In this document: piece by piece, positions 1-64,000 of the stretch
Layout: every line of letters starts with the position of its first letter
How positions within the stretch are numbered: the stretch's first letter is position 1
NCBI GenBank assembly: GCA_038228695.1
Contig: JBBRPA010000007.1
Coordinates: 8,263 to 72,262, forward strand
Direction: 5' to 3'
Length of the DNA: 64,000 nt
Source of the DNA: Chthoniobacterales bacterium
Lineage (GTDB): Bacteria; Verrucomicrobiota; Verrucomicrobiia; Chthoniobacterales; DASVRZ01
Notes under the pieces: model-generated
The model's database searches: none
Told to the model about the DNA's origin: nothing
What the model saw: the letters and a program-made list of their open reading frames with translations, nothing else
Position numbers and translations under genes: made by a program

Positions 1-273
1 TTCATCATTGAAAACGTCATTGCTGAAGCTGCCGGAGAAGGCACCGAGGTAAGTGCCGGACCAGAAGAGGAGGACGCAGAAGAGCGAAATGAGCCAGCCG
101 GGAAGCGCTTTGTTGAGGCCACCGTAGCCGGGCTCGCCTTTTTCGCGACCGACCGCGCTGTGCAGCCGCATGACATCGGCGGATTCATCGTAGTCCATTT
201 TACCTTCCATTTCGGCCTTGGGATATTTCTGCGGGATGAGGAAGTCAGGTAATTTGCTGGTCGGCTCGTTCAT
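1..273 (-). CDS. CcoP-like membrane-anchored protein, N-terminal part only (gene runs off the left edge)
   Basis: I translated the minus strand from the ATG at 273..271: MNEPTSKLPDFLIPQKYPKAEMEGKMDYDESADVMRLHSAVGREKGEPGYGGLNKALPGWLISLFCVLLFWSGTYLGAFSG... The frame stays open to position 1. The LPxW motif followed by a TM helix resembles the FixP/CcoP N-terminal domain. The gene starts 19 nt downstream of the ccoO-like gene on the same strand. No haem motif lies in the visible part. Confidence 0.45.
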   Translation of the reverse strand, partial: MNEPTSKLPDFLIPQKYPKAEMEGKMDYDESADVMRLHSAVGREKGEPGYGGLNKALPGWLISLFCVLLFWSGTYLGAFSGSFSNDVFNDE

Positions 274-291
274 GGCTGGTCGGCGGCGAAA

Positions 292-978
292 TTATTTAGC
301 GGGAGCCGGGGCCGCCGCAGGAGCAGCGCCTTTCATTTCCGGCACATCGTGATTTTTGTTGAGCGAAAGGAGGTAGCCAACGAGCGCTTCGGCCTCGGGG
401 CTGGGGACGATTTCATAGCCCGCAGCGGCCGTGTAGGGCTCGGGCAGGTCGAGGGCTTTGACGGAGCGTTCGCCTTTGATTTTCTTCGTGTCGAAAAGAT
501 ACGAGAACGACGGCATGTTCGACTTGGGATGAATGATGCGCGGGTTGAAGAGATGGACGTAATGCCAGGTGGCGTTTTTGCCCCGGGCAGCGACGGAAGT
601 GAGGTCGGCGTCACCGGTTAGAGCGAGGTCGCGCGCGCCAACGCTGCTGAGGTCGGGTCCGGCCCGGAGGGAGCCGAGGAAAACGGCGTCTTCGTAAATA
701 TAATCGCGAGCGACGGATTGGCGGGTGCCCCATTTCCGCTCGATATCGGCACCCATGTAGGAAGCGCGAACGTCTTGGGTGTGGCAGGAAACGCAGCCGT
801 TGGCGGCGTAAACGGCGCGGCCCTGTTGAGCGAGGCCGGAGATGTTATACGGATAAGACTCGTTGGTGTCGGGATCGACGACGGGGCCCAAGCGAGCGAG
901 GCTGGCATAAGGGATGCCGACCTGAACGATCCAGCCGAGGAAAAAGGCACCGAGGATGCCCGGGAAAAAGTTTTTCAT
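292..978 (-). CDS. ccoO: cbb3-type cytochrome c oxidase subunit II (CcoO/FixO)-like monohaem cytochrome c
   Basis: 228 aa with an N-terminal TM helix. It has a single CxxCH (GCVSCH) and a Met-ligand context (SNMPSF). Family motifs are present: GRAVY..GC..CHTQ.VR, RAGPDLS.VG and WHYVHLFNPR. It lies 3 nt downstream of the ccoN-like gene. Confidence 0.85.
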   Translation of the reverse strand: MKNFFPGILGAFFLGWIVQVGIPYASLARLGPVVDPDTNESYPYNISGLAQQGRAVYAANGCVSCHTQDVRASYMGADIERKWGTRQSVARDYIYEDAVFLGSLRAGPDLSSVGARDLALTGDADLTSVAARGKNATWHYVHLFNPRIIHPKSNMPSFSYLFDTKKIKGERSVKALDLPEPYTAAAGYEIVPSPEAEALVGYLLSLNKNHDVPEMKGAAPAAAPAPAK

Positions 979-980
979 GG

Positions 981-2471
981 TTAGTGCGCCTCCTCTCCGT
1001 GGGGCGAAGCGATGTAGGTGGGTTCCTCACTGATCTGGCCGAGGCGAAGGATCATGAGCAAATAGTGCAGGGCAAAGACGAGATGCCCAAAGAGCAGCAT
1101 GAGGCCGCCGATGATCGCGCCGCGCAGGAGGGGCAGGGTGGATTGAGCGACGGTGGCATTGTCGATCTGGGCGTGGGACCAGTCCTTACCTTGGAAGAGG
1201 CCGGCGATGGTCAGGACCAGAATGGTCAGGCCGATGCCATAAGCGACGCCCCAGAAGTGGAATTTGATTAGCGTGGAGGAGACCCATTCGCGACCGACAA
1301 TGCGAGGCAAGATGAAGTAAATCGCGCCGAACATGATGAACGAGTAGAAGGCGTAAAGAACGAAGTGCGACTGGGCTTGCGTGACATAAGTCAAACCCGT
1401 CTGCGCGGCAACGGAGCGCAGGGAGAGAATGATCGCAGTTACGGAAGAACCGGTGAACGCCATCGCACCGACCACGGTGAAGCGGAGGGTCGGGCTGAAG
1501 TGCATCATTTCATGCGAGCCAACGATGGTGAGGTGATGATTGACCGCGATGGTGGCGACCGGGATGATCATCAGGGCAGTGGCGACGATGTTCAGGGTAA
1601 CGAGCCAGACCGGGATGGGTCCGCCGTTATAGCGTTGGAGGCCGCCCCAACCGGCGAGGAAAGCGAACGACCAGAAGCCGAGATAGGCGAGGTAATAGCT
1701 GTGGATGGGTTTGCCGGTGACCTTCGGAATGATGTAGAAGGCAACGCCGAGGGCGAGAGCGGTAAACCAATAGTGGGTGAGGCCGTTGATGAACCAGGCG
1801 TTATTGATCGCGATGATCACGCCATGGACCCAAGGGAGAGAGGTAAAAATGTTACCTGCGAGAAGGGTCCAAGCCATCCAGACGAAAGCGGCGACGATGT
1901 AGGCTTGAGAGATGAAACCGGTGCCTTCGAGGCGTTTGAAATAGAGGCCAATGACCCAGACGCCGATGATGGCGAACCCACCCATCATGGTGAGCTGCGA
2001 CCAGAGTGGGAGTTCGAGGTATTCTAGGGAACGCCCGGCGCCGAGATGGAGGGCGACGATGCCGCCGAAGAGGCCACCGTTCCAGATGAGGGTGCCGATG
2101 ATGACGGAAAACGGGGAAACGAGCGGGACGCGGCAGAGGCGAACCATCAGCCAAAGGGCGACGCCGAGGCCGACGTTGGTAGCCCAGCCGTAGGTGAACA
2201 TGGCGGTGGCGATCGGCTTGAGGCGGCCGAAGGTCAGGAAACTGAAGCCAGAAAGGAAGTCCGGATGGAGCAGTTTGACGCTGAGGGCGAGGTTGATAAA
2301 ACTCCACGCGACGAGCCAGAGAATGCCCATGCCGAAGAGGAGAGAGGTCGGTCCGGAGGCGGATTGATCGAGCTCGACGCGGGCTCGCATGTCCGCAGCA
2401 CTGACCTTCGGATAGGAGGGGAGTGTTTTCGGAGCGGTTTCGGGACCGTCAATGGCGATACTGGTACTCAT
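981..2471 (-). CDS. ccoN: cbb3-type haem-copper oxidase subunit I (CcoN)-like polytopic membrane protein with an atypical ligand set
   Basis: 496 aa and about 12 TM helices. Anchor motifs match CcoN: FGRLKP, SLEYLELP, FYIIPKVTGKPIHSY, IYFILPRIVGRE and KFHFWG. It is adjacent to ccoO. Most canonical His ligand positions are substituted (see findings). Confidence 0.75.
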   Translation of the reverse strand: MSTSIAIDGPETAPKTLPSYPKVSAADMRARVELDQSASGPTSLLFGMGILWLVAWSFINLALSVKLLHPDFLSGFSFLTFGRLKPIATAMFTYGWATNVGLGVALWLMVRLCRVPLVSPFSVIIGTLIWNGGLFGGIVALHLGAGRSLEYLELPLWSQLTMMGGFAIIGVWVIGLYFKRLEGTGFISQAYIVAAFVWMAWTLLAGNIFTSLPWVHGVIIAINNAWFINGLTHYWFTALALGVAFYIIPKVTGKPIHSYYLAYLGFWSFAFLAGWGGLQRYNGGPIPVWLVTLNIVATALMIIPVATIAVNHHLTIVGSHEMMHFSPTLRFTVVGAMAFTGSSVTAIILSLRSVAAQTGLTYVTQAQSHFVLYAFYSFIMFGAIYFILPRIVGREWVSSTLIKFHFWGVAYGIGLTILVLTIAGLFQGKDWSHAQIDNATVAQSTLPLLRGAIIGGLMLLFGHLVFALHYLLMILRLGQISEEPTYIASPHGEEAH

Positions 2472-2848
2472 GGTTTGGCGGCGGAAGGTGAGGCGGCGGG
2501 CGCTGGAGCCGGAGCGGCAGGAGCTGGGGTGGCCACGGGATAGGCGGCGTGTGGTTTGATCGCGGAAAGATCGGTCACCGTCAGGTTGACGGCTTCGGAG
2601 ACGGGCAGTTGATAGACGCCTTTGGCCTGGTCGAGAACGGCGTATTCGGAGGTCTTCTTGGTGTCCTCTTCGTGGAGTTTTTTGAGGTTCGCGTAGCGTT
2701 TGGCGACGCGGTCGGTGTCGTAGGTATTGGTGCCCCGGGTGAGGAAAAGGATCAGCGCAAGCAGGGCGCCGGCGGATAAGAAAACGAGCAAGACCCGGAA
2801 GGCGGTAATCACGCCGGGTTTTTGATCAGATAATTCGGAAGAGACCAT
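2468..2848 (-). CDS. hypothetical single-pass membrane protein with Pro/Ala-rich C-terminus (ACIII/oxidase operon member)
   Basis: 126 aa with one TM helix (AFRVLLVFLSAGALLALILFL). Its stop overlaps the ccoN start as ATGA (2468-2471), which suggests translational coupling. It starts 15 nt downstream of actF. Confidence 0.55.
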   Translation of the reverse strand: MVSSELSDQKPGVITAFRVLLVFLSAGALLALILFLTRGTNTYDTDRVAKRYANLKKLHEEDTKKTSEYAVLDQAKGVYQLPVSEAVNLTVTDLSAIKPHAAYPVATPAPAAPAPAPAASPSAAKP

Positions 2849-2862
2849 GGTGATACGAAAGG

Positions 2863-4098
2863 TTAGTTGGTCAGTTTGAGAGATTCGAGGAGGCGCGGAT
2901 CGCGGGAGGGGAAGAGACCGCGTTTGCCGACTTCATAGAGGAAGGCAACGACGAGAAAACAACCGATCGCGATGGGGCAGATGAGATCGAGAATGTGCGG
3001 TTCGAATCCGGCCACGTGGATGTTTGGCAGAACGACGATGTAGAGATCGAGGAAGTGCATGCACAGAATCCAGATGGCGATGCCGCTGAGGAGGTTCGGA
3101 ATTTTTTTCACGAACCGGAACAGAAGCATGAGGAAGGGGATGAAGAAATGTCCGATAACGAGGAAGATGTTCAGCGTGTTCCAGCTTTCGGTGTTCCGAA
3201 TGAGGAAATATTCGGTTTCCTCAGGGATGTTTGCGTACCAGATGAGCATGTATTGGGAGAAGCCGATGTAGGCCCAGAAGATGGAGAAAACGAGGAGGAA
3301 TTTCCCCATGATGTGGTAGTGCTCCATGGTAACGACTTTTTGCAGATAACCCAGTTTGCGGAGACCGGTGATGACGAGAATAAGAACGGCCATCGAGCTG
3401 AGAGCGGAGCCGGCGAAAATATAAACGCCCCACATCGTGGAGTACCATTTGTAATTGAGGGCCATGATCCAATCGATGCCGGCGAAGGTGATTGAGAGGG
3501 CAAAGAACGGGAGGGCGCGGTAGGATTTGGTCCGCATCTTCAAGCTGTGCTGGATGTCGCCCGAGGCATCCTGCGCGGTGGAATGGCTGCGGAACGTGCG
3601 GGCAAAAAAGGTGAAGAAGGCGAAGTAAAAAACGGTGCGAATCCAGAAAAGCGGAAATTTGATTCCGGCAATGACCGGGTAAAAATACCAAGTCTTAGAA
3701 GCAAAAACGGCGTCTTTGGCGGGATCGACACTGATCCATTCCCAAATCGTGGTGCGAAAGAAAATAAGCGGTAGGAAAAAGACCGCGAGATACGGCATGA
3801 GAGAGGCGAGATTTTCCATCTGACGGCGAACGGTAACGGACCAAGCGGCATCGGTGGCGTGATGCAGGATGACCCAGAAAAGGGAGCCGGCGAGGATGGT
3901 GAAGAAGAAGAGGAAGGCAAAGAGCCAAGAGAAGGCGAACTGCTTGGCGAGCAACTCGTCATGGCCAGCCCGGAAGCCGTAGATCGCGGCAATGAGCAAG
4001 GCAGCGAGACCGGTCAGAGTGACGGAAAAGCCGAGGCGGCTGGTGGTTTTGGAGTCGAATTGCTCCGGTTTCGGTAGGGTAATAGAATGATCGCTCAC
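2863..4098 (-). CDS. actF: Alternative Complex III subunit ActF (NrfD-like membrane subunit 2)
   Basis: 411-aa polytopic membrane protein. It is the last gene of an actABCDEF-ordered cluster and overlaps actE as ATGA. Its size and position match ActF. Confidence 0.75.
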   Translation of the reverse strand: MSDHSITLPKPEQFDSKTTSRLGFSVTLTGLAALLIAAIYGFRAGHDELLAKQFAFSWLFAFLFFFTILAGSLFWVILHHATDAAWSVTVRRQMENLASLMPYLAVFFLPLIFFRTTIWEWISVDPAKDAVFASKTWYFYPVIAGIKFPLFWIRTVFYFAFFTFFARTFRSHSTAQDASGDIQHSLKMRTKSYRALPFFALSITFAGIDWIMALNYKWYSTMWGVYIFAGSALSSMAVLILVITGLRKLGYLQKVVTMEHYHIMGKFLLVFSIFWAYIGFSQYMLIWYANIPEETEYFLIRNTESWNTLNIFLVIGHFFIPFLMLLFRFVKKIPNLLSGIAIWILCMHFLDLYIVVLPNIHVAGFEPHILDLICPIAIGCFLVVAFLYEVGKRGLFPSRDPRLLESLKLTN

Positions 4099-4754
4099 TT
4101 GGCCTCCAATTTGGCTAAGACGTCAGCAGGGACATCGGATTTGGTCGCGTTCTGAGCGCGTTGCAGGGCGCGGATGTAGGCCACGATGGCCCAACGATCT
4201 TCGCGGGTGATTTTATCGCCATAGGGATACATGGTGTTTTTCCCGTGGGTGATGGTGTTGTAAATTTCGCCGTCGGCCATGACGCGGATCCGCTCCTGAT
4301 GGTAACTGGGCACGCCAACGATGCCGTATTGGGTGGTGATGCCGTTGCCCGCGCCGGATGCGCCGTGGCAGGGAACGCAGTTGATGGCATAGCGTTGCTG
4401 ACCGCGCACGAGTAGTTTTTGATCGACCGGAAGCGGCATCCCAGTGCCCCAGCTTTCGCCCATTTTACCGGTGTCGATGTAGTCATCGCCTTGGGTGTAG
4501 CCTTTGTAAAAATGATCGGCCTGACCGTTTGCGGTGGCTTCATTGTAGCCGAACGGAATGGTGCCTGCGACGGGCGTTCGCTCGACCCGACCGTCAGCGA
4601 AAAATTCACTGGTCTTCTGCGGCTTATATTTCGCCTGACGATCCATGTCGGGGAAAATTTCCGTGGGCGGCTTGCGGGATTTCGAGCCGCGGAATCCGGC
4701 CGCGGCGAGCACGCCGACTCCCACGAGCAAACAAATGAGAAAAAAGTAACGCAT
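4095..4754 (-). CDS. actE: Alternative Complex III subunit ActE (monohaem cytochrome c)
   Basis: 219 aa with a signal/anchor peptide and a single CxxCH (CVPCH). The C-terminal class-I cytochrome c context includes DRWAIVAYIRALQ. Its position between actD and actF fits ActE. Confidence 0.8.
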   Translation of the reverse strand: MRYFFLICLLVGVGVLAAAGFRGSKSRKPPTEIFPDMDRQAKYKPQKTSEFFADGRVERTPVAGTIPFGYNEATANGQADHFYKGYTQGDDYIDTGKMGESWGTGMPLPVDQKLLVRGQQRYAINCVPCHGASGAGNGITTQYGIVGVPSYHQERIRVMADGEIYNTITHGKNTMYPYGDKITREDRWAIVAYIRALQRAQNATKSDVPADVLAKLEAK

Positions 4755-4760
4755 GATCGT

Positions 4761-5315
4761 TTATTCGTGAATCAGGGTAATGTCTTTCGCGCCCAAATCG
4801 GAGAGCAATTCGGAGGTGCCTTTTTCGGTGAATTTTGGGTCAGCCGCCTCGATGACCATGATGAAACCATCGTCGCTGAAACGCCCAAAGCCGTCCCAGT
4901 TGAAAACAGGATGATTCCAGCGCGGCATACCATTGAGGAGAAACATTCCGATCACCGTGGTGAAAGCGGAGAAAAGAATGGTTAGCTCAAACATGATCGG
5001 GAAAAACGCCGGCACAGAGAAAAGCCCGAACGGTTTGCCATGGACGATGAGTGGATACAGAAAGGTGGACGGAATGAACTCCAGACACATGGCGGTGATG
5101 AAACCGGTCACACCACCAACGAAAACGATTTTGCCGAGAATGGAATGACCGAGGCCCATGGCGGCGTCCATGCCGTGGACCGGATAGGGCGTGTGGACAT
5201 CCCAGCGGCGAAAGCCTTTGTCGCGGACTTTTTTCGCGGCCTCGTAAATCTCGGCCGCGCTCGAAAAGCGGGCGCCGAGTCCGAAAAGTTTTTTGCGTTC
5301 AGCGATGGCAGCCAT
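4761..5315 (-). CDS. actD: Alternative Complex III subunit ActD (DUF3341-type membrane protein)
   Basis: 184 aa with two central TM helices. It sits between actC and actE. The N-terminal FSSAAEIYEAAKKVRDKGF segment is typical of ActD as I remember the family. Confidence 0.7.
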   Translation of the reverse strand: MAAIAERKKLFGLGARFSSAAEIYEAAKKVRDKGFRRWDVHTPYPVHGMDAAMGLGHSILGKIVFVGGVTGFITAMCLEFIPSTFLYPLIVHGKPFGLFSVPAFFPIMFELTILFSAFTTVIGMFLLNGMPRWNHPVFNWDGFGRFSDDGFIMVIEAADPKFTEKGTSELLSDLGAKDITLIHE

Positions 5316-5317
5316 AA

Positions 5318-6811
5318 TTAAGCGTGCGCCTCCTCGGTGGTGGAGGTGTGAGCCCCGTGGTCGTCATGTTTCGGATGGTAATGCGGATCGGCTTCGGGCA
5401 GCACGCCTTTGACCTCGGAGATCGCAATCATCGGCAGGAAGCGGATGAAGAGGAGGAAAAGGGTCATGAACAAACCGAAGGTGCCAGCGAAGGTCCAGAT
5501 GTCCACCCACGTCGGATGGAACATGCCCCACGAGGACGGAATGAAATCGCGATGGATGGAAGTAACGATAATGACAAATCGTTCGAACCACATCCCGGCG
5601 TTGACGCACATGCAGACCGCGAAAACCACGTAGATATTGTAACGCAATTTGGGGAACCAGAAAATCTGGGGCGAGATCACGTTGAGCGACATCATTGCCC
5701 AGTAAGCCCACCAATATGGGGCAACGGGGACATTGTAGAGCTTGCTGAAAATGTATGGGTCGGCCATGCGGTTGCGCAGGAATAACCACGTCTCGTAAGG
5801 ATTGCCGGAGTAAGCCGCGGTGAAAAACTCCATGCAGTAGGCGTAGCCGACGATGGTGCCGGTGAGCAGGATGATTTTGCACATCACATCGACGTGCTTC
5901 GGAGTGATCAGATCATGCAACCCGTAAATCGCACGGGCCGGGAGCATGAGCGTCAGCACCATAGCAAAACCGCCGAAAATAGCTCCCGCGACGAAATACG
6001 GTGGGAAGATCGTGGTATGCCAGCCAGGAATGACCGAGGTGGCGAAGTCGAAGGACACGACCGAGTGAACGGAGAGCACGAGCGGGGTCGAGATGCCCGC
6101 GAGAATGAGGTAGGCAAGTTCGTAATGGCGCCATTGGCGATTGCCGCCGCGCCAGCCAAGGGCGAGGAAACCGTAGGCGAACCGGGCCACTTTACTGGTG
6201 GCGCGATCGCGTAAGGTCGCGAGATCAGGAATGAGTCCGATAAACCAGAACATGACCGAAACCGTGAAATAGGTGGAAACCGCAAAAACGTCCCAAAGGA
6301 GGGGCGAACGGAAGTTCGGCCAGATCGCGTTAGCGTTCGGAATCGGAGCAAGGAACCAGACCATCCAAATACGGCCCACGTGAATGCCGGGGAAAATACC
6401 GGCGCAAACCACCGCGAAAAGGGTCATCGCCTCAGCGGCGCGGTTGATCGAGGTGCGCCATTTCTGACGGGTCAGAAAGAGAACCGCGGAAATGAGCGTG
6501 CCGGCGTGACCGATACCGATCCAGAAGACGAAATTGGTAATGTCCCAAGCCCAGCCGACGGGGTGGTTCAAGCCCCAAGTGCCGACACCGGTGGAAATCA
6601 TATAACCGATGCAGGCGAAACAAATCAGGGCGAGCGTTCCGGAAATGGCGAGGGCGATCAGCCACCAGACGGGGGTCGGCCCCTCGACAATTCCGCAGAT
6701 GCGTTGGGTGACCCAAGACATCGAGCGGTTGTTGAGAACGAGAGGAATGCGGGGGAGCGGTTCCTCGGGTGTGGGGTTGGGCCCCATTACAAGCATATCG
6801 GATGTTGCCAT
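5318..6811 (-). CDS. actC: Alternative Complex III subunit ActC (NrfD/PsrC-like quinol-interacting membrane subunit)
   Basis: 497-aa polytopic protein with about 10 TM helices. Its start overlaps the actB stop (TAATG at 6809-6813). Its position and size match ActC. Confidence 0.8.
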
Positions 6812-9800
6812 TAGTGGTGTGCTCCTGCGGGTTCGGAAGTTTTCGCTTTTGCGTTCGGATCGCGGGCCGGACCCGTGCTTCCGGGTGCGCCTTCCCCGTG
6901 GAGCGATTCGTATTCGTCGGGATAAATGTCGGCCACTTTGTCGGCTCCGGGCATTTTCGGATTCGGGTTGCGAATGCGAGCCAGATAACTGGTGCGGGTG
7001 CGGATGTTGAGATACTCGAGCAACCGATAGCGGCGGGGATTGTCCTGCAGTTTTGCGAGAGCGCTGTCCGGGTCGTTTAAGTCGCCGAAGGTGATCGCCT
7101 CAGCCGGGCAGGCCTGTTGGCAAGCGGACTTGATCGTATCAGTCGGGATCTTGAGTTTGTCCGAACCGCCCGCTTTGACGCGTGACGTGATGCGATGCTC
7201 CTCGATGCGTTGGAGGCAATAGGTGCATTTCTCCATCACGCCGCGAATGCGGACGGTGACGTTCGGATTCTTCTGCATCTTGGTCAACTCCTCGGTGCCT
7301 TTCGGAGCGAGAGGTCCGTAATAGAGTCCGCTTGCTTCGGGCAGCGGGCCGACCTTGATTTTTTCGATTGGGCGCTCGTTGTAGTTGAAGAAATTGAAAC
7401 GGCGCACTTTGAACGGGCAATTGTTCGCGCAATAACGCGTGCCGATGCAGCGGTTGTAGGCCATCACGTTGAGGCCGTCTTCGCTGTGAACCGTGGCGTT
7501 GACTGGGCAAACCGTCTCGCAAGGGGCGTTCTCACATTGCTGACAACCCACCGGTTGCATGACCATTTCCGGTTCGGTCTCATCGTGTTCGTCGCCTGAT
7601 GTAGCGAAATAACGATCGATTCGCAGCCAGTGCATTTCGCGGGAATTGTGGACCTGCTCCTTGCCGACAATCGGAATGTTATTCTCCGCTTGGCAGGCGA
7701 TGGTGCAGGCGCTGCAACCGGTGCACGTGTTTAGGTCGATGACCATGCCCCATTGCTCGGGCATGCCGAGTTTCGGAGATTTATAGAGGGAAATATTCGG
7801 CGGAATGTGCCCGTCGATGTGCATCGTCTTGGCAAATGCGGGCTCGGCTTCGAATTTCGCCTTGGTTCCCTCGCGCACGAGGGCGCGTCCCTCCATTTGA
7901 TGATGCTCTTGGGTGAAAGCGAGAAGATGTTGACCTTGGGATTTGACGATTTTCGCGCCGTTAGCGAAACCGGAATCGGTGGAAGTGAGCAGCGCAAAGG
8001 CGTTGAAACCAACCCCAGTGCCGACTTTTCCGGCGGTGCCCGTAGCGTGACCGTAGCCTCGGGCGAGCGTGATCGAATCATCGGCGTGGCCGGGCGAAAC
8101 GAGTACGGGCACTTCGAGGGCGCGGCCTCCGATCGTTAGCTTAACGAGGTCGTTGTCGTTCAGACCGTGGGCCTTAGCGAATTTTCGGGAAATCAGCGCC
8201 GCGTTATCCCAAGTGAGCTTCGAGACCGGGTCGGGCAACTCATGGAGCCAGCCGTTGTCGATGCTGTTGCCGTCAGGGATTTTGTAGTCGGGCGGGAAAA
8301 CAACCTCGATCACTTTCGGATCGGGCAGCGAAATCGGGGCGTCAAAACGGCGGAAGGCGAGATTCGCCGCAGCGGGTTTTCCCTCGGCGTAACCGGTGCG
8401 GAGGAAGTTCGACCAGGTCGTGCCTTGGCCCTGTTTTTCGAAGGTGGCTTTAACCAGCTCCGCGCCGACAGGGACGGGTGAACCAGCAAGAAGCGTGAGC
8501 ACGTCGTTGACCGAGAGACCGCCGAAAAGCGGGAGAATCATTGGCTGGACGGGCACGTAGGTGCCATCCGGGCTGAAGGCGTCGTCCCAACTCTCAAGGA
8601 AATGGGTGCCGGGCACGTGCCATTTGGCAGCTTGGGCGGTCGCGTCGGTCCGCAATCCGACGTGAACGACATCGGGAACAGATTTGAGCAGTTCGCCGAA
8701 TTTTAAGTCTGCTGGCGCAGTGTAAACCGGGTCGGATTCAAGAATGAAAAGCGTGGAGACCAACTTATCTTGGATCGCACGGGTCAAGTCGGTGAGGGTT
8801 CCGGCCGCGGACGCCGCGGTGGCCACTCCGCGAAGGGTGGTGCCGATATTGCCGAGGGCTTGGTTAATAGCGAAACCGAGTGCCTGCACTTCGACCGGCT
8901 GGCGCGGACCGACAATGACGAGGCTGCGTCCTTGGGCAGAGAGAAGGTCGGCGGCGCATTCCGCAATCCATTTCGGATCCACCCCGGGAATCTCCGGAGC
9001 CAGCGTCATGTTCATCCCGAGTTTGGCCGCGAGGGAAACGAGGAAAGCAACAGCTTGGCTGGCCTTCAGGCGCAAGCGGTGATCCGCCATGCCGCCCGTG
9101 ATCGTGTAGCGGTTTTCGACCGCATAGAGGCGGTTCATTTTTTCTTTCGGATCGCGTCGTTTGGAAAATTGCCGAGTCGGCTCCGTCCCAACCGCGTCGA
9201 TCCCAAGGAAATCGGAATCCACCGCGACGACGACGTCTGCTTTCTCAAAATCGTAACTCAGCGCCACGCCTTCGCCGAAGCTCTTCGCCACAGCCTGATC
9301 GAGGACACTGCCGGTCGGATCGTAAACGTGGAATTTTGCGGCGGGATAAATCGCGAGGACTTCTTTCTTAAGGCGCTCCCGAGTCGGCGAATGGCTGACA
9401 TCGGAAAGAAAGGCGAGACCTTCGCCCTTTTTCTCGGCGATTTTCGGGAGGAGATCCTTCAGGTAATTCTCGAAAGAAGCGCGGTCAGATTTTTTCCCGT
9501 TGGCGATAAAAAATTTCGAGCGGTCCGGGTTGTAAAGATCGAGAATGGTAGCCTGCGCTTGAAGATCGGTCGCGCCACTGCTCGCGGGATGAAGCGGGTT
9601 GCCCTCGATCTTGGTCGGACGACCGTCGTGGGTCGTGACCATTAGGGGCATGGCACCGCCGCGGCGGGGCATCGCACTGGCATAAAAGAGAGCTTTCCCG
9701 GGAACGCTCCACTCGACGCTCTTGGAAAGCGCGGCAAATTGGATCTCCGGACGGCGGCAACCACTAAATCCGAAGCCGGCCAGGGCGAGCGACGCTCCCA

Positions 9801-9975
9801 TGATCTGCATGAAACTGCGACGGCTCAGACCATCGATTTCCATCTCCGCGGCACCTTGCGGAAATTCCCGCTCGAGCCAGCCGCGAAATTCCGGTGTGTC
9901 AGCCAGTTCCCCGACGTTCCGCCAATACTTCCGGCCGGTCACGACCTCGGGTGGATGCTGTAAAATACGTTTCAT
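6811..9975 (-). CDS. actB: Alternative Complex III subunit ActB (molybdopterin-oxidoreductase-like domain fused to a 4Fe-4S ferredoxin domain)
   Basis: 1054 aa with a Tat-type signal ([19 protein letters not shown]). Fe-S cysteine clusters lie in the C-terminal third: [36 protein letters not shown] and CTYC. The size is typical of ActB. Confidence 0.9.
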
Positions 9976-9987
9976 GGACCTAAAAAA

Positions 9988-10650
9988 TTAACGGTGACAG
10001 CCGGAGCAGTTTTGCGGCGGGCGGATGGCCCATTCCTTGACGAGTTGGGTGCCCATTTCTACTTGGGCCTTTTGCGGATCTTTGCCTTCCGGCTTCCAAT
10101 CCAGATTGAAGACCTTATCGAGCGGACGGACAAATTTTTCGGGGTTGCGATGGCACTCGAGACACCAGCCCATGCTTTGCGGTTGATCGTGGTAAACGAC
10201 CTCCATGTTATTGATATTACCGTGGCAGCTGACACAACTGACGCCACGGTTCACGTGGACCGAGTGGTTGAAGTAAGCATAGTCCGGCGCGTAGTGAATG
10301 CGCACCCAGGGGAGCGGCTGACCGGTTTCCCAAGCGGTCTTGAGCGCGGCAAACTTCGGGTTATTTTTCTGCACCTGTGAGTGGCAGTTCATGCAAGTTT
10401 GCGCGGTCGGAATGTTGGAGTGGGCCGCCACTTCGACATTCGAGTGGCAATAGCGACAATCCATCCCGAGCTGGTTGACGTGAATGTCGTGCTGAAAAGG
10501 CACTGGCTGCACCGGTTGGTAGCCGACGCGGGTGTATTTCGGAGTGAAATAATACGCCACGCCGCCGGTAATGGCCGCTCCGAGAACAGCAACACAGACG
10601 AGAACTTTAAGAGGCAGCTGATTGGTCCAGCGCGGGAAAATATTGGCCAT
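9988..10650 (-). CDS. actA: Alternative Complex III subunit ActA (pentahaem cytochrome c)
   Basis: 220 aa with an N-terminal anchor. It carries five CxxCH motifs: CRYCH, CMNCH, CVSCH, CLECH and CSGCH. It is the first gene of the operon. Confidence 0.9.
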   Translation of the reverse strand: MANIFPRWTNQLPLKVLVCVAVLGAAITGGVAYYFTPKYTRVGYQPVQPVPFQHDIHVNQLGMDCRYCHSNVEVAAHSNIPTAQTCMNCHSQVQKNNPKFAALKTAWETGQPLPWVRIHYAPDYAYFNHSVHVNRGVSCVSCHGNINNMEVVYHDQPQSMGWCLECHRNPEKFVRPLDKVFNLDWKPEGKDPQKAQVEMGTQLVKEWAIRPPQNCSGCHR

Positions 10651-10965
10651 GGCTTATTGGAGCGCGATCACCCGAGGGCTGGTCAGGCGCGGCGTTTTAC
10701 AGACTGTGATCACGTTGGGTTGAGGCATTTTCGGGCTTGCGCAGCCACGGAAAAACACGGCCTCCGAGGAACTGCGAGGCCCAGAGATTATAAATCCTCT
10801 TTTCATTATCAATCAAAATTCTGCGTATTTTCAGCGTTTTTTTCGTTCGTTTCGCGTTGACCCGAAGAAAGTGGAAATTAAGCTATTATTAAAAATTCTA
10901 ATAGCAAACATATTTTGCGGCGAAACTGGACAAGCTTTCCAGTCAAGGCATCGTTGCGCCGCGCC

Positions 10966-11694
10966 ATGTCTCTGCCCTCCGAATCCATCCATCCTCTGCG
11001 GGCCGGGCTCATCGCCGCGCGCGCCACTTGGCTGCCCGGGCTGCTCGTTCAAGGGACGATGGTGGGGGTCGTATTGACTTATTATAAGGTCCCGCAGGCC
11101 CGCCCGGTTTTTGACCAGATTGCCCGGTGGAAATCGGAAGGGGGCGTGGCCTTTTCCATTGTCTCCGCCATGGTGGCCGGCGGGTTGGTGCCGGAAATTT
11201 TACGGGTCCTCTTCTTCCAATCTGGGCGCGCGACGGCACAAAACGGCCGCAACCTTGCCTTCACCCTCCCCTTTTGGGCGCTTCAGGGGCTCTGGGTCGA
11301 TTTCTTTTACCGCGGCCAAGCGGCTTGGTTCGGAAACAACCCGGCTCCATGGACGATCGCGAAAAAAGTCTGCGTGGACCAGTTTCTCTACAATCCTTTG
11401 GTCGCCGCTCCGTTTGGAATCACATTGTATGAATGGAAGAATCGCGGCTACCGCTGGTCGAGCGAGTTTCTTTCTTGGGCTTGGTATCGCGGGCGGATCA
11501 TCCCCGGGCTAGTCGCCACCTGGGCAGTCTGGATTCCGCTGGTTAGCGTGGTTTATTGTTTGCCCCAAACACTACAAATCCCGATTTTCTGTCTGGCACT
11601 GACCTTTTGGGTGACGCTCTTTACTTGGATGACAGAGATTCTCGCCAAAAAGAACCAGCAAGTGCCGAACGACGCAGCGCACCTCGCCCGATGA
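10966..11694 (+). CDS. Mpv17/PMP22-like integral membrane protein (tentative)
   Basis: I chose the ATG at 10966 (MSLPSE...). The ORF track starts at a TTG at 10915. It is a multi-TM protein, and the C-terminal W.WIP....Y.LP....IP.....FW pattern resembles the Mpv17/PMP22 family. Its stop overlaps the next gene's start as ATGA. Confidence 0.45.
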   Translation: MSLPSESIHPLRAGLIAARATWLPGLLVQGTMVGVVLTYYKVPQARPVFDQIARWKSEGGVAFSIVSAMVAGGLVPEILRVLFFQSGRATAQNGRNLAFTLPFWALQGLWVDFFYRGQAAWFGNNPAPWTIAKKVCVDQFLYNPLVAAPFGITLYEWKNRGYRWSSEFLSWAWYRGRIIPGLVATWAVWIPLVSVVYCLPQTLQIPIFCLALTFWVTLFTWMTEILAKKNQQVPNDAAHLAR

Positions 11695-12272
11695 TCGACC
11701 CGCTTTTAGTCATCACACAGACTCGGGAGTATCTTGCGCGCAACCCTCGGGAAGCCGAGCGGCTGGAGCCGTTCCGGATTTTCTTAGAAACGAACGCGCC
11801 AAAGCAGGTCATCTCCCGGAAGCATTTGGCTGGACACGTCACGACCAGCGGATTCCTCGTCAATGATAACGGCGAATCGCTTTTGCTCATTCATCACCGC
11901 AAGTTGGATCGTTTCCTCCAGCCCGGGGGCCACCTCGAGGACGACCCCACCCTGCTCGCCAGCGCGTTGCGGGAAATCCGCGAAGAGGTCGGTCTGCAGG
12001 AAGAGGCGCTCACCCTTTGCCAGCCGGACCATCTTCCCTGCGACATTGATCCCCACCGGATCCCGGCCCGGGGGGAACAACCGGAACACTGGCATTTCGA
12101 TTTCCGCTACCTCTTCCGGGTGCGACCTGGGGCGGAGATCGCCTGTCAAGCCGACGAGGTGGCAGGGGCGGACTGGTTCGGCTGGGAGAGCGAAGAGGTC
12201 CGCCAAATTCTGCCTGAACACGTGATCCGCCGGCTCCGGACCACTATTTGCGCCCAGACACCCGGCGTGTGA
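11691..12272 (+). CDS. NUDIX hydrolase
   Basis: A Nudix box is present: GGHLEDDPTLLASALREIREEVGL (GX5EX7REUXEEXGU). I chose the ATG at 11691 (MIDPLLV...), which overlaps the upstream stop. The 11556 start in the ORF track would overlap the upstream gene by 139 nt. Confidence 0.8.
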   Translation: MIDPLLVITQTREYLARNPREAERLEPFRIFLETNAPKQVISRKHLAGHVTTSGFLVNDNGESLLLIHHRKLDRFLQPGGHLEDDPTLLASALREIREEVGLQEEALTLCQPDHLPCDIDPHRIPARGEQPEHWHFDFRYLFRVRPGAEIACQADEVAGADWFGWESEEVRQILPEHVIRRLRTTICAQTPGV

Positions 12273-12394
12273 TGTCTCTTTTTAGGCAGATTGAGCGACT
12301 GCAACCAAAGTCACCCCGTCAAAACCGCAGATTCACCCGATCGTTGCGGCACAGGGCGCCGGATTTCGCTCCGTATTTATAAAAACTCCGGGCT

Positions 12395-12410
12395 TGGCTC
12401 GGATGTTGCT
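12395..12410 (+). promoter_or_regulatory. candidate sigma-54 (-24/-12) promoter element upstream of amt
   Basis: TGGCTC-GGATG-TTGCT has the GG-N10-GC spacing of the TGGCAC-N5-TTGC consensus. It lies about 410 nt upstream of the amt start, so it implies a very long leader. This is a single-site match only. Confidence 0.25.
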
Positions 12411-12713
12411 TCCCGCCGAGCCGTGTTCAAATTTGTGTCATACGTTTTGATTGTCTGCGGATTTCTGGGAGGGAATCTGCGGGAGATCGCTCCGTTGCAA
12501 CCCGGTCAAAAACACGCATCCGTCCTCGAGTTAACCAGCGCCAACGAGCGCGATCTACCGACGGACAATGCTTTGTCGGCGGCAGAGACCTGCCTCCACG
12601 CGGAGGTAGAAGAAATGCTCTTTCGAGAAAGCTCGAGCCCAATGCGGCTCCCAAAGGAAGGGCGCGCAGACCAGATTTTTTCCAGCCTGTCAGGGGCGCG
12701 GGATCCGCCAGCA

Positions 12714-12786
12714 AGGGGTTGAGCCCCTTTTTCTAGGCTCACTGACCCGTCTGCTGCGGAACCGAATTGCTTCGGTCCCGTTTTTA
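12714..12786 (+). promoter_or_regulatory. two terminator-like hairpins in the amt leader (possible attenuator or riboswitch expression platform)
   Basis: Hairpin 1 is AGGGG-ttgag-CCCCT followed by TTTTCT (12714-12734). Hairpin 2 is GGA(A)CCGAA-ttgc-TTCGGTCC followed by CGTTTTTA (12758-12786). The second ends about 33 nt before the amt ATG. Confidence 0.35.
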
Positions 12787-12818
12787 ATCTCAACCAACCA
12801 AATCTTTACTCGCTTAAT

Positions 12819-14606
12819 ATGTTTAAACTTAACCTGAAAAGACATCTCACTGTCTTAATTTGCACTCTGGTGGCCTGTACCGCCTCGATTAGTATAACGA
12901 ATGCGCAAGAGGCCGCTGCCCCAGTCGCAGAAGCACCTGCTCCAGCGCCTCAGCAGCCTGACTCCGCGGCCTACCCGCCCGGAGCCAACGCCGGAACTGC
13001 CACCGACTTAACGTGGCCCATTCCTGCGGATTCAGCCAGCGTCAATCCCGCCGGAAAAGGCGCAGTCACCAACGACGAACTCATCGCCAACGTCGCTCAC
13101 AACAAAATCTCCATCAACTTGATGTGGACGCTCATCACGGGCTTCCTCGTTATGTTCATGCAGGCAGGTTTTGCCTTGGTCGAAACTGGCTTGTGCCGCG
13201 CGAAAAACGCGGCGCACGTCATGGCCACGAACTTCATGATCTATGGTCTGGGCATGCTCGGATTCTGGATCTGCGGATTCGCGATCATGTTCGGCAACTA
13301 TTGGAATGGACCAGTGCCGATTGGCTGGCAGCCCTCTCTCGGACAAGGTCTCGCCTTGCTGAATAGCGGCTGGACTGTCCAAATCATGGGCCACCCGTTC
13401 GGTCTGATGGGACTCAAAGGATTTTTCCTGAATCCGAGCGTCTTTGATACCGCGGTTCTGACGTTGTTCTTGTTCCAAATGGTGTTCATGGACACCACGG
13501 CCACCATTCCTACCGGGACGATGGCCGAGCGCTGGAACTTCAAACACTTCATCGTATACGGATTCTGGGTCGGTATGCTTCCCTACTCCATCTACGGAAA
13601 CTGGGTCTGGGGCGGCGGCTGGCTCGCGCAACTTGGTCAAAACTTCGGTTTTGGTCACGGCGCAGTCGATTTCGCCGGCTCCGGCGTCGTTCACTTGTGC
13701 GGCGGCGTCATTGCCCTCGCCGGTGGCTTGGTGATCGGACCTCGCCTTGGAAAATATGGCAAAGACGGAAAGCCTCGCGCCATGCCGGGTCACGACGTTC
13801 CTATGGTCATGCTCGGAACGTTCATTCTGGCTCTCGGCTGGTTCGGATTTAACCCCGGATCGACTCTGGCTGGCACCGACCATCGCATCGCCATCGTGGC
13901 CGTGAATACCATGCTCGCCGGTGCTGCGGCTTCCTGCGGCACATTGCTAACCATGTATCTCGTCACCGGAAAACCGGATCCAACCATGCTTTGCAACGGT
14001 TTGCTGGCGGGCTTGGTCGCGATCACTGCGCCCTGTGCTTTCGTTAGCACAACAGGTGCTGTGATCATCGGTTTCATCGCTGGTGTCATCGTTGTCTTCT
14101 CGGTATTCTTCTGGGAACGCACCGCTAAGGTTGACGACTGCGTGGGTGCCCTTTCGGTGCACGGAGTCTGCGGTGCCTGGGGCGTCCTCAGCGTGGGCAT
14201 ATTCGCCAACGGCTCCTACGGGGCCGGTTGGGGTGGCGTGCACAAACTATTCAAAGATGGACAAATCATGACCATCATCAACGATGCAAAACCAGAAACT
14301 CTCGCCAAATATGCGGAGATGACGGGCAGCGGCTGGGCCGATCAAGGCGTTACCGGTATTCTCGGTAAATTCTTCGGTGCTGCGACCTCGGATGCATCGC
14401 AGTTGATCGCCCAAGGCATCGATACACTCGCTTGTATCGTCTTTGTCTTCTCGTTCTCCTGGGTGTTCTTCAAGATCTCGAATGCGATCGTGCCAATGCG
14501 CTCGTCGAGAGAAGACGAACTCGCCGGACTCGATATTCCTGAAATGGGTGTCGAAGCGTATCCCGACTTCCATGTCACCGACGCCACATCTCCGTCGGTT
14601 GATTAA
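12819..14606 (+). CDS. amt: ammonium transporter (Amt family) with signal peptide and Ala/Pro-rich N-terminal extension
   Basis: 595 aa. Amt family signatures are present: FMQAGFALVETG, AVDFAGSGVVHL.GG, LGWFGFNPGS, VHGVCGAWG and 11 or more TM helices. Confidence 0.9.
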   Translation: MFKLNLKRHLTVLICTLVACTASISITNAQEAAAPVAEAPAPAPQQPDSAAYPPGANAGTATDLTWPIPADSASVNPAGKGAVTNDELIANVAHNKISINLMWTLITGFLVMFMQAGFALVETGLCRAKNAAHVMATNFMIYGLGMLGFWICGFAIMFGNYWNGPVPIGWQPSLGQGLALLNSGWTVQIMGHPFGLMGLKGFFLNPSVFDTAVLTLFLFQMVFMDTTATIPTGTMAERWNFKHFIVYGFWVGMLPYSIYGNWVWGGGWLAQLGQNFGFGHGAVDFAGSGVVHLCGGVIALAGGLVIGPRLGKYGKDGKPRAMPGHDVPMVMLGTFILALGWFGFNPGSTLAGTDHRIAIVAVNTMLAGAAASCGTLLTMYLVTGKPDPTMLCNGLLAGLVAITAPCAFVSTTGAVIIGFIAGVIVVFSVFFWERTAKVDDCVGALSVHGVCGAWGVLSVGIFANGSYGAGWGGVHKLFKDGQIMTIINDAKPETLAKYAEMTGSGWADQGVTGILGKFFGAATSDASQLIAQGIDTLACIVFVFSFSWVFFKISNAIVPMRSSREDELAGLDIPEMGVEAYPDFHVTDATSPSVD

Positions 14607-14622
14607 CCAACACTAATTGCAA

Positions 14623-14660
14623 AGGCCGGGCGCCATTCGTGCGCCCGGCCTCTTGCATTT
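14623..14660 (+). terminator. putative intrinsic terminator after amt
   Basis: 11-bp GC-rich stem AGGCCGGGCGC / GCGCCCGGCCT with loop cattcgt. The following T-tract is weak (CTTGCATTTCATTC). Confidence 0.5.
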
Positions 14661-14681
14661 CATTCAAAAATTACTTTCCCC

Positions 14682-15023
14682 ATGAATTCACTCTCTATCC
14701 TACTCAGTATCAGCTCCCTTGTGGTTTTGGTTCTGGGATTTTTTGCCTGGCATCTCACGAGCAGCCGCTCACTTTTTGGCAGTGTCATTTTTGGCACTTT
14801 CGGCTTTATGCTCGCCGCCTTTTACGCGGCCTCTCATCGCAATACGCAAATGATTTTTGTGTTCCCATTTTTCATCACCATGATTTTCGGAGGCCGGGCC
14901 TTCGCGATACTGGTTCGCAGTCTAAGAGGCGAAAAAGAGTTGCGCTTGCCCTCCACCTTGCTGATCGGCGCTACCACAGTGTCTTTGGCGGCCTCGCTCG
15001 CGGCGTATTTTTCCCTCGCCTAG
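14682..15023 (+). CDS. hypothetical small membrane protein (about 4 TM)
   Basis: 113-aa ORF that is hydrophobic throughout, with no recognisable motif. The alternative-frame ORF at 14639..15232 looks like a frame shadow. Confidence 0.4.
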   Translation: MNSLSILLSISSLVVLVLGFFAWHLTSSRSLFGSVIFGTFGFMLAAFYAASHRNTQMIFVFPFFITMIFGGRAFAILVRSLRGEKELRLPSTLLIGATTVSLAASLAAYFSLA

Positions 15024-15070
15024 CGCACCAGACTGGCGGCTGTCGCTGCAACGATCATCGATCGAATCCG

Positions 15071-15215
15071 ACAAAAAGGAACGGCCGCCCGGATTTCCCG
15101 AGGCGGCCGTTATTTTGTCCAACGATAAGCCGAATTTTGTCACCCGCCGATTCCCCGACAGCGCTGCTTTCGCAATTTACCGGGAGCCCAACGAATCCTC
15201 GCGACGAATCGAGAT
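15071..15215 (-). repeat. degenerate duplicate of the rnpB 3' end plus its terminator hairpin (pseudo-rnpB fragment)
   Basis: By manual alignment, 15080-15160 matches 16133-16213 at 73/81 nt. The match includes the ACAAAATTCGGCTTATCG conserved RNase P 3' element and the ACGGCCGCC...GGCGGCCGT hairpin. Weaker, gapped similarity continues to about 15215. Confidence 0.75.
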
Positions 15216-15248
15216 ACGGCTTACGAAATTAGGAGTTCAATAAAACCT

Positions 15249-16109
15249 GTGTTTATTTCCCGAATGACGCGCTTTTTCATTTTGTTTCTCCTGCTTTTCT
15301 GGAACGCCAACGCCCAGGCAGCAGAAGCCTTGCAGAGTTTCCCGAATTGCACCTTGGTCGATCAGCCTTGGGCCGATGGGGACAGTTTTTCGGTGAAATT
15401 TCCCGATGGTAGCGAAAAAACAGTGCGCCTCTATGGAGCGGATTGCATGGAGATCCACCTTAACGGCGACGATTCCAATGCACGGCGGTTGCGCGATCAG
15501 AGGCGTTATTTTGGCATCGCAGATATTCAAAAAGCGAAAGCGCACGGAGAAACGGCCAAAGTCTGGGTGCTCGAAAAGCTCACCAAACCGTTCACCGTGC
15601 ACACCGCGTTTGCCGATGGTCGCGGCGATGGACGTTTCCAGCGGATTTATGGATTCGTGACGACTGCGGACGGAAAAGATTTGGCCACGGAATTAGTTTC
15701 GGGAGGTCTGGCCCGGGCATTTGGGGTCACCCGATCCACTCCGGATGGCACATCTGGAAAGGAATATATGGACCGAATGCGAGACAACGAATTGATCGCC
15801 GCCAAAGTCGGCAAAGGGGCTTGGGCCGACACAAATTGGGCGAAGCTCGGCGAGGAACGACTGCAGGCTCGCACTGAAGTGGCGGAAATCGAAATTGCCA
15901 AGGGAAAGAGCCCTCTGACCGGCACGATCAATTTGAACACAGCCTCTCGTGATGACCTGATGCGCTTGCCCGGGATTGGGGAGACAAAAGCCAACCGCAT
16001 TATTAGCGCCCGAGAGAATCGTCCCTTCAAAAAGGCCGAAGACTTGTTGTCAGTGGAGGGTATTGGGCCCGACCGCCTGGAGAAATTAAGGCCTTTTTTG
16101 GACTTCTAA
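15249..16109 (+). CDS. secreted staphylococcal-nuclease (SNase)-like domain fused to a ComEA-type helix-hairpin-helix DNA-binding domain
   Basis: Signal peptide MTRFFILFLLLFWNANAQA (an alternative ATG lies at 15264). SNase-like motifs: DGDSFSV and VRLYGADCME. The C-terminal INLNTASRDDLMRLPGIGETKANRII....LLSVEGIGPDRLEKLRPFL segment is a ComEA-like HhH pair. Confidence 0.75.
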   Translation: MFISRMTRFFILFLLLFWNANAQAAEALQSFPNCTLVDQPWADGDSFSVKFPDGSEKTVRLYGADCMEIHLNGDDSNARRLRDQRRYFGIADIQKAKAHGETAKVWVLEKLTKPFTVHTAFADGRGDGRFQRIYGFVTTADGKDLATELVSGGLARAFGVTRSTPDGTSGKEYMDRMRDNELIAAKVGKGAWADTNWAKLGEERLQARTEVAEIEIAKGKSPLTGTINLNTASRDDLMRLPGIGETKANRIISARENRPFKKAEDLLSVEGIGPDRLEKLRPFLDF

Positions 16110-16120
16110 TTATTGTGCCA

Positions 16121-16163
16121 ACCCAAAAAAGTAACGGCCGCCCGGATTTCCCCAGGCGGCCGT
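16121..16163 (-). terminator. intrinsic terminator of rnpB (possibly bidirectional, also closing the nuclease gene)
   Basis: On the minus strand, ACGGCCGCC-TGGGGAAATCCG-GGCGGCCGT is followed by TACTTTTTTGGG. On the plus strand the same hairpin is followed by CATTTTG. Confidence 0.7.
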
Positions 16164-16167
16164 CATT

Positions 16168-16591
16168 TTGTCCGACGATAAGCCGAATTTTGTCATCCGC
16201 CGGTTGCCCGGCGCCGTGACGATCATTTATCTCAACGGGACCCAATCGAAACTGAATCCCGCCGCTGAATCTTGCGATTCGAGTGCGACTATTACCCGGG
16301 GATTCCACCGTTGCCGGCAGATGGGCAGGCGGCCCGCTCCCCTGTTTTGTCTTGCACCATCCGGGGTTTATCGTGCGACGCATTTTGCAACGCGCCCGGT
16401 GGGCTCTTACCCCACCTTTTCACCCTGACCCCGACGATTGCTCGCTGGGGCGGTTTGTTTTCTGTGACACTTTCCGTCGAATCCCGCTCTCGCGAAAAAC
16501 TCCCGCGCATTTTACGCGGCGGATTGCCTTGTGGTGTTCGGACTTTCCTCCAGCCTAGCTTGCGCCAGTCCAGCGATCGTCTGTCGGACGC
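16168..16591 (-). ncRNA. rnpB: RNase P RNA, bacterial type A
   Basis: On the minus strand, GAGGAAAGTCCG (CR-I) is the reverse complement of 16539-16550. AGATAAATGATCGTC...ACAAAATTCGGCTTATCGTCGGAC (CR-V/P4 3' side) lies near 16170-16215. P1 pairs GTCCGAC (16589-16583) with GTCGGAC (16176-16170). P2 pairs GACGATC with GATCGTC. GGGTGAAAAGGTGGGGTAAGAGCCCACC corresponds to the E. coli GGGTGAAAGGGTGCGGTAAGAGCGCACC region. The ends are approximate to within 5 nt. Confidence 0.9.
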
Positions 16592-16610
16592 GGCAACGTT
16601 AGCACGAAAG

Positions 16611-17093
16611 TCACGCCATGAGCAGGGAAATTCCAAACACGGCCACCATCACGAGCGCGACAACCACTTTGATGATACTCCCCGCCAATCCGCCTAAAAA
16701 AGTTCCCCAAGTCGACTTACCAGCGGGGAGCAGCCCTTTGCCAGTGAGGAGTTCGCCCGCCAAAACTCCGAGCAGTGGCCCCACGATAATCCCGACCAGA
16801 CCAAAGAAGAGGCCCACGATCGCTCCCAAAATGCCGCCCAACGCACCCCATCGGGTAGCTCCGAAGTATTTCGCGCCTGCCGCGCCGCTCAGAAAATCGA
16901 CCGCCAGCCCCACTAGAACCAAAACCGCCAAAATTGCGATCACGGTCCAGCTTACCCCACGCTCGCCAAAACCCATCCGATGCACGATCGCCCCAGCCAG
17001 AATCAGGACGTGCCCCGGCACCAGAGGCAGAATGGTTCCCAACACCCCACCCAGCATGAGCAGAACAATCACGATCCAGAGAAAAACGTCCAT
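16611..17093 (-). CDS. DUF456-family membrane protein
   Basis: I chose the start at MDVFLWIVIVLL (ATG at 17093); MMNPQ at 17153 is an alternative. The Gly-rich 4-TM pattern (GTILPLVPG, GAAGAKYFGATRWGALGGILGAIVG) is typical of DUF456. The long N-terminal extension to 17420 in the ORF track overlaps the opposite-strand gene and looks spurious. Confidence 0.65.
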   Translation of the reverse strand: MDVFLWIVIVLLMLGGVLGTILPLVPGHVLILAGAIVHRMGFGERGVSWTVIAILAVLVLVGLAVDFLSGAAGAKYFGATRWGALGGILGAIVGLFFGLVGIIVGPLLGVLAGELLTGKGLLPAGKSTWGTFLGGLAGSIIKVVVALVMVAVFGISLLMA

Positions 17094-17171
17094 CGCCCAA
17101 AACGGTCGCCACGATTCCCTCTCCTTGCAACGGGACGTTTGCGGATTCATCATACCCAGGGATCCCCTAAA

Positions 17172-18005
17172 ATGAACGACTCCACGCAGGAAATCTGGGC
17201 CGAAGGCCTGCGCATCGCGACCCGCCTCGGCTCGCGCATCCGACTTTCCCTGATCCGGCGCCAACTCGTAAAAGCGGAGCGCCGGCTCGGCGAACTGGGC
17301 TGGCAACAGGCGCACTACGACCCGCGCGATACCCAATTCATCGCCCTCCAATCCGTCGAGCAGGAACAGGCCCACCTCCATTTCGAGGTCGCCGAATTTC
17401 GCGAAAAAATCACCCTCCAAAAAACCGTCGCCGCCGAAAAATTCGCGGCCCTCACCACCGGCCTAGTTACCGCCGAAAATGAGGCCACCGAAGCGGAGAC
17501 GTCCGCTCAGCGCGACCTCGCCTGCCTCGACGCCGAACGCCGTCGCGAGGGTCCCGCCTACCTCATCGAAAGCCTCGAGCGCGCCCTTGCCGCCAGCGAA
17601 ACCCAGCTCCGCGCCGCCCGGAGCGAAGCCCATCGCCATCAGGAAATTCTCGCTCTGCACGAAGTCGATTCTGGCCAGAAACTGGCTGCGCTGGAGAAAT
17701 CGATCGCGGTTCTCGAAGCGCAACTGGCCGGACTCGAACCGCGCAAATCCGATCATTTCGCCCGCATCGGCCACAATCTCGCCGACGTCGGCATCGCCCC
17801 GATGAACCAACCCGGCGTCCTCACCCGCGTGCTCGACCTGCGCCAGCGCGCCGAGTCGAACGCAACCGCGCTCGCCGAGTCGCTCAACACTTCCCGCGCC
17901 CTGCCCCGAGCGATTCGCCTTGGCGCGTTCGCACTTGACCTCACGATCCTTCTCTCCGGCGTTGGCTTTCTCTATCTCCTCGCCAGCGCCATTGCCCAAG
18001 CCTGA
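17172..18005 (+). CDS. hypothetical coiled-coil protein with C-terminal transmembrane anchor
   Basis: I chose the ATG at 17172 (MNDSTQEIWAEG...). The sequence is a long Ala/Glu/Leu/Arg-rich helix. The C-terminal TM helix is LGAFALDLTILLSGVGFLYLLASAI. No motif was recognised. Confidence 0.5.
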   Translation: MNDSTQEIWAEGLRIATRLGSRIRLSLIRRQLVKAERRLGELGWQQAHYDPRDTQFIALQSVEQEQAHLHFEVAEFREKITLQKTVAAEKFAALTTGLVTAENEATEAETSAQRDLACLDAERRREGPAYLIESLERALAASETQLRAARSEAHRHQEILALHEVDSGQKLAALEKSIAVLEAQLAGLEPRKSDHFARIGHNLADVGIAPMNQPGVLTRVLDLRQRAESNATALAESLNTSRALPRAIRLGAFALDLTILLSGVGFLYLLASAIAQA

Positions 18006-18097
18006 CTCCATTTCCCGGAAATAATTCCACTACGCGTGTCTCCAATCGAAAACTTTCACTTTCCACCGTCCCCCAAACCCACTAAACCAAACCCACT

Positions 18098-19051
18098 ATG
18101 AGCGCCGATTCACCTGACCAACTTTCCCAACTGAAAAAATTCACCACCGTCGTAGCCGACACCGGCGACTTCGAATCCATGCGCGAATTCGCCCCGCAGG
18201 ACGCCACGACCAACCCCAGTCTCATCCTCCAGGCCGCCAGCAAACCGGAATACGAACACATTCTGAAGAAGGTCATCACCGACCTCGGCAGCGGTGCCTC
18301 GACCGAATCCATTATCGACCACGTGCTCATTGCCTTCGGTCTGGAAATCCTCAAAATCGTTCCGGGCCGCGTCAGCACTGAGACCGATGCCCGCTTATCT
18401 TTCGACACTGAGGGCAGCGTAAAAAAAGGCCGCGAACTGATCGCTCTCTACGAAAAAAACGGCATTAGCCGCGACCGCATTCTGATCAAAATCGCCTCCA
18501 CCTGGGAAGGCATCAAAGCCGCCGAGATTCTCCAAAAAGAAGGCATCCATTGCAACCTCACCCTGCTCTTTTCCCTCGCCCAAGCCGTCGCTTGCGCCAA
18601 CGCCAAAGTGCAGCTCATCTCGCCCTTCGTCGGTCGCATTTACGATTGGTATAAAGCGACGAACAAACGCGACTACGCCGGAGCCGAGGACCCAGGTGTA
18701 ATTTCCGTGACCGCTATTTACAACTACTACAAAAAGTTTGGTCACAAGACCGAGGTCATGGGCGCGAGCTTTCGCAACGTTGGCCAAATCATCGAACTCG
18801 CTGGCAGCGACCTGCTCACGATCAGCCCGAATTTGCTCGCCGAACTGAAGGCCAGCACCGCGCCGATCACCGAGAAACTGAACGAGGCAGACGCCAAAAA
18901 CAGTGACGCGACCGAGCTCCCAATGGACGAAAAAACCTTCCGCCTACTCGTCAACGACGACGCCATGGCCACGGAAAAAACCGCCCAAGGCATCCGCGCT
19001 TTCTGCGCCGACATCGTCAAGCTCGAGAAGCTGATCGATTCGAAACGGTAA
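18098..19051 (+). CDS. tal: transaldolase (TalB type)
   Basis: 317 aa. The N-terminal [33 protein letters not shown] segment and the later [11 protein letters not shown] and SPFVGRI motifs are classic transaldolase signatures. Confidence 0.95.
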
Positions 19052-19069
19052 CGACCGCGCGGCCGCGTT

Positions 19070-19762
19070 TTACTCGACGCGAAACGCGAGCAGAATGTCG
19101 TGGGCAGCGTCCGATCGTTGCAGCGAAATCGCCGCGCCGAGCAGCCGAATCAATTCGAGCGCGATTGCGAAATCTCGCGTTTCCACCACCTCGACCTCTG
19201 CACCCGGCGCACCCTGGAAGTGGACCATCAACGCCCGCGTTGCCGTTCCTCCGAAATGACCCCGCAGCGTGTGGAGATACTGCCGCGGCGGGAGGGAACC
19301 GAGCCGGATATGCACCTCACCGGTAGCTGGAAGCCGGGTCAAAATCTGGTCGAGCATAAACGGCAACCAACGCGGGTTGATGAGCGCGTCGCCGCCCTCG
19401 ACGGGATCGGCCACAACCGTCCAACCGGAGTGATTTTCGATCTCGTCCGCCATGGTTTGAATGGAGGAGGCGAGTCCGCATATCTCGGGCTCAACCGGCA
19501 TGGTCTTGCGAACATCGTTCAGCTCGCAGCACGTGTCGGAAACGCGGCGCACGGCCCGGAAAAGATCAGCCAAAAATCCACTCAACTGAGGCGTCAACTC
19601 CGACTCCGTGGGGATGAGCAATTCGGAATTCGCGAGGACGGAAACTTGGTTGTTGAGGTCGTGTAATTGGCTGGTGAAATACGCTCCGAGCAGCTCCAAC
19701 GCAGTCAGCCCGGGACGGTCGGATTCGGTCAATTCGACAAAGTTGGAGAGTGAGGTAGCCAT
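19070..19762 (-). CDS. histidine-kinase-like protein with H-box but no recognisable ATP-binding N/G boxes (pseudo-kinase or phosphotransfer protein)
   Basis: 230 aa. SQLHDLNNQVSVL resembles the HisKA H-box (HDLNN.L). The C-terminal half has no DxGxG or GxGxGL motifs and no N-box Asn. It is the last gene of a three-gene operon. Confidence 0.45.
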   Translation of the reverse strand: MATSLSNFVELTESDRPGLTALELLGAYFTSQLHDLNNQVSVLANSELLIPTESELTPQLSGFLADLFRAVRRVSDTCCELNDVRKTMPVEPEICGLASSIQTMADEIENHSGWTVVADPVEGGDALINPRWLPFMLDQILTRLPATGEVHIRLGSLPPRQYLHTLRGHFGGTATRALMVHFQGAPGAEVEVVETRDFAIALELIRLLGAAISLQRSDAAHDILLAFRVE

Positions 19763-19766
19763 GATT

Positions 19767-20120
19767 TTAAAATGCCGTGCGGGCGAGGCTGGTGCGGAAA
19801 ATTTTCTCGATCCGATCGCCGAGCAGATCGTTGCTGTTTTTGTCGGTGATGACCCCCAGCGTGGTGCCCTTGTCGCTGATCATGCAGAGGATTTTCACCT
19901 GCTCGAAATTCCAGACCATGCGGGGCGACCCGAGTTTATGGAGATGAGCGACTTGGATCGTGTCGGCGAGAGCGCGCCAAATGGTTTCGTCGATCGACTG
20001 GTCGTGCGGGCTCTTGGAATCGGCGAATATGACCATCCGATTATGCAGGCAAATACCGGCCCGGAGCACGCCGGGGAGCATCTCAATCCTGCGCTGGAGT
20101 TGGACGAAAAGGTCGTTCAT
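19767..20120 (-). CDS. Roadblock/LC7 (MglB-like) domain protein (tentative)
   Basis: 117 aa. The LPGVLRAGICLHNRMVIFA ... TTLGVITDKNSN pattern and the size fit the Roadblock/LC7 fold. Its start overlaps the upstream response-regulator stop as ATGA. Confidence 0.45.
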   Translation of the reverse strand: MNDLFVQLQRRIEMLPGVLRAGICLHNRMVIFADSKSPHDQSIDETIWRALADTIQVAHLHKLGSPRMVWNFEQVKILCMISDKGTTLGVITDKNSNDLLGDRIEKIFRTSLARTAF

Positions 20121-21394
20121 ATGAGTGCGCCGTTTCGTTTCGGGACGGTGTCAACAACGGTAGCGACGGCCTCCCGGATTCGGCTGACCGGGATGTGACG
20201 ACGACGAACAAGGCCGAAGGTGCCGATGCCATTGGGAAATTCTACCACCGCTGAATAATCTGTGCCGTGGACGGAAAGAAACTCGATCGCCCCCCACTCC
20301 GGACGTCCGCAAATCTGGCGCATCTTAATACTGAACAATTCCAGTAAATCGATGCGGCGCGAGGGATTTTCCGATCCTTCCTGCTTGATCAGGCCGCCTT
20401 GGGGCGAGCAAATCACGAGCTCGTCGAGGCGAATTTTGGGTGATTCGATCGGCCGAGCTTGGGGGGTGGATCGGACCATCGGAACATCCAACGCGATTCC
20501 CTGGGAGCGGCGCACGGCAGGCAGAACAGCGACCGACACGGCCGCGGGAAGGGAAACAGGGCGATCAATGAGCTCGGGTTCGCGCGGGGGAAAAGCATAG
20601 CTTGGGACCACGGGCAGACTGCCAATATCGATGCGCGGGGTTTTCGGAATAGGAATAGACGAGACATCCGCGGGCAGCAGTTCCTCTTCGTCAAGAACGC
20701 CGCTCTCGTCGAGCAACCGGGCGGATTCCATCAGAAGGAACTCCCACGAGTTGGTAATGGTGCATTTCGGCGGCTCCGAGAAGGGTCGGGTCTGAAACTC
20801 ACCGCCCCGGAGGGTCATGACTTGGTAAAACGCATCGTAACCCTCGGCATTGCCGATGGTGGCGTGGATGACCGAGCCCTCGCGAATGAAAATATCGGCA
20901 AAGCCTTCCCGCGATTTCACCTGCAAAACGAGCGAATTGCCCCCCGTACAGAGCATTTGGAGCATGTCGGCGAGGCTGGCCTGCTGGATGATGCCGCTGA
21001 ATCCTCGGGTTTGTGGGAACTCCAAAAGTTGCACCAAGGCCGCGTAAACGCTCCGCATTTCCTCCGAATTGCGCGGTTTTTCGAGAAACAAGGCCGCCCC
21101 GTGCGCGAGGCAGGCTGTCCGGTAATCCTCCTCGGCATACCCGGTGAGGATGGCTTTTTGCACGTTGGGATGCTTTCGGTTCAACAGGCGGAGGAACTGC
21201 AAGCCGTCCACCACGGGCATACGGATATCGATCACGACCACCGTTACCGGCGTTTCTTGGAGAATCATGATCGCGTCGCCCACACTATGAGCCGTCTCGA
21301 TCTTCAACGGCGTCCCGGCACTCCACGACTTGAAGACGCGCTGGATCGACTCGAGAAAGGCGAGGTCATCATCGACGAAAAGTAGGGTGCTCAT
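20117..21394 (-). CDS. response regulator: REC domain + DUF4388 domain + Pro-rich linker + uncharacterised C-terminal domain
   Basis: 425 aa. The REC signature residues are intact (FVDDD, VVVIDIRMP, ILTGY, FLEKP). The segment FSGIIQQASLADMLQMLCTGGNSLVLQV...GSVIHATIGNAEGYDAFYQVMTLRGGEF matches DUF4388 as I know it. Confidence 0.75.
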   Translation of the reverse strand: MSTLLFVDDDLAFLESIQRVFKSWSAGTPLKIETAHSVGDAIMILQETPVTVVVIDIRMPVVDGLQFLRLLNRKHPNVQKAILTGYAEEDYRTACLAHGAALFLEKPRNSEEMRSVYAALVQLLEFPQTRGFSGIIQQASLADMLQMLCTGGNSLVLQVKSREGFADIFIREGSVIHATIGNAEGYDAFYQVMTLRGGEFQTRPFSEPPKCTITNSWEFLLMESARLLDESGVLDEEELLPADVSSIPIPKTPRIDIGSLPVVPSYAFPPREPELIDRPVSLPAAVSVAVLPAVRRSQGIALDVPMVRSTPQARPIESPKIRLDELVICSPQGGLIKQEGSENPSRRIDLLELFSIKMRQICGRPEWGAIEFLSVHGTDYSAVVEFPNGIGTFGLVRRRHIPVSRIREAVATVVDTVPKRNGALI

Positions 21395-21602
21395 TGGGGC
21401 CGGAATAGGCTTCGCCGCCCCGGCTGCCCTTCCATTTGCGGGAAAGACAACCGTTGCAGCACCTCTCTAAGAGCAACTCGCAAGCCAGCCGAAGCAATCG
21501 AGCGCTTTTTTCCTCTGAAATCGGGGCGCTTTTTGGAAGAATTCAGCGCGGTGTTTAGCGGGGAGCTTGGCTTTTTTGTCCATTCAGCCCATAAGTAACC
21601 CT

Positions 21603-21953
21603 ATGGGACATTGGCTGAACTCGCTTAAGGATACCGCCCTCGCAGCCGGCGTTCGGAAATTTCTGGGCAGCCGGTTGGAGGGTTACGGGCGCATCACGCA
21701 ACTCAAAATTGATACTCAAATTCGCCAAATTGAGCTCGGATTGCTTCTCGAAGGCGAGTCCGCGCCAGTCGAAGTCGTGCTCCGCAACTACGCGATCGCC
21801 GACCAAGCGGGCGTGGTTTCCATTTCCGCACCAACGGGGGCTTTTACCACCTCGCGCGCCTGGCTGACCACTCTACTCAACGCGCAAGTCGCGGGGCGGC
21901 AGTTTGTTATTCCCGAGCCTTACGCGAAATACGCCTGGAGCCTCGTCGGGTAG
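21603..21953 (+). CDS. hypothetical protein
   Basis: I chose the ATG at 21603 (MGHWLNSLKD); the ORF track starts at a TTG at 21567. No motifs were recognised. It is divergent from the response-regulator operon. Confidence 0.4.
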   Translation: MGHWLNSLKDTALAAGVRKFLGSRLEGYGRITQLKIDTQIRQIELGLLLEGESAPVEVVLRNYAIADQAGVVSISAPTGAFTTSRAWLTTLLNAQVAGRQFVIPEPYAKYAWSLVG

Positions 21954-21977
21954 GGCTTCCTGTGGTAAGATCGTCAG

Positions 21978-22469
21978 ATGGACGAAATTATAACGGGTCT
22001 GCAGCAGGCCGAGTATGTGCATGTCATTTTGAACCACCTGCCGATCATCGGGTTGATGACGGGGTTACTGGTGTTGGTCGTGGCGTTTTTCCAAAAAAGT
22101 CAGGCGACAAGATTTGCAGGTTACATCGTGGTGCTGCTCATGGCTCTGAGCATTATTCCGGTGATCGAATACGGCGAAAAAGCGGAAGACCAAGTCGAGA
22201 GCCTGATGGACGATGCGGGCCGCCATTGGCTGCATGAACACGGCTCGCGGGCCGATCGGGTCGAGTGGCTCTATTGGGTCACCGCCGGGGCGGCTGCCGG
22301 AGGATTATTCGTGCCGCGGCGTTGGCCAAAAACCGCCCCGCTCTGGCTGGTCGGGACGTTTCTGGCCGGGAGTCTTGCCTTGGCCGGAGGGGTCTGGACC
22401 GCGTCGGCCGGGGGAAAAATCATGCACCATGAATTTCGTTACGCCGCCCCCGAGAAGTCATCGGATTAG
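21978..22469 (+). CDS. hypothetical membrane protein (about 4 TM)
   Basis: 163 aa with hydrophobic helices separated by a charged loop (EYGEKAEDQVESLMDDAGRHWLHEHGSRADR). No family was assigned. Confidence 0.5.
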   Translation: MDEIITGLQQAEYVHVILNHLPIIGLMTGLLVLVVAFFQKSQATRFAGYIVVLLMALSIIPVIEYGEKAEDQVESLMDDAGRHWLHEHGSRADRVEWLYWVTAGAAAGGLFVPRRWPKTAPLWLVGTFLAGSLALAGGVWTASAGGKIMHHEFRYAAPEKSSD

Positions 22470-22573
22470 TTGCGTTTTAACCGGTGCAAATCCAGCTTGG
22501 AAAGCCGCCGAAAATCCCATTGACGCTGTGCCTGACTGTGGCGAATGATGCCTGAAATGAACCGTGTCCTCCT

Positions 22574-25500
22574 ATGCAAGTAATCGTTGCGGGAATGCAC
22601 CGTTCTGGGACCTCGATGGTCGCCCGGTTGCTGAATCTGATGGGTCTCTATTTCGGCACCGAGGACTCCGGTCCTTTGCCTGAAAGCGATCTTCCCAAGG
22701 GCTCCTGGGAACGGAATGACGTCGTAAAGGTCAACGACCTCCTCCTCGCCACTCAAGGGGCTACATGGCGGAACGTCGTCTCCTTCCAACCCCGTCATAT
22801 TCCAGAGGCGCTCCAACGCGATTTTCAGCGTCGGATCTCGGAGATTGTCCTGCGCATGGAGACGCAGCGTCCTTGGTTCATCAAGGATCCCCGGCTTTCG
22901 CTCACGCTCCCACTCTGGCAGCCCGTTTTGGAGATGCCGGTTTATGTCATTCCCTGTCGCGACCCGCTGGAAATCGCCCTGTCTCTCGAGCGCCGGGACC
23001 GGATTCCGCTCGCTGCCGGGCTGGCTCTCTGGCATCGCTACTCCGCTGATTTGCTGAACGCCACCCGTGGGGGCAAACGGATTTTCGTCAGTCACGCCAA
23101 ACTCATTTCCGACCCGGTCGCAGCGACGGCACAATTGGCCGACGACCTCGAAAAATACGGTGTCCATCTGCCCCGTCGTCCGCTCGATCAGGAGATCGTT
23201 TCCTTCATCGATCCCAAGCTCTATCGGGCCAAGCAATCCAGTAACGGAATGGAGTCGCCGACGCGTCTGTCCCCAGCGCAACAGGCCGTCTGGGAAATGC
23301 TTCAACCCGATTTCGCGGGCGATCGCGATGTAGTAATCGACCCGGAGGAAATAAACCAGACGCTCCGTGAATTCCTTCCTTTCGAACTCGCCCACAGCCA
23401 GATCGAGAAGCTGCAAACTCTGGAATCGGAGAATCAACATCTGCAAAATGCGCTCCTCGCCGAGCAAGAGAAAACTTCTCAGATTCTCGCTGCGCTCCAT
23501 CGCAACGGTGACGTCAAGGCTTCCACTGCCGGGGTGGAAAACGGCAGCGGCAAAACTGCGGCGATGGACGATCCCAACAAAGACGTCATCGACTCAGCGG
23601 ACAGTCGGCTTTTACTCCTCGCCACCATGGTTCGGCGACTTGAGAACGACCTCACTGAGCGGTTCAACAAGATCCAAGTCCGCGCCGCCGAAGCCAGTGA
23701 CACGTTGAACATGCTCGCTCCAATTTTGCGCCCAACCTCCCGCAAAAAAACTGAAAAATACGACGAGATATTTCAGATCCAGCAAATGAAGGATCGGTTG
23801 ATTAAAAAAGAAAAGACCATCATCCGCTTGATGGACTGGCTCGACGCGATGCTCGGCACGATTCCGCTGAGTTCTTCCGCGCGGAAGGCCCGGCGCTATT
23901 ACAAACACTGGCGAAGCCGTTACGAGACGAGCACGCTCAAGCCGCTTCCCGTTTCGCTCTCGCGCCTGAAAGACGACGCGGAAATTCGTGTTCGCAAAGC
24001 CGGCGAAAATCGCACCAGCGCGATCGAGGCCGAAAACACGCTCCGGAAGCTGCTTATCGAGATCGAGCACGACGAGTTTTTTCAAAGCGGAGAATTTTCC
24101 AGAATCTACGGCGTGGCTGGCTTCGATCCCTCCGTCTTGGGCAAACAAGACGATGAGCAAAAAATTGGCCTACGCGATTTCAGCCGCGGCGTCGATCCCG
24201 TCGTTAGCGTCATCATTCCCGTTCACAACCAGATCGCCTACACCTCCAGTTGCCTCCGCTCGCTCTCGGTCGTGAAGGAAAAAACGCCTTTCGAAGTCAT
24301 TGTCGTGGACGATGCCTCCAACGACACCAACTACCAACGACTCGCCGCCATTGAGGGCATTCAAATCATCCGCAACGAGAAAAACCTCGGCTTTCTCGAA
24401 AGTTGCAACAAAGGCGCTCGGGCCGCCCGCGGCCGCTACACGCTGTTTCTAAACAACGACGTGAAGGTTCTGCCGGGCTGGCTGGATTCCCTCGTTCAGA
24501 CGTTCCAGACCCACCCCGATGCCGGACTCGTTGGCTCCAAATTGCTCTATCCCGATGGCAGCTTGCAGGAGGCCGGAGGGATTGTCTGGCGCGACGGCTC
24601 GGGCAGGAATTACGGGCGAAACGACGATCCCGCAAAACCCGAGTATCGGTTTCTCCGCGAGACCGATTACTGTTCCGGCGCGTGCATTATTTTGCCCACC
24701 GAACTTCTGCGCGAAGTGGATTATTTCGACACCCGATTCGTCCCGGCTTATTACGAGGACACCGACCTCGCCTTCAAAGTTCGCGCTGCCGGCAAAAAAA
24801 TTTACTACCAGCCCGCCTCCGAGATTATCCATTTCGAGGGCAAATCCAATGGCACGGACGAATCCTCGGGCGTCAAGCAATTCCAAGTCGTTAACGCGGC
24901 GAAATTCGCTGAAAAATGGAAGGACGTTCTGGATCGAGACCACTTCGATCCCGGCACCAACCCGTTCACCGCGCCGGATCGCGGACGAGGTCCGATCATA
25001 CTCGTGCTGGATCATTATGTGCCCACGCCGGATCACGATGCGGGCTCCCGCAGCACATCTCATTACATTAGGATGTTTCAGGAAATGGGCTTCCGGGTGA
25101 AGTTCATTCCGGCTGATTTTCAGGCACCAGAACCGCACACTAGCCGTCTCGAGCGCTCGGGCGTCGAGGTTCTCCGAGGCAGTTGGTACGAAGAGCATCT
25201 CCGCTCTTGGCTAGTCGAACATCAGGAACATTTCCCATTCATTTTTTCCAATCGCAGCCATATCACCGGGCGCTATCTCGACACCTTCCGGCAGATGCCG
25301 AACACAAAAATCCTCTACTACGGACACGACCTCGGCTCTGTCCGCAACCAGCGGCGTTTTGAACTTAGCCATGACCCGGCGCACCGCGAGAAAGCGGAGA
25401 CCGAAACCCAACTAGAGACGGCTATCTGGGCCCAGGCACACGCCATCTACTACCCGTCGGATACGGAGACCGCGCACGTCCGCACCCGGTTTCCTCAAGC

Positions 25501-26107
25501 CAACGCCCGCACTCTGCCCCTCTATATTCTTGAGCCAAACACTTGGAACTACGCGGATAACCTCGCTTACCGACGCGACCTCATTTTCGTTGGTGGCTTC
25601 GCGCATCCGCCCAATGAAGACGCCGTCCTCTGGTTTCTCGATCATTGCTGGCCAAAGATCGCCAAGACCGTGCCCGCTGCTCGCTTTGTCATCGTCGGGA
25701 GCTTTCCCACCGAGCAAATCCAAGATCGCGCCTCCGAACGGGTGATCGTCACCGGCTGGATTAGCGACGAAAAACTCGCCACCCGCTACCGCGAGTCCCG
25801 GCTCGCCGTCATTCCTCTGCGCTACGGCGCTGGCGTCAAGGGCAAGGTCATCGAGGCTTTGCATCACCATGTGCCTATCGTCATGACGAGCATCGCTGCC
25901 GAGGGACTGCCGGGAGTCGAACAAATCTCCCTCGTGCGCGATGATCCGGAGGCTTTCGCTCAAGGTATCATTGACCTCTATAATAACCCAGCGCTCCTAT
26001 CCAAAATGGGCAATGCCGGCGGCCAATACGTCGCAAAGCATTTTTCAAAAGAGGCGGCAATGAAAGTTCTCCAAGCTGATCTCTCCCAGCACCCAGCAGT
26101 TTCCTAG
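22574..26107 (+). CDS. multidomain glycan-assembly protein: N-terminal sulfotransferase, coiled-coil-rich linker, GT2 glycosyltransferase, GT1/GT4-type glycosyltransferase
   Basis: 1177 aa. Sulfotransferase PAPS motifs: GMHRSGTSMV (5'-PSB) and CRDPLEIALS (3'-PB). Heptad-like stretches span about aa 255-520 (QIEKLQTLESENQHLQNALLAEQEK; VRRLENDLTERFNKIQV; QQMKDRLIKKEKTIIRLMDWL). The GT2 signature is VSVIIPVHNQ...VIVVDDASND...LNNDV. The C-terminal GT1-like segment is GWISDEKLATRYRESRLAVIPLRYGAGVKGKVIEALHHHVPIVMT. Confidence 0.8.
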   Translation: MQVIVAGMHRSGTSMVARLLNLMGLYFGTEDSGPLPESDLPKGSWERNDVVKVNDLLLATQGATWRNVVSFQPRHIPEALQRDFQRRISEIVLRMETQRPWFIKDPRLSLTLPLWQPVLEMPVYVIPCRDPLEIALSLERRDRIPLAAGLALWHRYSADLLNATRGGKRIFVSHAKLISDPVAATAQLADDLEKYGVHLPRRPLDQEIVSFIDPKLYRAKQSSNGMESPTRLSPAQQAVWEMLQPDFAGDRDVVIDPEEINQTLREFLPFELAHSQIEKLQTLESENQHLQNALLAEQEKTSQILAALHRNGDVKASTAGVENGSGKTAAMDDPNKDVIDSADSRLLLLATMVRRLENDLTERFNKIQVRAAEASDTLNMLAPILRPTSRKKTEKYDEIFQIQQMKDRLIKKEKTIIRLMDWLDAMLGTIPLSSSARKARRYYKHWRSRYETSTLKPLPVSLSRLKDDAEIRVRKAGENRTSAIEAENTLRKLLIEIEHDEFFQSGEFSRIYGVAGFDPSVLGKQDDEQKIGLRDFSRGVDPVVSVIIPVHNQIAYTSSCLRSLSVVKEKTPFEVIVVDDASNDTNYQRLAAIEGIQIIRNEKNLGFLESCNKGARAARGRYTLFLNNDVKVLPGWLDSLVQTFQTHPDAGLVGSKLLYPDGSLQEAGGIVWRDGSGRNYGRNDDPAKPEYRFLRETDYCSGACIILPTELLREVDYFDTRFVPAYYEDTDLAFKVRAAGKKIYYQPASEIIHFEGKSNGTDESSGVKQFQVVNAAKFAEKWKDVLDRDHFDPGTNPFTAPDRGRGPIILVLDHYVPTPDHDAGSRSTSHYIRMFQEMGFRVKFIPADFQAPEPHTSRLERSGVEVLRGSWYEEHLRSWLVEHQEHFPFIFSNRSHITGRYLDTFRQMPNTKILYYGHDLGSVRNQRRFELSHDPAHREKAETETQLETAIWAQAHAIYYPSDTETAHVRTRFPQANARTLPLYILEPNTWNYADNLAYRRDLIFVGGFAHPPNEDAVLWFLDHCWPKIAKTVPAARFVIVGSFPTEQIQDRASERVIVTGWISDEKLATRYRESRLAVIPLRYGAGVKGKVIEALHHHVPIVMTSIAAEGLPGVEQISLVRDDPEAFAQGIIDLYNNPALLSKMGNAGGQYVAKHFSKEAAMKVLQADLSQHPAVS

Positions 26108-26111
26108 GCAG

Positions 26112-27230
26112 ATGTTCCGACGAATTTTCTATTGGAACTTTTGGAGGCTGGATTGGTTGAGCGATCATCTTTCGAACCGCCGGAACAATTTCACCCTCAT
26201 CCGCTTCCTGCTCGCAGTGATGGTTCTCTACGGTCACAGCTTCGCCCTCGCGGCAAAATCAAAACCGGGATTACTTACCGAAAATATTTACGGAACCAAC
26301 GAATACATCGGAGGCTTCGCAGTGAGCTGTTTTTTCTTCATCAGCGGATTGTTCATTACCCAGAGCTTTCTGCGAAAAGGAGATTTCCACGATTACCTCT
26401 GGGCCCGAGTCCAACGAATTTATCCAGCGGCGTGGGTGTGCGCACTTTTCTGTGTTCTTGTCATCGGGCCATGTTTTACCAATCTCCGGTTGGTAGATTA
26501 CCTCACTCACGAGGGGACTTTCAAATACCTTGCTGGGCAAACCTTTCTCTGGAAAGTCGAATGGCGCCTTCCCGGTGTTTTTGATACGCATCGGAACAAA
26601 GCCGTCAATGGCTCACTCTGGACCCTAGCCGTGGAATTACGATGTTATCTTATGGTTGGATTGATCGGTGTGCTTGGCGGGCTACGGAAGCGTTCCGTTG
26701 CAAATCTCACCTTGCTCGCCCTGTTAGTCCTCGGACTGTTTTCGCCGAAATCGTTTCCCTTCCTTTTGGACATCCCCAACGCCCGCCAACCGGTAGCCTA
26801 CTTTCTGGCCGGTAGCCTGTGTTTGCTCAACGCGCGACACATCCCACTCCATCCACTAGGCTTACTCTTTCTGTTAACCGGTTGCTTTGCCGTTTACGGC
26901 CATGCCCCCTACGACATTCTCTTCCCAATCACCACTTGCTACGCTCTATTATTTGTCGCCTATCGCTTGCCCTTTTCCCGGTTGAATGACATCGGTGATC
27001 TCTCTTACGGGATGTATATTTACGCCTTTCCTTGCCAGCAAATGTGGCACGCGCTGTTCCCTAGTTGGCAAGGATACCGAAACGCCGCAGCCTCGTTTCC
27101 CACCGCGCTAATACTCGCAGCGCTCTCTTGGTTTTTTATCGAGAAAAAAGCCATGGCGTGGAAAAGAACTAAACCAACAAAACCTGACTCAAAATCAGTC
27201 GCTCCGCCCCAACCAGCGCCTAGTCCATAA
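26112..27230 (+). CDS. acyltransferase family 3 (membrane O-acyltransferase)
   Basis: 372 aa with about 10 TM helices. The N-terminal motif is NNFTLIRFLLAVMVLYGHSF. It starts 4 nt after the upstream gene. Confidence 0.8.
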   Translation: MFRRIFYWNFWRLDWLSDHLSNRRNNFTLIRFLLAVMVLYGHSFALAAKSKPGLLTENIYGTNEYIGGFAVSCFFFISGLFITQSFLRKGDFHDYLWARVQRIYPAAWVCALFCVLVIGPCFTNLRLVDYLTHEGTFKYLAGQTFLWKVEWRLPGVFDTHRNKAVNGSLWTLAVELRCYLMVGLIGVLGGLRKRSVANLTLLALLVLGLFSPKSFPFLLDIPNARQPVAYFLAGSLCLLNARHIPLHPLGLLFLLTGCFAVYGHAPYDILFPITTCYALLFVAYRLPFSRLNDIGDLSYGMYIYAFPCQQMWHALFPSWQGYRNAAASFPTALILAALSWFFIEKKAMAWKRTKPTKPDSKSVAPPQPAPSP

Positions 27231-27270
27231 AAATCCCACCTTTAGTCAACGGAGGTTTGCGGCAACCGCC

Positions 27271-28377
27271 CTATATACCTAATCGATGTACGGCGGCACT
27301 TTTTTTCATCCAAAAGTTAGCGCCAGCATTTGGCAGGCAAACGGGAAATGCCTGAGAATAGAGTTCAGCATATTTTTTAGACATGAGAGTATTAAACCAA
27401 GTGATTTCGTAGTTTGAATTCCCCATCAGAAACGCACGTAGTAAATAAAGCTCGTTCCAGCAGCGACGATCCGCTGCCCATTTCTTAGGATATTCAAAGG
27501 GCCAGAAAATATCATGCACATGAATGATGACCCCGTCCGCGAGACGTGGAAAAATATTAAAAAAAATGTGATTCACATCGCTGCAAAGTTTGGAGACGTG
27601 GGTCGAATCCACAAAAAGAAAATCACCATCCTCCAAGGAATCAAAGCAATCCAGACTAACATCCTGCACTGGCTGTTCATAAATTTTTACCTGATTGTCA
27701 TCAACTCGCAGCAGAGATTTTAGTCGTTCGCAATGCGGTTCGATAAAGGACAAGTGCATTGCGTTTTCAAACCAGACCTGATTGGTGTCGAGCATCATTG
27801 CACTGGAGAAACCCGACCCAATTTCGATGATTCTCCGGGGTTTGAAATGACGGATCATCGCGTTCAAGAAATAGCCATCGCCGTGGCTATACATGCCGTT
27901 CACCCGATGGTAGCGAAAGTCGTCCGTTTTATTTTCTGGAAATGGATAGTCCTCGTGAAATCTTGCCAACAGCGGCATCAAAGCCAGTTGGTGCTCCTCT
28001 CGTAAGTCGATCCCGCACACGTCGTCGTCGTCGGGAGCTTGAATGAATCTTTCCCGAGTCGCGGCGTCAGGAATTGCAGAGTAGAAATGCCCCGCGGGAA
28101 CGAATTCGCGATTTTGCAGCCGAGTCTGATTTTCCCGGCTAGCAGCAACATTCGCAAAGTGCTGCAGGCGAGTCAGTGAGCCGTCGGTGAGCTGGTTGGC
28201 GACTTTTGCAAGTTCCACGGGAGGCGGCAACCTGACCGCCATTTGTTTATATGGAAATTCTACAAAATCGAGGGCACTCAATTCTTCCAGAGGAACTGCT
28301 ATAGATTGCGAATCCTTCAATGTTTTCTTTCTAAAATTCCGATTACAATACTTTCTTAATGTGCGAGGGTTTTGCAA
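27271..28377 (-). CDS. class I SAM-dependent methyltransferase (low-GC gene)
   Basis: 368 aa. It has the SAM motif I RRIIEIGSGFSS, an acidic post-I residue, and FLFVDSTHV...IIHVHD. The GC content is markedly lower than in the neighbouring genes. Confidence 0.65.
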   Translation of the reverse strand: MQNPRTLRKYCNRNFRKKTLKDSQSIAVPLEELSALDFVEFPYKQMAVRLPPPVELAKVANQLTDGSLTRLQHFANVAASRENQTRLQNREFVPAGHFYSAIPDAATRERFIQAPDDDDVCGIDLREEHQLALMPLLARFHEDYPFPENKTDDFRYHRVNGMYSHGDGYFLNAMIRHFKPRRIIEIGSGFSSAMMLDTNQVWFENAMHLSFIEPHCERLKSLLRVDDNQVKIYEQPVQDVSLDCFDSLEDGDFLFVDSTHVSKLCSDVNHIFFNIFPRLADGVIIHVHDIFWPFEYPKKWAADRRCWNELYLLRAFLMGNSNYEITWFNTLMSKKYAELYSQAFPVCLPNAGANFWMKKSAAVHRLGI

Positions 28378-28475
28378 TACTTCCTAATTACACCTCTTTC
28401 ATTTTGAATTTTCAGTAATGCTGCTTTTTCAATAGTTTATTTCTGACAAATCACGAGGTAGCGGTCGGTTTTTCG

Positions 28476-29759
28476 CTAACTTTCCTTATCCTTGAGTCTG
28501 CCGAGCTTGGTTTCGAGCCTAGCAAACATTTCATTCCCTGGATCGAGTTCCAAAGCCTGTGCATTTGCGCTTCGGGCCTCGACAATTCTACCGCCCTCCA
28601 GCAGGGTTCGAGCGAGGAAATGCCAAGCCCGCGCGTGATCCGGTTGACGCTTCACCGCGAACCGGAATTTCCTCTCTGCACCCTCGTGTTTCCCTTGGCC
28701 CAAATCGACCCGGCCACTTAGATAGCCGTTCTCCGCCTGCAGCAACCGGATTTCATCCTGTTGGACCAGCAACACTTGCGCGGTGATCGCAAGGGCTCCG
28801 TCGAGGTCCAACGAAGGCAGGCTTTCTGTCTCAGGATAGCGCGAAAAATCCTCCGTGAAAAGTGTCGGGCGAGCGGGAAAAAACTCTGCCCGCACCCGCT
28901 CGTTCGACAATTGGAAACTATCATAAAACGCCCGGGCGGTAGACAGTGCCGGAAGTCGTCCTAGACCAGCACCGACCCTCGCAAGAACCTCTCCGAGGTT
29001 ACCTCGCAGGGAATGCGGAATGCCCTCCACGAGCGGACGTAAGTAATGATTCAACTGGCGTAAAAACTCTTGGTAGCCCGGTTGGAGCGACTCGTTCCCA
29101 CGCACTTCGTGCCGCTCGAAAACTGGGATTTGGTTTTTCCTACAAAAATCTGCGATGACCGAACCGTCGGCCAACTCCGATCGTTGGAAAATATTGACCT
29201 GCAAGCGGTCTCGACCAAACGTGCCGCCCCAACGGTCGAGCAACGCCGCATGGTCGTAATACGGATCACCGAAAGCCTCTCCGGGAATGATTTCTAACCT
29301 GGTCCCACCGGCCTTCAGCATCGTGGAATAGAGGCTGACCGCTAGTTCGTCCTGACGCCGAAGATAGACCACGACACGGATTTCGGAGAACAGAGGGGCC
29401 AATAATCCATGCAGCCGCGCCACGTCCGTAGTCCCGATCAAGCGACTGTGGCAATGCTCAGATGAAAAAACAAAAACCGAGGAGGGCGCGTTAGCGACTT
29501 CGGCGGCAAGTTCGGCCTCGAGCGCGGAGCGAAATGTTTTTAGACCAGCGCCATCCGTCACTCCGAGCGACAGGCGAAGATCGTCGAACACATCATCCGC
29601 TTGGGAATATGCCGCCAGTTTGAGGTGGTTGCGATCGCCCGCCGCCACTGGATACACATAGTCCTGCAATCGCAGCGCAGCGCGGTTCGACCAAAGGTAC
29701 GATTGCAACGCGGTCGAACCGGTTTTTTCCGTTCCGATATGAAGGATTGCTGTCGCCAT
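28476..29759 (-). CDS. sulfotransferase-like domain fused to C-terminal TPR repeats
   Basis: 427 aa. The N-terminal P-loop-like segment is ILHIGTEKTGSTALQSYL, followed by VVVYLRRQDELAVSLYS (3'-PB-like). The C-terminal TPR-like helices include AERKFRFAVKRQPDHARAWHFLARTLLEGGRIVEARSANAQALELDP. Confidence 0.55.
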   Translation of the reverse strand: MATAILHIGTEKTGSTALQSYLWSNRAALRLQDYVYPVAAGDRNHLKLAAYSQADDVFDDLRLSLGVTDGAGLKTFRSALEAELAAEVANAPSSVFVFSSEHCHSRLIGTTDVARLHGLLAPLFSEIRVVVYLRRQDELAVSLYSTMLKAGGTRLEIIPGEAFGDPYYDHAALLDRWGGTFGRDRLQVNIFQRSELADGSVIADFCRKNQIPVFERHEVRGNESLQPGYQEFLRQLNHYLRPLVEGIPHSLRGNLGEVLARVGAGLGRLPALSTARAFYDSFQLSNERVRAEFFPARPTLFTEDFSRYPETESLPSLDLDGALAITAQVLLVQQDEIRLLQAENGYLSGRVDLGQGKHEGAERKFRFAVKRQPDHARAWHFLARTLLEGGRIVEARSANAQALELDPGNEMFARLETKLGRLKDKES

Positions 29760-29777
29760 TTTGGACTAAATTGTCCT

Positions 29778-30671
29778 TCAACCGCGGCCTATCCGTCGGC
29801 CTAGGAATGAAAAGAACGGAGACTTCGCCACTACGGGAGTTGGGTTAACCGCCGAAGTAGGTAGCGGTGGATTTTGGTAAAGCTCGCGCAATTTCGAAAG
29901 CGGCGTCTGTTGCGCCAGTTTCCGGTCGAGCAACGCATCGGCAAATTGGTGCAACCGCATATCAAGCTGGTTCGATTCAACCAGCCGTTCGACGAGTTCG
30001 GACCCAAGCTCCCCAATCAATTCGGATCGAAGCTGCGCGGGGTTCGCCGCTGGCTTTTCCCGGGTGACGTTTCGGCGGGCTACGGCCAGTTCCACGCCAG
30101 GAAACTCTGGCGCCATGAGGTGATTTACCAAGGCCAGCCAGTGGGCGTAATTTTCCACGGTTCCCGGCGCGGAAAGCTGCTCCAATTGGTCGCAGGCGCG
30201 CTGAAACTCCGCCTCGGCTGGAATTTCATCAAACGTCTCCTGCGTGCGCGAGCAGTAGTGCGTTTGATAATTGCAGAGCATGTTAGGAGTCGCCTGGAGT
30301 CGCCATTCAACGTAGGCCTTGAAGTTGAGCTCCTTCGCCCGGATCGCCCCCAGACCGGACCCGGGTTGTTTTTTTTCAAATGCGTAAATCGATCGAATGC
30401 GGGCAATCGGATCGCGAATTAACATCGTCGTAAGCACCAATCGATCCGGCACTTTCGGCACAGGCAGACAAGCCTGATGACTTGATACCGCTTTGGCCTC
30501 CGGATGCGCAGAGATGAAGTCAGAGATTTCCCGAGGTGAAAACGCGGCTCCATCCTGGCCAGGGTCATATTCCAAAAAGGCCGACGCAAACGCCTTGCGC
30601 AGGGAGTGATTAAAGGATGTCCCCGCATTTTTAAAAATGTGATAATGGAAAATGATCGGTTTCATCGACAA
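29778..30671 (-). CDS. sulfotransferase family protein (Sulfotransfer_2-like)
   Basis: 297 aa. HIFKNAGTSF matches the HIPKTGGTS-type 5'-PSB motif. MLIRDPIARIRSIY matches the RDP..R..S 3'-PB motif. Confidence 0.7.
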   Translation of the reverse strand: MSMKPIIFHYHIFKNAGTSFNHSLRKAFASAFLEYDPGQDGAAFSPREISDFISAHPEAKAVSSHQACLPVPKVPDRLVLTTMLIRDPIARIRSIYAFEKKQPGSGLGAIRAKELNFKAYVEWRLQATPNMLCNYQTHYCSRTQETFDEIPAEAEFQRACDQLEQLSAPGTVENYAHWLALVNHLMAPEFPGVELAVARRNVTREKPAANPAQLRSELIGELGSELVERLVESNQLDMRLHQFADALLDRKLAQQTPLSKLRELYQNPPLPTSAVNPTPVVAKSPFFSFLGRRIGRG

Positions 30672-30788
30672 AATCAGGTGGAGATTGCCAAATTTTCGCC
30701 CGGTCTGTCGATCCTTTTACGGTCATCGGGCAATTCTGGGGAACTTTTGGGCGCGACTTTTTCCGAGAGCCCCGGTTAAATCGTTCGT

Positions 30789-31169
30789 ATGCCAGCCAAT
30801 GACGACTCCATCGATAGCCCGCTCTGGGATCTGCTCGGGCAGGTTCCGGAACCGGCCGCGCCCGGTCGGTTTTCCGACGACGTATTGCGGCGGATTCGCC
30901 TGAGTGGCGACAATCTCGGAGACGGCCCCTTTATCTGGCTGGCCCGCTCGTGGAGAATGCTCGGCGGTATCACGGCAGGCACGGCTTTGCTCGCCGCCGC
31001 GGTCTGTTTTCAAACCGGGAAAACCGGCATGGCGGATCTTGCAACCCAGAACCCCCACGATCTGTCCGCACTGCTCGCTTCGGCTCCAGTGAACGACGTG
31101 GTTGATTTGGGCGACCTCGATATCTCCGTGGACGACAACGAATTATGGCTCGGCTCAGTTTCTTACTAA
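30789..31169 (+). CDS. hypothetical single-pass membrane protein (anti-sigma-factor-like architecture)
   Basis: 126 aa. It has a cytoplasmic N-terminus, one TM helix (MLGGITAGTALLAAAVCF) and a short acidic exterior tail. No adjacent ECF sigma gene is present. Confidence 0.4.
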   Translation: MPANDDSIDSPLWDLLGQVPEPAAPGRFSDDVLRRIRLSGDNLGDGPFIWLARSWRMLGGITAGTALLAAAVCFQTGKTGMADLATQNPHDLSALLASAPVNDVVDLGDLDISVDDNELWLGSVSY

Positions 31170-31729
31170 CATTTCTCGCCACCGGGCTTTTACCGCTCGC
31201 GTTGCTTCGCGCCACGGAGCCAACCCAAGCAGATTTGCCTGCTGCCACCGCTGCGCCAACTCCGAATGGAGAACGCCCGGAGGGTCGCCCGGACCAGCAG
31301 AAACGTGGACCGGGAGATCGCGGACCGCGCGATGGGCAAATCCGGGAGTGGCGCAAGCGGCTGGAAAACATGCCGTTAGACGAGCGGAAAAAGGCGTTCG
31401 AGAAAATGCGGGGCTGGGCCCAGAAGGGCGCTGATGAGCAAGGGTATTTCCGCTATGTTGAGGACGAGCGCAACCGGAGAGCAAAGCAGTCCATTGACGA
31501 GGCTATCGCCTCAGGGGGACTAAAACTTGACGAGACGCAGCGCAGAAAATTTAGCGAGATTTACAAACGTGAACGTCGCGCTCTCGAGATGCAGCTTCGC
31601 TCAGAAATGGACAAGAGTCGGCAGGAGCGAATGCCCGCCCTGCAAAAGACCGTCCTCGACGCCTACCAAAAAGAGCAGACCGCACCCATACCATCGGCCA
31701 GTCCTTCTCCGACGCCCGCTGCTCCTTGA
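31145..31729 (+). CDS. hypothetical secreted, highly charged helical protein
   Basis: 194 aa with signal peptide MARLSFLLTFLATGLLPLALLRA. The body is Arg/Glu/Lys-rich and helical. It overlaps the upstream ORF by 25 nt. Confidence 0.5.
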   Translation: MARLSFLLTFLATGLLPLALLRATEPTQADLPAATAAPTPNGERPEGRPDQQKRGPGDRGPRDGQIREWRKRLENMPLDERKKAFEKMRGWAQKGADEQGYFRYVEDERNRRAKQSIDEAIASGGLKLDETQRRKFSEIYKRERRALEMQLRSEMDKSRQERMPALQKTVLDAYQKEQTAPIPSASPSPTPAAP

Positions 31730-31747
31730 GCCAGCCGTCGCCGAGGC

Positions 31748-34291
31748 TTAGTTGGCGACCACGTTGACGAGTTTCCCGGGAATAACAACGACCTTGCGAA
31801 TGGTCTTGCCCTCCGTGTGTTCGAAAACTTTCGGAAGTGCCAACGCTAATTTTTCCGTCTCGTCCGCTGGCAAATCTTTCTTGATCAGCAGGCGGTCGCG
31901 CACCTTTCCGTTCACCTGCACCGGAATTTCCACCTCATCCTCGATCAGGAAAGCGCTGTTCCAGTCCGGCCAGGTTTGCTCACTGACGGTTCCAGAAAAT
32001 CCACCGAACTGCTCTCCAAGCCGCGCCCACAATTCCTCGGTAAGGTGGGGCGCAAACGGATTGAGCAAAACTAACAAACCGCGCAACGCAGCGAGCGGAC
32101 GCTTTTCGGTTCCGGTAAATTCGTTGGTGAAAACCATCATCGCGGAAATCGCGGTGTTGAAGGCGAGTGCCTCGATGTCTTCCGTCACTTTCTTGATCGA
32201 GGCATGCACCACCTTGCGTTGGCGGTTAGTTAGCTCAATCTCTTCGAGCAACGATGAAAGCACCCAGGCACCCTCCTGGTTTTCTTCCATCGCTAACCGC
32301 CAGACGCGGGCTAGGAACCGATGCACTCCCTCGACTCCACTCATACTCCACGGTTTGACCTGCTCCAGCGGCCCCATGAACATTTCATAGAGTCGCAATG
32401 AGTCCGCGCCATACTCGAGAATGATTTCGTCGGGGTTGACCACGTTGCCGCGACTCTTGGACATTTTTTGTCCGTCGGTCCCAAGAATCATGCCTTGGTT
32501 GACCAATTTTTGAAATGGCTCCCGCGTGCTAACATAGCCGAGATCAAAAAGAACCTTGTGCCAGAACCGGGCGTAAAGCAGATGCAGAACCGCATGCTCC
32601 GTTCCCCCGACGTAGAAATCGACTCCCCCTTGCATCCAGTATTTTTCTGCCGGTCCACCGATGAATGTTTCGCGGTTTGCTGGATCGCAATAACGCAGGT
32701 AATACCAGCAGGAGCCAGCCCACTGCGGCATGGTGTTCGTCTCGCGCGTCGCCGTTTCACTATAACGAATCCAATCGGTCGCCCGTGCCAGCGGCGGCTC
32801 GCCCGTGCCAGTCGGCTTGAAGTCGTCTAGGGGCGGCGGCGTCAGCGGAAGTTCCGACTCAGCGACGGGGCGGTGCTGACCGTTTTCCCAGACGATCGGG
32901 AACGGCTCGCCCCAGTAACGTTGCCGAGAAAAAAGCCAGTCGCGCAGCTTGTAGTTGATCGTCCGTTTGCCGAGTCCTTGATCCTCCAGCCAAATGATCA
33001 TTTTTGCTTTGGCGTCTGCGGTCGGAAGTCCATCGAGGAATCGCGAGTTAGTCGCCAACCCCACGTCCGCAAAGCATTTCTCCTCGCTCTCCACCGGACC
33101 GACTACGAACTGGATTGGCAACGCAAATTTTTTCGCAAACTCCCAATCGCGCTCATCGTGTGCCGGCACTGCCATGATGATGCCTGTCCCATATCCGGTT
33201 AGCACATAATCGGCGATCCAGATCGGGATGGGTTCCTCGGTGATCGGATGCGTGGCATAGCTTCCAGTAAAGACGCCGGATTTTTCTTTCGCTAGTTCCG
33301 TCCGATCGAGATCGGACTTGCCGGCGATGGCTTGGCGATAGTCCGCCACGACCTGTTTTTGTTCCGCCGTAGTGATCGCGTCCACGATCGAATGCTCCGG
33401 TGCAACGACGATGTAGGTCGCGCCAAACAGCGTATCGGGTCTCGTGGTAAAAACGGCAAAACGCAACGCGCTGTGCGCGACCTTGAATCCCACCATCGCG
33501 CCCTCGCTTTTTCCGATCCAGTTTTTCTGGAGCAGTTTGATTCCCTCCGGCCAGTCCAACGGTTCGAGTTCATCGATCAGGCGTTCGGCATAGCTCGTGA
33601 TCCGCAGCATCCACTGGCGCATCGGTTTTCTAACCACTGGAAACCCGCCCACCTCACTCCGGCCATCGACGACCTCCTCGTTCGCCAGCACCGTCCCCAA
33701 CTCGGGGCACCAGTTCACCGGCACCTCGGCGACGTAGGCGAGGCGCACACTGTTAACATCATTCCCGGTATAAGTGGTCACGGACTCCGCCCGGTTCGTC
33801 GCCGGGTTAAACCACGCGTTGTAAAGCTGGAGAAAGATCCATTGCGTCCATTTGAAATATCCCGGGTCGGTCGTGTTAACCTCGCGACTCCAGTCGTAAC
33901 TGAACCCGATCCGTTGCAATTGCCCTTTGAAGCGGGTGACGTTGCGCTCGGTGGTCACCCGCGGATGCTGACCCGTCTTGATCGCATACTGTTCCGCAGG
34001 CAGGCCGAATGCATCCCAACCCATCGGATGGAGCACGTTGAATCCGCGCATCCGTTTGTGCCGGGCGATGATGTCGGTAGCGGTGTAGCCCTCCGGGTGT
34101 CCGACGTGCAACCCTTCGCCGCTCGGGTAGGGAAACATGTCCAGCACGTAGTATTTTGGCTTGGCCGGATCGAAGTCGGGGGAACCCGGGTTCGGAGTTT
34201 CGAAGGTTTTATTTTCCTCCCAAAATTTCTGCCAACGGGGTTCGAATTGATCGTAGGGGAAGGGATTGCGCTTTTCGTTGGAAATCGACAT
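31748..34291 (-). CDS. leuS: leucine--tRNA ligase
   Basis: 847 aa. The HIGH region is [16 protein letters not shown] and the KMSKS motif is present ([10 protein letters not shown]). Typical LeuS blocks are present throughout. Confidence 0.97.
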
Positions 34292-34339
34292 GGGATTGCG
34301 ATGGAAGAAATGGTGGGAATCCAGTAAAGAAGTCCTCCC

Positions 34340-34936
34340 ATGTCAGCGCAACCACTTTTAATCGCGACCCGCAACCGCCATAAAACGGAAGAAATCCGGG
34401 AAATGATCGGGGCGGGTTTCTTCGTCGAGGATTTGAACTCAGGCAACGCTTGGCCGGAAATCGAGGAGACGGCGGATTCGTTTCTCGGCAACGCCTCCCT
34501 AAAGGCCCTGGGTATTGCGCGGATTCACCGGGGCCTCGTTCTTTCCGATGATTCCGGACTCGAAGTGGACGCACTGGCCGGCGCACCGGGAGTCCGCTCC
34601 GCCCGCTTCGCCGGGAAGAACGCTTCCGATGCGGACAACCGCGCCCTGCTGTTGGAGCGCCTATCCGATGTTCCCGAGAACCTGCGAACCGCACGGTTTC
34701 GCTGCGTGATGGTTCTCGCTTGTGGCGGGGAAGTTCTTGCTCATTTTTCTGGAGCCGTCGAAGGGGTCATCATCGATCAGGAAAAAGGCACGCAAGGTTT
34801 TGGTTACGACTCCCTTTTTGTTCCAGAGGGACATGGAGAAACCTTCGCTCAGCTTCCCGTGGAAACGAAAAATCAGCTCAGCCACCGGGCGCGAGCCCTC
34901 TCCCAGGTAATCGAGTTTTTGAAGACGCGTGCTTAG
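34340..34936 (+). CDS. rdgB: dITP/XTP pyrophosphatase (RdgB/HAM1 family)
   Basis: 198 aa with the family motifs [41 protein letters not shown] and LSHRARAL. Confidence 0.9.
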
Positions 34937-34965
34937 ATCAACTCGGCGGTTTCGGGGCGAAAAAA

Positions 34966-37900
34966 TCAAGCGAGCGTCTTCCGCAAATACGGAGCGATGC
35001 GGCTAGTCTTGTGACGGGCAATCTCCTCGGGCGTGCCGGTGGCAACGACTTCACCGCCCGCCGCGCCGGCTTCCGGGCCGATATCAACGACATAATCCGC
35101 CTCGGCGATGACATTCAAATTGTGTTCAATGACAATGACCGTGTGACCAACATCGACGAGGCGTTGAATGACTCCGAGCAACATTTCGACGTCGGCCATG
35201 TGAAGGCCAATCGTTGGTTCCTCAAGCAAATACAACGTGCTTTTCGCAACCCGCATTTTGCGAATCTTGTTGGTGTGATCGCGCGCTGCACCGAGGCGAA
35301 GTTCGGAAACGAGCTTGAGCCGCTGGGCCTCGCCACCGCTCAGAGTCGGACTGGGCTGCCCGAGTTTCAAATAGCCCAACCCGGTATCGACTAACAATTG
35401 TAGCGTTCGATGGATTTTCTGACTAGTCGAGAAGAATTCAGCCGCTTCCGCGATGGTCATGTTCATGACGTCGCCAATGTTTTTCCCGTTATATTCGACC
35501 TCGCGGGTTTGCGCGTTGTAACGGGTGCCGCCGCAATCCTCACACGGCACGTAGCTCGCGGGGAGGAAGTTCATTTCCATCTTGATCACTCCCTGGCCGG
35601 CACAGGCTTCGCAACGTCCACCCTCGGTGTTGAAAGAGAAACGGGTGTTGGTGTAACCGCGCATCCGCGACATCGGAAGCGATGCAAAAAGCAGGCGTAT
35701 CTCGTCGAAAACTTTAATGTAGGTCGCGGGAATCGAACGGGAAGTTTTACCAATGGGAGACTGATCCACCTCGTAAACCGCCTCGAGATGCTCCGCGCCT
35801 TTGAGCAAGGGATGATCCCCGTTTTTTCGGCGTTTCTTGCTCAGGGCGGCCTCCACCGCGGGTTTCAGCGCGGAGCGCATCAGGGTGCTCTTGCCCGATC
35901 CGGAAATCCCCGTAATTGCGGTCAGGCGTCCGATCGGAAAGCGGACGGTGATGTCCTTCAGATTGTTAACATCGGCCTCAATGAGCTGAAGCCACTGGAG
36001 TTTTTCCATCGGGCGCCGCGCACCCCGCAGGGGATGGCGCATGGGGTGTTTGAGATAGTGGCCGGTCCGAGAATTTTTGCAGGTCTTGATCTGGGCGAGA
36101 GTTCCCTGCGCGACAACCTCGCCGCCGTTCATCCCGGCCCCAGGACCAAGATCGACGATAACATCGGACCGTCGCATCGTTTCCTCGTCGTGCTCGACGA
36201 TGACGAGTGTGTTTCCCTTTGCCCGGAGGGCTTGGAGGGTGTCGAGCAAGGCGTCATTGTCGCGCGGGTGGAGTCCGATGGTGGGCTCATCGAGGACGTA
36301 AAGGACGCCGCGCAGATTGGAGCCAAGTTGGGCGGCCAATCGGATGCGTTGGCTTTCCCCGCCGCTGAGAGTTTTTGCGGAGCGATCCAGTGCTAGATAG
36401 CTGAGGCCAACATTTTGCATGAAACGCAACCGTTGCGTGATCTCGGGCAAAATATCGTCGGAAATAACGCGCTGATCTTTGGCAAAGCGCAATTCCCCAA
36501 TGGTTAGCAGGGAATCGCGCACGCTACCGTGGGCCAATCGGTCGATGGTTAGATCATTGACCCGAACGTGACGAGCGACCTCATTGAGTCGAGCTCCATG
36601 GCAAGCCGTGCACGGCTTGGCTTCCCCGGCCTCGATCCATTCGTGAGCGCGCTCCTCGGCCAGTTCCCGCTCGAGGACCGAGGCATTGTCATCGACCTTA
36701 ACTGAGGCGTGAAATATTTCACCAAACCCGTTGCAGGTCGCACACCAGCCGTGCGGAGAATTAAAGGAGAATAAACGCGGATCTAGTTCCTCAAACGCCC
36801 GCGCACATTTCGGGCAGGTCATCTCGGTGCTCAAAATGGTTTCGGTCCCATCGTGCAAAATTTTGGCGGTGCGTTTACCAACTTTCAGCGCACGCTCGAC
36901 CAGTGGGCGAATTTCGCTTTTTGCAACTTTGGCGAGATCCGCCACGACGACATCGATGGTGTGTTCCTTGAAGCGTTCGAGTTTTTGGAAGTTAGCCGAG
37001 GAGAGGAACTTTCCATCGACGAGCAGCATTTCAAATCCGTCCTTCGCAGCGGCGGCGGCAACGTCGGTGTGGAAACCTTTGCGCGCCTTGACCACCGTGG
37101 CGAGAAGCCAGGTCCTCTTTTTTCCCGCGAGTTTTTCCACCTGAGCGACGATTTTCTGGACGGTCTGACCCTCGACTGGAATGTCGCATTTTGGACAGTA
37201 TTGCGTCCCGAGTTTCGCAAAGAGCAGCCGAAGGAAATGATAGACCTCGGTCACGGTGGCCACGGTGGATTTCCCGCCACCCCGGGTGATCCGCTGCTCG
37301 ATCGCGACGCTGGGGGGCAACCCCTCGATGTGGTCCACGTCGGGTTTTTCCATCTGCCCGACAAACTGCCGTGCGTAGGGCGACATGCTATCGAGAAAAC
37401 GGCGCTGGCCCTCCGCGAAAAGGAGGTCAAAGGCGAGGGTAGATTTTCCGGAGCCGCTTAGTCCGGTGATCGTGATCATCTTTTCCCGAGGGAGCGTGAG
37501 GGTGAAATTTTTTAGGTTGTGCTCCCGAGCTCCATGGATGGTGATGCCGTTGGATTGGGGATTTTTGACTTTTGATTTCCGAATGGGATCCTCGGCGAGT
37601 CGGGTGCCGCCAAGCATCGCGGCGAGGTGACGACCCGTGTGCGATGCGGGGTTTTTCGCGACCTCCTCCGGCGTGCCCTCCGCAACCACCAGACCGCCCT
37701 CCGCGCCCGCCTCGGGGCCGAGATCGATGACGTGGTCGGCAGATTTGATCACCTCCAGATTATGCTCAATAACAATAAGGGTATTTCCTGAGTCCACCAG
37801 TTTTTGAAAGACAGCTAAGAGCAGTGAAACATCGTCGAAGTGCAGGCCGGTGGTTGGTTCGTCAAAGATCAGAAGGGCATTTTGATTGTGCCCAGATTTT

Positions 37901-40503
37901 TCGACGAGATGCCCAACGAGTTTCAGTCGCTGACTTTCTCCGCCACTGAGAACGTTGACCGGCTGCCCTAGTTTCAAATAGCCGAGACCCACACTTTCGA
38001 GGGTGCGAAAAGGTTCGATGATTTTTTTGTTTCCACCGCGCTTACCGAAGAATGTGAGCGCTTCGGTGACGGTCATTTCCAGCACATCGTGAATAGATTT
38101 GCCGTGCCAAGTGATCGCGAGGACGTGCGGCTGATAGCGTTTCCCCTCGCATTCGGAGCAGCGGATAAAGAGGTCGCTGAGAAACTGCATTTCCACTTTT
38201 TCAAATCCGATGCCGTTGCAACGCTGGCAACGACCGGTGCCGCTGTTGAAAGAGAAGGTGCTGGCGGTAAACCCAGCGGCGCGGGCCTCCGGACTTTCGG
38301 CAAATAGCTTCCGCAACTCATCGAAGACGCCGAGATAAACCGCCGGCGTTGAACGCGGGCTGCGAGCGAGCGGCGACTGATCGACCATCACCACCGTCCC
38401 AACGGAATGCGCTCCGGCGATGGCTTTGCACTGGCCGATAATCTCGCCAGTCGGCTCTCCTTTCAAACGGAGAAGGTTCTCATGCAAAACCGTGTGGACG
38501 AGAGTGGACTTTCCGCTGCCGGAGACTCCCGTGACGCAGGTAAGCAGGCCGAGCGGAATTTTTACGTCGATGTTGCGGAGATTGTTCTCGGTGGCACCCT
38601 GCACCGTGAGCCATTGGCCCGGTTTGCGGCGGCGAGCGGGAATGGCGATGGATTTTTTTCCGTAAAGATAGTCGCCGGTGAGCGATCTTTTTTCCCGGAT
38701 GAGTCCGGTCGGTTTTCCGGCAAAGACCAACTCGCCGCCTTCGTTACCCCGACCAGGCCCGATGTCCACTAGATAGTCAGCGGCGCGAATGACAGCTTCC
38801 TCATGCTCGACAACGAGCAGCGTGTTGCCTTTGTCGCGCAGTTGCTCCATCACGGAAATGAGCCGGCTAACGTCGCGGGGATGCAGTCCGACGGTCGGCT
38901 CGTCCATAACGAAGAGAGTGTTAACCAGAGAAGCGCCGAGACAGGTCGTTAGATTGACCCGCTCGACCTCGCCGCCAGAAAGGGTGCGGGTGCTACGATC
39001 AAGATCGAGATAACCGAGCCCGACTTGATCCAGATAGCGTAAGCGGTTGACCACCTCGCCGCGCACCATCGTTCCGGTCCGATCCGTTTCCGGAATCGAG
39101 AATGTCGCGATTAATTCGGCGAGTTCGCGCACCGGAATGCGGTTGAGCTGCGGAAGAGTGTGGCGTTTTTCCGCGGGATCAACGAGGTGATAGTTCAGCG
39201 TCGCGGGCTGGTAACGCCCCCCATGGCAATCGGGACATTCCGTGTAAGCGCGGTATCGGCTGAGAAAAACACGCACATGCATTTTGTAAGCGCGGGCCTC
39301 CATCCAGGAAAAAAATCCTCTCACGCCATACCAAAGATCATTCTGCCAAAGTTCTTCGCTGCCAACATCGAGGTCGCCCTCACCCTCGATAACCCACTTC
39401 TGATCGGAGGCGGGCAGTTCCGCAAAGGGTAGGTAAACATCGATGTCGTTCCGTTTGGCGTGCCGCATCAGGTCGGTCTGGCACTCGCGGGATTGTCCGC
39501 TTTGGAACGGCCGAACCACGCCCTCGGCGATGCTGAGCGATTTGTCCGGGAGCGCCCGGCTCAGATCGAGACCGATAGTGCGACCAAACCCCCGGCAAGT
39601 CGGACACGCGCCGAGCGGATTGTTAAACGAGAATAGCCCGGGAGTCGGCGGACGGATAATTTCGTCGCAATGCGCACAGTGCCAGCCTTTCGATTCGGGA
39701 ATTCGATGCGACGTGACTGGGTCGATCAGGGTGATCTTTCCCTTCCCGAAATTGAGCGCCGTCTCGATCGACTCCGTCAACCGCGATCCCGAGGAAGCCT
39801 CGATAGTGACACGGTCCTGAATCACATCGACGACGCCATGCAATGAGCCTAACGACGGCGGTTCGTCGGTCCGGTGAATCTGGCCATCGCGCCAGACGCG
39901 CAGGTAGCCTTGCGCGTTGAGAAACTGGAAAAAATCGGCTGGCGGCGTCTTCGCGGGAACGGGAATACCGAATGTGACTAAGAGGGTCTGACCGGCGTTT
40001 TCCCTTTGCAACTTCGCCGAGATCGACTGGGCTGTCTCGGGTCGGATCTCGCGGGCGCAGATCGGACAAAAGGCCCGGGCCAGCCTCGGAAAGAGCAACT
40101 TTAGGTAGTCATTAATCTCCGTCATCGTGCCAACCGTCGAGCGGGTGGTGCGGACACCATTTTTCTGCTCGATGGCAATCGCCGGAGGGATGCCGAGAAT
40201 CTCATCGACCCGCGGCTTGTCCATGCGGTCGAGAAACTGCCGGGTGTAGGGCGAGAAAGTCTCGACGTAACGTCGCTGGCCCTCGGCGTAAATAGTGTCG
40301 AAGGCGAGCGACGATTTTCCGGACCCGCTGGGGCCGGTGACGACGATCAGTTGGTTGAGCGGAAGATCAAGATCGATGCCCTTCAGATTATTCTGACGGA
40401 CATTCCGGATCTGGATGGCGTTAACGGACGGGCCAGCCGAAGCGATGCGAGGCACAGACATGGACCTATGAATACGTCTGACGGCGCATTCAGGACGGGC
40501 CAA
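34966..40503 (-). CDS. double-length UvrA-like excinuclease ABC subunit A (two complete UvrA units in tandem, four ABC ATPase modules)
   Basis: 1845 aa. There are four Walker A motifs ([36 protein letters not shown]) and four LSGGE signature motifs. Each half carries its own set of CxxC zinc modules. The second unit begins near [18 protein letters not shown] (about nt 37560). An alternative start is the ATG at 40461. Confidence 0.85.
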
Positions 40504-40556
40504 TTACTTGGGGAATCAACCTTTCGGCCGACTGATAGTCCGACGCTTCTGCGAGA

Positions 40557-40982
40557 CTACGGTCTCGCGCTCCAATCCTGCAGGGCCAAAGCGACGGACA
40601 GAGCCGCCGGATCGCCAGCCTCAAGCCGGGAGATAAGGGTCTTTTTCGCTTCCGAGACACGATTGCCTTTGGAGGAGGATTTTTCCTTGCGGCTGGCAGG
40701 GATTTCGTAGCTGAAGCGAAGATATTTACGAACATTTTCCGGCGTCTGATCCTCGAGATCGGCCTTGAGAAAAATCATGGCCTGTTGGAGATCAATTTTC
40801 TGGAATCCATTGTAAACCGCGAGTCGTTGGACTTTGGTGAATCCGCGAGTTCCTGCAAAAATGCGGGAGCAGATTGATTGTTCGATTCCGGTGGTCCGTG
40901 CGAATTCAGACTGAGAATGGTCAGCTTGGGTCCACACGCGTAGCGCTTTTTGGAGATAGTTCGTTTTCAATGTTAGATACAA
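40557..40982 (-). CDS. XRE-type helix-turn-helix DNA-binding protein (hypothetical)
   Basis: 141 aa. SQSEFARTTGIEQSICSRIFAG fits an HTH_XRE motif. The 5' end and upstream region are AT-rich. Confidence 0.5.
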   Translation of the reverse strand: MYLTLKTNYLQKALRVWTQADHSQSEFARTTGIEQSICSRIFAGTRGFTKVQRLAVYNGFQKIDLQQAMIFLKADLEDQTPENVRKYLRFSYEIPASRKEKSSSKGNRVSEAKKTLISRLEAGDPAALSVALALQDWSARP

Positions 40983-41185
40983 AATTACTTTTTGCGTCTT
41001 CTATTAAAACATCAAATGGAGAAAATAGTGCAACTATTTATGATAAATTAATTCTTTAGTTGAATTGAACTCGACGGAGAGCGGCTTTTTCTCGTTACCA
41101 CATACTCCGCGCCAACTCCTCGAGTGGCCGTTTTTTTGAGTTGCCAACCCCCCAACCCTAGCGACGCTTAGTTTTTCAATTATCC

Positions 41186-41860
41186 ATGACGACCTCGCAA
41201 CTTTTTCTTTCCCGCCGTTCGGTGCGGGCGTTTTTGCCAAAACTGGTGCCGCGCGAGACGATTGAATCTGTTTTAAAGCATGCCAGCCGTGCGCCCTCGG
41301 GAACAAACACCCAACCGTGGCGCGTCGCTGTTCTCACCGGGCCGACGCTGTCTAGCCTTACTGCCAAGCTGCTAGCGGCCACCGCTGATCCCGAGCGTGA
41401 AACGAAGTATTCCGAGCCGTATGCCTATTATCCCAAGCAATGGGGCACGCCCTACATCGAACGTCGGCGCAAAATCGGCTACGACATGTATGGCCTCCTC
41501 GGCATCGGGCGGCGCGACGTCGAGCGGATGCGCGAGCAATGGAACCGCAACTTTGAATTTTTTGGCGCGCCGGTTGGACTCATGTTCACGATCGACCGCG
41601 TGATGGAGCAGGGAAGCTGGCTGGATTACGGGATGTTCATTCAGAGCCTGATGCTCGCCGCCCGCGCGGAGGGCCTCGATACCTGCCCGCAGGCCGCCTT
41701 CAACGAATTTCACTCCATCATTCTTCCGCACATCGGTGCCGGGGAAAACGAAACCCTCGTCTGCGGCATGTCGCTGGGTTTTGCTGATGAGTCCGCGCCA
41801 GTCAATGCGCTGCAAACCGAGCGCGCTTCTTTGGAGGAGTTTGTTAGGTTTCTCGATTGA
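41186..41860 (+). CDS. nitroreductase family protein
   Basis: 224 aa. The N-terminal RRSVRAFLPK.VPRE.IE.VL..A.RAPSG.N.QPWR segment is the nitroreductase signature. Confidence 0.85.
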   Translation: MTTSQLFLSRRSVRAFLPKLVPRETIESVLKHASRAPSGTNTQPWRVAVLTGPTLSSLTAKLLAATADPERETKYSEPYAYYPKQWGTPYIERRRKIGYDMYGLLGIGRRDVERMREQWNRNFEFFGAPVGLMFTIDRVMEQGSWLDYGMFIQSLMLAARAEGLDTCPQAAFNEFHSIILPHIGAGENETLVCGMSLGFADESAPVNALQTERASLEEFVRFLD

Positions 41861-42332
41861 GAGCCGACTCCAGCCCGAGGAGAAAACGTTTCCGTTCCAG
41901 CCCGCCGCCGTAACCGGTTAGGGAGCCGTTTTTACCGATGACACGGTGGCACGGAATGACAATCGAAAGCGGATTAGCTCCATTTGCTAAGCCGACCGCA
42001 CGAACGGCTTTCGGACGGCCAATCCGCCGCGCTTGCTCTCCGTAGCTGATGGTTTCACCGAAAGGGATTTCCAGCAAGGCGCGCCAAACGCTGAGTTGGA
42101 ATGGCGTCCCTTTTGGATCCAGCGGGAGATCAAATTTTTTCAGACCGCCCGCAAAATAGGCAGCAAGCTGGGAGCGAGCTTCTCTGAAACGGGAGTCATC
42201 GGCGACGCTGTCTGCGGGGATGGGATTGGGGTGGGTGTCCATGAAAATGCCGGTTAGTCCTTGCGCCGAGGCTACGAGGGTAAGCAGACCGATCGGTGAT
42301 GGAATGAGGCAGTGGTGGTGGATTGTTTTCAT
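41844..42332 (-). CDS. ogt: methylated-DNA--protein-cysteine methyltransferase (Ogt)
   Basis: The active site is IVIPCHRVIGKNGSLTGYGGGLERKRFLL (PCHRV). I chose the ATG at 42332 (MKTIHHH), which overlaps the upstream gene's stop as ATGA. Confidence 0.9.
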   Translation of the reverse strand: MKTIHHHCLIPSPIGLLTLVASAQGLTGIFMDTHPNPIPADSVADDSRFREARSQLAAYFAGGLKKFDLPLDPKGTPFQLSVWRALLEIPFGETISYGEQARRIGRPKAVRAVGLANGANPLSIVIPCHRVIGKNGSLTGYGGGLERKRFLLGLESALNRET

Positions 42333-42688
42333 GTGAGTGATTGCCAGAGGTACAGGGTGGCATAGGCGCGCCAAAGCCGCCATTTTTCGGCGAGGGCGTT
42401 GATCTGGTCAAGACAAGGAGTCGGGGTGGAGATTTTTTTGCCAAACTGGCACGCGAAAGATTCCGACGGAGCGAGTTCGGGACGACAGCGAAGGCAGGGA
42501 CGAAAGCCGGCCTCTTCGGCGGCAGCGGCGACTGCAAAAAGAGTGCCGGAAGCAGCCTTCGCCTTACGAGCCGGGAAAACCGGGCGGCAGTAAATCCCCG
42601 TCGTTGAAACTCCGACGAAAAACAATCCGTCAAAGCGCGCGGCGCGGGCTTGGAGAGCGCGATAACAAGTATCAAAATCGGGAATCAC
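42329..42688 (-). CDS. stand-alone Ada N-terminal zinc-binding (methylphosphotriester repair)-like domain protein
   Basis: 119 aa. RFDGLFFVGVSTTGIYCRPVFPAR...AGFRPCLRCRP matches the Ada_Zn_binding pattern. The second Zn-ligand Cys position (CRPSCxAR in E. coli Ada) reads CRPVFPAR here. There is no AraC HTH domain. Confidence 0.65.
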   Translation of the reverse strand: MIPDFDTCYRALQARAARFDGLFFVGVSTTGIYCRPVFPARKAKAASGTLFAVAAAAEEAGFRPCLRCRPELAPSESFACQFGKKISTPTPCLDQINALAEKWRLWRAYATLYLWQSLT

Positions 42689-42740
42689 CCAGCAACATTA
42701 GCGTAAATTGATCCGGCCGACTCGCCGTTTTCGGCCTTGA

Positions 42741-43346
42741 TTACGACGGCGGATTCCAGCCAGCGGTGAGGAACGCAGCGCCCCCAAGAAGCACAATAAT
42801 CCAACCGGCCAAGCGGGTCGCATTGCCGATCCACTCGGGATGCAGGCGTTTTCCAAAAAATGCCGACAGCCAAGATAAAAACACCCACCAACTGAGTGAG
42901 CCGAAGGCAACGCCCAGGACAACCAGACTACGGCCACTCGTCAACCCCATGCCGGCAAAAATCGCGATGAAGGAAAATATCGTTAGCGGATTGGCCAGCG
43001 TGACCAGAAACGAGGAAACGAAATCGCTGTGTGCCGCAGTCGGCCGGAACTCTGAAACGCTGGCTTTCGAAAATGCGATCTTCAATCCCAGCCCCATCAA
43101 AAACAATGCCCCGAAAACGCGCAGTGGATAGGCCCATTGCTGCAAAAGTGAACTCAGCGCCGAGACCCCAAAAATAGCGATCGCCGCATAAAACGCGTCT
43201 GCCATTGTCACCCCCAAACCGGTGGCCACACCCGTCCGAAAACCGCCCCGCAACGAACGGCTGATGCAGAGTAACCCGCAGGGGCCAACCGGTGCCGCAA
43301 TACAAAAACCGATGACGGCGGATTTCCAGAACAGAATCCCGTTCAT
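42741..43346 (-). CDS. LysE/RhtB-family amino-acid efflux protein
   Basis: 201 aa with 5-6 TM helices. The N-terminal GFCIAAPVGPCGLLCISRSL segment is typical of the LysE family. Confidence 0.75.
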   Translation of the reverse strand: MNGILFWKSAVIGFCIAAPVGPCGLLCISRSLRGGFRTGVATGLGVTMADAFYAAIAIFGVSALSSLLQQWAYPLRVFGALFLMGLGLKIAFSKASVSEFRPTAAHSDFVSSFLVTLANPLTIFSFIAIFAGMGLTSGRSLVVLGVAFGSLSWWVFLSWLSAFFGKRLHPEWIGNATRLAGWIIVLLGGAAFLTAGWNPPS

Positions 43347-43385
43347 ACCGAAGCCGCTCCTCCAGAGTTGGCCAGATCCCGACTG

Positions 43386-43781
43386 TCAGGCCGCTTTGTC
43401 ACCGCCATTGGTGGGATATTTTTTTTTGCCAGACGCAATCAGCATGAGATTGCGCACATAAACAATCGTGGGAAAAGCGAACCCGATGATGATCGGCATT
43501 TTTCCAACATGAATGGCGTAAGCGAGCGAGAGAATGCTGCCCACGATGCTCAAATACCAAAACTGCACCGGAATGACGCTTTGCTTGAGCTTTTCTGACA
43601 CATACCACTGGACCAGGAAACGACTCGCGAAGGTTAAATTCCCTGTGTAACCGATTAGACTCCAAAGGGTCAGTTCGCCTTGAAGATTTGTTTTCAGGTT
43701 ATCGAGATAGGTGGCAAGGAGGAAGATCATCGCGTCATTAGGCTCGCAAAACGGTCTGTGCGCCAAGCAGAAAACATTCAA
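43386..43781 (-). CDS. lipid-A-disaccharide synthase N-terminal (LAB_N) domain membrane protein
   Basis: 131 aa. GYTGNLTFASRFLVQWYVSEKLKQSVIPVQFWYLSIVGSILSLAYAI matches the LAB_N pattern (RF..QW..SEK...S..P..FW..S..G). Confidence 0.65.
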   Translation of the reverse strand: MNVFCLAHRPFCEPNDAMIFLLATYLDNLKTNLQGELTLWSLIGYTGNLTFASRFLVQWYVSEKLKQSVIPVQFWYLSIVGSILSLAYAIHVGKMPIIIGFAFPTIVYVRNLMLIASGKKKYPTNGGDKAA

Positions 43782-43852
43782 CTCGGATGCGACTGCAGAT
43801 CAGCGGCACTTTTCTCCGTGCCCTTTCGGAAGGGCGTGCGATAACTTTCTGC

Positions 43853-44581
43853 ATGCTTCCGTCCAGACAGGGATCCTTTCGATTGTTTAGCGCATTTGGA
43901 ATTCAAGTTTCCCTGCATTGGAGCTGGTTTCTTGTTGCCTATTATCGCTTTGAATCGGGACGCGAAAACTACCAGAACCCAGCCTGGATGCTCGGCGAAT
44001 ACGTCACGCTTTTTGCCATCGTGCTTCTGCACGAGTTCGGGCATTCACTGGCCTGCCGCTCGGTTGGCGGACAATCGGATCGGATTGTTCTCTGGCCGTT
44101 TGGCGGTATCGCCTTTGTGCAACCGCCCCACCGTCCCGGGGCGTTTTTGTGGAGCATCGCGGCGGGGCCGCTGGTCAACGTCGCGCTCGTCCCAGTGCTT
44201 TACGGCCTGCGCTTCGTTACTGCCCTGTCTGGTCTTACCCCGGCCGGAGGAGACGCGGAGTATTTTCTCGCCTCCGTCTGGCAGATCAACCTGATCCTGC
44301 TGTTCTTCAATCTTCTGCCCATTTATCCCCTCGACGGAGGACAGATCTTCCAATCCATCCTTTGGTTTTTCACTGGCTATGCTCGTAGTGTGATTGTGGC
44401 CGGCGGACTTGGTTTAGTTCTCGGTGCCGGCGCGGTGATATGGGGTTTTTCATCGGGAAATTGGTGGCTCGGATTAATCTCTCTTTTCCTGATTTCGCAA
44501 TCGTGGCGGAGCTTTCAAAACGCGCGACAAATTTTGCGCTACGAGAAGGAACAGCGGCAAAGCGCCGTGATTGACATCTGA
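43853..44581 (+). CDS. site-2 protease family (M50) zinc metalloprotease
   Basis: The HExxH motif lies in a TM helix (LLHEFGHSLA), followed by NLLPIYPLDGG. I chose the ATG at 43853 (MLPSRQGSFRLFSAFGIQVSLHWSW); an upstream ATG at 43787 is also possible. Confidence 0.8.
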   Translation: MLPSRQGSFRLFSAFGIQVSLHWSWFLVAYYRFESGRENYQNPAWMLGEYVTLFAIVLLHEFGHSLACRSVGGQSDRIVLWPFGGIAFVQPPHRPGAFLWSIAAGPLVNVALVPVLYGLRFVTALSGLTPAGGDAEYFLASVWQINLILLFFNLLPIYPLDGGQIFQSILWFFTGYARSVIVAGGLGLVLGAGAVIWGFSSGNWWLGLISLFLISQSWRSFQNARQILRYEKEQRQSAVIDI

Positions 44582-44608
44582 GACGTAGAGCACCGTAAAA
44601 TCGTAGAA

Positions 44609-45805
44609 ATGGTTTCCGATCCATCTAAACATCGACGCGTCGCAGTGACTGGGTGTGGCGTGGTCAGTCCGCTCGGCATCGGCATGAATGCAAATTTGGA
44701 GGCGTTGCGCGAAGGCCGGGATGCGGTTCGCGAAGTGACTGCGTTCGACGTCAGCCAGACGAAATGCAAAACCGCCGGCCACGTGGACGCCGGCTTTATT
44801 TCCGGCGATATCCGGCGGCGACGCCGTCTGCACCCCGCTTCTCACCTGCTTATTGCTGCCATGGCCGAAGCGGTCACCGGGCTCGGAACGGCAAAACCTG
44901 AGCTCTGCATTATTGGCACCACCAGCGGGGGAATGTCGTTCGGGGAATCTTTCTACCGCGCTCTGCGCGACCGTCGGAAAAGCACCGGACTCGCCAGCGC
45001 CGTGGTCAATTACACACCCCAGAAACCGGTCCTCGACGCACTTTCCGCCACCCAACTTTCCATGCCGATCCAGATCATCGCCAACGCCTGCGCGACGGGA
45101 ACTAATGCCATCGGACATGCGTTTTCCCTTATCCGCTCTGGCCGTTGCCAGGCCGTCCTTTGCGGCGGCTACGACGCGCTCAGCGAATTAGTCTTCGTCG
45201 GATTCGATGCACTCCAAGCGTCCACTGCGGAAAAAATCCGGCCCTTCGACGCGCAACGTTCCGGGCTCGTTCTCGGCGAAGGTGCAGCCGTTCTTTCGCT
45301 GGAAAACTGGGAAAGCGCCGAACAACGCGGCGCGCAAATCCTTGGCGAAATCACCGGCTACGGCGTCTCGACCGACACCTACAACCTCACCCAACCGCAC
45401 CCCAGCGGTATCGGCCCGAAGCTCGCCATGCAGCGCGCTCTCGCCTCCGCACGGATTTCCCCGGGCGACATTGACTACATCAACGCCCACGGCACCGCGA
45501 CCCAGTTCAACGACGCCACCGAAGGCATCGCCATCTCTGAAATCTTTGGCAAGGTCGCCGTCAGTTCGACGAAATCCATGATGGGTCATTCGCTCGGCGC
45601 GGCCGGTGCGATCGAGGCGGCATTCTCTCTCTTAGCCCTGCAACACGGATTCCTTCCACCTAACATCAACCTGGTCGAACCCGATCCGCAGAACACCTTC
45701 GACCTAGTGGCCAACTCCGCGCGCCCTGCTCCGATCCGGCGCGTCCTTTCTAATTCCTTTGGCTTCGGCGGCACGAACGCCGCGATCGTCCTCCAACGCA
45801 ACTAA
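44609..45805 (+). CDS. beta-ketoacyl-ACP synthase (KAS I/II, FabF-like), catalytic triad intact
   Basis: 398 aa with Cys in NACATGTNAIG, His in NAHGTATQ.ND, His in KSMMGHSLGAAG, and the C-terminal NSFGFGGTNAAIVL. Confidence 0.85.
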   Translation: MVSDPSKHRRVAVTGCGVVSPLGIGMNANLEALREGRDAVREVTAFDVSQTKCKTAGHVDAGFISGDIRRRRRLHPASHLLIAAMAEAVTGLGTAKPELCIIGTTSGGMSFGESFYRALRDRRKSTGLASAVVNYTPQKPVLDALSATQLSMPIQIIANACATGTNAIGHAFSLIRSGRCQAVLCGGYDALSELVFVGFDALQASTAEKIRPFDAQRSGLVLGEGAAVLSLENWESAEQRGAQILGEITGYGVSTDTYNLTQPHPSGIGPKLAMQRALASARISPGDIDYINAHGTATQFNDATEGIAISEIFGKVAVSSTKSMMGHSLGAAGAIEAAFSLLALQHGFLPPNINLVEPDPQNTFDLVANSARPAPIRRVLSNSFGFGGTNAAIVLQRN

Positions 45806-45806
45806 C

Positions 45807-46862
45807 ATGGATCGCGTCACCATTTCTGGCATCGGACTCGTCTCTCCTCTCGGCGCGGATGTGGCTGTGACCTGGGAAAAAATCAAGGCCGGCGAAAGGG
45901 CGTCCGTATCACTGCTAACCTCACCGCTGGCCGACCACGATTTCCCGTGCCTCACCGTTCCGCGCGATGCGGCCCGGGACTACGAACGGCATCCGCGTCT
46001 GCGGCGCTCGAGCGAGATCTCACACTTCGCCGCCATCGCCGGAATGAACGCCCTGCGCGACGCCGGCATCGAGCCGGGTCAGGAGGGCATTGGCATAGTT
46101 TTCGGCGTGAGCAGCGGTGGCGTCCGTTACACCACGCGTTTTTACAGCGACGTCGTTACCAGCGGCGCCGCGACGGCTAGCCCCTTGCTATTTCCCGAGA
46201 CGGTTTACAACGCCCCCGCCAGCCATCTCGCTGCATTGCTCGGTCTCGACGGAATTAGCTATACGCTCGTTGGCGACTCGGTGGTCGGGCTTTCCGCGCT
46301 TGCCATGGCGGTTGATCTGGTAGCCACGGGCGAACTAGAACATTGCGTGGTCGTTGCTTGCGAAGAATCGGAGTGGATTCTCTGCGAGGCGTTCCGGCGC
46401 AGCCGTTTTTTTGTCCGATCGGATGTCACCCGGCCGTTCGGCGGACCAGGAAACCGGGGCACGATTTTTTCCGAGGGCGCAGCCGCCGTGGTGGTCTCGC
46501 GAACTGGTTCGATCGAGATCGAGGCAGTGCACCGCGGGCTTCCTTTTTTCAAGAATCGCGAGGCCGGGACCGCGTTGCAGACCGTTCTCCACGATCTGGG
46601 AACTCCTCCCGAAATGGTTTTCACGGGGGCCAACGGCACCGCCTTTGACGACGCCGAACTCGCCGCGCTCGACTCCGTCTGGCCGCAAGCGGAGCGATCT
46701 AACATCAAGGCCGCACTGGGCGAATCCGTTGGCGCAAGTACATTGCAGCAGACGGTGCTTGCGACCCACCTGCTACGGAGCGGTTCGCAACAGCGAGCGG
46801 GCATTTCCGCCATCGGCTACAACGCCATGGTGTCGGGGGCGATTCTGCGACGCAGCGCCTAG
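45807..46862 (+). CDS. KS-like protein lacking the Cys-His-His triad (chain-length-factor-like partner)
   Basis: I chose the ATG at 45807, 1 nt after the upstream stop. The KS fold motifs are recognisable, but the active-site positions read LVGDSVVGLSAL, GANGTAFDD and KAALGESVGAS. Confidence 0.65.
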   Translation: MDRVTISGIGLVSPLGADVAVTWEKIKAGERASVSLLTSPLADHDFPCLTVPRDAARDYERHPRLRRSSEISHFAAIAGMNALRDAGIEPGQEGIGIVFGVSSGGVRYTTRFYSDVVTSGAATASPLLFPETVYNAPASHLAALLGLDGISYTLVGDSVVGLSALAMAVDLVATGELEHCVVVACEESEWILCEAFRRSRFFVRSDVTRPFGGPGNRGTIFSEGAAAVVVSRTGSIEIEAVHRGLPFFKNREAGTALQTVLHDLGTPPEMVFTGANGTAFDDAELAALDSVWPQAERSNIKAALGESVGASTLQQTVLATHLLRSGSQQRAGISAIGYNAMVSGAILRRSA

Positions 46863-47404
46863 GCGTTCGGCTCGGCCCGAGTCTCCACGAAACGGGCATA
46901 GAGCCAGCAGAGATCCGAGAGCCGATTGAGATAACGCACAATCTCCGGATTGACCACCTCGCCCGCTTCGCGCAGCTCGATCACTCGCCGCTCAGCCCGA
47001 CGACAAATCGTCCGTGCCACATCGAGCGCCGCCGAAGCCGGATTAAATCCCGGCGTGGCCCAATGCTTGAAACTAACCTGATGATTTTTCTCTAGGTCAT
47101 CGATCAATGTCGTGACCGCATCGACCATCGGGACCGTCACCAATTTAAAACCATCGCCGACGTAACGCTCGCGATCCGATTCCGCCACGGCCAACTCACC
47201 CATCAAAACGACGAGTTCCTTTTGAATCGCAAAAACCGGCCCCGTGATAAATTCGTCAGCAACCGTCGCCCGCACCGTGCCCAGCGCGGCGTTGAGTTCA
47301 TCGACCGTCCCATAGGCTTCCACCCTCGCATCTACTTTTGAAACTCTGCGGCCATACATCAGTGCCGTGGTGCCGGTGTCTCCTGTCTTGGTCGCTATGC
47401 TCAT
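46859..47404 (-). CDS. ATP:cob(I)alamin adenosyltransferase, PduO type
   Basis: I chose the ATG at 47404. MSIATKTGDTGTTALMYGRRVSKVDARVEAYGTVDELNAALG is the PduO-type N-terminal signature. Confidence 0.85.
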   Translation of the reverse strand: MSIATKTGDTGTTALMYGRRVSKVDARVEAYGTVDELNAALGTVRATVADEFITGPVFAIQKELVVLMGELAVAESDRERYVGDGFKLVTVPMVDAVTTLIDDLEKNHQVSFKHWATPGFNPASAALDVARTICRRAERRVIELREAGEVVNPEIVRYLNRLSDLCWLYARFVETRAEPNA

Positions 47405-47525
47405 GTCACCGGATTGTCGGAGCGCCGGCGAATTTATGCAACTCCGCAACCGCTCAGGAAAAGCGTTTTCCGCATTTTTTACGAGAGCAGTTGATTCCCG
47501 AAACGGATCGGAACAACATGCGTAA

Positions 47526-48149
47526 ATGTCCGATCCTTTCCTTCATCGCTTCGTCGCGGGCGAGGCCGATCGGCCAGTGCTTCTTCTGCTCCATGGAACC
47601 GGAGGAACGGAAGACGATCTACTGGAAATGGGTGCCGCGCTCCTGCCCGGCGCTTCCCTCCTCAGCCCGCGCGGAAAAATTCTCGAGCGGGGCATGCCGC
47701 GTTTTTTTCGCCGCCTCGCCGAGGGCGTTTTCGATGAGGAGGATCTCATTTTCCGAACGCACGAACTGGCTGAATTTGTCGCGTGGGCCATTCCGGAATA
47801 CGGGCTCGACGGACGTCCGCTCGTCGCTCTCGGTTACTCCAACGGCGCGAACATCGCGGGCGCCCTGCTCCTCCTCCGCCCAGAGATTCTCGCTGGGGCC
47901 GTTTTGCTCCGAGCCATGGTCCCGCTACAACCCGCCGAACTCCCACGCCTTCCGCACACTCCGGTCTTCATCGCAGCGGGCGAACGCGACCCGATCATTC
48001 CGCCCGAAAATCCTCAACGCCTCGCCGCGCTTCTCAGCCAAGTCGGCGCGGAGGTTAGTTTGCATTGGACCACCGGGGGACACGAGCTACACTCGGCGGA
48101 TATTGCGGCCGCGAAAGCGTGGCTAACCATCCGTTTTCCGGCGCACTAA
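47526..48149 (+). CDS. alpha/beta hydrolase (phospholipase/carboxylesterase family)
   Basis: 207 aa with [16 protein letters not shown] and the nucleophile elbow GYSNGA. The size is typical of this esterase family. Confidence 0.75.
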
Positions 48150-48154
48150 CCATT

Positions 48155-49102
48155 ATGCAACTCCACGGCATCCACCACCTCACCGCGGTGACCGCAGACG
48201 CGAGCGGAAACCACCGTTTCTACACCCGTGTGCTCGGTCTGCGCCTCGTCAAAAAAACGGTGAACCAGGATGATGTATCGGCCTACCATTTGTTTTATGC
48301 CGACGAACTCGCGTCACCGGGCAGCGACCTGACGTTTTTCGACTGGCCCACGACTCGGGAACGGCGAGGCACGAGCAGCGTGATTCGCACCTGCCTGCGG
48401 GTAGCGGGTGAAACGTCGCTCGCTTGGTGGGAGAAACATCTCGCTGACGCCAAGGTGTCGCACAGCGGAGTGGTCGAGCGAGATGGACGGCTAACCATCG
48501 ATTTCGAGGATCCGGAAGGGCAGCGACTCAGCCTAGTGGACGACGGTGGAACCGCGGCTGCACATCCTTGGACCAAAAGCCCCGTTCCCGAGCAACACCA
48601 AATCCGTGGACTCGGTCCGATCATGATCAGCGTCCCACGATTGGAACGAACTGCGGCTACCCTGCTCGGGCTGATGCAAATGCGAACCGCCCGCGAATAC
48701 CTGCTCGGGGAAAAAAGCCGGGTGACCGTTTTTGAAATGGGACCCGGCGGTGCGGCGGCGGAACTTCACGTTGCGAACGAGCCTCATCTTGAACCAACCC
48801 GACATGGCGCGGGCGGCGTGCATCACGTCGCCTTCCGGACTACCCAAGCCGACTACCAAGCGTGGACGGAGCGCCTGAACGAATTTCAAATTGCCAACAG
48901 CGGCCCGGTGGATCGCTTCTATTTCCGCAGTCTTTATTTCCGCGAACCGAACGGTGTTCTCTTTGAGCTCGCCACCGATGAGCCGGGATTCACGGCCGAT
49001 GAACCGCTCGAATCGCTCGGCGAAAAACTCGCGCTGCCACCTTTTCTCGAGGCCCGCCGCAGCGAGATCGAGGCCGGATTGAAACCTATTGATTATGTTT
49101 AA
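48155..49102 (+). CDS. VOC-superfamily ring-cleaving dioxygenase (two glyoxalase-like modules)
   Basis: I chose the ATG at 48155 ([12 protein letters not shown]). It has the repeated HH.A and [21 protein letters not shown] motifs of the YfiE/MhqO-like dioxygenases. Confidence 0.7.
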
Positions 49103-50156
49103 ATTCAACCAACACGCACCCGGCACCGCACCCGCCACGCTCGTTTCCACGAGCACTGAAAAACCAATCATTCGGCACATCGAATACGACCACAACACCT
49201 ACGAGGACGTCGAGATCGGCGACATTGAGCGATGCTTCCCCTCGCGCGATAACGACCGGATCACCTGGGTGAACATTGACGGCCTTGGCGACGTGGAAAT
49301 GCTGAAAAAACTTGGGCAGCATTACGGCCTCCACCCACTCGCGCTCGAGGATGTTTTGCACACTGGCCAACGCCCCAAATGCGAGGAATACGACGATCAT
49401 TACTTCATCGTTCTGCAGATGGTTTACCGCGATAAAGACGCGGAACTTATTTTTGAACAGATGAGTCTTTTCGTGGGAAAAAATTTCGTCATCACGATTC
49501 AGGAAACGCGCGGCGACGTGTTTAACCCGGTGCGAGTGCGGCTCTCGCGCGCGATGGGAAATCTGCGCAAATCGGGCAGTGACTATCTCGCCTACGCGCT
49601 AATCGACGCAGTGGTCGATCACTACTTTCCCGTGCTCGAATCGATCGGCGACCTGCTCGAATCCATGGAGGACGAAGTTCTCGAACATCCCACCCAGGAG
49701 TTCGTCAAACGGCTCCACGAATGCAAGCGCACGCTCGTCCACCTGCGGCGCGGCGCTTGGCCGCAACGCGAAATTCTTAGCGCGCTCCAGCGTGATGAAA
49801 CCGGCGTGGTCAAAAACGAAACCCGGCCGTTCTTGCGCGACTGCTACGATCACTCCATCCAGATCATGGACATTGTGGAAAACTACCGGGAGCTCACCTC
49901 GTCGATCATGGACATCTACCTCTCGGCCGTCAGCCAGCGGACCAACGACGTCATGCGAGTGCTCACGGTGTTGTCCTCTGTTTTCATGCCGCTAACCTTT
50001 CTCGCGGGTATCTACGGGATGAATTTTGATCATGAGGCCAGCTCGTGGAACATGCCCGAGCTGCACCAGAAATATGGCTATCCGATCTTCGTCGGAATCA
50101 GCTTGGTTATCGCGATCACCATGGTGATTATTTTCAAACGGAAGAAGTGGCTCTGA
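49095..50156 (+). CDS. corA: magnesium/cobalt transporter CorA
   Basis: The YGMNF motif precedes the last TM helix, there are two C-terminal TM helices, and the size is about 353 aa. The ATG at 49095 overlaps the upstream stop region. Confidence 0.9.
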
Positions 50157-50160
50157 GCAG

Positions 50161-50988
50161 ATGTTCGAATTGGTAAGCCTACCGGGCGGTCTGCACACTC
50201 TTCGCGATCTCGACACGGGCGAGACGTTTCACCCGGTGGTCGGTCCCATGGCGGAGGCGGGAGCGATCCACATCGGCCCGCTTCAACTCGACAGCCGCCT
50301 GCGCAACCAACACGAATTCACAATCTGGGATGTGGGCCTTGGCGCTGCCGCCAACGCCGTAGCGTTGCTCGAGAAACTCGCTTCGCTCCCGTTCCCATTT
50401 CGCTGCAACCTAACCAGTTTCGACCGCACCCTCGAGCCGTTGCAGTTCGCCCTCCTCCATGCGGCGCGCCTGGAATATCCTCTACCGTGGATGGACGCCC
50501 TCGCCGCAGTGGCCGGCGCAGGAAATACCCAGATCACTTTTCCCAACGGCGGTCATCTCCAATGGGATTTCTGGCTGGGTGACTTTACGAAATTACCCGC
50601 AGCGGCCGTGCCAGACGGGATCATTTACGATCCGTATTCCCCGGTTAAAAATCCGGAGATGTGGTCGCTCGCGCATTTTTTACGACTCCGCGAGCGACTC
50701 ACTTCGCCAACGGTGCTAACCAGCTACAGCCGCTCAACTGCAGTGCGCGTCACGCTGCTATTAGCCGGCTTCCACGTCGGCATCGGCGGAGCTACCGGTG
50801 AAAAAGATCAGACCACCGTTGCCGCAACTGATCCGACCTTGCTCGAAAATCCGCTCGATGAAAAGTGGCTGGATCGTGTCCGCAAATCCACTAGCGCCCG
50901 ACCTCTCGGCGGCGATCCGAAAGGCCCGATCTCCGACGACGACCTGCGCCGACTGGAGGCGCATCCGCAGTTTACCGGAAGCCGCTAA
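50161..50988 (+). CDS. MnmC-like SAM-dependent methyltransferase domain protein (DUF752-like)
   Basis: DGIIYDPYSPVKNPEMWS resembles the DA.FLDGF.P.KNP.MW motif of the MnmC methyltransferase domain. There is no FAD oxidase domain. Confidence 0.5.
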   Translation: MFELVSLPGGLHTLRDLDTGETFHPVVGPMAEAGAIHIGPLQLDSRLRNQHEFTIWDVGLGAAANAVALLEKLASLPFPFRCNLTSFDRTLEPLQFALLHAARLEYPLPWMDALAAVAGAGNTQITFPNGGHLQWDFWLGDFTKLPAAAVPDGIIYDPYSPVKNPEMWSLAHFLRLRERLTSPTVLTSYSRSTAVRVTLLLAGFHVGIGGATGEKDQTTVAATDPTLLENPLDEKWLDRVRKSTSARPLGGDPKGPISDDDLRRLEAHPQFTGSR

Positions 50989-50991
50989 ATT

Positions 50992-51792
50992 TTATTCCGG
51001 AGGCAACTCCAAGGATAGTTGCGGATCATTTTTCTTCTCCACATATTTCGCGAGGAAAATGCAAATCTCATAGAGGAAATACATCGGGAAGGCCATCGCG
51101 CAGAGCGTGAAAGGATCGGTCGTCGGCGTAATAACGGCCGCTAACATGAAGATAACGACAAAGGCTATCATCCGGGTTTTCTTGAGCATGTCGTAATTTA
51201 GGATGCCGATCTTAACTAGAAACAGGACGACGAGCGGCAGCTCAAATGCCAGCCCAAAAGAGATCACAAACTGCGTGGTGAAGGAAAAATACGACTGCAC
51301 ATCCCAGTTTGAGGTCCAGCTCAGATCGGACTGATCCTTCAAGGCATAAGCCAACGTCGTTGGCAGCAGCCAGTAGTAACACGAAAAAACGCCGGTCAAA
51401 AAAAGTCCGAGACCGATGAAGACAACCGGCAGGACATATTTTTTCTCTGCCAACGTGAGCGCCGGCAAAATGAATTGCGCGAGGAAATAGAGCAGGAAAG
51501 GAAACGCCAAGACGATGCCCGCATAGAAGGCGAGGGAAAACGAGATCGTGATCGAATCCATCGGTCCCCGTGCCCGGAGCGTCGAGATGAAATTCGGATT
51601 CACCGCTGCGAGCGGATGCTGGATGATATTGACGAGGCTGTTACGGAAGCAAAAGGCCAGCGCCATGGATAGGAAAAGGGTCACGCCCATTTTAATAGAG
51701 GTCCAGCGCAAGTCCTCCAGGTGATCGAGAAATGGTTTCACCGACGCTTCGTTCGGTTCGCGAAATTTAAAAATGTGGTCGGTCCAACTCAT
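50992..51792 (-). CDS. tatC: twin-arginine translocase subunit TatC
   Basis: I chose the ATG at 51792 (MSWTDHIFKF...PFLDHLEDLRWT). It has six TM helices and the typical TatC N-terminal motif (HL.ELR). The 104-aa Arg-rich extension in the ORF track looks spurious. Confidence 0.85.
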   Translation of the reverse strand: MSWTDHIFKFREPNEASVKPFLDHLEDLRWTSIKMGVTLFLSMALAFCFRNSLVNIIQHPLAAVNPNFISTLRARGPMDSITISFSLAFYAGIVLAFPFLLYFLAQFILPALTLAEKKYVLPVVFIGLGLFLTGVFSCYYWLLPTTLAYALKDQSDLSWTSNWDVQSYFSFTTQFVISFGLAFELPLVVLFLVKIGILNYDMLKKTRMIAFVVIFMLAAVITPTTDPFTLCAMAFPMYFLYEICIFLAKYVEKKNDPQLSLELPPE

Positions 51793-51944
51793 CAACGGGC
51801 AGCTTACCCACGAATCCATGCGATGAAACTCCAATCCGCAGATGCCCGAATTATTCACCGTTCCCGGTGCAACGGAATTACGAATTATCTGGGAATGGCG
51901 TTTTCCCGTCGCAACTTTCTGGGCGATTAAAGGTTGTCCCCAAC

Positions 51945-52913
51945 ATGATGTTTCGACTTTGCGCCCTCGCCACCCTCTTTTTGGGGAATCTCTCCAATCT
52001 TCTCGGCTACGGGGCGGCCGGGCATGAGGCGATCGGCCGCATCGCCACGCAGTATCTCGCTGGCACTCGCGCCGAGAGCGAGGTCGCCAAACTGCTTTAT
52101 CCAAATGAGGACTTGGCCCGCGCCGCCACTTGGGCCGACCGCGCCAAGCTCGATGAAAAGTATCTCTCCGCGGAGATGAAGACGTTTGTCACCGATAACC
52201 CCGGTCATCACGGCTACCATTATTGCGATGTTCCGTTTCAGGAAACGGCCTACCGGGCGGGTCTCGTCGGAACCAACGACCACGACCTGATCCATTCCAT
52301 CCAGACCTGTATCGCTGTCTTGCAGAATCCCGCGGACGATCGAGAGAACCCGCTAAAAATCAACCACCGCACCGCCCTCATGCTGCTCGCACATTTTGTC
52401 GGCGACCTCCACCAACCGCTCCATGTCGGCTGTAGTTACATCTCGACCGACGGGAAATTTGTCAATCCCAACGAAGGCGGCCAGGGTCAGGCGGACGCGG
52501 GAGCGAACGACCTGCGGCGGACCACCCGGACCTCGCTGCACGGGTATTGGGACACGGCGACGGTCAAACTTGCCCGCGACCGTGCCGGCACGGAGGACTT
52601 TACTGCTTTTCTGCTCGCTCAACATCCACCCCAGACGGATTGGAGCACAGTCGGATCTGTCTCCGACTGGCCGGTGACGTGGGCCACGGAAACCCTTGGT
52701 CTCGCCCGGCAATGTTACGACGGGATCGAACTCGGACCGCCTTTCGTCGTGCCCAAAGACGACAAACGCGACGAGCATTTTGAGTGGAAAGTCACCCTTC
52801 TGGCTGGTTACGACGTTCGGTCCCGGGACATCGTCGAGGTCCAACTCGTCAAGGCAGGCTGGCGGTTAGCGGAACTGCTCAAAGCAATCTGGCCCGATTC
52901 TCCAGTAAAGTAA
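51945..52913 (+). CDS. S1/P1 family zinc nuclease, secreted
   Basis: I chose the ATG at 51945, which gives the signal peptide MMFRLCALATLFLGNLSNLLG. Metal-ligand blocks: YGAAGHEAIG, ATWADR, HYCDVP, LAHFVGDLHQPLHVG and LHGYWD. Confidence 0.8.
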   Translation: MMFRLCALATLFLGNLSNLLGYGAAGHEAIGRIATQYLAGTRAESEVAKLLYPNEDLARAATWADRAKLDEKYLSAEMKTFVTDNPGHHGYHYCDVPFQETAYRAGLVGTNDHDLIHSIQTCIAVLQNPADDRENPLKINHRTALMLLAHFVGDLHQPLHVGCSYISTDGKFVNPNEGGQGQADAGANDLRRTTRTSLHGYWDTATVKLARDRAGTEDFTAFLLAQHPPQTDWSTVGSVSDWPVTWATETLGLARQCYDGIELGPPFVVPKDDKRDEHFEWKVTLLAGYDVRSRDIVEVQLVKAGWRLAELLKAIWPDSPVK

Positions 52914-52914
52914 A

Positions 52915-53109
52915 TCAGGGTTTCCAGCGCGCCGCATCGAGGATGGACCAGAGATGCACGAGCCATCCCATCAGGACGATCCAGAGTAGTCCCGCCAGAA
53001 CGAACTGAATAATCGCAGCCAGCAACCGCCCTTGCAGCAACTGCCCAAGACCCGGAATGAAAAAACTGCACAAAGCGGCAATAACGTTTCCGGCGGATCC
53101 CTGACTCAT
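52915..53109 (-). CDS. small two-TM membrane protein (TM2-like, hypothetical)
   Basis: 64 aa. FIPGLGQLLQGR followed by a second helix is a common small-membrane-protein pattern. Confidence 0.4.
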   Translation of the reverse strand: MSQGSAGNVIAALCSFFIPGLGQLLQGRLLAAIIQFVLAGLLWIVLMGWLVHLWSILDAARWKP

Positions 53110-53254
53110 GCAGGACTATCCGCGCGGTGGTTCCTACCGCAAATTAAAAAATGCGTTCACCGTTTTGTGGAATCATCGCCATTGTTAGTGACGACAACTC
53201 CTTTCGGGTATCTGCGGACTTTGCGCGCAGCGGATTCCCATGTAGAGACTGGGG

Positions 53255-54628
53255 ATGATCGATTGCGCCGCGCGTTTGCTGGAATTTCTGGGACCTGAGA
53301 AAGTCTCCACCGATCCGGCGGTGCTGACGGAACACGCCGGGGACAAATGGTTTGCCGCGACGGTGCCGGAGGTGGTGGTTTTTGCGGAGGAAACGGCGGA
53401 TGTCTCAGCGGTCCTACGTTTCGCATCGGAAAATCATGTGCCAGTGACGCCGCGAGGGGCGGGTTACGGTTACGTGGGCGGTTGCGTGCCGGTAAAAAAA
53501 GGGATCGTGCTCTCGCTGGCGCGGATGAATCGCATTCGCGAAATCCATTTCGACGACGGCGTGGCAGTGGTCGAACCGGGGGTGATCACCGGCGAACTAC
53601 AGGCGGCGGTGCGGGCGCAAGGTTTGTATTATCCGCCCGATCCAGCGAGCCTGAAAGATTGCTCGATTGGCGGAAATATTGCGACGAATGCGGGCGGGCC
53701 GCGCTGCTTGAAATATGGAGTGACGCGTTCCTATCTGCTCGGGCTGGAGGTCGTTTTGCCCACGGGCGAGGTCGTTCGCTGCGGCGGGCGGACCCACAAA
53801 AACAAAACGGGCTTCGATCTGGTCGGACTTTTCACTGGCTCCGAGGGAATGCTCGGAGTGGTCACCGAGGCGACGCTGCGTTTGCTGCCGTTGCCCCCGG
53901 CGCGGGCTTCGTTGTCGGCTAGTTTTGCCACAGCTCCGGCGGCAGCGGCGGCGGTGCAGGCGGTCTTTCATGCGGGATTTTTACCCTGTGCGCTCGAGGT
54001 GGCGGATGCCTTCACGCTGGAAGCGGCGCGCAAACATCTCGGGCGCGGCCTCGTTCCCGATGGGCAGGCACATTTGCTGATCGATCTTGATGGACAGCCA
54101 GGCTCGGTCGCCGGGGAATCCGAGTCGTTACGCCAGATTTTGGAGAAGGCGGGGGCGCTTTCCGTCCAGACGGCGATGGGCGAGGAGGAATGTGAGAAGC
54201 TCTGGGATTTGCGCCGCGGGTTTTCGTTTTCCCTCCGGGCAACCGGCTTGATTAAACTGAACGAAGACATCGTCGTGCCGCGCGGACGGTTAGTGGACGT
54301 TTTTGCTTTTGGCCAGCGGTTACAGGAGAAATACGGTTTCCCGGTCGCCTGCTTCGGCCACGCGGGCGATGGGAACATCCACGTAAACATTATGTGCCCC
54401 GATTACGAGAAACCGGAAGTTCGCGAGCGGGCCGAAACAGCCCTCGACGAGTTGTTCCGTCAAGTGCTCGACTGGGGTGGAGTGATCACCGGAGAGCACG
54501 GCGTTGGCCTCGCCAAAAAACCTTGGTGGCCGCAGGCAGTGAGCGAAAACACCGACGCGTTGCACCATGCGTTGAAGAAAGCGCTCGATCCCCAAGGGGT
54601 CCTCAACCCCGGTAAATTCCTCGGTTAA
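53255..54628 (+). CDS. FAD-linked oxidase (GlcD / D-lactate dehydrogenase family)
   Basis: 457 aa. FAD_binding_4 motifs are present (VTPRGAGYGYVGG, GGNIATNAGG). The C-terminal HAGDGNIHVN....GG.ITGEHG.G block is also present. Confidence 0.85.
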   Translation: MIDCAARLLEFLGPEKVSTDPAVLTEHAGDKWFAATVPEVVVFAEETADVSAVLRFASENHVPVTPRGAGYGYVGGCVPVKKGIVLSLARMNRIREIHFDDGVAVVEPGVITGELQAAVRAQGLYYPPDPASLKDCSIGGNIATNAGGPRCLKYGVTRSYLLGLEVVLPTGEVVRCGGRTHKNKTGFDLVGLFTGSEGMLGVVTEATLRLLPLPPARASLSASFATAPAAAAAVQAVFHAGFLPCALEVADAFTLEAARKHLGRGLVPDGQAHLLIDLDGQPGSVAGESESLRQILEKAGALSVQTAMGEEECEKLWDLRRGFSFSLRATGLIKLNEDIVVPRGRLVDVFAFGQRLQEKYGFPVACFGHAGDGNIHVNIMCPDYEKPEVRERAETALDELFRQVLDWGGVITGEHGVGLAKKPWWPQAVSENTDALHHALKKALDPQGVLNPGKFLG

Positions 54629-54708
54629 ATCCGCGGCGCTGGCATAATTTCTGCACTTATAGTGAGTTCAATGTCCGAATCCTTGATTTCAATCCGCTGG
54701 AGCTAACC

Positions 54709-55941
54709 ATGGGAATTTCCAAATGCCGTTTTTGTCAGGCGCCGCTCACGACTAATTTTGTCGATCTAGGGCTGTCGCCACTTTGCCAAAACATTATTCC
54801 GTTGGAAGACGCAGCGAAGCCCGAGGCCTTCTATCCATTGACCGTTTTTGTCTGCGAACAATGCAAACTGGTCCAGCTCGATGAGTTTGTCAGCCCGTCG
54901 GAAATTTTCACCGAATACGCCTATTTCTCCAGCTACTCCGACAGCCTCGTCGCGCACGCGAAAAAATACGTGGAAACGATGGTCGAGCGATTGGCGCTCA
55001 CATCGCAAAATCTCGTTGTCGAAATCGCCAGCAACGACGGCTACTTGCTGCAACACTTTCTACCACTCGGCATTCCCGTCACTGGCATCGAGCCGGCAAA
55101 AAACGTTGGCGCAGTCGCACGCGAAAAAGGCATTCCCGTGGTTCACGAATTTTTGGGGGTGAAGACCGCCTCCGCGTTTTTGCAAGAGCGCGGCCCGGCC
55201 AGCCTTTTGTTAGGAAACAACGTGCTTGCCCACGTGCCTGACATCAATGACTTCGTCGAGGGCATGCGCATTCTCCTCGCAGAAAACGGAACGATCACGA
55301 TGGAATTTCCTCACTTGCTGCGACTAATCGAAGGCAACCAGTTCGACACGATTTATCACGAGCATTTCTCCTATCTTTCGCTGCTCGCGGTGGAGAGAAT
55401 TTTTGCCGCGCATGGCCTGACCGTGTTCGATGTCGAGGAATTGAAAATTCATGGAGGCTCGGTGCGAATCTTTGCTCGTCACGCCGCGACTAAACCCGAG
55501 ATCGGCGCCGGCCTACTCAAAGTCCGCGCCGACGAAACGGCGGCCGGATTCGAGTCGATGAGCGCCTACAGCGACTTCGGCGAACGCGTGAAATGCACAA
55601 AAAACTCGATCCTCACCAAACTCATCGAACTCAAATCGCAGGGCAAAACCATCGTTGGCTACGGTGCCCCCGGAAAAGGAAACACTCTCCTGAACTATTG
55701 CGGCATCCGCACCGATTACCTCGACTACACGGTTGATCGCAACACCTACAAACAGGGCAAGCTATTGCCAGGGAGCCGCATCCCGGTTTATCCGGTCGAG
55801 AAAATCGCCGAGACGAAACCAGACTACGTTTTTATCCTTCCCTGGAATCTCACCAAAGAAATCACCGGCCAGCTCGCTTACATCCGGGAGTGGGGCGGTA
55901 AATTTGTGGTTCCCATCCCGGAGGCGACAGTCCTAGACTAA
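54709..55941 (+). CDS. NDP-hexose C-methyltransferase-type SAM methyltransferase (Zn-ribbon N-terminus)
   Basis: 410 aa. The N-terminal CRFC....C(x)nCEQC zinc ribbon, the SAM motif VVEIASNDGYLL and the C-terminal GYGAPGKGNTLLNY block are typical of TylCIII-like C-methyltransferases. Confidence 0.7.
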   Translation: MGISKCRFCQAPLTTNFVDLGLSPLCQNIIPLEDAAKPEAFYPLTVFVCEQCKLVQLDEFVSPSEIFTEYAYFSSYSDSLVAHAKKYVETMVERLALTSQNLVVEIASNDGYLLQHFLPLGIPVTGIEPAKNVGAVAREKGIPVVHEFLGVKTASAFLQERGPASLLLGNNVLAHVPDINDFVEGMRILLAENGTITMEFPHLLRLIEGNQFDTIYHEHFSYLSLLAVERIFAAHGLTVFDVEELKIHGGSVRIFARHAATKPEIGAGLLKVRADETAAGFESMSAYSDFGERVKCTKNSILTKLIELKSQGKTIVGYGAPGKGNTLLNYCGIRTDYLDYTVDRNTYKQGKLLPGSRIPVYPVEKIAETKPDYVFILPWNLTKEITGQLAYIREWGGKFVVPIPEATVLD

Positions 55942-55945
55942 CAAT

Positions 55946-56722
55946 ATGAAAGTCGTGCTGTTTTGCGGAGGAATGGGCATGCGCATGCGCGAGGCATCGG
56001 AGGCGTTGCCCAAGCCACTCGTGCAAATTGGCGATCGGCCGATCTTGCTGCATCTGATGAAATACTACGCCCACCACGGGCATCGCGATTTTGTTCTCTG
56101 CCTCGGTTACAAAGGTGATGTGATCAAGGATTTCTTCCTAAATTACAACGAAAAGCTCGCCAACGATTTCACCCTAGCGAGCGGACGCCGCGAGGTCACT
56201 TTGCTGAACAACGAAATGCAAGACTGGACGATCAGCTTCGTGGACACTGGCCTGAACTCTAACATTGGCATGCGATTGAAGGCCGTCGAAAAATACCTCG
56301 ATGGTGAAGACGCCTTTCTAGCGAACTACGCTGACGGCCTCGCGGATGTTCCACTCCCGAAAATGATTAGTGATTTCCACGCGGGCGGAAAGGTGGCGAG
56401 CTTTGTTAGTATTCGTCCGAAACAAACCTTCCACGTCGTGGAATGCGGGCCGGATGGAAAGGTCACCAGCATCGAGGAAATGGGGAATGCCGGGTTGTGG
56501 GTGAACGGCGGGTTCTTCGTTTTCAAACGGGAGATATTTCAATACATCAAAGACGGCGATGAGCTGGTCAACGAACCTTTCCAGCGTCTCATTGAGGAGA
56601 GCCAGCTCCACACTTATCAGCACACCGGTTTCTGGGCGTGCATGGACACCTTCAAGGAGAAACAGCAGTTCGACGATCTCTACATGCGCGGCCATATGCC
56701 TTGGGCCGTCTGGCAAAAATAA
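55946..56722 (+). CDS. rfbF: glucose-1-phosphate cytidylyltransferase
   Basis: 258 aa. MKVVLFCGGMGMRMRE...PKPLV.IG.RPIL.H.M..Y and the C-terminal FWACMDT.KE...L are RfbF signatures. Confidence 0.85.
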   Translation: MKVVLFCGGMGMRMREASEALPKPLVQIGDRPILLHLMKYYAHHGHRDFVLCLGYKGDVIKDFFLNYNEKLANDFTLASGRREVTLLNNEMQDWTISFVDTGLNSNIGMRLKAVEKYLDGEDAFLANYADGLADVPLPKMISDFHAGGKVASFVSIRPKQTFHVVECGPDGKVTSIEEMGNAGLWVNGGFFVFKREIFQYIKDGDELVNEPFQRLIEESQLHTYQHTGFWACMDTFKEKQQFDDLYMRGHMPWAVWQK

Positions 56723-56727
56723 GCGCC

Positions 56728-57369
56728 ATGCTTTCCCTGCAATTTTCCAAAAAGCCGCGGCAGATTCTTCTCCTCGGTGCGCACTCGGACGATATCGAGA
56801 TTGGCTGCGGCGGCACCGTCCTCCAGCTTGTGGAAAAGTATCCCGACGCGCTCTTCGTTTGGGTTGTTTTTTGCTCCAACGAACAACGAGCCGCCGAGGC
56901 CCGAGCGAGCGCCGACGCCTTTTTGGGGAAACAGGTTTTGCGCGATGTGCGGATTTTTTCGTTCCGCGATGGATTTCTTCCCTGGTCCGGAATCGAGGTG
57001 AAGGAGACGTTTGAAAAAATCAAGACCGACACCACGCCGGATTTAATTTTCACCCATACCCGCGACGACCGGCACCAAGATCACCGCACGATTTGCGAAC
57101 TCACTTGGAACACGTGGCGCGATCACACGATCTTGGAATACGAGATTCCAAAATACGACGGCGATCTCGGACATCCCACCGCGTTCACCGCGCTGACATC
57201 AGAGCAGGTCGCCGCCAAGGTGGATTTTTTGATGGAGTATTTCGGAACTCAACGCAGCAAACGTTGGTTCACTCCGGAGACTTTTCGCGCGCTGATGCGG
57301 ATTCGCGGCATTGAGGCAGGAGTGGAAATGGCTGAGGCATTTTATACGCGAAAATTGCTCATTGGCTAA
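56728..57369 (+). CDS. PIG-L/LmbE family deacetylase
   Basis: I chose the ATG at 56728. ILLLGAHSDDIEIGCGGT and HTRDDRHQDH are the PIG-L metal-site motifs. Confidence 0.8.
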   Translation: MLSLQFSKKPRQILLLGAHSDDIEIGCGGTVLQLVEKYPDALFVWVVFCSNEQRAAEARASADAFLGKQVLRDVRIFSFRDGFLPWSGIEVKETFEKIKTDTTPDLIFTHTRDDRHQDHRTICELTWNTWRDHTILEYEIPKYDGDLGHPTAFTALTSEQVAAKVDFLMEYFGTQRSKRWFTPETFRALMRIRGIEAGVEMAEAFYTRKLLIG

Positions 57370-58006
57370 TAACCCGCTGCCACAGGTCGGACTGGATCAT
57401 GCCCCGATCGAAGTGCGTCCTTTCTAGCAGTTGGTGGCCAGATTCGCGGAGCAAGGGGCCGGGCGGTGTTAGTTCTTGGGCCTCGACATCCGCCAGCCAG
57501 CGGAACAATCGGTAGGCCGTCCCCAGGCGCAGCTGCGCCCGCCAGCGTTCGATTCCGCCGGAGGGCAGGCAAAATTCCGCCAGCAACCAGCGTGCGTCGG
57601 GCGACTCTAGCAAGGTGATTTTTTTGATGATCTGCCGCATTTTTTCCGGCGGGAAACAGTCTAGGAAAAAATGCGTGACAATGAGATCAAAGACGGTCCC
57701 GGTCGGTTTCCAATCCAGAAAATCTGCGCAGATCCACTCCACCCGCGCCGGATCGCCGCCGACAGATTTCCACGCATATCTGGCGCGTCGAAGCATCTTG
57801 GTGGATTCGTCGATCACCGTAATCTGCGCGTGAGGCAGGGCGGTCGCACATGCTGCGATAAATCGGCCGGTTCCCTCGCCAACGATTAAGACCCGCCGTG
57901 CTTCCCGCACCCGATCCGCAAAGGCGACGCGGCCCCGCTGCATCTGGGAACCCGAAGAGACCCTCTCGATCGTTTGGTAACAGGATGCAATTCGGTCGAA
58001 TTTCAA
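57359..58006 (-). CDS. class I SAM-dependent methyltransferase
   Basis: 215 aa with SAM motif I VLIVGEGTGRF and the acidic motif VIDES. Confidence 0.7.
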   Translation of the reverse strand: MKFDRIASCYQTIERVSSGSQMQRGRVAFADRVREARRVLIVGEGTGRFIAACATALPHAQITVIDESTKMLRRARYAWKSVGGDPARVEWICADFLDWKPTGTVFDLIVTHFFLDCFPPEKMRQIIKKITLLESPDARWLLAEFCLPSGGIERWRAQLRLGTAYRLFRWLADVEAQELTPPGPLLRESGHQLLERTHFDRGMIQSDLWQRVISQ

Positions 58007-58039
58007 GGCCGCCTGTTTGCTCGCTCGTTCTTGGAAAAA

Positions 58040-58110
58040 TTACCGCGCATGGATTCGAACCATGAATAAAGCCTCCAAAGGGCTCTGTGTTACCGTTACA
58101 CCACGCGGCA
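58040..58110 (-). tRNA. tRNA-Gln (anticodon UUG)
   Basis: I folded it by hand from the reverse complement. The acceptor is UGCCGCG/CGCGGUA with the U1-A72 pair typical of tRNA-Gln. The D arm is GUGU-AACGGUA-ACAC. The anticodon arm is GAGCC-CUUUGGA-GGCUU. The T arm is CAUGG-UUCGAAU-CCAUG. CCA is not encoded. Confidence 0.9.
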
Positions 58111-58206
58111 GTAGGTTTTCAGGATAATTTCAAACCGCCCATTTGCAAGTCCCGCCAGAAAAATTCTCCGTGCCCTTCTTCCCGGCTGCGGCTAGGTTTT
58201 CTGCCC

Positions 58207-58872
58207 ATGTCCGCCCACCTTGTCGCTGAAAATCTGCGCCGCTCGTTTAAGATCGGTCCGCGCAAGATCGACGTTTTACGCGGAATCACCCTCGAAATCA
58301 GCCGGGGCGAGTCGGTCTTTCTGGTTGGCGCGTCCGGCGCCGGAAAGACCACTCTTCTCTACACCCTCGCTGGTCTGGAGCGACCCGAGGCTGGCACCGT
58401 CACGCTCGACGGCACCCCGCTTTACACCGGGAGCGAAAACGCCCTCGCCCGCCTGCGCAACCAGCAGATGGGTTTCGTTTTTCAGAGTTATTTTTTGCTC
58501 CCCGAACTGACCGCGTTGGAAAACGTCCTCGTCCCAGCCATGATCCGCGGCACCAACGCCCGGGATCGCGCCCTCTCCCTGCTCGAAACCGTCGGTCTCG
58601 CCGATCGACACCACCATTTACCCACCGAGCTTTCTGGCGGCGAACAACAGCGCGTCGCCATCGCCCGCGCCCTCATCAACGACCCCGGCATTCTCTTCGC
58701 CGACGAACCGACCGGCAACCTCGATAGCACGACCGGCGGCGGAATCATGGATTTACTCCTTGCCCTTGTCCGCGAACGGGCGAAAACATTAGTCGTCGTC
58801 ACCCATGACGCCCGCCTCGCCGCCCGTGGCGATCGCAAACTGGAGGTCGCCGACGGAATTTTGAAAAACTAG
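58207..58872 (+). CDS. ABC transporter ATP-binding protein (LolD/MacB-type)
   Basis: I chose the ATG at 58207; the upstream extension in the ORF track overlaps tRNA-Gln. It has Walker [10 protein letters not shown], signature [15 protein letters not shown] and Walker [13 protein letters not shown]. No adjacent permease gene is present. Confidence 0.85.
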
Positions 58873-58884
58873 CACCGCAAATCC

Positions 58885-59757
58885 ATGAAAATCTATCTCG
58901 ACGGCCAATTCCTCGATCAGGAAAACGCCAAAATCTCCGTCTTCGACCACGGCCTCCTTTACGGTGACGGCATTTTCGAGGGCATCCGCTTTTACAACGA
59001 CCGCGTCTTCCGCCTCGACGAACACATCGACCGCCTCTGGGATTCCGGCGCTGCGATCATGCTCACCATCCCCTGCACCAAAGCGGAGATGATCGAAAAT
59101 ACCCTGGAAACCATCCGCCAGAACAACCTCCACGAAGGCTACATCCGCCTCGTCGTCACGCGTGGCGTCGGCAGCCTCGGCCTCAGCCCGAGCCTTTGCC
59201 CGAAAGCCACCGTCTTTATCATCGCCGCCGCCATCAGCCTATACCCCGCCGAGGCCTACGAGAAGGGCCTGATCGTCGTGACCACCGGCACGCGCCGCAT
59301 CGGGCCTGCTGCTTTGCCGCCGACCGTCAAATCGCTCAATTACCTCAACAACATCCTCGCCAAAATCGAGGCCAACAACGCCGGCGCAGGCGAGGGCCTG
59401 ATGCTCAACGAGCAGGGCTACGTCGCCGAGTGCACCGGGGATAACATTTTTGCGATCAAGAACGGTAAAATCATCACCCCGTCGGCCAGCGCGGGCGCTC
59501 TTTGCGGCATCACGCGGCAAGCCGCGATCGACATCTGTGGCGAATTTGAGATCCCAGTGTCCGAACCCCAAATCACCCGTTACGACCTCTACACCGCCGA
59601 CGAAATCTTCCTCACTGGCACGGCAGCGGAAGTCATTCCGGTCATCAAACTCGACGCTCGCACGATTGGAGACGGCACCCCTGGCCCGATCACGAAAAAG
59701 CTCATCGCCCGCTTCCGCGAACTAGCCAATACCACCGGAACGCCGATTTATAAGTAA
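58885..59757 (+). CDS. ilvE: branched-chain-amino-acid aminotransferase (class IV PLP aminotransferase)
   Basis: 290 aa with FDHGLLYGDGIFEGIR and EGYIRLVVTRG. The catalytic Lys context is TVKSLNYLNNILAK, and ECTGDNIF is present. Confidence 0.85.
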   Translation: MKIYLDGQFLDQENAKISVFDHGLLYGDGIFEGIRFYNDRVFRLDEHIDRLWDSGAAIMLTIPCTKAEMIENTLETIRQNNLHEGYIRLVVTRGVGSLGLSPSLCPKATVFIIAAAISLYPAEAYEKGLIVVTTGTRRIGPAALPPTVKSLNYLNNILAKIEANNAGAGEGLMLNEQGYVAECTGDNIFAIKNGKIITPSASAGALCGITRQAAIDICGEFEIPVSEPQITRYDLYTADEIFLTGTAAEVIPVIKLDARTIGDGTPGPITKKLIARFRELANTTGTPIYK

Positions 59758-59822
59758 TTTCGGGGACGCAACAACCCGCTTGTCATCGGGCGTTTCCGGT
59801 TTATTATCTTTTCCACCAAAAC

Positions 59823-59895
59823 GGCGCATTCGACTAGTCGGTTAGGTCACAGCCCTCTCAAGGCTGGTGGACGGGTTCGAGTCCCGTATGCGCTA
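59823..59895 (+). tRNA. tRNA-Glu (anticodon CUC)
   Basis: Hand-folded. The acceptor is GGCGCAU/AUGCGCU (G1-U72 wobble). The D arm is GACU-AGUCGGUUA-GGUC. The anticodon arm is CAGCC-CUCUCAA-GGCUG. It has a 4-nt variable loop. The T arm is ACGGG-UUCGAGU-CCCGU. CCA is not encoded. Confidence 0.85.
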
Positions 59896-59908
59896 CTTTT
59901 TCCTATCC

Positions 59909-59983
59909 GGCGGGGTAGCCAAGTGGTAAGGCAGGGCTCTGCAAAAGCCCTATTCAGGGGTTCGATTCCCCTCCCCGCCTCCA
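59909..59983 (+). tRNA. tRNA-Cys (anticodon GCA), CCA encoded
   Basis: Hand-folded. The acceptor is GGCGGGG/CCCCGCC. The anticodon arm is GGGCU-CUGCAAA-AGCCC. The T arm is AGGGG-UUCGAUU-CCCCU. The discriminator is U73, followed by an encoded CCA. Confidence 0.9.
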
Positions 59984-60011
59984 GTTTTGGGCTGTTTGTG
60001 ATTTCCCAAAC

Positions 60012-61937
60012 GTGACTTCGCTGCCAAATACAAAACCCATCCTCTCTCCGGCGATCGTCCTTCTCGTTGTGCTCGTGCTGCTGGCGGCGTATGCCAACCA
60101 TTTCCAAAATGCTTTCCATTTCGACGATTCGCATACGATCGAAAACAACCTCGCCATCCGTGACCTCGCCAATATCCCGCGCTTTTTTCGCGATGCGACG
60201 ACCTTTAGTTCCCTGCCGAGCAACCAATCTTACCGTCCGCTCGTCTCCACCCTGCTCGCGGTCAGCTACGCGCTCGGCGGCGGCCTAACCCCGGTCTGGT
60301 TTCACCTCCCGATTTTCCTCCTCCATGTCGCGGTCGTCCTGCTGCTAGTCGTCGTCCTTAAGTCTCTGCTCGACGCAGTCCATCCGGCGGCGCCCAATGC
60401 TCCGATCGCTCTCCTCGCCGCGATCGGCTTTGGTCTGCATCCAGCTAACGCGGACACGGTTAACTACATCATCGCCTCCTCCGACGTGCTCTCCACGTTG
60501 GGCATCCTTGCGTCTTTTGCGCTCTACCTAACGGTCCCGGGCTCACGCAAGTTTTCGCTTTTTGTCCTCCCTGCCGCGATGGCCGTGCTGGCCAAACCAC
60601 CCGCCGCCATCTTCGCTCTGCTCTTCGCTTTTTACAGCCTGCTCTTTCTAAAAAACCCGAAACCTGCCGGTTGGCGCGAACATCTTAACCAACTGCTCCC
60701 AGCGTTTGCCTGGTGCGGCGCAGCGGTCTGGCTTGTCCAAATCATGACGCCCCACACGTGGGTCGCGGGCGGGGTCAATACCCACGATTATCTCATCACC
60801 CAACCGTATGTCGCGGCGGTTTATTTTCGGACCTTTTTTTTCCCGTACGACCTGAGCGCGGATTACGATCTGACGCCGTTCGCGAGTGTGGCGACGGCGA
60901 ACTTTTGGATCGGAGCAATTTTCTTAACGATGATTCTGGCGACAACGGTCGCCCTCTGTCGGCGGCCGGAGACACGCGTGATCGGGTTCGGACTCGGTTG
61001 GTTTGTCATCGGTCTGCTGCCAACTTCGCTCCTGCCGCTGGCCGAGGTGATGAACGATCACCGCACGTTTCTCCCGTATGCGGGCCTCGTGATTTCACTC
61101 GCTGGCCTCGTGGCACTAGTCTCGCAAAAATGGCCCGGGCCGGTCACGCGCCGGAGGATTTTTCTTGCGACCCTCGTGATCCTAACCGCCGCTGGGGTTA
61201 GCACCTATCAACGTAATAAAATCTGGCGGACCGAGGAATCGCTCTGGCGCGATGTGACCATTAAAAGCCCCCGCAACGGACGCGGCCTAATGAATTATGG
61301 CAATGTCCTCATGGCTCGGGGCGATTACGCCGGGGCGCGCGATTATTTTCTCCGAGCGCTTCAATTCGCACCGCGCTATCCGACCTTGTTTATCAATCTC
61401 GCCGTGCTCGACGCCGCGACTGGACGGATCAACGAGGCCGAAGACCGCTTCGTAACCGCTTTGCAACTCGCCCCGGCGAATCCGGAAAGTTACACCTTTT
61501 ACGGCCGCTTTCTGATGGAAAAAAATCGCTCCGCAGAAGCGGTTACTTTTTTGGAAAAAGCCCTCGCGCTCAGTCCCGACGATGCCATGGCGCGGGATCT
61601 TTTACCGAAAGGCCGCGCGTCTGCCACCGCGCATCCGCCGACACCCGACTCGCTGCTCGCGCTCAGTTTGCAATACGATCGCATGGGCCGTTATACCGAC
61701 TCCATTGCTGTCTGCCGCGAGGCGCTTGCGCTCCGTTCCAATTTTCCAGCAGCGTGGAATAACATCGGCTCTGCGCTCAATCAACTGGGCCGGTTTAGCG
61801 AGGCGGCCGACGCCCTTGAAGAAGCTCTCCGACTGAAGCCCGACTTCGTCCTCGCCCGGAATAATTTGCAATACGCCCGCGCCCAAGCCCGGGCCGTGGC
61901 GCCCAAGATTTCCGCACCTTCTCCTAGCGATAAGTAG
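60012..61937 (+). CDS. polytopic membrane protein with C-terminal TPR repeats (PMT/ArnT-like glycosyltransferase-fold candidate)
   Basis: 641 aa with a GTG start. The N-terminal FHFDD motif is followed by about 11 TM helices. The C-terminal roughly 230 aa are TPR repeats (GDYAGARDYFLRALQFAPRY..., AWNNIGSALNQLGRFSEAADALEEALRLKPDF). Confidence 0.65.
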   Translation: MTSLPNTKPILSPAIVLLVVLVLLAAYANHFQNAFHFDDSHTIENNLAIRDLANIPRFFRDATTFSSLPSNQSYRPLVSTLLAVSYALGGGLTPVWFHLPIFLLHVAVVLLLVVVLKSLLDAVHPAAPNAPIALLAAIGFGLHPANADTVNYIIASSDVLSTLGILASFALYLTVPGSRKFSLFVLPAAMAVLAKPPAAIFALLFAFYSLLFLKNPKPAGWREHLNQLLPAFAWCGAAVWLVQIMTPHTWVAGGVNTHDYLITQPYVAAVYFRTFFFPYDLSADYDLTPFASVATANFWIGAIFLTMILATTVALCRRPETRVIGFGLGWFVIGLLPTSLLPLAEVMNDHRTFLPYAGLVISLAGLVALVSQKWPGPVTRRRIFLATLVILTAAGVSTYQRNKIWRTEESLWRDVTIKSPRNGRGLMNYGNVLMARGDYAGARDYFLRALQFAPRYPTLFINLAVLDAATGRINEAEDRFVTALQLAPANPESYTFYGRFLMEKNRSAEAVTFLEKALALSPDDAMARDLLPKGRASATAHPPTPDSLLALSLQYDRMGRYTDSIAVCREALALRSNFPAAWNNIGSALNQLGRFSEAADALEEALRLKPDFVLARNNLQYARAQARAVAPKISAPSPSDK

Positions 61938-62400
61938 CCGAACCAGCCGTCGCGCCATTGGGTTCGCGGAGACTCACACTTCGTCCGTTTGTGCTCGTCG
62001 TAGCGCGAATCGATCCGTTGGGATTGCGAAAGGTCGCCCGGTCATCGGAACCACTGGCGGTGCAGGCGGTTGAACCATTGGCGTTGCGGAAAGTCTGGGA
62101 GCTCCCCTGCGTGCTAGCGGTGCTCACGATCGATCCGTTACTGGAGCGAAAAGTTGTCCGATTGCCGGAACTATCCGCCGTCGCCGCGATCGAGCCATTT
62201 GCGGCCCGAATCGTGGTCCGCCCGCCGCTGCTGCTGGAAGTGTAAAGAACGGACCCGTTGGCTGAGCGGAGCGTCGCATTTTTTCCGGTCATTACGGCCA
62301 GCTGCTCGCAAGTTGGCGGGTCCCCGGCTCGCAGGGTGACTAACATGCAGAGAAAAAAACATGCGCTGAAAATTATCCGGATCATACTTTCTTCGACCAC
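61924..62400 (-). CDS. secreted protein made of about 5.7 tandem 20-aa repeats (R..NGS......S.G.RTTF)
   Basis: 158 aa with a signal peptide (IIFSACFFLCMLVTLRA). The repeats are RSANGSVLYTSSSSGGRTTI, RAANGSIAATADSSGNRTTF, RSSNGSIVSTASTQGSSQTF, RNANGSTACTASGSDDRATF, RNPNGSIRATTSTNGRSVSL and REPNGATAGSATYR. Confidence 0.6.
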   Translation of the reverse strand: MVEESMIRIIFSACFFLCMLVTLRAGDPPTCEQLAVMTGKNATLRSANGSVLYTSSSSGGRTTIRAANGSIAATADSSGNRTTFRSSNGSIVSTASTQGSSQTFRNANGSTACTASGSDDRATFRNPNGSIRATTSTNGRSVSLREPNGATAGSATYR

Positions 62401-62457
62401 CGCTTCCGCAATTTATTCAAATCCCGATGTGGCGCGGGTTGTGTCATAGCCTGCCCT

Positions 62458-63354
62458 GTGCGAGAGAAACCCACCTTGTCCACCTCGACCGCGCTGCATC
62501 GAACCCCGTTTCTTCTCCGCCTTGGCGAATTCGTCCGCTTTTCGCATACCGTTTTTGCTCTGCCCTTCGCCCTCATCGCTTTCCTCGTTGCCACAAGCGG
62601 AAAAATCCCGCTCCCACTCCTCGGCTGGGTGCTCTTGTGCATGGTCGCCGCCCGCACCGCCGCGATGTGCTTCAACCGCCTCGCAGACTGGGAGATCGAC
62701 AAAAAAAACCCACGCACTGTCCGACGCCACACTCTCATCGCAAAGCCAATCGGTTGGCTCATCCTCGCGCTCAGCCTCACCGTCCTTTTCCTTGCCGCCT
62801 CGCGTATCAATCGCCTCAGCCTCGCCCTGAGCCCACTGATGGTTGCGGTCATCTTTTTTTACTCCCTTACGAAACGCTTTACTGCCTACTCCCATTTCTT
62901 CCTCGGCCTCGCACTCTGCCTAGCCCCGATTGGCGCGTGGATGGCTGTGACCGGGGAAATGCGCTCGCTCGTTCCGTATCTGCTCGGCGCGGCAGTACTC
63001 TGCTGGACGTTTGGGTTCGACCTCATCTACTCCACGATGGACGCCGAGTTCGACCGGGCGGCGGGACTGTTTAGTTTTCCATCGCGTTACGGCATTCCGG
63101 CTGCGCTACGCCTAGCCCGCGCGCTCCATGTCGTCGCGTTCTTCGGGTTTGCCGCCTTCGGCTGGCTAGCGCACCTCGGCTGGGCCTACACGGCGGCCTG
63201 CGCTTTCACGCTTTACCAACTGGCCGTGGAACATCGCCACGCAAAAAATCCCGACCCCAGCTCGATCAACAAAGCCTTCTTCGAAGCCAACGCCTTCGTC
63301 AGCCTCGCTCTGCTCGCGGGCACTTGCTTCGATATTTTTCTCCTTCGCAGCTAG
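62458..63354 (+). CDS. UbiA-family aromatic prenyltransferase (4-hydroxybenzoate polyprenyltransferase / menaquinone-type)
   Basis: 298 aa with a GTG start and about 8 TM helices. Asp-rich motifs are present: NRLADWEIDKKNPRT and FDLIYSTMDAEFD. Confidence 0.8.
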   Translation: MREKPTLSTSTALHRTPFLLRLGEFVRFSHTVFALPFALIAFLVATSGKIPLPLLGWVLLCMVAARTAAMCFNRLADWEIDKKNPRTVRRHTLIAKPIGWLILALSLTVLFLAASRINRLSLALSPLMVAVIFFYSLTKRFTAYSHFFLGLALCLAPIGAWMAVTGEMRSLVPYLLGAAVLCWTFGFDLIYSTMDAEFDRAAGLFSFPSRYGIPAALRLARALHVVAFFGFAAFGWLAHLGWAYTAACAFTLYQLAVEHRHAKNPDPSSINKAFFEANAFVSLALLAGTCFDIFLLRS

Positions 63355-64000
63355 CTCCGCTTCGCGTAATAACGCCAGTCCAGTTGCGGAAACAAATTAT
63401 CCCGCTCTTCGCAGAAAATTAGGAAATTCAGATCCATCGTCCCGGCCTGCAACTGCTCGTAAAGCCGCGTGAACCGCAGCACGTGATCCGTCGTGCGCCG
63501 CTTCGAATAATCCCGCGCCGTGCCCGTCTTCATCAGGAACGCCCAGTCGCTGCTCTGCGCCAGCAATAACTCCCGCGCCATCTGACGCAGCATCCGAATC
63601 GTCATCGCATCTTCCGTCGAGAAATAGGTCGTCGCCATTTCCGTCATCCGCTGCGCCGCCACGTGCAAGTGCGGATAAATCCAGGCGTTGCTCTCGTCCA
63701 ACCAGACTTCCCAGTAACCCTTATGCCCCCAGCTCGAGGCCGACGGAATCACCATCTGTTGCGTCGGATGATCCTCCAGATAACGACCCGGTGTGGTCAG
63801 TTCGAAGACGCGCTGATCGCAGCCCGCTTTGCGCAGAAACAGATCGAGAAATTCCACTCCCTCGTGCCACCAGTGACCGAAAAGTTCCGCGTCAAAAGGC
63901 GTCACCACCAGCGGCTCGATGTTCGTTCCCGCTAGTAATTTTTCAAACTGCTCCACCCTCGCCCGGAGGAAATCCGTCGCATGCGCATCCGCCGCGCCGA
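63351..64000 (-). CDS. GH57-family alpha-glucan enzyme (DUF1957 C-terminal region), C-terminal part only; gene runs off the right edge
   Basis: TPFDAELFGHWWHEGVEFL is the GH57 catalytic-region motif. I checked that the frame stays open from 63956 to 64000 (...GAADAHATDFLRARVEQFEKLL), so the M at 63956 in the ORF track is an internal GTG/Val. Confidence 0.7.
   Translation of the reverse strand, partial: GAADAHATDFLRARVEQFEKLLAGTNIEPLVVTPFDAELFGHWWHEGVEFLDLFLRKAGCDQRVFELTTPGRYLEDHPTQQMVIPSASSWGHKGYWEVWLDESNAWIYPHLHVAAQRMTEMATTYFSTEDAMTIRMLRQMARELLLAQSSDWAFLMKTGTARDYSKRRTTDHVLRFTRLYEQLQAGTMDLNFLIFCEERDNLFPQLDWRYYAKRS

Follow-up and report, generated by a model that had tools for sequence, protein, structure and literature searches.

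The gene ccoN* (positions 2471..981, minus strand) lies in a 64-kb stretch of DNA from a Chthoniobacterales bacterium, hereafter the window, and encodes a homologue of cbb3 oxidase subunit I in which five of the six histidine ligands of the haems and CuB are replaced. This loss is neither an error nor a one-off. With a probability of roughly 60%, we read ccoN* from sequence comparison as an oxidase subunit gene linked to alternative complex III (ACIII), whose product has lost its redox centre and is kept as a non-catalytic structural subunit.

An oxidase subunit gene in an ACIII operon

The ccoN* ORF encodes 496 residues without an internal stop. Three lines of evidence agree with the earlier note that the product, which is full length, is homologous to cbb3 subunit I. 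First, it matches the Pfam COX1 profile (PF00115) at E 9.8e-44, over profile positions 5–435 of 436. Second, P. stutzeri CcoN (3mk7_A) matches it at E 1.5e-22 in phmmer. Third, its AlphaFold2 model (pLDDT 90, pTM 0.91) superposes on 3mk7_A with TM-scores of 0.85/0.91 in Foldseek, which ranks NOR structures as poorer fold matches than cbb3. Databases (NCBI, IMG) name such proteins 'cbb3-type cytochrome c oxidase subunit I'. CcoN* keeps the CcoN motifs FGRL.P, Y..PK, HFW, P.LRF, and GRE, along with the W of the WWYGHN site. On the TIGR00780 profile, the window protein scores 125 bits, within the range of degenerate CcoN (109–163 bits) and below that of fully canonical verrucomicrobial CcoN (213–252 bits). 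Because the canonical proteins also fall below the NCBIfam equivalog cut-off of 583 bits, this cut-off does not discriminate between the two forms in Verrucomicrobiota, and we rejected it for that purpose.

The genes around ccoN*, all on the minus strand, form the ACIII operon in which the gene had been said to be embedded. All six act genes are contiguous, co-oriented, and directly upstream: actA (9988..10650), a multihaem cytochrome c subunit matching Pfam Cytochrome_C7/c3; actB (6811..9975), a 1054-aa molybdopterin-like/FeS subunit assigned from the ORF, synteny, and homologues with Fer4 domains; actC (5318..6811), an NrfD-like quinol-interacting membrane subunit matching Pfam NrfD; actD (4761..5315), matching Pfam ActD (PF11821, E 7e-59); actE (4095..4754), a monohaem cytochrome c subunit matching Pfam Cytochrome_CBB3/Cytochrom_C; and an actF-like gene (2863..4098) for a 411-aa polytopic membrane subunit, which has no Pfam match and is assigned from its position and operon conservation. 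A promoter-like site (TTGATT-18-TATAAT, 10787..10816; a consensus match only) lies upstream of actA. Between actF and ccoN*, a gene at 2468..2848 encodes a 126-aa single-TM protein that has no Pfam, NCBIfam, or PDB match and is common to canonical and degenerate operons. On the other side, the start of ccoO (292..978) overlaps the ccoN* stop by 4 nt; its product is a TM-anchored monohaem cytochrome c of 228 aa, matching Pfam FixO at 76 bits. Alignment to 3mk7_B places GCVSCH on GCVGCH and KSNMPSF on ESKMPSY, which bears out the view that this partner subunit keeps its CxxCH and Met ligand. The last gene, for a membrane-anchored, monohaem, CcoP-like cytochrome c, is cut by the window start, so that only its 5' part of 91 codons is present (1..273); the full 244-aa gene is found in locus L001 (6192-6926), and the gene is present in nearly all related loci. 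Every related locus whose contig is long enough has the intact order actABCDEF-p126-ccoN*-ccoO-cyt c, which recurs in a distant family that is only 32% identical.

Canonical ACIII-linked cbb3 operons, found in Methylacidiphilales, Terrimicrobiaceae, and others (PMC8498564), have a gene order identical to that of the window. Their CcoN proteins are 41–42% identical to CcoN* but carry the complete ligand pattern HHYHHHH in 117/120 sequences, and the FixS/CcoS maturation gene sits immediately upstream of ccoN in 5/5 canonical loci. The window contains no FixS/CcoS gene; the stop of the 126-aa gene overlaps the ccoN* start, which leaves no room for one. Only a FixS/CcoS remnant, without a transmembrane helix, is found in twelve degenerate loci. 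Of the degenerate loci, 53 have 8 kb or more of downstream sequence, and 34 of these carry an A-type COX1 1.5–9.5 kb downstream. Among canonical loci, aa3-type genes directly follow the cbb3 genes in L089, L090, and L091 (COX1 in the first two, only COX2 in L091).

Ligand loss in the window protein and its relatives

Ligands are given here in the numbering of P. stutzeri CcoN (3mk7_A), followed by the window residue. Of the two axial ligands of low-spin haem b, H60 is replaced by A88 and H347 is kept as H369. The proximal ligand of high-spin haem b3, H345, is replaced by Q367. None of the three CuB histidines remains: H207 corresponds to N229, and the H257/H258 pair to Q279/R280. The cross-linked active-site tyrosine, Y251, is A273. 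H369 is thus the sole His left of six. These results reproduce the earlier reading by motif, in which the helix-2 haem b ligand of RPLHT was Ala in KPIATA, the CuB His of WWYGHNAVG was Asn with a His one turn later (His233, four residues after N229, in GLTHYW; Phe in the Udaeobacter type), the His pair of GPHHLHY was QR (GGLQRY), the cross-linked Tyr was Ala, and HVH read QSH with one His kept. The alignment to 3MK7, which had been suggested as a check, leaves five of the six His columns without His, and the fold match of the predicted structure is consistent with this. Posterior probabilities at the ligand columns of the phmmer alignment are high, and indels are absent nearby. NOR-type ligation (three His and one Glu on FeB, with His-ligated haems b and b3) is also absent, the same His positions being replaced. 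The replacement codons in the window (AAC, CAA, CGC, and CAG) are each one nucleotide from a His codon.

The proton channel has changed as well. In the window protein, S240 is replaced by A262, Y317 by F339, N333 by A355, and the residue at position 323 by T345, while T215 is kept as T237. S240 is Ala in 114/114 close degenerate homologues (canonical members excluded), and degenerate relatives carry Ala for N333, Phe for Y317, and Thr, Val, or Leu at position 323. A column-by-column comparison of 120 canonical verrucomicrobial CcoN with 114 close and 116 distant degenerate sequences found S240, N333, N254, G211, and position 323 conserved in the former and lost in the latter, with Y317 partly lost. 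In the same comparison, the degenerate families showed no column with a newly gained and conserved His, Met, Cys, Lys, or Tyr and no new conserved chain of acidic or basic intramembrane residues; gains were limited to R280, R352, R450, and a C-terminal His.

Ligand loss is family-wide, which answers the question raised by the earlier note of whether orthologues share the substitutions. Homologues at 73–79% identity have the same pattern as the window protein, and ligand residues are missing in 117/120 closest homologues, in 128/134 full-length representatives of 50%-identity clusters, in 79/80 GTDB loci (the best 80 of at least 558, sampled within Verrucomicrobiota), and in every member of the distant verrucomicrobial family with the same operon. 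Intact ligand-poor CcoN genes occur in hundreds of Chthoniobacterales and Udaeobacter genomes as well as in this distant family. The replacements vary widely between clades. In the distant family, they drift to Ala, Gly, Ser, and Thr. In the close family, the CuB positions hold Asn, Gln, and Arg with 79–91% conservation, and about half of the members keep both H60 and H347; 51 of the same 80 GTDB loci, the best of at least 558, combine this pair with a Tyr at the H345 position, the Udaeobacter type being H-N-S-Q-R-Y-H. Chthoniobacter MAGs have the YQAVRQH type. H60 and H347 are no longer present in sub-clades nested in the Udaeobacter type (patterns QNSQRYY and HNSQRYY), and members of the window's own clade carry Tyr or Gln in place of H369. 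What was the active site repeatedly holds a buried basic residue: Arg at position 258 among close-family members, and Arg or Lys at position 345 in the distant family. Separate clades share Asn, Gln, and Arg at the three CuB positions, a recurrence that could reflect a functional site and not only mutational proximity.

CcoN* is under purifying selection. The CcoN ORFs are full length in 92/92 loci (the fetched loci plus the window, six of them canonical), and dN/dS is 0.025–0.12 in close pairs and 0.16 between the window and its relative L007. Catalytic residues have thus been lost from an intact ORF that is under purifying selection across many species, as in a pseudo-enzyme. CcoN* evolves more rapidly than the canonical CcoN of Verrucomicrobiota: when pairs are matched for ActC divergence, CcoN identity is 0.61 in canonical pairs versus 0.45 in degenerate pairs, with the Act subunits unchanged. 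A tree of ActB+C+D+F gave 0% bootstrap support for a single canonical clan, which implies that the ligands would have been lost independently at least three times.

Possible roles of CcoN*

As a structural subunit, CcoN* would descend from a genuine ACIII-linked cbb3 oxidase subunit and would now serve as a non-catalytic, 12-helix membrane platform that holds c-type cytochromes on ACIII. It would bind no haem b, haem b3, or CuB, and we infer that it forms one complex with CcoO, the 244-aa cytochrome c, and ACIII. Menaquinol would be oxidised by ACIII, and electrons would exit through the c-haems of ActA and ActE and reach CcoO's haem c and the cytochrome c, both anchored on CcoN*. From there, they would probably pass to a separate terminal oxidase, which is aa3-type in many relatives, and not into a binuclear centre of CcoN*. 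The earlier note had offered three options: a scaffold, a proton-path relic, or a protein with an unknown ligand set. The scaffold fits best because the fold is intact, selection is purifying, and the CxxCH of CcoO is kept in 86/86 loci. The unknown ligand set is disfavoured because no conserved column of His, Met, Cys, Lys, or Tyr arose in the degenerate families and the replacements differ widely between clades, and the proton-path relic because the canonical channel residues S240, N333, Y317, and position 323 are also lost. The broader claim that CcoN* is not a conventional O2 reductase, and that it is firmly tied to ACIII, is strongly supported by the comparative data, with ligand loss across the family accompanied by loss of FixS/CcoS and of channel residues.

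Several observations count against the structural reading. Udaeobacter-type dN/dS is as low as that of ActC, a tighter constraint than would obviously be required of a passive anchor. Adjacent aa3 genes are absent from the window's own clade (L008 and L009), and no other terminal oxidase was found in the 64-kb window, either by Pfam in 30 more ORFs of 220 aa or longer or by phmmer with aa3 queries. The H60 and H347 pair kept in about half of the close family and the H369 retained in the window protein also weigh on this side, and haem can be bound through non-His ligands.

A second possibility, which we consider rather unlikely, is that CcoN* still binds at least one haem and serves either to transfer electrons or as a catalytic site of a new kind, though not as a haem-copper O2 reductase. 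In the window protein, H369 could pair with a non-canonical partner; in the Udaeobacter type, a bis-His haem b could be combined with a Tyr-ligated haem facing Asn, Gln, and Arg. The retained H369, the kept pair with its Tyr, the 79–91% conservation at the CuB positions, and the very low dN/dS (0.03–0.07) are consistent with such a site. However, the window protein has Ala at H60 and Gln at H345, its own clade replaces H369, the nested sub-clades have lost H60 and H347, and the distant family retains the same operon without any candidate ligand. Moreover, N, Q, R, and Y are all one mutational step from His, and the FixS/CcoS gene is lost.

CcoN* could also have been repurposed as a redox-independent module for proton or ion translocation or for conformational coupling, driven by ACIII. 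The antiporter-like subunits of complex I would be an analogue. We regard this as improbable. Purifying selection on a 12-TM protein and the recurrent buried basic residue point in this direction, and proton pumping by ACIII itself is debated (PMC8498564). Against it stand the loss of the canonical channel residues, the absence of a new charged intramembrane chain from the column comparison, and the lack of any known coupling mechanism for such a module. Taken as one claim, that CcoN* is a working repurposed part, either an ACIII-driven ion or conformational module or a new, copper-free haem site of the Udaeobacter type, with Tyr as a ligand and a pocket of Asn, Gln, and Arg, the idea is distinctly unlikely; if true, ACIII-CcoN*OP would be a respiratory complex of a kind not recognised before, carried by the most abundant soil Verrucomicrobia.

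Very improbable, in our view, is that CcoN* remains an O2 or NO reductase with an unconventional, so far unrecognised ligand set. The database annotation as cbb3 subunit I would suit this, as would the variant active sites in the HCO superfamily, for example gNOR (PMC11214002), but the protein has lost the Tyr and all but one of the six His, no conserved column substitutes for them, the replacements vary freely between clades, and the maturation gene is lost. An artefact, whether an error of sequencing or assembly, a pseudogene in decay, or misaligned ligand motifs, was an a priori possibility for a metagenome assembly and is effectively refuted: an independent Logan assembly contains the identical protein, homologues at 73–79% identity share the pattern, all 92 CcoN ORFs are intact with dN/dS well below 1, and five alignments (one by phmmer, four independent ones by MAFFT) map the residues alike, consistent with the Foldseek fold match.

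Known systems and significance

The P. stutzeri cbb3 oxidase (3MK7/5DJQ) and the window system share the 12-TM fold, structural motifs, a haem c-carrying CcoO, and another membrane cytochrome c; the latter differs by its location in an ACIII operon and by lacking the five His ligands, the Tyr, several channel residues, and a FixS/CcoS gene. A genetic coupling of ACIII to a haem-copper oxidase is shared with Flavobacterium johnsoniae, where the two are also coupled physically in an ACIII-aa3 supercomplex (Sun et al. 2018, as cited in PMC8498564), an arrangement that would need no soluble carrier. As cited there, that oxidase is an active A-type enzyme, whereas the window subunit lacks nearly all of its redox ligands and is predicted to associate physically with ACIII. 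Cofactor losses within the HCO superfamily include the active-site His to Asp change of gNOR, qNOR's N-terminal domain without a haem c motif, and subunit II of gNOR and bo3 without CuA (PMC11214002). As in CcoN*, metal or haem ligands were lost and the fold retained. In these proteins, however, one ligand or an accessory subunit is affected and the enzyme is still catalytic, whereas CcoN* is the catalytic subunit without nearly all of its ligands. The most recent HCO survey finds the active-site histidines completely conserved in all families except gNOR (PMC11214002), to which the CcoN* family is a large exception in subunit I itself. Our full-text literature search found no description of a ligand-less CcoN; an earlier mention is possible, the coverage being incomplete. 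An 'unknown group' label in an HCO tree reportedly originates with Muntyan et al. 2015.

Other respiratory complexes contain subunits with a similar history. NuoD/49-kDa of complex I is a homologue of the [NiFe]-hydrogenase large subunit without the Ni-Fe cysteines, and the bc1 core proteins are related to processing peptidase. Like CcoN*, these are formerly catalytic subunits that lost a metal site and are kept under selection in a respiratory complex. They are ancient and fixed and belong to other folds and complexes, whereas canonical and degenerate forms of CcoN coexist in one phylum. The repeated loss of ligands under selection would be a natural experiment on the non-catalytic role of an oxidase scaffold in a respiratory supercomplex, and CcoN* would show how catalytic subunits turn structural. 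It would also offer a concrete, testable handle on how ACIII hands off its electrons. Finally, ccoN is a widely used marker of high-affinity, microaerobic respiration; hundreds of species with a subunit lacking the oxygen-reducing centre, in a family that includes Candidatus Udaeobacter and other Chthoniobacterales, would inflate ccoN-based inferences of respiration in soils.

Ligand residues and fold of CcoN*

The 496-residue product of ccoN* (2471..981, minus strand) aligns over nearly the entire Pfam COX1 profile (E 9.8e-44), and CcoN chains of solved cbb3 structures are hit at E about 1e-22. When phmmer aligns it with one of these, P. stutzeri CcoN (3mk7_A), the ligand columns all fall in gap-free, high-confidence stretches; four separate MAFFT alignments gave the identical mapping. 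H60 is replaced by A88 (codon GCC), H207 by N229 (AAC, with a histidine, H233, four residues on), Y251 by A273 (GCC), H257 by Q279 (CAA), H258 by R280 (CGC), and H345 by Q367 (CAG); H347 is kept as H369 (CAC). An AlphaFold2 model built from 61 family members (pLDDT 90, pTM 0.91) has 3mk7_A as its top structural match (TM-score 0.85/0.91), followed by other cbb3 structures and then by NORs. The earlier note had described this loss residue by residue, together with a CcoO-like partner that retains CxxCH and the Met ligand. All of its residue assignments are correct: the alignments place histidine at one of the six positions only, and CcoO carries CVSCH and the methionine. The ligand loss in CcoN* is confirmed. 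A C-terminal histidine, His496 (981-983), occurs in 86% of the close degenerate (ligand-poor) family and is missing from most canonical relatives.

The loss is shared across the family rather than accidental. The canonical pattern HHYHHHH (H60, H207, Y251, H257, H258, H345, H347) is found in just 3 of the 120 closest database homologues, which share 38-100% identity with the window protein, come from Chthoniobacterales/Verrucomicrobia, and carry the name 'cbb3-type cytochrome c oxidase subunit I'. When 1.84 billion cluster representatives were searched exhaustively with HMMER, 901 matched at E below 1e-10; six of the 134 full-length sequences within the 150 best are canonical. GTDB species representatives encode relatives at no fewer than 558 loci, and the best 80 of these are all verrucomicrobial (Chthoniobacterales, Candidatus Udaeobacter, Chthoniobacter, 'Spartobacteria'), 79 of them lacking ligands. 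The replacements vary by clade: A-N-A-Q-R-Q-H around the window protein, H-N-S-Q-R-Y-H/Y in the Udaeobacter type, and Y-Q-x-V-R-Q-H in the Chthoniobacter type. The Asn, Gln, Arg and Tyr of the close family are one nucleotide from His codons. A distant family, P0155 with about 115 relatives, stands at just 32% identity to the window protein; it has small residues at the seven positions (patterns such as AGGAAAS or SGGTSRN) and no plausible ligand.

We set 120 canonical verrucomicrobial CcoN sequences column by column against the degenerate ones, 114 of them close and 116 distant. The degenerate proteins have specifically lost the cofactor ligands together with S240, T215, N254, N333, position 323, G211 and G344; a separate alignment revealed partial loss of Y317. 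Neither degenerate set gained a conserved His, Met, Cys, Lys or Tyr column, which speaks against a substitute set of ligands that has gone unrecognised, an option that the earlier note had raised.

A conserved operon and the decay of FixS/CcoS

In the window, ccoN* belongs to a single tightly packed minus-strand operon (1-10650), with 4-nt overlaps or gaps of a few bases and a promoter-like site upstream of actA. Alternative complex III (ACIII) is encoded by actA (10650..9988, multihaem c), actB (9975..6811), actC (6811..5318, NrfD), actD (5315..4761; PF11821, E 7e-59), actE (4754..4095, monohaem c) and an actF-like gene (4098..2863). A 126-aa gene, p126 (2848..2468), precedes ccoN*, which is followed by ccoO (978..292) and by a gene for a 244-aa membrane-anchored monohaem cytochrome c (273..1); the latter is cut by the window start and is complete in an independent assembly of the same contig (L001). 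The nearest genomes are Chthoniobacterales MAGs (Verrucomicrobiota), with locus L007 76% identical.

The order actABCDEF, p126 homologue, ccoN, ccoO, cytochrome c recurs in all related loci with enough contig, including those of the distant family. The haem motif is present in CcoO at 86 of 86 loci and in the cytochrome c at 74 of 76. Canonical relatives (P0021 and 119 others; HHYHHHH in 117/120) have the same operon. The p126 protein, with a single TM helix and an Ala/Pro-rich tail, is kept between actF and ccoN in canonical and degenerate operons alike; it has no match in Pfam, NCBIfam or PDB and could serve the ACIII-cbb3 module as a subunit or assembly factor not described before. Relative to P. 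stutzeri CcoO, that of the window carries a 17-residue insertion at residues ~119-135 (LALTGDADLTSVAARGK), and Udaeobacter-type CcoO is 281-340 aa long versus 205-209 aa in canonical proteins. At eight loci, mostly Chthoniobacter sp. (L031, L038, L042, L052, L056, L061, L082, L012), a 360-460-aa dihaem cytochrome c follows ccoO in place of the 244-aa monohaem protein.

CcoS is required for maturing cbb3 with its cofactors. Its gene, FixS/CcoS, lies directly upstream of ccoN in five of five canonical loci and is missing from almost all degenerate ones; it is absent from the window, where the stop of p126 and the start of ccoN* overlap. In twelve degenerate loci (such as L004, 9816-10004) the p126 homologue and ccoN* are separated by a 62-aa ORF that keeps the C-terminal VIFD.EEPVG..TD of FixS/CcoS. 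This ORF lacks the TM helix and the NGQF motif and so is what remains of a degraded maturation gene. The correlated loss of CcoS is consistent with cofactor loss.

Genes for an aa3-type oxidase lie directly downstream of ACIII-cbb3 in canonical L089 (12940-18895), L090 (12884-18964) and L091 (12899-13738). The cluster is full in L089 and L090 (COX1/2/3 and CtaA, plus SCO1 in L090) and reduced to COX2 in L091; together the two sets form one large respiratory supercluster. Of the degenerate loci, 53 extend at least 8 kb downstream, and 34 of these have an A-type COX1 1.5-9.5 kb downstream. None was found downstream in the window's own clade, nor any other oxidase within the 64-kb window.

Elsewhere in the window, a 259-aa ORF without a Pfam match (10915-11694, plus strand) diverges from the act operon; its start is uncertain, as a NUDIX gene ORF (11556-12272) begins within it. 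An 1845-aa ORF (34966-40503, minus strand) contains two UvrA-like units (UvrA_inter twice, UvrA_DNA-bind, several ABC P-loops) and resembles a UvrA paralogue that has undergone fusion or duplication.

Selection and repeated loss

The ccoN ORF is intact in 92 of 92 loci (the window included; six canonical). Nei-Gojobori dN/dS across twelve close pairs is 0.025-0.12 for CcoN*, similar to ActC and ActF. Between the window and L007 it is 0.16 for CcoN*, 0.06 for ActC, 0.065 for ActF and 0.11 for CcoO, at a dS of about 1.2 that is near saturation. At matched ActC identity (0.70-0.73), CcoN identity is 0.61 in canonical versus 0.45 in degenerate pairs and the Act subunits are unchanged, so constraint is relaxed relative to a working oxidase, yet far from abolished.

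A neighbour-joining tree built from ActB+C+D+F (1,990 ungapped columns, 200 bootstraps) places canonical L090/L091 with degenerate clades B and D (86%) and canonical L089 with L088 of the distant degenerate family (100%); neither the canonical nor the degenerate loci form one clan in any bootstrap (0% for each). If ccoN moved together with its operon, the ligands were lost at least three separate times. The otherwise canonical Chthoniobacterales L091 (10001-11473, P0496) reads NWWFARNVLG against NWWYGHNALG in L090; H207 to Arg is its sole ligand change and a FixS-like ORF is still there. This locus may represent a first step of ligand decay.

A probable pseudo-catalytic subunit I

We class CcoN* as a pseudo-catalytic subunit I of C-family origin: its cbb3 descent is clear, yet it lacks what defines a cbb3 oxidase (ligands, Tyr, channel). 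We favor a redox-dead structural subunit, with a probability of roughly 0.6. It would lack haem b, haem b3 and Cu, and would serve as a 12-helix platform holding CcoO and the monohaem cytochrome c on ACIII, a physical association proposed by analogy with the ACIII-aa3 supercomplex of F. johnsoniae, as cited in PMC8498564. CcoO and the cytochrome c would then form the electron-exit wire of ACIII, with a separate oxidase carrying out oxygen reduction. The earlier note's interpretation is supported in part: of its three options, the scaffold is the one that this reading retains; the proton-path relic, like the new ligand set, is disfavored.

The chief reservation concerns the Udaeobacter-type proteins: they are strongly conserved, about half have both haem b histidines, and their Asn/Gln/Arg/Tyr set is recurrent, which keeps two alternatives in play there: residual haem, which we consider unlikely, and a repurposed function, which is somewhat less probable still. 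Against residual haem in the window protein, neither haem site is intact, and H369 varies even within the protein's own clade.

Verrucomicrobial ACIII-cbb3 gene clusters have been described before, and PMC8498564 and PMC6688271 take them to be genuine high-affinity oxidases. In a full-text literature search, with Muntyan 2015 ('unknown group') outside its scope, no account of a CcoN family lacking its ligands turned up. The ligand-poor family has many members, is prominent ecologically and is mis-annotated systematically; it also runs counter to the generalisation in PMC11214002 that, across the superfamily, the active-site histidines are fully conserved outside gNOR.

Follow-up and report, generated by a model that had tools for sequence, protein, structure and literature searches.

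Genomic islands are routinely mapped with the help of displaced 3′ ends of tRNA and tmRNA genes. Integrative elements in stable-RNA genes, and the attL/attR scars that mark them, are reportedly the subject of the 2002 work of Williams and of Islander/TIGER. Some att-flanked DNA carries no integrase: CIMEs, known from the ICESt elements of Streptococcus thermophilus, are cis-mobilisable and are mobilised by a related ICE. For rnpB, the gene for RNase P RNA, Reed and Altman are said to have described 113-bp repeats in the 3′ flank of the E. coli K-12 gene (PNAS, 1983), and the 178-bp repeats that follow tyrT are analogous to these. Integrative elements in stable-RNA genes with attL/attR scars are treated in PMC4383910, and known targets include the genes for 6S RNA (ssrS; PMC7192596) and 4.5S RNA (ffs; PMC12540744). 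At Rhs, CdiA and T6SS effector loci, 3′ ends are displaced by homology-facilitated illegitimate recombination (PMC5361080, in which Jackson et al. 2009 is cited for C-terminal/3′-end displacement). In the literature searched we found no report of rnpB as an integration site.

Here we analyse a 64-kb stretch of DNA (the window) in which the 3′ end and terminator of rnpB occur twice, as copies A and B, around a single gene. An initial annotation, made from the letters alone, had likened this to the classic scar of site-specific integration.

The rnpB 3′ end occurs twice

The features of the locus are as follows.

12273-16125: block absent from the most syntenic relative, L086 (tblastn synteny, gene tables)
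12819-14606, plus strand: amt, flank on the copy A side (Pfam Ammonium_transp, 7e-104)
14682-15023, plus strand: 113-aa membrane-protein gene, flank on the copy A side
15073-15160, minus strand: copy A, the rnpB 3′ end and terminator in a displaced and decaying form (85 nt at 92%, nhmmer)
15161-15195: segment between copy A and the nuclease leader, in which a 16-nt block alone resembles rnpB
15196-15263, plus strand: conserved 5′ leader of the nuclease gene, aligning upstream of a 75%-identical homologue in contig L002 (5937-6001)
15264-16109, plus strand: gene for a secreted-type protein of 281 aa, weakly SNase-like in its N-terminal region and ending in an HhH domain of ComEA type (Pfam, PDB, NCBIfam)
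16126-16210, minus strand: copy B, the last 48 nt of rnpB and the native, predicted bidirectional terminator hairpin with T and A tracts (repeat search, terminator scan, folding)
16163-16592, minus strand: intact rnpB, RNase P RNA of bacterial type A (Rfam RF00010, model positions 1-367)
16611-17093, minus strand: DUF456 gene, the conserved neighbour on the rnpB 5′ side (Pfam DUF456, 1e-30)

The full-length rnpB matches RF00010 at 203.3 bits (E 2e-64). A repeat search reported a single 85-nt direct repeat, 15073-15157 against 16126-16210, with 78 of 85 positions identical (92%) at a spacing of 1053 nt. The repeat consists of the last 48 nt of rnpB (16163-16210) and 37 nt of terminator (16126-16162) and is far above chance expectation; the 19-mer GACAAAATTCGGCTTATCG occurs twice in 64 kb where 0.03 occurrences are expected. 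With an nhmmer profile of orthologous rnpB 3′ ends, copy A was matched at E 2.4e-21 (15073-15160), and besides copy A no further match was found in the window. A separately assembled Logan contig (SRR19962015) is 100% identical to 13481-16425, spans both copies and encodes the identical 281-aa product. The duplication proposed in the initial annotation is thus confirmed by the repeat, the Rfam and nhmmer matches and an independent assembly. Its count of 73 matches in 81 nt (15080-15160 against 16133-16213) is exact, and the similarity extends past the hairpin to include 48 nt of rnpB. Less of its suggestion that gapped similarity continues for about 55 nt further could be upheld: a 16-nt collinear block does lie beyond the repeat (15180-15195 against 16235-16250), but 14 of 500 shuffles score equally well, and the nhmmer similarity to rnpB stops at 15160, leaving 15161-15195 outside the match. 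This segment may be strongly diverged rnpB or junction filler. Left of their hairpins, the two copies are flanked by sequences unrelated to each other.

The gap between the copies measures 965 nt, and its only gene, as the initial annotation held, is the one convincing ORF at 15264-16109, for which an alternative GTG start exists at 15249. The description of the product as a secreted SNase-ComEA (SNase/HhH) nuclease holds well for the HhH domain (Pfam HHH_3, 8e-20; PDB ComEA matches at about 1e-14; NCBIfam comEA HhH) and is weak for the SNase part, for which the Pfam match is marginal (3e-4, 21.6 bits against a cut-off of 21); NCBIfam EcnA scores 23 bits against 180. We refer to the protein as a putative nuclease. 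The leader at 15196-15263 appears to belong to the nuclease gene unit and not to rnpB, given its alignment upstream of the L002 homologue and a blastn homology to L001 that begins at 15199. The leader is not regarded as rnpB-like; the L002 leader does share a 19-nt match with rnpB (2 of 500 shuffles), which we put down to chance. Contig L002, which carries the closest nuclease homologue, ends 4 nt past the stop codon.

The nuclease has 2045 chromosomal homologues of about 280 aa. Family members lie in several different neighbourhoods, never with an adjacent integrase, contrary to the association with integrases that the initial annotation had considered. When the genome collection was scanned with the protein, a single locus was returned (L001, 61% identity), with rnpB not nearby. 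The composition is native, with a G+C of 0.54 for nuclease and insert against 0.57 for the window. No phage or plasmid link of the nuclease was found in IMG/VR, PHROG or phage BLAST, and there was no full-length plasmid match. The proposal that the gene is the retained cargo of a decayed element is not supported, given its more than 2000 chromosomal homologues, its native G+C and its lack of phage or plasmid relatives in these searches.

The hairpin in the repeat has a G+C-rich stem of 10-12 bp with an A-tract and a T-tract and folds strongly on both strands. For copy B, a terminator scan matched 16165-16132 on the minus strand, and the folding energies are -35.8 kcal/mol (minus strand) and -25.1 kcal/mol (plus strand); copy A folds at -32 to -36 kcal/mol on both strands. 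Over both copies and both strands the range is -25 to -36 kcal/mol, with z of about -3.3 to -4.9. The copy B hairpin is kept, with compensatory changes, at the rnpB loci of all four relatives (L052, L084, L086 and L090), whose rnpB genes are 83-86% identical to that of the window. It is the native rnpB terminator, predicted to be of the bidirectional intrinsic type. The copy A hairpin (15081-15110) lies 50 nt past the stop codon of the 113-aa gene, and hence is a likely terminator of the amt operon.

Copies A and B differ at seven positions of the repeat. The base of B alone is found in the relatives at five of these seven and that of A alone at none, and there are bases common to A and B that no relative has. 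On this comparison the two are sister copies, with most changes in copy A. The divergence of copy A is about 8% in the hairpin part and the rnpB part alike, an even decay that would fit neutral drift after one event. No partition of ancestry is visible along the repeat when A and B are set against the relatives; the copy on the intact rnpB looks native over its whole length, so that no crossover point can be seen. Sliding identity along rnpB gave no robust mosaic with a donor-derived 3′ part, and no clear microhomology for an illegitimate junction was found at 15160-15196.

Empty sites and turnover beside rnpB

The contigs L052, L084, L086-89 and L090/91 keep both the DUF456-rnpB adjacency and the wider TAL-280aa-DUF456-rnpB-terminator synteny. 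The contig with the closest DUF456 homologue, L093, ends inside rnpB. Five related contig types of Verrucomicrobiota (Chthoniobacterales-like) have one rnpB 3′ end each and no nuclease there. Searches of the syntenic contigs with blastn and nhmmer found no second rnpB 3′ copy, and their rnpB terminator is followed directly by another gene. These relatives represent empty sites, and the arrangement in the window is therefore derived. The empty site anticipated by the initial annotation thus exists. A duplicate shared by all relatives and co-evolving with the gene, which it had named as the sign of a functional terminator module, was not seen; the duplicate is absent from the relatives.

The gene right after the rnpB terminator is the nuclease in the window, an Amt paralogue in L090 and NUDIX, directly abutting the terminator, in L086. 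For L052 a Y1_Tnp fragment and others follow, and for L084 a 236-aa membrane-protein gene with a 99-aa ORF after it and no further inserted gene. The far flank, a 231-259-aa membrane protein and an ACIII cluster, is conserved. As the DNA just 3′ of rnpB is different in every relative, this site is a hotspot of gene flux. A donor arrangement, with the nuclease beside rnpB and no duplicate, was found in no genome, and an nhmmer search for older traces of the rnpB end between NUDIX and amt was negative, both for the window and for the relatives.

On the other flank, the amt and 113-aa proteins are 88% and 86% identical to those of L020, in which NUDIX-84aa-Amt-113aa precedes a similar ACGGCC..GGCCGT hairpin, with LGT next in order. 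This hairpin matches the rnpB 3′-end profile at E 1.6 only (nhmmer). The ACGGCC..GGCCGT motif occurs twice in the 64-kb window and at 4 of 83 loci, one of which is the window's own contig. The gene order and the rare-ended hairpin of L020 suggest that the adjacency of 113-aa gene and terminator predates the event. A dispersed REP-like repeat was considered and rejected because the motif is present only twice in the window.

Two further cases of rnpB 3′-end duplication were found. An unrelated metagenomic lineage (L055/L071/L073) has the same geometry, with a 117-nt repeat (93-96% identity), a spacing of 1124 nt and one ORF in an insert that is A+T-richer than its flanks; this pattern is harder to square with import from a distant donor than with a process that is site-specific or duplicates its target. 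In E. coli K-12 the last ~50 nt of rnpB and the terminator are part of a 113-bp unit present in 3.5 tandem copies, and both the length of the array and the flank beyond it vary among E. coli genomes. In both the L055-type lineage and E. coli, the conserved J18/2 element is where the rnpB-derived part of the repeat begins. Among the 63 other rnpB contigs, none had a tandem array of the 3′ end.

Explanations for the second copy

The explanation we favour, to which we give a probability of about 0.45, is a lineage-specific rearrangement scar at the hotspot 3′ of rnpB, made by ordinary recombination anchored in rnpB and involving no dedicated integrase. A unit of ~0.97 kb, comprising the nuclease gene and its own conserved leader, would have arrived between rnpB and the amt/113-aa operon and left the last ~48 nt of rnpB and the bidirectional intrinsic terminator in two copies. 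Copy B would complete the functional rnpB and act as terminator for this gene and for the nuclease gene that converges on it. Copy A would be a non-functional rnpB fragment drifting at ~8%, with its hairpin still placed where the amt operon needs a terminator. The incoming DNA would have carried an rnpB 3′ end, terminator and nuclease gene and could have come from a very close relative or the same genome, either by homology-facilitated illegitimate recombination or by a Campbell-type single crossover, with conserved rnpB sequence as the anchor. This would be 3′-end displacement as proposed for Rhs and T6SS loci. Against the recombination reading we counted that the repeats are arranged precisely as in an att scar.

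Site-specific integration is possible but, in our assessment, unlikely. Copies A and B would then be attR and attL of a small element with an attP mimicking the rnpB 3′ end and terminator, be it what is left of a larger element after loss of the integrase, or a mini-element of CIME type that was mobilised in trans. What stands of the initial interpretation is that the 3′ end was duplicated in association with an insertion, that the arrangement is derived and that relatives have empty sites; together with the intact stable-RNA gene and a displaced fragment in direct repeat this is the classic geometry. Support also comes from the L055 lineage, with the same architecture at nearly the same size and its A+T-richer insert, from the shared J18/2 start of the repeats in that lineage and in E. 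coli, and from ssrS and ffs as established targets. However, nothing at the locus shows that a site-specific integrative element made the duplication. A jackhmmer search seeded with a tyrosine recombinase found none in the 64-kb window, and none was found on the 3′ side of rnpB in a search of 73 loci on short contigs, among them 63 rnpB contigs from the metagenome scan; the sole Xer-like gene among these loci (L037) is on the 5′ side of rnpB. The recurrent Pfam families among 95 ORFs downstream of rnpB include no recombinase family, and no cognate integrase-bearing element was found at the same site in any of the rnpB loci examined, on short contigs. The rnpB 3′ 19-mer is absent from IMG/VR, no phage record has an rnpB fragment except for bacterial contigs that carry a whole host rnpB, and rnpB is not mentioned in the text or supplements of one large integrative-element survey. 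The Acinetobacter 'phage' matches are such bacterial contigs, in which coaD and fdx separate the whole host rnpB from a prophage integrase. In addition, the supposed cargo is a lineage-typical chromosomal gene of native composition, and the copy on the intact rnpB looks native throughout, with no crossover point visible. A different duplication mechanism, which the initial annotation had allowed for, is at least as likely as a site-specific integrative element.

Purely local duplication, which we regard as quite unlikely, could have taken two forms: an E. coli-like tandem later split by the nuclease, or duplication of a block of nuclease, terminator and rnpB 3′ end followed by deletion of one nuclease. 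The sister relationship of A and B and the native composition of the insert agree with it, and the E. coli K-12 array, with its 3.5 units and variable length, implies that the rnpB 3′ region is prone to tandem duplication. Either route nevertheless needs two or three events with end points exactly at the repeat edges, and sits poorly with the unrelated sequence left of the hairpins, the lack of tandem arrays in the 63 other rnpB contigs and the foreign look of the L055-type insert.

A broader idea, which we hold to be improbable, is that the stretch from J18/2 to the terminator of rnpB may be a recurrent attachment site for integrase-less single-gene cassettes of ~1.1 kb, inserted by a trans-acting or unrecognised target-duplicating mechanism, with the window, L055/L071/L073 and the E. 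coli array as three outcomes of one process.

That copy A is a maintained module, either a terminator and RNA element co-evolving with rnpB or a small RNA gene, is largely refuted and very improbable. Its hairpin has stayed intact, in a position well suited to terminating the amt operon, but the duplicate is missing in all relatives, decay is equally fast in the rnpB-derived half and in the hairpin half, one substitution puts a bulge in the stem, and Rfam returns for copy A nothing beyond an RNase P fragment match of 9.5 bits. An assembly or binning artefact joining two contigs at a shared rnpB end is scarcely credible: judging by its relatives, which are MAGs and metagenome contigs, the window is apparently from a metagenome-assembled genome, but the copies differ at 7 of 85 positions and the separate Logan assembly reproduces 13481-16425 exactly.

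Comparison with known systems

The locus combines an att-like signature at an essential ribozyme gene with a 1-kb single-gene insert and no detected recombinase, a caution that not all displaced-3′-end scars are made by integrases. The 3′ flank of rnpB emerges as a recurrent site of gene turnover and 3′-end duplication in a verrucomicrobial clade, one unrelated metagenomic lineage and E. coli. Should these cases share a mechanism, the forty-year-old E. coli rnpB repeats would have an explanation and island-finding tools would gain a new target class; if not, they would be an ordinary by-product of recombination beside a conserved gene.

The window shares with integrative elements in tRNA, tmRNA, ssrS and ffs genes the intact gene, the displaced 3′ copy as a direct repeat and the empty sites in relatives. 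It differs in its target, rnpB, in an insert of only ~1 kb without integrase or mobile-element genes, and in that the copy on the intact gene looks native and not element-borne. A CIME is likewise a small insert with att-like repeats and without a recombinase of its own, but is defined by a cognate integrase-bearing element, and none was found at the rnpB loci examined. E. coli resembles the window in that the 3′ flank of its rnpB repeats the end of the gene together with a terminator hairpin; in E. coli the units run head to tail with a period of 113 and no gene between them, whereas the copies in the window are 1053 nt apart around an 846-nt ORF. The displacement at Rhs, CdiA and T6SS loci resembles the window in having a conserved anchor, new DNA brought in, the old 3′ end left as a downstream orphan and no need for a recombinase. 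Those loci are protein-coding toxin genes under diversifying selection and form arrays, whereas the window has an essential ribozyme gene, an incoming 3′ end that would have been nearly identical to the old one, and one displaced fragment.

The duplicated 3' end of rnpB and the gene between the copies

As the initial annotation had proposed, the 3' end of rnpB and its terminator are duplicated about 1 kb apart, on either side of a nuclease gene:

16163-16592, minus strand: rnpB, complete bacterial type A RNase P RNA (Rfam, 203 bits)
16126-16210: copy B, the end of the intact rnpB with its terminator
15264-16109, plus strand: nuclease ORF with an N-terminal hydrophobic signal-like segment and a C-terminal ComEA-type helix-hairpin-helix (HhH) domain
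15073-15157: copy A, the displaced copy

The single long direct repeat returned by a repeat finder in this region (85 nt, 92% identity, spacing 1053) consists of the terminal 48 nt of rnpB, which take in ACAAAAUUCGGCUUAUCG and the 3' strand of P1, and 37 nt downstream, which hold a G+C hairpin of 10-12 bp with an A-tract on one side and a T-tract on the other. Because folding of the hairpin is strong on either strand in both copies, it has the form of a bidirectional terminator. The earlier count of 73/81 matching positions, in its own coordinates, was reproduced exactly; the gapped similarity described for a further ~55 nt is weak, amounting to one collinear 16-nt block equalled by 14 of 500 shuffles. 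A chance origin is ruled out by a 19-mer core that occurs twice (0.03 expected) and by a profile built from the 3' ends of rnpB orthologues, which matches copy A at E 2e-21 and has no other match in the 64 kb. An assembly artefact is effectively excluded, given that an independent Logan assembly of SRR19962015 runs through both copies and reproduces 13481-16425 with zero differences.

In the nuclease, previously described as SNase-HhH, the ComEA-type HhH domain is strong (Pfam 8e-20; PDB ComEA about 1e-14), whereas the SNase-like N-terminal region is a marginal match. The family is very large (2045 matches); the best 120 of these are all about 280 aa with 56-75% identity, and the named homologues among them are Verrucomicrobiota. 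The gene has G+C and GC3 near its neighbours' values, relatives were absent from IMG/VR and PHROGs, and matches in plasmid records cover the HhH domain only. Homologues lie between PrmA and transketolase genes in L004-L012 and downstream of an aldehyde dehydrogenase region in L002, and there is no rnpB near the homologue in L001. The proposed check for homologues beside integrases was negative: no recombinase adjoins them in any of these neighbourhoods (L001, L002, L004-L012). A conserved leader of ~65 nt, starting at about 15196, is common to the window (15196-15263) and L002 (5937-6001; proteins 75% identical), with the shared pattern …CGAATCGA.AT.CG.CT.ACGAAATTAGGAG…AAACCTGTGTTT…, so the gene unit fills nearly the whole inter-repeat interval. 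The L002 contig, which carries the closest homologue, stops 4 nt past the stop codon (6846-6850), and what lies 3' of it may be a repeat at which the assembly broke off. In L004, a short tandem array of GGTCTCA-like heptamers (2255-2320) separates the homologue from the transketolase gene.

Empty sites in relatives and polarity of the copies

Related contigs were found through homologues of the rnpB-adjacent DUF456 gene (L084, L086-89 and L090/91; 76-81% identical, Chthoniobacterales where named) and through a metagenome scan for the rnpB 3' 19-mer (L052). All keep the order transaldolase, 280-aa protein, DUF456, rnpB, terminator, and their rnpB is 83-86% identical to that of the window, through the hairpin. 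The empty site anticipated by the initial annotation was found in every one: a single rnpB 3' end, and no nuclease at rnpB. The gene after the rnpB terminator differs in every relative:

L084: gene for a 236-aa membrane protein followed by a 99-aa ORF, without any further inserted gene
L086: NUDIX
L090: Amt paralogue that shares only 45% identity with the Amt of the window
L052: truncated Y1 transposase and transporter fragment

The L052 ORF (5493-5825; Pfam Y1_Tnp 5e-7) is a truncated IS200-like Y1 transposase directly 3' of the terminator, and the fragment that comes after it is of an SBF-like transporter gene. Conservation resumes farther out, with the alternative complex III cluster and a membrane protein of 231-259 aa. 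Set against L084, L086, L090, L052 and L020, the interval 10915-16125, which lies between the rnpB terminator and the gene for this membrane protein, is a gene-content hotspot adjoining rnpB. Compared with L086, the window has additional sequence at 12273-16125, which holds amt and the 113-aa gene together with copy A and the nuclease gene. For the amt/113-aa block the closest relative is L020 (Amt 88%, 113-aa protein 86% identical), which has the order NUDIX-84aa-Amt-113aa, then a hairpin, then LGT. This hairpin (3160-3220) is a bidirectional terminator with the rare ACGGCC...GGCCGT ends of the rnpB terminator, and no rnpB is present. Since there are just two instances of this motif in the window, the L020 hairpin is probably the same terminator, and the comparison suggests that the adjacency of the 113-aa gene and the terminator predates the insertion of the nuclease gene.

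The hairpin after rnpB is kept with compensatory changes in 4/4 relatives and is therefore the native rnpB terminator. Several bases are common to copies A and B and found in no relative; the copies are each other's closest relatives, and the duplication is later than the split from all sampled relatives. They differ at 7 of 85 nt. At five of these only B's base is found in relatives, the other two are hairpin positions where relatives have both states, and at none does A's base alone occur. Because copy A is equally diverged in its hairpin and rnpB halves (about 8%), it behaves like a fragment under neutral drift, and copy B like the original held under constraint. The same equal divergence, with the lack of the duplicate in relatives, effectively excludes a conserved functional module. 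No crossover point separating 'native' from 'foreign' sequence is visible in the copies, and no robust mosaic emerged when identity was followed along rnpB in sliding steps.

Parallel repeats and the search for a recombinase

Among 63 metagenome contigs, the same architecture was found in one distant lineage, in three samples:

L055: 6195-7413
L071: 10188-11418
L073: 4340-5571

Here a 558-nt rnpB and its terminator are followed, after 1124 nt, by a second copy of the terminator and of rnpB's final ~75 nt (about 117 nt, 93-96% identical). A single ORF of 80 aa or longer is contained wholly between the copies. Its product is a 226-aa protein without a family match, and it is on the rnpB strand and within an A+T-richer segment with promoter-like sequences; a 171-aa ORF overlaps it on the opposite strand, and an IS30-like transposase lies just past the distal copy. 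When the samples are compared, a small patch (CCCTTTTGCCCA vs CCCTTCTGCCT) has changed places between the proximal and distal copies, and the hairpin has its 4-nt loop inverted (TGTT vs AACA), which shows recombination between the copies and indicates that recombination or gene conversion is ongoing.

In E. coli K-12 (NC_000913.3 3269846-3270266), 3.5 tandem units of 113 bp (96% matches) overlap the rnpB 3' end, each holding the last ~50 nt of rnpB and a terminator hairpin; we take this to be the array of Reed and Altman (1983). Across 5426 E. coli genomes, array length and the flank beyond it (yhaC side) are variable. The rnpB-derived part of the repeat begins, in E. coli as in L055, at the conserved J18/2 AGAUGAAUG element, a coincidence of boundaries. 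The robust repeat of the window begins about 20 nt further 3'.

A jackhmmer search seeded with an Xer-like tyrosine recombinase found none in the 64-kb window and one among 73 loci (L021-L093, of which 63 are rnpB contigs from the metagenome scan), 1.5 kb away on rnpB's 5' side in L037. For the 3.5 kb downstream of these rnpB genes, a Pfam scan of 95 ORFs gave no recombinase among the recurrent families, and the rnpB 3' 19-mer was absent from IMG/VR viral contigs. Matches to the rnpB 3' end in phage databases were bacterial contigs with the whole host rnpB. Rfam detected three tRNA genes in the window, at 58040-58110 (minus), 59823-59895 (plus) and 59909-59980 (plus). In the literature searched, the stable-RNA targets of integrative elements include tRNA, tmRNA, ssrS (PMC7192596) and ffs (PMC12540744), with no report of rnpB, including in the supplements of a large TIGER survey.

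Origin of the arrangement

These observations fit a single derived event at a gene gain/loss hotspot bounded by conserved genes, which would have left the rnpB 3' end and terminator on both sides of a newly placed nuclease gene. A break inside the last 50-90 nt of the essential rnpB would be survived only if a complete 3' end were supplied, so a duplication is the signature to be expected in survivors. The most likely mechanism, with a confidence of 0.45, is recombination anchored in rnpB. It could be homology-facilitated illegitimate recombination; alternatively, a single crossover could have brought in DNA bearing an rnpB end and the nuclease gene. The incoming DNA would derive either from the same genome or from that of a very close relative. 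A site-specific, trans-mobilised mini-element would account for the att-like geometry, the L055 lineage and the repeat boundary common to E. coli and L055, but no recombinase or mobile-element signal was found and we consider it unlikely. Slightly less probable is a local tandem duplication, later split by insertion or followed by deletion: the E. coli array speaks for it, the larger number of events required against it.

The integration scar originally proposed is partly supported: the insertion scar is genuine and its target gene unusual; an integrase is not demonstrably its maker, nor the nuclease demonstrably mobile cargo. What most deserves a systematic survey is that the pattern recurs in E. 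coli and in an unrelated lineage. The recombination anchored in rnpB that we invoke here is the mechanism proposed for Rhs and T6SS loci, namely displacement by homology-facilitated illegitimate recombination (PMC5361080).

Follow-up and report, generated by a model that had tools for sequence, protein, structure and literature searches.

A conserved three-gene operon of Chthoniobacterales encoding a REC-PATAN response regulator, a Roadblock-fold protein and a kinase-derived protein without an ATP lid

The operon lies on the minus strand of the window, by which we mean the whole 64-kb stretch of DNA that was analysed, and comprises three genes designated here g1, g2 and g3 (Table 1). An ORF check placed all three exactly where a sequence-only reading of this DNA had put them, and the translational coupling proposed in that reading was borne out: the g1 stop codon overlaps the g2 start in the ATGA at 20117-20120, and the g2 TAA is followed by four nucleotides (aatc) and then by the ATG of g3. 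A check of gene neighbourhoods showed strongly conserved synteny, with the complete triad present at at least eight other distinct loci (L001/2, L003, L004-6/15, L007-9, L010-12, L016, L018 and L019). Since each gene has homologues and the gene order is found again at these loci, g1, g2 and g3 are real genes and not chance ORFs.

Table 1. Positions of the three genes, their domains and the divergent neighbours in the window
Feature	Coordinates	Strand	Basis
g3, 230 aa, HisKA-type DHp and degenerate lid-less CA fold	19070..19762	-	AlphaFold, Foldseek, hhalign
g3 DHp helical hairpin, aa 21-87, H-box S-Q-L-H34-D-L-N-N38-Q	19502..19702	-	helices 21-49 and 58-87
g3 degenerate CA-like alpha/beta domain, aa 91-230	19073..19492	-	hhalign alignment, AlphaFold secondary structure
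g2, 117-aa Roadblock/LC7-fold protein	19767..20120	-	AlphaFold model and Foldseek
g1, 425 aa, REC, PATAN (DUF4388/PatA_N), Pro-rich linker and conserved C-terminal domain	20117..21394	-	
g1 receiver (REC), aa 5-115	21050..21382	-	Pfam and residue positions
g1 PATAN/DUF4388, aa 134-230	20705..20995	-	Pfam PF14332
g1 variable Pro-rich linker, aa 231-320	20435..20704	-	16 of its 90 residues are Pro
g1 C-terminal domain, about 105 aa	20120..20434	-	conservation across loci
Divergent intergenic region between g1 and u1	21395..21602	.	position only
u1, ~116-aa soluble protein, divergently transcribed	21603..21953	+	no Pfam match
u2, 163-aa membrane protein, at least 2-3 hydrophobic segments	21978..22469	+	hydropathy

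The intergenic region between g1 and u1 is presumed to be the promoter region of the operon; in a consensus scan for sigma-70 promoters and terminators, sites were no more frequent than in shuffled sequence and this region did not rise above chance. The divergent gene u1 adjoins the triad in L001, L003, L004, L008 and L010 (38-66% identity) and is missing from L018 and L019; it is a lineage-specific conserved neighbour that stands outside the deep core. Alongside it, u2 accompanies the triad at the Chthoniobacterales loci (47-66% identity) and gave only a sub-threshold match to DUF599 in Pfam. That u1 or u2 might be hidden Roadblock or related domains was rejected by an all-against-all hhalign comparison. 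Apart from the triad the window contains no gene for a kinase or receiver and, in agreement with the sequence-only reading, it has none for a GTPase; genes of chemotaxis-like or pilus systems are missing from it as well. An MglA-like ORF was found neither in the window nor at any of the 20 loci fetched with their flanks. The window also encodes no phosphodonor, be it a hybrid kinase or a second receiver, and none is conserved in the flanks of related loci.

The assignment of g1 as a REC-DUF4388 protein with a proline-rich linker, made earlier on inspection, held up. The receiver region matched Response_reg (PF00072; E 1.9e-19, 70.3 bits against a cutoff of 30.2) and the region after it matched DUF4388/PatA_N, the PATAN domain (E 2.1e-17, 63.7 bits against a cutoff of 25). 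The receiver retains the acidic pocket D8/D9/D10, the phospho-acceptor D56 (codon 21227-21229), T84 and K106; judged by these residues it is catalytically complete and should be phosphorylatable. The same architecture was found in the homologues from L001-L012, L015, L016, L018 and L019, with REC and PATAN 86-93% identical among close loci and 47% identical to those of L018, and with a linker just 33-45% identical between close loci that in L018 and L019 is shorter and acidic or poly-Pro. The C-terminal domain is 57-64% conserved among close loci, remains detectable in L018 and L019, and has an invariant core, E-V-CS-G...R..LE...K.RQ. It had no match in a permissive Pfam scan and no significant match among PDB sequences, where profile matches to Rpt6 were insignificant and this relationship was rejected; a search for homologues returned five fragments, none with a domain annotation. 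BLASTP and hhalign found no significant similarity between this domain and g2, the best hhalign alignment to the g2 family being non-significant (E 0.04), although in register over beta3-alpha3.

The 117-aa product of g2 had been read as Roadblock-like, and this was upheld by fold alone. The AlphaFold model, of only moderate confidence (pLDDT 76, pTM 0.72), has the order a-b-b-a-b-b-b-a, and all 50 of the 50 Foldseek PDB matches listed for it are Roadblock/LC7 proteins (E from 1.6e-4, TM 0.42-0.67), including MglB, MglC, LAMTOR and Asgard Roadblock proteins. Among these matches the Asgard proteins rank first, and MglC has the joint-highest TM-score (0.67), above MglB. At the sequence level g2 matched nothing in Pfam, including Robl_LC7 (PF03259), or in NCBIfam even at E <= 10, and a g2 family profile found no Roadblock chain among PDB sequences; the CFA/I fimbrial repeats returned by the same kind of search were a chance match and were discarded as noise. 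Among close loci g2 is 71-84% identical. The sequence-only reading had regarded a Roadblock protein with no adjacent GTPase as out of the ordinary, which did not hold: of the 749 homologues of MglB, 328 count as orphans (PMC4316618), and no contact with MglA is needed for MglC to work (PMC4719450).

Along its full length the product of g3 shows homology to histidine kinase cores of the CckA type, comprising DHp and CA fold. Its AlphaFold model (pLDDT 84, pTM 0.78) superposed in Foldseek on the entire DHp and CA kinase cores of HK853, WalK, ZraS, RetS and DivL, with 132 PDB matches at E <= 1e-3 and the kinase regions of RetS and DivL among the best. Aligned by hhalign with the canonical kinase core P0038 (98.6% probability, E 1.3e-15, 208 columns), the g3 profile has the N-box Asn and G1 Asp replaced and has lost about 15 residues of the F/G2 lid. 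Of the features of class I histidine kinases, g3 has the DHp hairpin with its H-box His; the N, G1, F and G2 boxes are missing, as is the lid. In a profile search 11 of the 29 g3-family members matched HisKA or, weakly, SPOB_a (best HisKA E 2e-5), none of the 29 matched HATPase_c, and g3 of the window itself had no HisKA match in Pfam. The H-box recognized earlier, QLHDLNNQV (aa 32-40), and the loss of the ATP-binding boxes therefore stand, and the earlier description needs amending in that the fold of the kinase catalytic domain is nonetheless present as a degenerate CA domain (hhalign, Foldseek). Across the divergent family His34 (codon 19661-19663) and Asn38 (19649-19651) of the H-D-x-x-N motif are invariant in 29 of 29 members, as is W114 of the CA-like domain within the family. 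Several distant members have G-W at the position of Trp523 of CckA, which we take, as an idea only, to be a possible c-di-GMP site. The nearest solved sequence relatives of g3 are the Leptospira kinase LvrB and CckA (5idj, E 3.3e-6). ChpT and Spo0B were not among the PDB sequence matches of the family, none of the 29 members matched the ChpT family (HPTransfase, PF10090) at E <= 1, and hhalign against ChpT 4fmt gave about 6% probability (E 0.006) over the DHp only. Matches to PDE4D and Alba in Pfam, NCBIfam and PDB searches (phmmer, and hmmsearch with close-family profiles) were dismissed as chance. The family is small, with just 31 representatives in 1.84 billion sequence clusters, and an alignment of its diverse members contained no conserved 7-mer.

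The triad is conserved in Chthoniobacterales (Verrucomicrobiota) and in related uncultured bacteria. A search with the close g3 alignment returned two species-representative genomes only. Even the L018 and L019 triads, which have diverged so deeply that g3 identity is about 17-26%, are complete. Intergenic spacing is similarly tight in most related loci, the exception being a 64-nt gap between g2 and g3 in L018. Genes of the g3 family adjoin receiver-domain genes in several loci, lying behind REC-PATAN in L018 and L019. A REC-HDOD gene is found immediately upstream of the L019 triad, and in L017 the g3 relative comes after a fragment of an HDOD protein homologous to that REC-HDOD gene. The distant g3 relatives P0020 and P0021 have no adjoining receiver gene.

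We propose that g1, g2 and g3 together form a self-contained signalling module at the end of a phosphorelay, which on balance we consider the most likely explanation of the data. The product of g3 would be a descendant of a CckA-type histidine kinase that has kept the dimerisation and phosphotransfer hairpin, a phosphorylatable His34 and the adjacent H-D-x-x-N motif. As it lacks the ATP-binding residues and the ATP lid, it should not be able to charge itself from ATP; like ChpT, Spo0B and PhyT, it would most likely move phosphoryl groups between receiver domains, the source being a hybrid kinase or a further receiver whose gene lies elsewhere. It may deliver them to Asp56 of the co-translated g1 and/or remove them through Asn38, and is a candidate histidine phosphotransferase and/or phosphatase. 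[quoted passage not shown] Translational coupling would fix the stoichiometry of g2, which may serve as an adaptor or partner of the g1 output, comparable to MglC on the C-terminal region of RomR, with the PATAN, C-terminal and Roadblock parts together constituting a protein-interaction output that could act on the cell envelope, pili or polarity. A polarity or switch function, as suggested in the sequence-only reading, is a reasonable inference from the biology of PATAN and Roadblock proteins.

The lack of a lid in g3, which might seem anomalous, has precedents. Spo0B, ChpT and PhyT are degenerated kinases that work as phosphotransferases (PMC5898713), and g3 is predicted from its sequence and model to share their class architecture, a DHp with a phosphorylatable His followed by a degenerate, non-ATP-binding CA-like domain. 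ChpT of Caulobacter (PDB 4fmt/4fpp) has the same architecture and no autophosphorylation (PMC3433190). Like g3 it is a stand-alone protein of about 225-230 aa in which an N-terminal phospho-His helical hairpin precedes a domain of Bergerat fold that has no working ATP lid; both proteins have the H-D motif, and CckA, a near sequence relative of g3, is ChpT's own partner. However, there is no detectable family relationship between ChpT and g3, the residue at +4 from the His is Ser in ChpT and an invariant Asn in g3, and ChpT belongs to the CtrA-type cell-cycle pathway whereas the genes next to g3 are those of a PATAN regulator and a Roadblock protein. As canonical kinase cores are much nearer to g3 than ChpT is, the degeneration of g3 looks independent, and as g3 is not detectably of the ChpT family, the function suggested for it rests on architectural analogy. 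Spo0B and PhyT likewise derive from kinases, have lost the ATPase function and both serve as dimeric His phosphotransferases between receivers (PMC5898713); PhyT has an HRxxN-type DHp and is membrane-anchored, whereas g3 is of the HDxxN HisKA type and soluble.

The other two proteins also have counterparts. PatA-type regulators (PixG, PixE, LsiR and PatA) combine REC and PATAN as g1 does, with PATAN as the protein-interaction output, and have links to cell polarity and to the motor of the type IV pilus; PATAN binds PilB1 and PilC, two proteins of that motor (10.1101/2021.06.11.447907). Their order is N-terminal PATAN and then C-terminal REC, whereas in g1 it is reversed to REC, PATAN, linker and extra domain, and the lineage carrying g1 is not cyanobacterial. 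[quoted passage not shown] RomR has no PATAN, however, and no kinase-derived partner is described for the Myxococcus MglA-MglB-RomR module, while the triad has no MglA nearby. The sole described operon type joining a protein of the histidine kinase family with a Roadblock protein is the Streptomyces conservon (PMC4316618), which consists of the kinase CvnA, the Roadblock protein CvnB, CvnC and the Ras-like GTPase CvnD, the last two being obligatory. CvnA is membrane-bound and described with an ATPase domain, whereas g3 is lid-less; the conservon has a GTPase and no response regulator, and the triad has the reverse. Neither a GTPase nor a CvnC-like gene was identified in the window or the fetched loci.

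Several other explanations of g3 were considered. One, possible but unlikely, casts g3 solely as a phosphatase, or phosphate sink, for phosphorylated g1: acetyl phosphate or an unlinked kinase would charge g1, and g3 would reset it via H-D-x-x-N. The invariance of Asn38 suits a pure phosphatase equally well, an Asn at the equivalent position is reportedly important for the phosphatase activity of HisKA kinases, and no phosphodonor is co-encoded. PhyT, too, was at first taken for a phosphatase (PMC5898713). However, His34 is as invariant as Asn38, as expected if phospho-His chemistry is used, and the characterised stand-alone degenerated DHp-CA proteins cited here, ChpT, Spo0B and PhyT, all transfer phosphoryl groups (PMC3433190, PMC5898713). 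Phosphatase and transfer activities are in any case not mutually exclusive. That g3 is instead a non-catalytic pseudo-kinase, controlling a true kinase by heterodimerising in the manner of RetS or acting as a DivL-like scaffold that reads receiver phosphorylation, appears decidedly improbable. RetS and DivL, whose kinase regions resemble the g3 model so well, have a kinase fold and do not signal by ATP-driven autophosphorylation, and the missing ATP-binding motifs of g3 are in keeping with this. Yet RetS and DivL are large multi-domain proteins and DivL has its phospho-acceptor His replaced by Tyr, whereas g3 is a minimal DHp and CA protein with the lid deleted, in which neither His nor Asn varies even between deeply diverged members. 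A partner kinase is not conserved nearby, and the close translational coupling to a receiver protein points to g1 as the partner of g3. It is least probable of all, and in our view scarcely credible, that g3 is a working histidine kinase with an unconventional nucleotide pocket: the overall DHp and CA fold and the H-D-x-x-N motif are intact, but the ATP-binding Asn and Asp and the lid are gone, HATPase_c was matched by no family member, and ChpT, with the same kind of lesion, binds neither ATP nor ADP (PMC3433190).

A different possibility concerns g2: the module would be an ordinary polarity system of the MglA/MglB type, with g2 as the GAP for a Ras-like GTPase whose gene lies elsewhere in the genome, and the operon would make up only part of the switch. 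The g2 model does match MglB structures, MglA and MglB homologues have been reported close to PATAN genes (PMC4316618; 10.1101/2021.06.11.447907), and our inspection covered 64 kb of this genome and about 10-kb flanks of the relatives. We nevertheless think this unlikely. An MglA-family GTPase, expected within a few genes of an MglB-type GAP, was found neither in the window nor in 20 related loci, g2 has no sequence-level similarity to Robl_LC7 or MglB profiles, and the structural matches listed favour Asgard Roadblock proteins and MglC over MglB; moreover, Roadblock proteins frequently occur as orphans, and MglA is not a target of MglC (PMC4316618, PMC4719450). Perhaps, though we would call this quite unlikely, the triad is a GTPase-free Roadblock switch in which, in this lineage, receiver phosphorylation delivered by g3 replaces GTP loading of an MglA-type GTPase as the binary signal read by a Roadblock/PATAN complex, and g2 and the g1 C-terminal domain form a Roadblock-type heterodimer dependent on phosphorylation of Asp56. 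If true, this would represent an alternative, phosphorylation-driven route to spatial or polarity control in bacteria of the PVC group.

Returning to the phosphorelay module that we favour, every type of part in it is known, and we found no description of the combination in the literature; since the part types are known and the function is inferred, the finding is useful and not startling. Two of the three proteins, g2 and g3, have no Pfam or NCBIfam match and represent uncatalogued families, and the module gives an annotation to 'hypothetical' genes of Chthoniobacterales and of related PVC metagenome bins. The g3 family appears to be a further, independently derived case of a histidine kinase degenerating to a phosphotransferase-like protein, a type of which few have been characterised (Spo0B, ChpT and PhyT). 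As of 2014 no orphan Roadblock protein had been characterised (PMC4316618), and the fixed association of PATAN and Roadblock proteins without a GTPase provides a simple three-protein system for probing the roles of such orphans; the triad could also reveal how PATAN outputs are controlled outside the cyanobacteria.

At the exact positions given by the sequence-only reading, the minus strand carries three consecutive ORFs, arranged head to tail, for a receiver (REC)-PATAN regulator (g1), a Roadblock-fold protein (g2) and a kinase-derived protein (g3). The g1 stop and g2 start overlap in the ATGA at 20117-20120, and the g3 ATG is four bases beyond the g2 TAA. On the coding strand the junctions between the genes showed nothing promoter-like, and nothing convincingly terminator-like, in a consensus scan whose site count did not exceed that of shuffled sequence. 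The simplest reading is that the triad is a single, translationally coupled transcription unit.

Coordinates of the operon genes and surrounding features
Feature	Position	Strand	Description
g1	21394..20117	-	425-aa ORF
g2	20120..19767	-	117-aa ORF
g3	19762..19070	-	230-aa ORF
u1	21603-21953	+	~116 aa, soluble, without family
u2	21978-22469	+	163-aa membrane protein; DUF599 match sub-threshold only
1177-aa fusion protein	22574-26107	+	N-terminal sulfotransferase-like domain, GT2 domain, GT1/GT4 domain
Respiratory-type cluster	5318-10650	-	Cytochrome c7-like multihaem protein, 1054-aa Fe-S protein, NrfD-like membrane subunit
Further ORFs	292-5315	-	Adjoining respiratory-type cluster
1845-aa ORF	34966-40503	-	Four Walker A motifs; duplicated UvrA interaction, ABC_tran and UvrA DNA-binding signatures
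341-aa ORF	16980-18005	+	No Pfam match; Ala, Glu, Leu and Gln rich

The intact receiver and DUF4388 domain previously read in g1 were both borne out by Pfam, with Response_reg at aa 5-115 (E 1.9e-19) and DUF4388, now PatA_N or PATAN, at aa 134-230 (E 2.1e-17); NCBIfam matches were confined to the receiver, the catalytic set of which is complete (D8/D9/D10, D56, T84, K106). PATAN is followed by a 90-residue linker with 16 prolines by hand count and then by a C-terminal domain of ~105 residues. Across related loci, identity is 86-93% for REC+PATAN, 57-64% for the C-terminal domain and 33-45% for the linker. As the C-terminal region is recognisable even in the deeply divergent loci L018 and L019, it is a real domain. 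It was without a match in Pfam or among PDB sequences, and its similarity to g2 was not significant (best hhalign E 0.04, in register with g2 beta3-alpha3). Our impression by eye is that its hydrophobic pattern is compatible with the order beta-beta-alpha-beta-beta-beta-alpha.

In conservation g2 ranks second within the operon (71-84% identity), with homologues in 13 clusters among 5.8 billion sequences. It was recognised by none of the profile libraries scanned (Pfam, NCBIfam), and PDB sequences gave nothing meaningful with either the single sequence or the family profile as query. An AlphaFold model built on the 13-cluster alignment (pLDDT 76, pTM 0.72) has the order alpha-beta-beta-alpha-beta-beta-beta-alpha, and in Foldseek against the PDB all 50 matches listed belong to the Roadblock/LC7 superfamily (E from 1.6e-4; TM-scores 0.42 to 0.67): Asgard Roadblock, Streptomyces Roadblock/LC7, Myxococcus and Thermus MglB, MglC and dynein LC7, as well as LAMTOR and Gtr C-terminal domains. 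With these matches and the silence of the profiles, the label 'Roadblock-like' holds by fold but not by sequence family.

No GTPase had been noticed near the operon, and a phmmer scan of the window's 465 ORFs of 70 aa or more, queried with MglA (an unvalidated sequence), the core of a canonical kinase and the receiver of g1, returned only the operon. By Pfam, ~40 window proteins comprised products of housekeeping and polysaccharide genes and of genes of respiratory-complex type, along with a very large UvrA-like protein, LeuRS and others, and among annotated window proteins Walker A occurs in UvrA-like and ABC proteins only. The MglA query also found no MglA-like ORF in 20 fetched loci, where the one canonical kinase, in L001, is non-conserved. 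That no GTPase was found is less remarkable than had been implied: 328 of 749 MglB homologues are orphans, none of them characterised as of 2014 (PMC4316618), and the Roadblock paralogue MglC binds not MglA but MglB and RomR, a REC protein, at the latter's C-terminal region (PMC4719450). A PATAN-Roadblock neighbourhood is already a known theme (PMC4316618; 10.1101/2021.06.11.447907), and PATAN as an output domain binds the Synechocystis pilus motor proteins PilB1 and PilC (10.1101/2021.06.11.447907).

The g3 family is rare: a word-indexed search gave three clusters, an exhaustive profile search of 1.84 billion representatives gave 31 proteins at E <= 1e-3, and the only two carriers among species-representative genomes are both Chthoniobacterales/Spartobacteria MAGs. 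Most relatives are ~230 aa and stand-alone; the single long match is a genuine MASE1-PAS hybrid kinase, aligned over its HisKA region and the start of HATPase_c. Invariant in the 29-sequence alignment are G26, H34, N38 and W114, with H34 and N38 being the His and +4 Asn of an H-D-x-x-N H-box. Scanned singly, 11 of the 29 touched HisKA (best E 2e-5) and 11 a Spo0B-type helical domain; no member matched HATPase_c, nor did any match the ChpT family model. AlphaFold gave a confident model (pLDDT 84, pTM 0.78), with a helical hairpin (21-49 and 58-87) and an alpha/beta domain (94-229). Against the PDB, Foldseek gave it 132 matches at E <= 1e-3; each of the leading ones covers the whole cytoplasmic DHp+CA part of a class I kinase (HK853, WalK/YycG, ZraS, EnvZ chimeras and the pseudo-kinases RetS and DivL). 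The family profile hits LvrB, a Leptospira kinase (E 8.7e-8), and aligns end to end with 5idj, a DHp-CA fragment of Caulobacter CckA (E 3.3e-6). Aligned by hhalign with the hybrid kinase's canonical core (98.6% probability, E 1.3e-15, 208 columns), g3 has D-Q-I-L-T-R-L and a gap opposite the N-box asparagines and F-Q-G-A-P-G opposite the G1 D-D-G-C-G, and is short of the ~15 residues holding the F box and G2 glycines. The ATP-binding boxes are thus absent, as the sequence-only reading had it, but these alignments to kinase cores reveal a degenerate, lid-less catalytic-domain fold that it had missed. Several distant members carry G-W in the columns of the family alignment (A4) that correspond to g3 aa 206-211, aligned with a D-G-W of CckA whose Trp523 contacts c-di-GMP; the close family has an invariant Arg where CckA has Lys518. 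A c-di-GMP-binding remnant is conceivable.

Spo0B, ChpT and PhyT have been cited together as degenerated kinases serving as dimeric phosphotransferases (PMC5898713). In architecture g3 is like this class, and by that analogy it may work in the same way. Membership of the ChpT family was not detected, however, as hhalign to a ChpT sequence checked beforehand against PDB 4fmt gave 6.4% probability and E 0.006, covering the hairpin and first CA element only; g3 therefore looks as if it arose independently from a CckA-type kinase.

Gene-neighbourhood conservation, proposed earlier as a check, was found across loci. The complete triad, defined as g1 (REC, PATAN and the same C-terminal domain) with g2 and g3, occurs in L001/L002, L003, L004-6/L015, L007-9, L010-12 and L016, and in the much more distant L018 and L019, while outer neighbours vary by locus (transaldolase, sigma-70, aldo-keto reductase, rhodanese, tRNA synthetase). 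MAGs with the triad include GCA_039930045.1 and GCA_043758065.1. Gene order holds in L018 and spacing stays mostly tight, with 64 nt between g2 and g3, despite identities of 47% (REC+PATAN), 30% (g2), 27% (g1 C-terminal domain) and 26% (g3). In L014 a g2-like fragment lies 4 nt upstream of a distant g3 relative. A recurring theme is that a g3-family gene adjoins a receiver-domain gene, as would be expected of a protein with a receiver substrate. The L019 triad has two genes before it, at 3845-6465: one for a 476-aa repeat protein, HEAT-like by eye and with no Pfam match on record, and one for a REC-HDOD-HD protein. In L017, positions 2-322 hold the C-terminal end of an HDOD protein homologous to the latter, and a g3 relative comes immediately after, which suggests that the receiver proteins served by the g3 family may be of more than one kind; two other distant relatives are without such partners. 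In L013 (7027-8004) the partners of the family are different ones: the distant g3 relative P0020 is in translational coupling with a 325-aa protein that carries no annotation and resembles neither g1 nor g2, and next to them are genes for a DUF6932 protein and a ParA-like ATPase.

Divergently transcribed from the operon, u1 and u2 accompany the triad in all Chthoniobacterales loci with a readable upstream flank, although outer neighbours differ, and a large glycosyltransferase often does so in these loci. L018 and L019 lack u1 and u2, and we treat the pair as lineage-specific neighbours. The 1177-aa fusion or a similar glycosyltransferase adjoins u1/u2 in L001, L004 and L010; acyltransferase and methyltransferase genes lie downstream of the fusion, in a region where G+C dips (0.485 at 26-28 kb against ~0.57 elsewhere). 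The composition of the respiratory-type cluster, which is also near the triad in L010 and L011, suggests an alternative-complex-III-type module. The 1845-aa ORF looks like a tandem UvrA-UvrA fusion, being about double the normal UvrA length. The 341-aa ORF has a composition suggestive of a coiled coil and a hydrophobic C-terminal tail; it overlaps an opposite-strand DUF456 gene by ~440 bp, and for this reason the real start codon probably lies further downstream.

The operon structure, complete receiver, Roadblock fold, kinase relic with invariant His and Asn but no ATP site, and deep conservation of the triad are established. We propose that g3 would dimerise via its hairpin and exchange phosphoryl groups with Asp56 of g1, either relaying them from an unlinked hybrid kinase or receiver, or removing them as a phosphatase, or both, and that g1 phosphorylation would modulate interactions of PATAN and the C-terminal domain, with g2 taking part. 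We slightly favour this reading as a whole. A purely phosphatase role for g3, which would keep the receiver as its substrate, seems rather unlikely. Another possibility is that g3 is a non-catalytic regulator like RetS or DivL, both among its closest structural matches; with His and Asn invariant across the family, we consider this very unlikely. That g3 is a cryptic true kinase is hardly credible for a protein without the N, G1 and G2 boxes. The real partner of g2 could instead be a remote MglA-type GTPase, which would be compatible with phosphoryl exchange between g3 and g1; its fold matches include MglB and its searched surroundings hold no such GTPase, and we hold this rather doubtful.

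Each part type is already known, as is PATAN-Roadblock association. We found no description of this fixed triad, with its lid-less kinase relic and without a GTPase, of the g1 architecture REC-PATAN-linker-X, or of g2 and g3, two uncatalogued families. It is quite unlikely that the switch which a Roadblock/PATAN complex reads is phosphorylation in place of a GTPase; if true, this would be considerably more interesting.

Follow-up and report, generated by a model that had tools for sequence, protein, structure and literature searches.

In the 64,000-nucleotide stretch of DNA analysed here (the window) lies a real, single gene from a Chthoniobacterales-like verrucomicrobium. By sequence comparison, its product consists of two UvrA paralogues of ancient divergence, alpha (unit 1) and beta (unit 2), fused head to tail. 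The first-pass annotation had proposed a single chain with two complete, diverged UvrA units, and the open reading frame (ORF) was confirmed, with halves that share 37% identity. The coding sequence is arranged as follows.

34966-40461, minus strand: complete tandem UvrA coding sequence, 1831 aa from ATG, stop codon counted in
37615-40461, minus strand: unit 1 (alpha), aa 15-963, all UvrA domains present, insertion domain included
37546-37614, minus strand: inter-unit linker between units 1 and 2, 23 aa, aa 964-986
34969-37545, minus strand: unit 2 (beta), aa 987-1845, UvrA unit without insertion domain

Gene structure and identity of the two units

The ORF at 34966-40503 (minus strand) described earlier is present and comprises 1845 codons when read from an in-frame TTG at 40503, upstream of the ATG, giving an alternative product of 1845 aa; translation is annotated to begin, however, at codon 15, an ATG (window 40461), because an identical public protein (P0001) has a length of 1831 aa. 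This protein is encoded in two independent assemblies, a 76 kb NCBI contig and a Logan contig of SRR19962015, and the frame is intact in 120 of the 120 relatives examined. The junction, which had been placed near nt 37560, falls within the linker, and no stop or frameshift was found there in the window ORF; the concern that two genes had been misjoined was thus not borne out, the frame being continuous and the protein the same in both assemblies. G+C content is uniform along the gene. Around it lie genes of housekeeping and repair function (leuS, Ham1/RdgB, Ogt and an Ada zinc domain), and a scan of long ORFs in the 64-kb window detected neither uvrB nor uvrC.

Both halves were aligned to each other, as the first-pass annotation had suggested, and to E. 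coli UvrA, with which unit 1 shares 41.7% identity across residues 1-940 and unit 2 shares 48-50% in two blocks (E. coli residues 4-284 and 404-940). Against TIGR00630 (cut-off 729.8 bits) unit 1 scored 987 bits and unit 2 1052 bits, and against the stricter NF001503 the units, scored singly, reached 1005 and 1081 bits, both slightly under the cut-off of 1147; the window protein matched solved UvrA structures with E-values of ~1e-240 to 1e-253. Unit 2 is ~90 aa shorter than unit 1 because the insertion domain is absent. The linker of ~23 aa belongs to the shortest class in the family, and in relatives this region is up to ~63 aa longer and weakly conserved.

ATPase sites, zinc modules and DNA-contact elements

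The motifs and modules discussed below map to the following positions.

40312-40335, minus strand: unit 1 proximal Walker A, GPSGSGKS
38506-38529, minus strand: unit 1 distal Walker A, GVSGSGKS
37441-37464, minus strand: unit 2 proximal Walker A, GLSGSGKS
35887-35910, minus strand: unit 2 distal Walker A, GISGSGKS
35215-35235, minus strand: unit 2 distal Walker B, LYLLEEP, Glu in place of the usual Asp
39667-40068, minus strand: unit 1 Zn1, C146/C149 and C276/C279, UvrB-binding domain inside
39226-39606, minus strand: unit 1 Zn2, C300/C303 and C423/C426, 119-aa insertion (DNA-binding) domain inside (PF17755, 35.2 bits)
38149-38229, minus strand: unit 1 Zn3 and beta-hairpin, CQRC...CSEC
36805-37197, minus strand: unit 2 Zn1, C1103/C1106 and C1230/C1233, UvrB-binding domain inside
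36601-36744, minus strand: unit 2 Zn2, C1254/C1257 and C1298/C1301, 40-aa acidic stub replacing the insertion domain
35533-35613, minus strand: unit 2 Zn3 and beta-hairpin, CEAC...CEDC
38257-38313, minus strand: unit 1 signature-II patch, aa 731-749
35641-35697, minus strand: unit 2 signature-II patch, aa 1603-1621

The four Walker A motifs (aa 57, 659, 1014 and 1532) and four LSGGE signatures (aa 508, 852, 1379 and 1721) counted in the first-pass annotation were all located, together with four Walker B motifs, four H-loops and four Q-loops. Judged by motif, all four ATPase sites are intact: the Walker A lysine, Q-loops, signatures, catalytic glutamate and H-loop histidine are kept at every site in 120/120 relatives, so that neither half has the broken motifs that might have been suspected. 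Unit 1 shows variant signatures (LSGGEVER), and the glutamate that replaces aspartate in the distal Walker B of unit 2 occurs in 120/120 relatives, 119 of which show the form xLLEEP. The distal ATP site of UvrA has been tied to lesion discrimination (PMC7835731).

Twelve CxxC motifs form three four-cysteine zinc modules in each unit; the zinc modules assigned earlier to each half are therefore present, but their pairing is CPIC with CAHC (Zn1), CPTC with CPDC (Zn2) and CQRC with CSEC (Zn3), and likewise in unit 2. The UvrB-binding region that had been suspected in each half was recovered as PF17760, with scores of 56.1 (unit 1) and 72.8 bits (unit 2) against a Pfam threshold of 23.3 bits. In canonical UvrA2, straight DNA is clamped by two insertion domains. 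Here the insertion domain profile PF17755 matched in unit 1 only, a search of unit 2 giving no match; the Zn2 cysteine pairs are spaced 119 aa apart in unit 1 versus 40 aa in unit 2, positions 308-426 of PDB 9gxk are without counterpart in the unit 2 alignment, and the acidic stub of unit 2 has a mean net charge of -8.9 (n = 120 relatives).

The signature-II patch differs between the units in the opposite sense. Throughout the family, unit 1 retains only the first arginine of the four basic residues: in the window protein R731 is kept and the other three positions are R741, A743 and T749, and among the relatives neither 743 nor 749 ever carries R/K and a basic residue stands at 741 in 18/120. 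In unit 2, R1603, R1613, R1615 and R1621 are all present in 119-120 of the 120 relatives. Equivalent residues have been reported as essential for DNA binding (PMC3167621). At the aromatic position matching Y62 of Ct-UvrA, which distinguishes the tandem protein from canonical UvrA, alpha has Tyr and beta has Phe (120/120). The asymmetry read from these alignments is that each unit has lost a different DNA-contact element, and the two are equally conserved paralogues under similar purifying selection (mean pairwise identity within the family: unit 1, 73%; unit 2, 76%). The asymmetric specialisation proposed in the first-pass annotation holds to this extent, and the units also occur as separate genes in some relatives; its suggested division into a damage-sensing and a UvrB-loading half does not, since both halves have a UvrB-binding domain and some DNA-contact elements.

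Distribution and comparison with known UvrA systems

More than 120 full-length relatives are known, cultured Verrucomicrobia and megabase contigs among them; the 120 relatives show 61-85% identity and lie on contigs of up to 5.6 Mb, most of them coming from metagenome bins whose labels are uncertain. Two isolates, Terrimicrobium sacchariphilum and Rubritalea marina DSM 17716, have the fused form, and double-length UvrA is found elsewhere in Chlamydiae, Planctomycetes, Desulfobacterales, Binatia and others. In a Pedosphaera-like subclade of Verrucomicrobia, alpha and beta are encoded as separate, linked genes, which supports the alpha-beta pair as the working unit. One such locus (L071) holds an alpha-type gene (geneA, 1070 aa), a BON-domain gene and a beta-type gene (geneB, 964 aa), and two contigs (766 kb and 275 kb) have an alpha-to-beta gap of 2.7-3.5 kb that contains other genes; a further 'split' locus (L067) may be the product of a single-base sequencing error in a G6/A4 run. 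Free-standing alpha proteins form ~25 clusters, and six free-standing beta genes were found. In the phylogenetic tree, the split alpha and split beta clades (100% bootstrap each) are nested among the fused forms, the deep nodes being weak (43-55% bootstrap).

The statement in the first-pass annotation that double-length UvrAs have been noted in genome surveys is consistent with these data: the uvrA of C. trachomatis encodes 1786 aa (PMC6686042), and NCBIfam includes a model of 1809 positions. No biochemical work on a tandem UvrA came up in a literature search. Chlamydia, like the source of the window protein, are PVC-group bacteria, and their double UvrA (C. trachomatis CT333, 1786 aa; Clavichlamydia P0210, 1775 aa; NF001885) is likewise a two-unit tandem chain, missing the insertion domain from one unit and annotated just as UvrA. 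The order, however, is reversed, the first Clavichlamydia unit being without an insertion domain and the second having one; in the second chlamydial unit the motifs are degenerate (LSNGE, IIEEP, IDHD) and no Zn1 can be recognised, the chlamydial units form their own separate clades (93% and 97% bootstrap), and the window protein scores 1219 bits against NF001885 (cut-off 3054).

In its two-unit content the tandem protein corresponds to one UvrA2 homodimer of the canonical class I UvrA (TIGR00630/NF001503; E. coli, Geobacillus, Thermotoga, Mycobacterium, C. thermocellum), but its protomers are covalently joined and non-identical (37%), and it has one insertion domain only, one intact signature-II arginine patch and one distal Walker B that reads EEP. 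The class II UvrA proteins (D. radiodurans UvrA2, DrrC, Ecm16) are also UvrA-derived ABC ATPases that depart from the canonical domain set; they are without the UvrB-binding domain and Zn1 and are independent of UvrB and UvrC (PMC9328131). In contrast, both tandem units retain the UvrB-binding domain and Zn1, the insertion domain being lost in beta only. Other tandem UvrAs (Planctomycetes, Latescibacterota, Poribacteria, Bacteroidales, Fibrobacteraceae) share the double length, four ATP sites and two UvrB-binding domains, and those of Poribacteria, Bacteroidales and Fibrobacteraceae have also lost the insertion domain in unit 2, but all keep the R-K/R-R-R signature-II patch and a DEP Walker B in both units. 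The Planctomycete-type units cluster together near canonical UvrA (67% bootstrap), suggesting that their duplication was a separate and more recent event. An analogy is offered by heterodimeric or internally duplicated ABC proteins with a single non-consensus ATP site, such as heterodimeric ABC exporters, in which ABC modules are duplicated and fused or paired and one nucleotide site then diverges asymmetrically; those are membrane transporters, however, and the asymmetry of the tandem UvrA reaches DNA-contact elements too.

Proposed function and alternatives

The best explanation as a whole, at a probability of roughly 0.6, is that the protein is a real alpha-beta fusion acting as a tethered UvrA2-equivalent in excision repair. 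Alpha and beta would pair via their ATP-binding-I domains, like canonical UvrA2 protomers, and the single chain would therefore be equivalent to a UvrA dimer, with four ATP sites, two UvrB docking sites, a single insertion domain and a single full signature-II patch. The 23-aa flexible linker would serve as a tether only, guaranteeing 1:1 stoichiometry and blocking alpha-alpha or beta-beta pairs.

It seems unlikely that the protein is instead an accessory UvrA paralogue working outside UvrABC, for example in removing DNA-bound drugs, with a canonical uvrA elsewhere in the genome performing excision repair. Such paralogues are common and some work without UvrB or UvrC (PMC9328131), and with unit 1 stripped of its signature-II patch and unit 2 of its insertion domain neither unit is fully canonical; yet both keep Zn1 and an above-threshold UvrB-binding domain, the features whose loss defines class II, the tandem family is near-universal in verrucomicrobial orders, isolates included, the gene context is housekeeping with no biosynthetic cluster, and the annotated uvrA of Chlamydia trachomatis is also double-length (PMC6686042). 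The drug-resistance role that the first-pass annotation had entertained is thus disfavoured, because both UvrB-binding domains are retained.

We consider it similarly improbable that the chain does not fold back and that alpha pairs with the beta of another chain, so that two tandems form a dimer with eight ATP sites or chains assemble into open oligomers. The linker of the window protein is of the family's shortest class and must bridge the C-terminus (distal ATP-binding-II) to the N-terminus (interface-forming ATP-binding-I; domain roles as in PMC12796330), but by our own estimate 23 flexible residues reach ~80 Å, linker length varies freely and is poorly conserved, as expected of a simple tether, and the existence of free alpha and beta proteins is consistent with a closed 1:1 pair. 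More doubtful still is a catalytically dead half that merely stabilises or regulates the other as a scaffold; although the EEP at the fourth site, the LSGGEVER signatures and missing DNA-binding arginines of unit 1 and the true degeneration of the chlamydial-type second unit point that way, the key ATPase residues persist at four sites throughout the relatives, and the two units have evolved at the same slow pace. An assembly or annotation artefact joining two adjacent uvrA genes is scarcely credible: one subclade does have the units as adjacent separate genes, making two genes possible as an ancestral or derived state, but the junction is clean, two assemblers yielded the identical protein, the frame is unbroken in the relatives and isolate genomes, and G+C content is even.

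As a tethered UvrA2-equivalent, the tandem protein would scan DNA, sense distortion and load UvrB as in ordinary nucleotide excision repair, its polarity on DNA would be fixed, and one of its two lesion-discriminating distal sites may be kinetically altered. UvrA fusion is common and already annotated, and the alpha/beta asymmetry does not seem to have been described. The most likely role of the protein would be that of the cell's excision-repair damage sensor, in the form of a tethered pseudo-heterodimer.

The tandem uvrA gene and its neighbourhood

The gene read in the first-pass annotation as a covalently duplicated UvrA is one unbroken frame, and the identical protein comes from two independent assemblies. 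The gene and its linker, with residues counted from the TTG, are:

34966..40503, minus strand: tandem uvrA, uninterrupted, 1845 codons from TTG
37546-37614, minus strand: 23-aa linker (aa 964-986) between unit 1, alpha (aa 15-963), and unit 2, beta (aa 987-1845)

The public protein (P0001), at 1831 aa, starts from the codon-15 ATG (window 40461) and occurs on a 76-kb NCBI contig as well as in a Logan assembly made independently from run SRR19962015. G+C content is even along the gene, and the nearest named relatives of the protein are Chthoniobacterales (Verrucomicrobiota) sequences at 82-85% identity. The linker matches the junction position proposed earlier (about nt 37560). An in-frame ATG (codon 963, window 37615-37617), encoding the Met of the conserved AAML motif at the C-terminus of unit 1, immediately precedes the linker, and separate translation of unit 2 is conceivable in principle.

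A motif scan bore out the four Walker A motifs (aa 57, 659, 1014 and 1532) and four LSGGE signatures (aa 508, 852, 1379 and 1721) already noted, and located four each of Walker B, H-loop and Q-loop together with 12 CxxC motifs, six per unit at the expected positions, which make up three four-cysteine zinc modules in each unit; the cysteine motifs described at first reading are thus present, but they pair differently from the grouping given there. Both ABC modules (Walker A, Q-loop, LSGGE, Walker B and H-loop) are complete in each unit and are kept in 120/120 relatives, the sole departure being Glu for Asp in the fourth Walker B. Each half is matched by UvrAs of solved structure (E-values ~1e-240 to 1e-253) and exceeds the cut-off of the UvrA equivalog model TIGR00630 (987 bits for unit 1 and 1052 for unit 2, cut-off 729.8), while against NF001503 (cut-off 1147) unit 1 alone scores 1005, unit 2 alone 1081, and the whole chain 2080 bits. 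The divergence claimed for the halves is seen in their alignment to each other, at 37% identity, the 1831-aa chain holding two non-identical units compared with the ~940-aa chain of class I UvrA. A UvrB-binding domain (PF17760) lies between the Zn1 cysteine pairs of each unit, as had been proposed from position, with scores of 56.1 bits (unit 1) and 72.8 bits (unit 2) where the cut-off is 23.3; on these Pfam scores both domains are predicted to be competent for UvrB binding.

[quoted passage not shown] Because both keep them, a class II-like, UvrB-independent role is unlikely. The first-pass interpretation as a whole is supported in part, the observation on which it was built being confirmed.

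Around the tandem gene, the window contains:

34340-34936, plus strand: Ham1/RdgB-type non-canonical NTP pyrophosphatase gene, abutting the 3' end of uvrA
40557-40778, minus strand: 73-aa ORF, 95 nt upstream of the uvrA ATG and on the same strand
41844-42688, minus strand: genes for an Ada zinc-binding-domain protein and an O6-alkylguanine transferase (Ogt-type), overlapping each other by 4 nt, ~1.4 kb upstream of uvrA
292-10650, minus strand: run of co-oriented genes, among them those for a 1054-aa 4Fe-4S dicluster protein, an NrfD-family membrane protein and a COX1 haem-copper oxidase subunit
22574-28377: gene for a sulfotransferase-GT2-GT1 glycosyltransferase fusion (1177 aa), then a low-G+C stretch

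The neighbours of uvrA are housekeeping and repair genes (leuS and those for the Ham1/RdgB-type nucleotide pyrophosphatase, Ogt and the Ada zinc-domain protein), the last three forming with uvrA a loose DNA-damage and nucleotide-pool cluster; an interaction of UvrA with alkyltransferase-like proteins has been mentioned (PMC7835731). The 73-aa ORF, which sits behind an AT-rich stretch (about 40960-41080) and has no Pfam match, could be transcribed together with the tandem gene. The scan of long ORFs in the window turned up no second uvrA and no uvrB or uvrC. The verrucomicrobial LexA box is TGTTC-N4-GAACA; it is absent upstream of the tandem uvrA and its three one-mismatch matches in the window are at chance level, and SOS control of the gene was rejected. 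Farther away, the genes at 292-10650 look like an alternative-complex-III and oxidase cluster, and the region at 22574-28377, with acyltransferase-3 and methyltransferase genes in a stretch where G+C is 0.485 (26-28 kb) compared with ~0.57 elsewhere, may be an acquired polysaccharide-modification island.

Asymmetry between the alpha and beta units

As in class I UvrA, ABC modules, zinc modules and a UvrB-binding domain are found in both units of the window protein; in contrast to class I, the insertion domain is found in unit 1 only and the full signature-II patch of basic residues in unit 2 only.

Alpha and beta units of the tandem UvrA compared (fractions refer to 120 relatives)
Identity to E. 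coli UvrA: alpha, 41.7% end to end; beta, 48-50% in two blocks skipping E. coli 285-403
Insertion domain: alpha, present (PF17755 35.2 bits, Zn2 pairs 119 aa apart); beta, absent (no PF17755 match, pairs 40 aa apart)
Net charge of the Zn2-enclosed segment, family mean: alpha, -0.5; beta, -8.9 (range -14 to -4)
Signature-II patch: alpha, R731 alone conserved, 741 basic in 18/120, 743 and 749 never R/K; beta, R1603, R1613, R1615 and R1621 kept in 119-120/120
Distal Walker B: alpha, DEP; beta, LYLLEEP, Glu for Asp in 120/120
Equivalent of Ct-UvrA Y62: alpha, Tyr in 120/120; beta, Phe in 120/120
Family mean pairwise identity: alpha, 73%; beta, 76%

In beta, a 40-aa acidic stub replaces the insertion domain within Zn2. 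The counterparts of the signature-II positions in Mtb UvrA are R725, K735, R737 and R743, and the equivalent residues have been reported as essential for DNA binding (PMC3167621). The lack of an insertion domain in unit 2 and the EEP of the fourth Walker B are both absent from the first-pass annotation; an EEP Walker B occurs in none of the canonical single-length UvrAs sampled and, among the double UvrAs sampled, is found at the distal site of unit 2 in the verrucomicrobial lineage only. Neither half is decaying, the two units being equally slow-evolving with all ATPase motifs kept. The window protein fits the verrucomicrobial alpha-beta group delimited in the present analysis, with an alpha unit that has the insertion domain and has lost the GRFSFN arginine, and a beta unit with a stub (28-50 aa across the group), the R-R-R-R patch and the EEP distal Walker B. 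Tandem UvrA itself was already known from annotation; neither the complementary alpha-beta asymmetry nor the alternation of fused and split forms described below was found in the searchable literature.

Distribution, split genes and other tandem UvrAs

The tandem architecture is neither an artefact nor rare, but widespread. The best 120 database clusters are all full-length (1815-1977 aa), on contigs of up to 5.6 Mb, and a scan of one genome per species with patterns specific to the window protein yielded at least 596 related loci. ORFs of double length, each with four Walker A motifs, are found in Chthoniobacterales, Akkermansiaceae, Opitutales and Rubritalea marina DSM 17716, and also in Desulfobacterales, Binatia, Bacteroidales, Fibrobacteraceae, Latescibacterota, Poribacteria, Pirellulales and Gemmataceae. 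The majority of the best 150 representatives from a library clustered at 50% identity exceed 1500 aa, and the 1775-aa UvrA of Candidatus Clavichlamydia salmonicola is among these 150; uvrA of C. trachomatis (ct333) is 5361 bp long and encodes 1786 aa (PMC6686042). NCBIfam holds a double-UvrA model, NF001885, of 1809 positions which, together with the double-length UvrAs in databases, indicates that the architecture is already filed under plain 'excinuclease ABC subunit UvrA'. In the searchable literature, no account of a natural tandem UvrA was found, the gene length of ct333 aside. Goosen and Moolenaar (2008) or Timmins et al. (2009) may list a class of duplicated UvrAs.

Alpha-beta-type tandem UvrAs P0393 / P0124 and P0197 are labelled outside Verrucomicrobia, as Hydrogenophilus islandicus (1844 aa, RefSeq WP_459829375.1) and Candidatus Kinetoplastibacterium crithidii (1809 aa, 817-kb contig), which suggests inter-phylum transfer or mislabelled bins.

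In one verrucomicrobial subclade, several members of which are named Pedosphaera or Limisphaerales, alpha and beta are separate genes. For example, at one locus (L071) genes of alpha type (1070 aa) and beta type (964 aa) flank a BON-domain lipoprotein gene and are separated by 0.9 kb, and on a 766-kb and a 275-kb contig alpha (1102 and 1079 aa) and beta (878 and 940 aa) are on the same strand, 2.7-3.5 kb apart, separated by a molybdopterin oxidoreductase gene and small ORFs. Free-standing alpha proteins form ~25 clusters (1011-1149 aa) from independent sources, and at six loci a free-standing beta gene has no alpha gene within 6 kb. The free proteins resemble their fused counterparts, alpha having the stripped signature-II patch and beta a Zn2 span of 35 aa, acidic charge, EEP and the R-R-R-R patch. 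At another locus (L067, 9180-9260) a G6/A4 homopolymer run is followed directly by a 4-nt overlap (ATTTGA) of the alpha and beta ORFs, which are in different frames; either the split genes are translationally coupled there, or a single base could be wrong in the assembly or sequencing of a fused gene. The two long Pedosphaera-like contigs carry after the free-standing beta gene, overlapping it by 4 nt, a gene of the Uma2 family (L083 18647-19117 and L084 19627-20097), putatively restriction-endonuclease-like; at L067 and L071 an ORF of 156-157 aa takes that place.

In a neighbour-joining tree (92 units, 841 columns, 100 bootstraps), the split alpha genes form one clade and the split beta genes another, each with 100% bootstrap; both nest among fused forms, and one locus of the same clade (L043) is fused. 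All verrucomicrobial beta units and free beta genes group at 77% bootstrap. When two proteins are fused in one set of genomes but encoded by separate, linked genes in another, they usually interact physically. Alpha paired with itself would lack an intact signature-II patch, and beta paired with itself an insertion domain; this, together with the alternation of fused and linked split genes, argues for alpha-beta as the working pair.

Desulfobacterales and Binatia units group weakly with verrucomicrobial alpha and beta (55% and 43% bootstrap) and share with verrucomicrobial alpha the loss of the GRFSFN arginine, which is suggestive, though not proof, of a common origin. Planctomycete, Latescibacterota and Poribacteria units cluster together near canonical UvrA (67% bootstrap) and have a full arginine patch in both units, which points to a separate, younger duplication. 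Planctomycete tandem UvrAs (Pirellulales and Gemmataceae) are also extended at the C-terminus by 370-400 aa beyond unit 2, at L079 (12160-13281) and L081 (12016-13221), and the extension has no Pfam match. The chlamydial double UvrA is like the window protein in having two UvrA units in one polypeptide, whereas in Clavichlamydia unit 1 lacks the insertion domain and unit 2 has one but with degenerate motifs, the reverse of the unit order in the window protein, where both units have consensus motifs. Membership of the window protein in the chlamydial model NF001885 was rejected (1219 bits, cut-off 3054); the Clavichlamydia protein (P0210) itself scores only 1249 bits, so the model is narrow. 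Across several sequence-distinct tandem groups the Zn2 span is 50 aa or less in exactly one unit, which indicates that loss of one insertion domain is recurrent, by convergence or common descent. A single-length UvrA of 875 aa (P0232) has 19 aa between its Zn2 cysteine pairs and a full R-K-R-R patch and falls together with canonical UvrAs, which shows that the alpha-beta lineage is not alone in having free-standing UvrAs that lack an insertion domain.

The proposed heterodimeric UvrA and its implications

It is established that the proximal ATP site of UvrA is formed from the Walker motifs of NBD-I and the distal site from those of NBD-II, and that two insertion domains clamp straight DNA at initial binding. 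The distal site has been tied to lesion discrimination, its hydrolysis being dispensable for UvrB loading, and estimated stoichiometries include both UvrA2B2 and UvrA2B1 (PMC7835731). We propose that the single chain would fold into an alpha-beta pseudo-dimer equivalent to UvrA2, which would have two docking sites for UvrB and four active ATP sites but a single clamp domain and a single full signature-II patch. With one of its two distal sites altered, these sites would differ kinetically, and the asymmetry would give the sensor a fixed orientation on DNA. Our most far-reaching reading, to which we assign a probability of roughly 0.45, is that Verrucomicrobia, and probably also Desulfobacterales, Binatia and some Proteobacteria with the same alpha-type loss of the GRFSFN arginine, may use an obligately heterodimeric UvrA with the clamp on alpha, the signature-II patch on beta and one lesion-discriminating distal site retuned, holding a fixed DNA polarity whether as one chain or two.

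The symmetry of the canonical UvrA homodimer obscures the contribution of each protomer, of each insertion domain and of the four ATP sites, as well as whether one or two UvrB are loaded. A natural tethered alpha-beta UvrA constitutes a ready-made 'half-site mutant', with the insertion domain and the intact signature-II patch each present once and one distal site altered, in which each site is independently mutable in a single polypeptide, and the Pedosphaera-type split genes provide the matching two-subunit version. The loss of one insertion domain in several sequence-distinct tandem groups, in either unit order, would mean that a UvrA dimer needs only one. If a canonical uvrA is also present in these genomes, the finding shrinks to one more accessory paralogue. 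Conversely, if the alpha-beta pair is the sole UvrA, a large part of the bacterial tree, including the PVC group, Akkermansia-related gut bacteria and the abundant soil Chthoniobacterales, would sense DNA damage asymmetrically.
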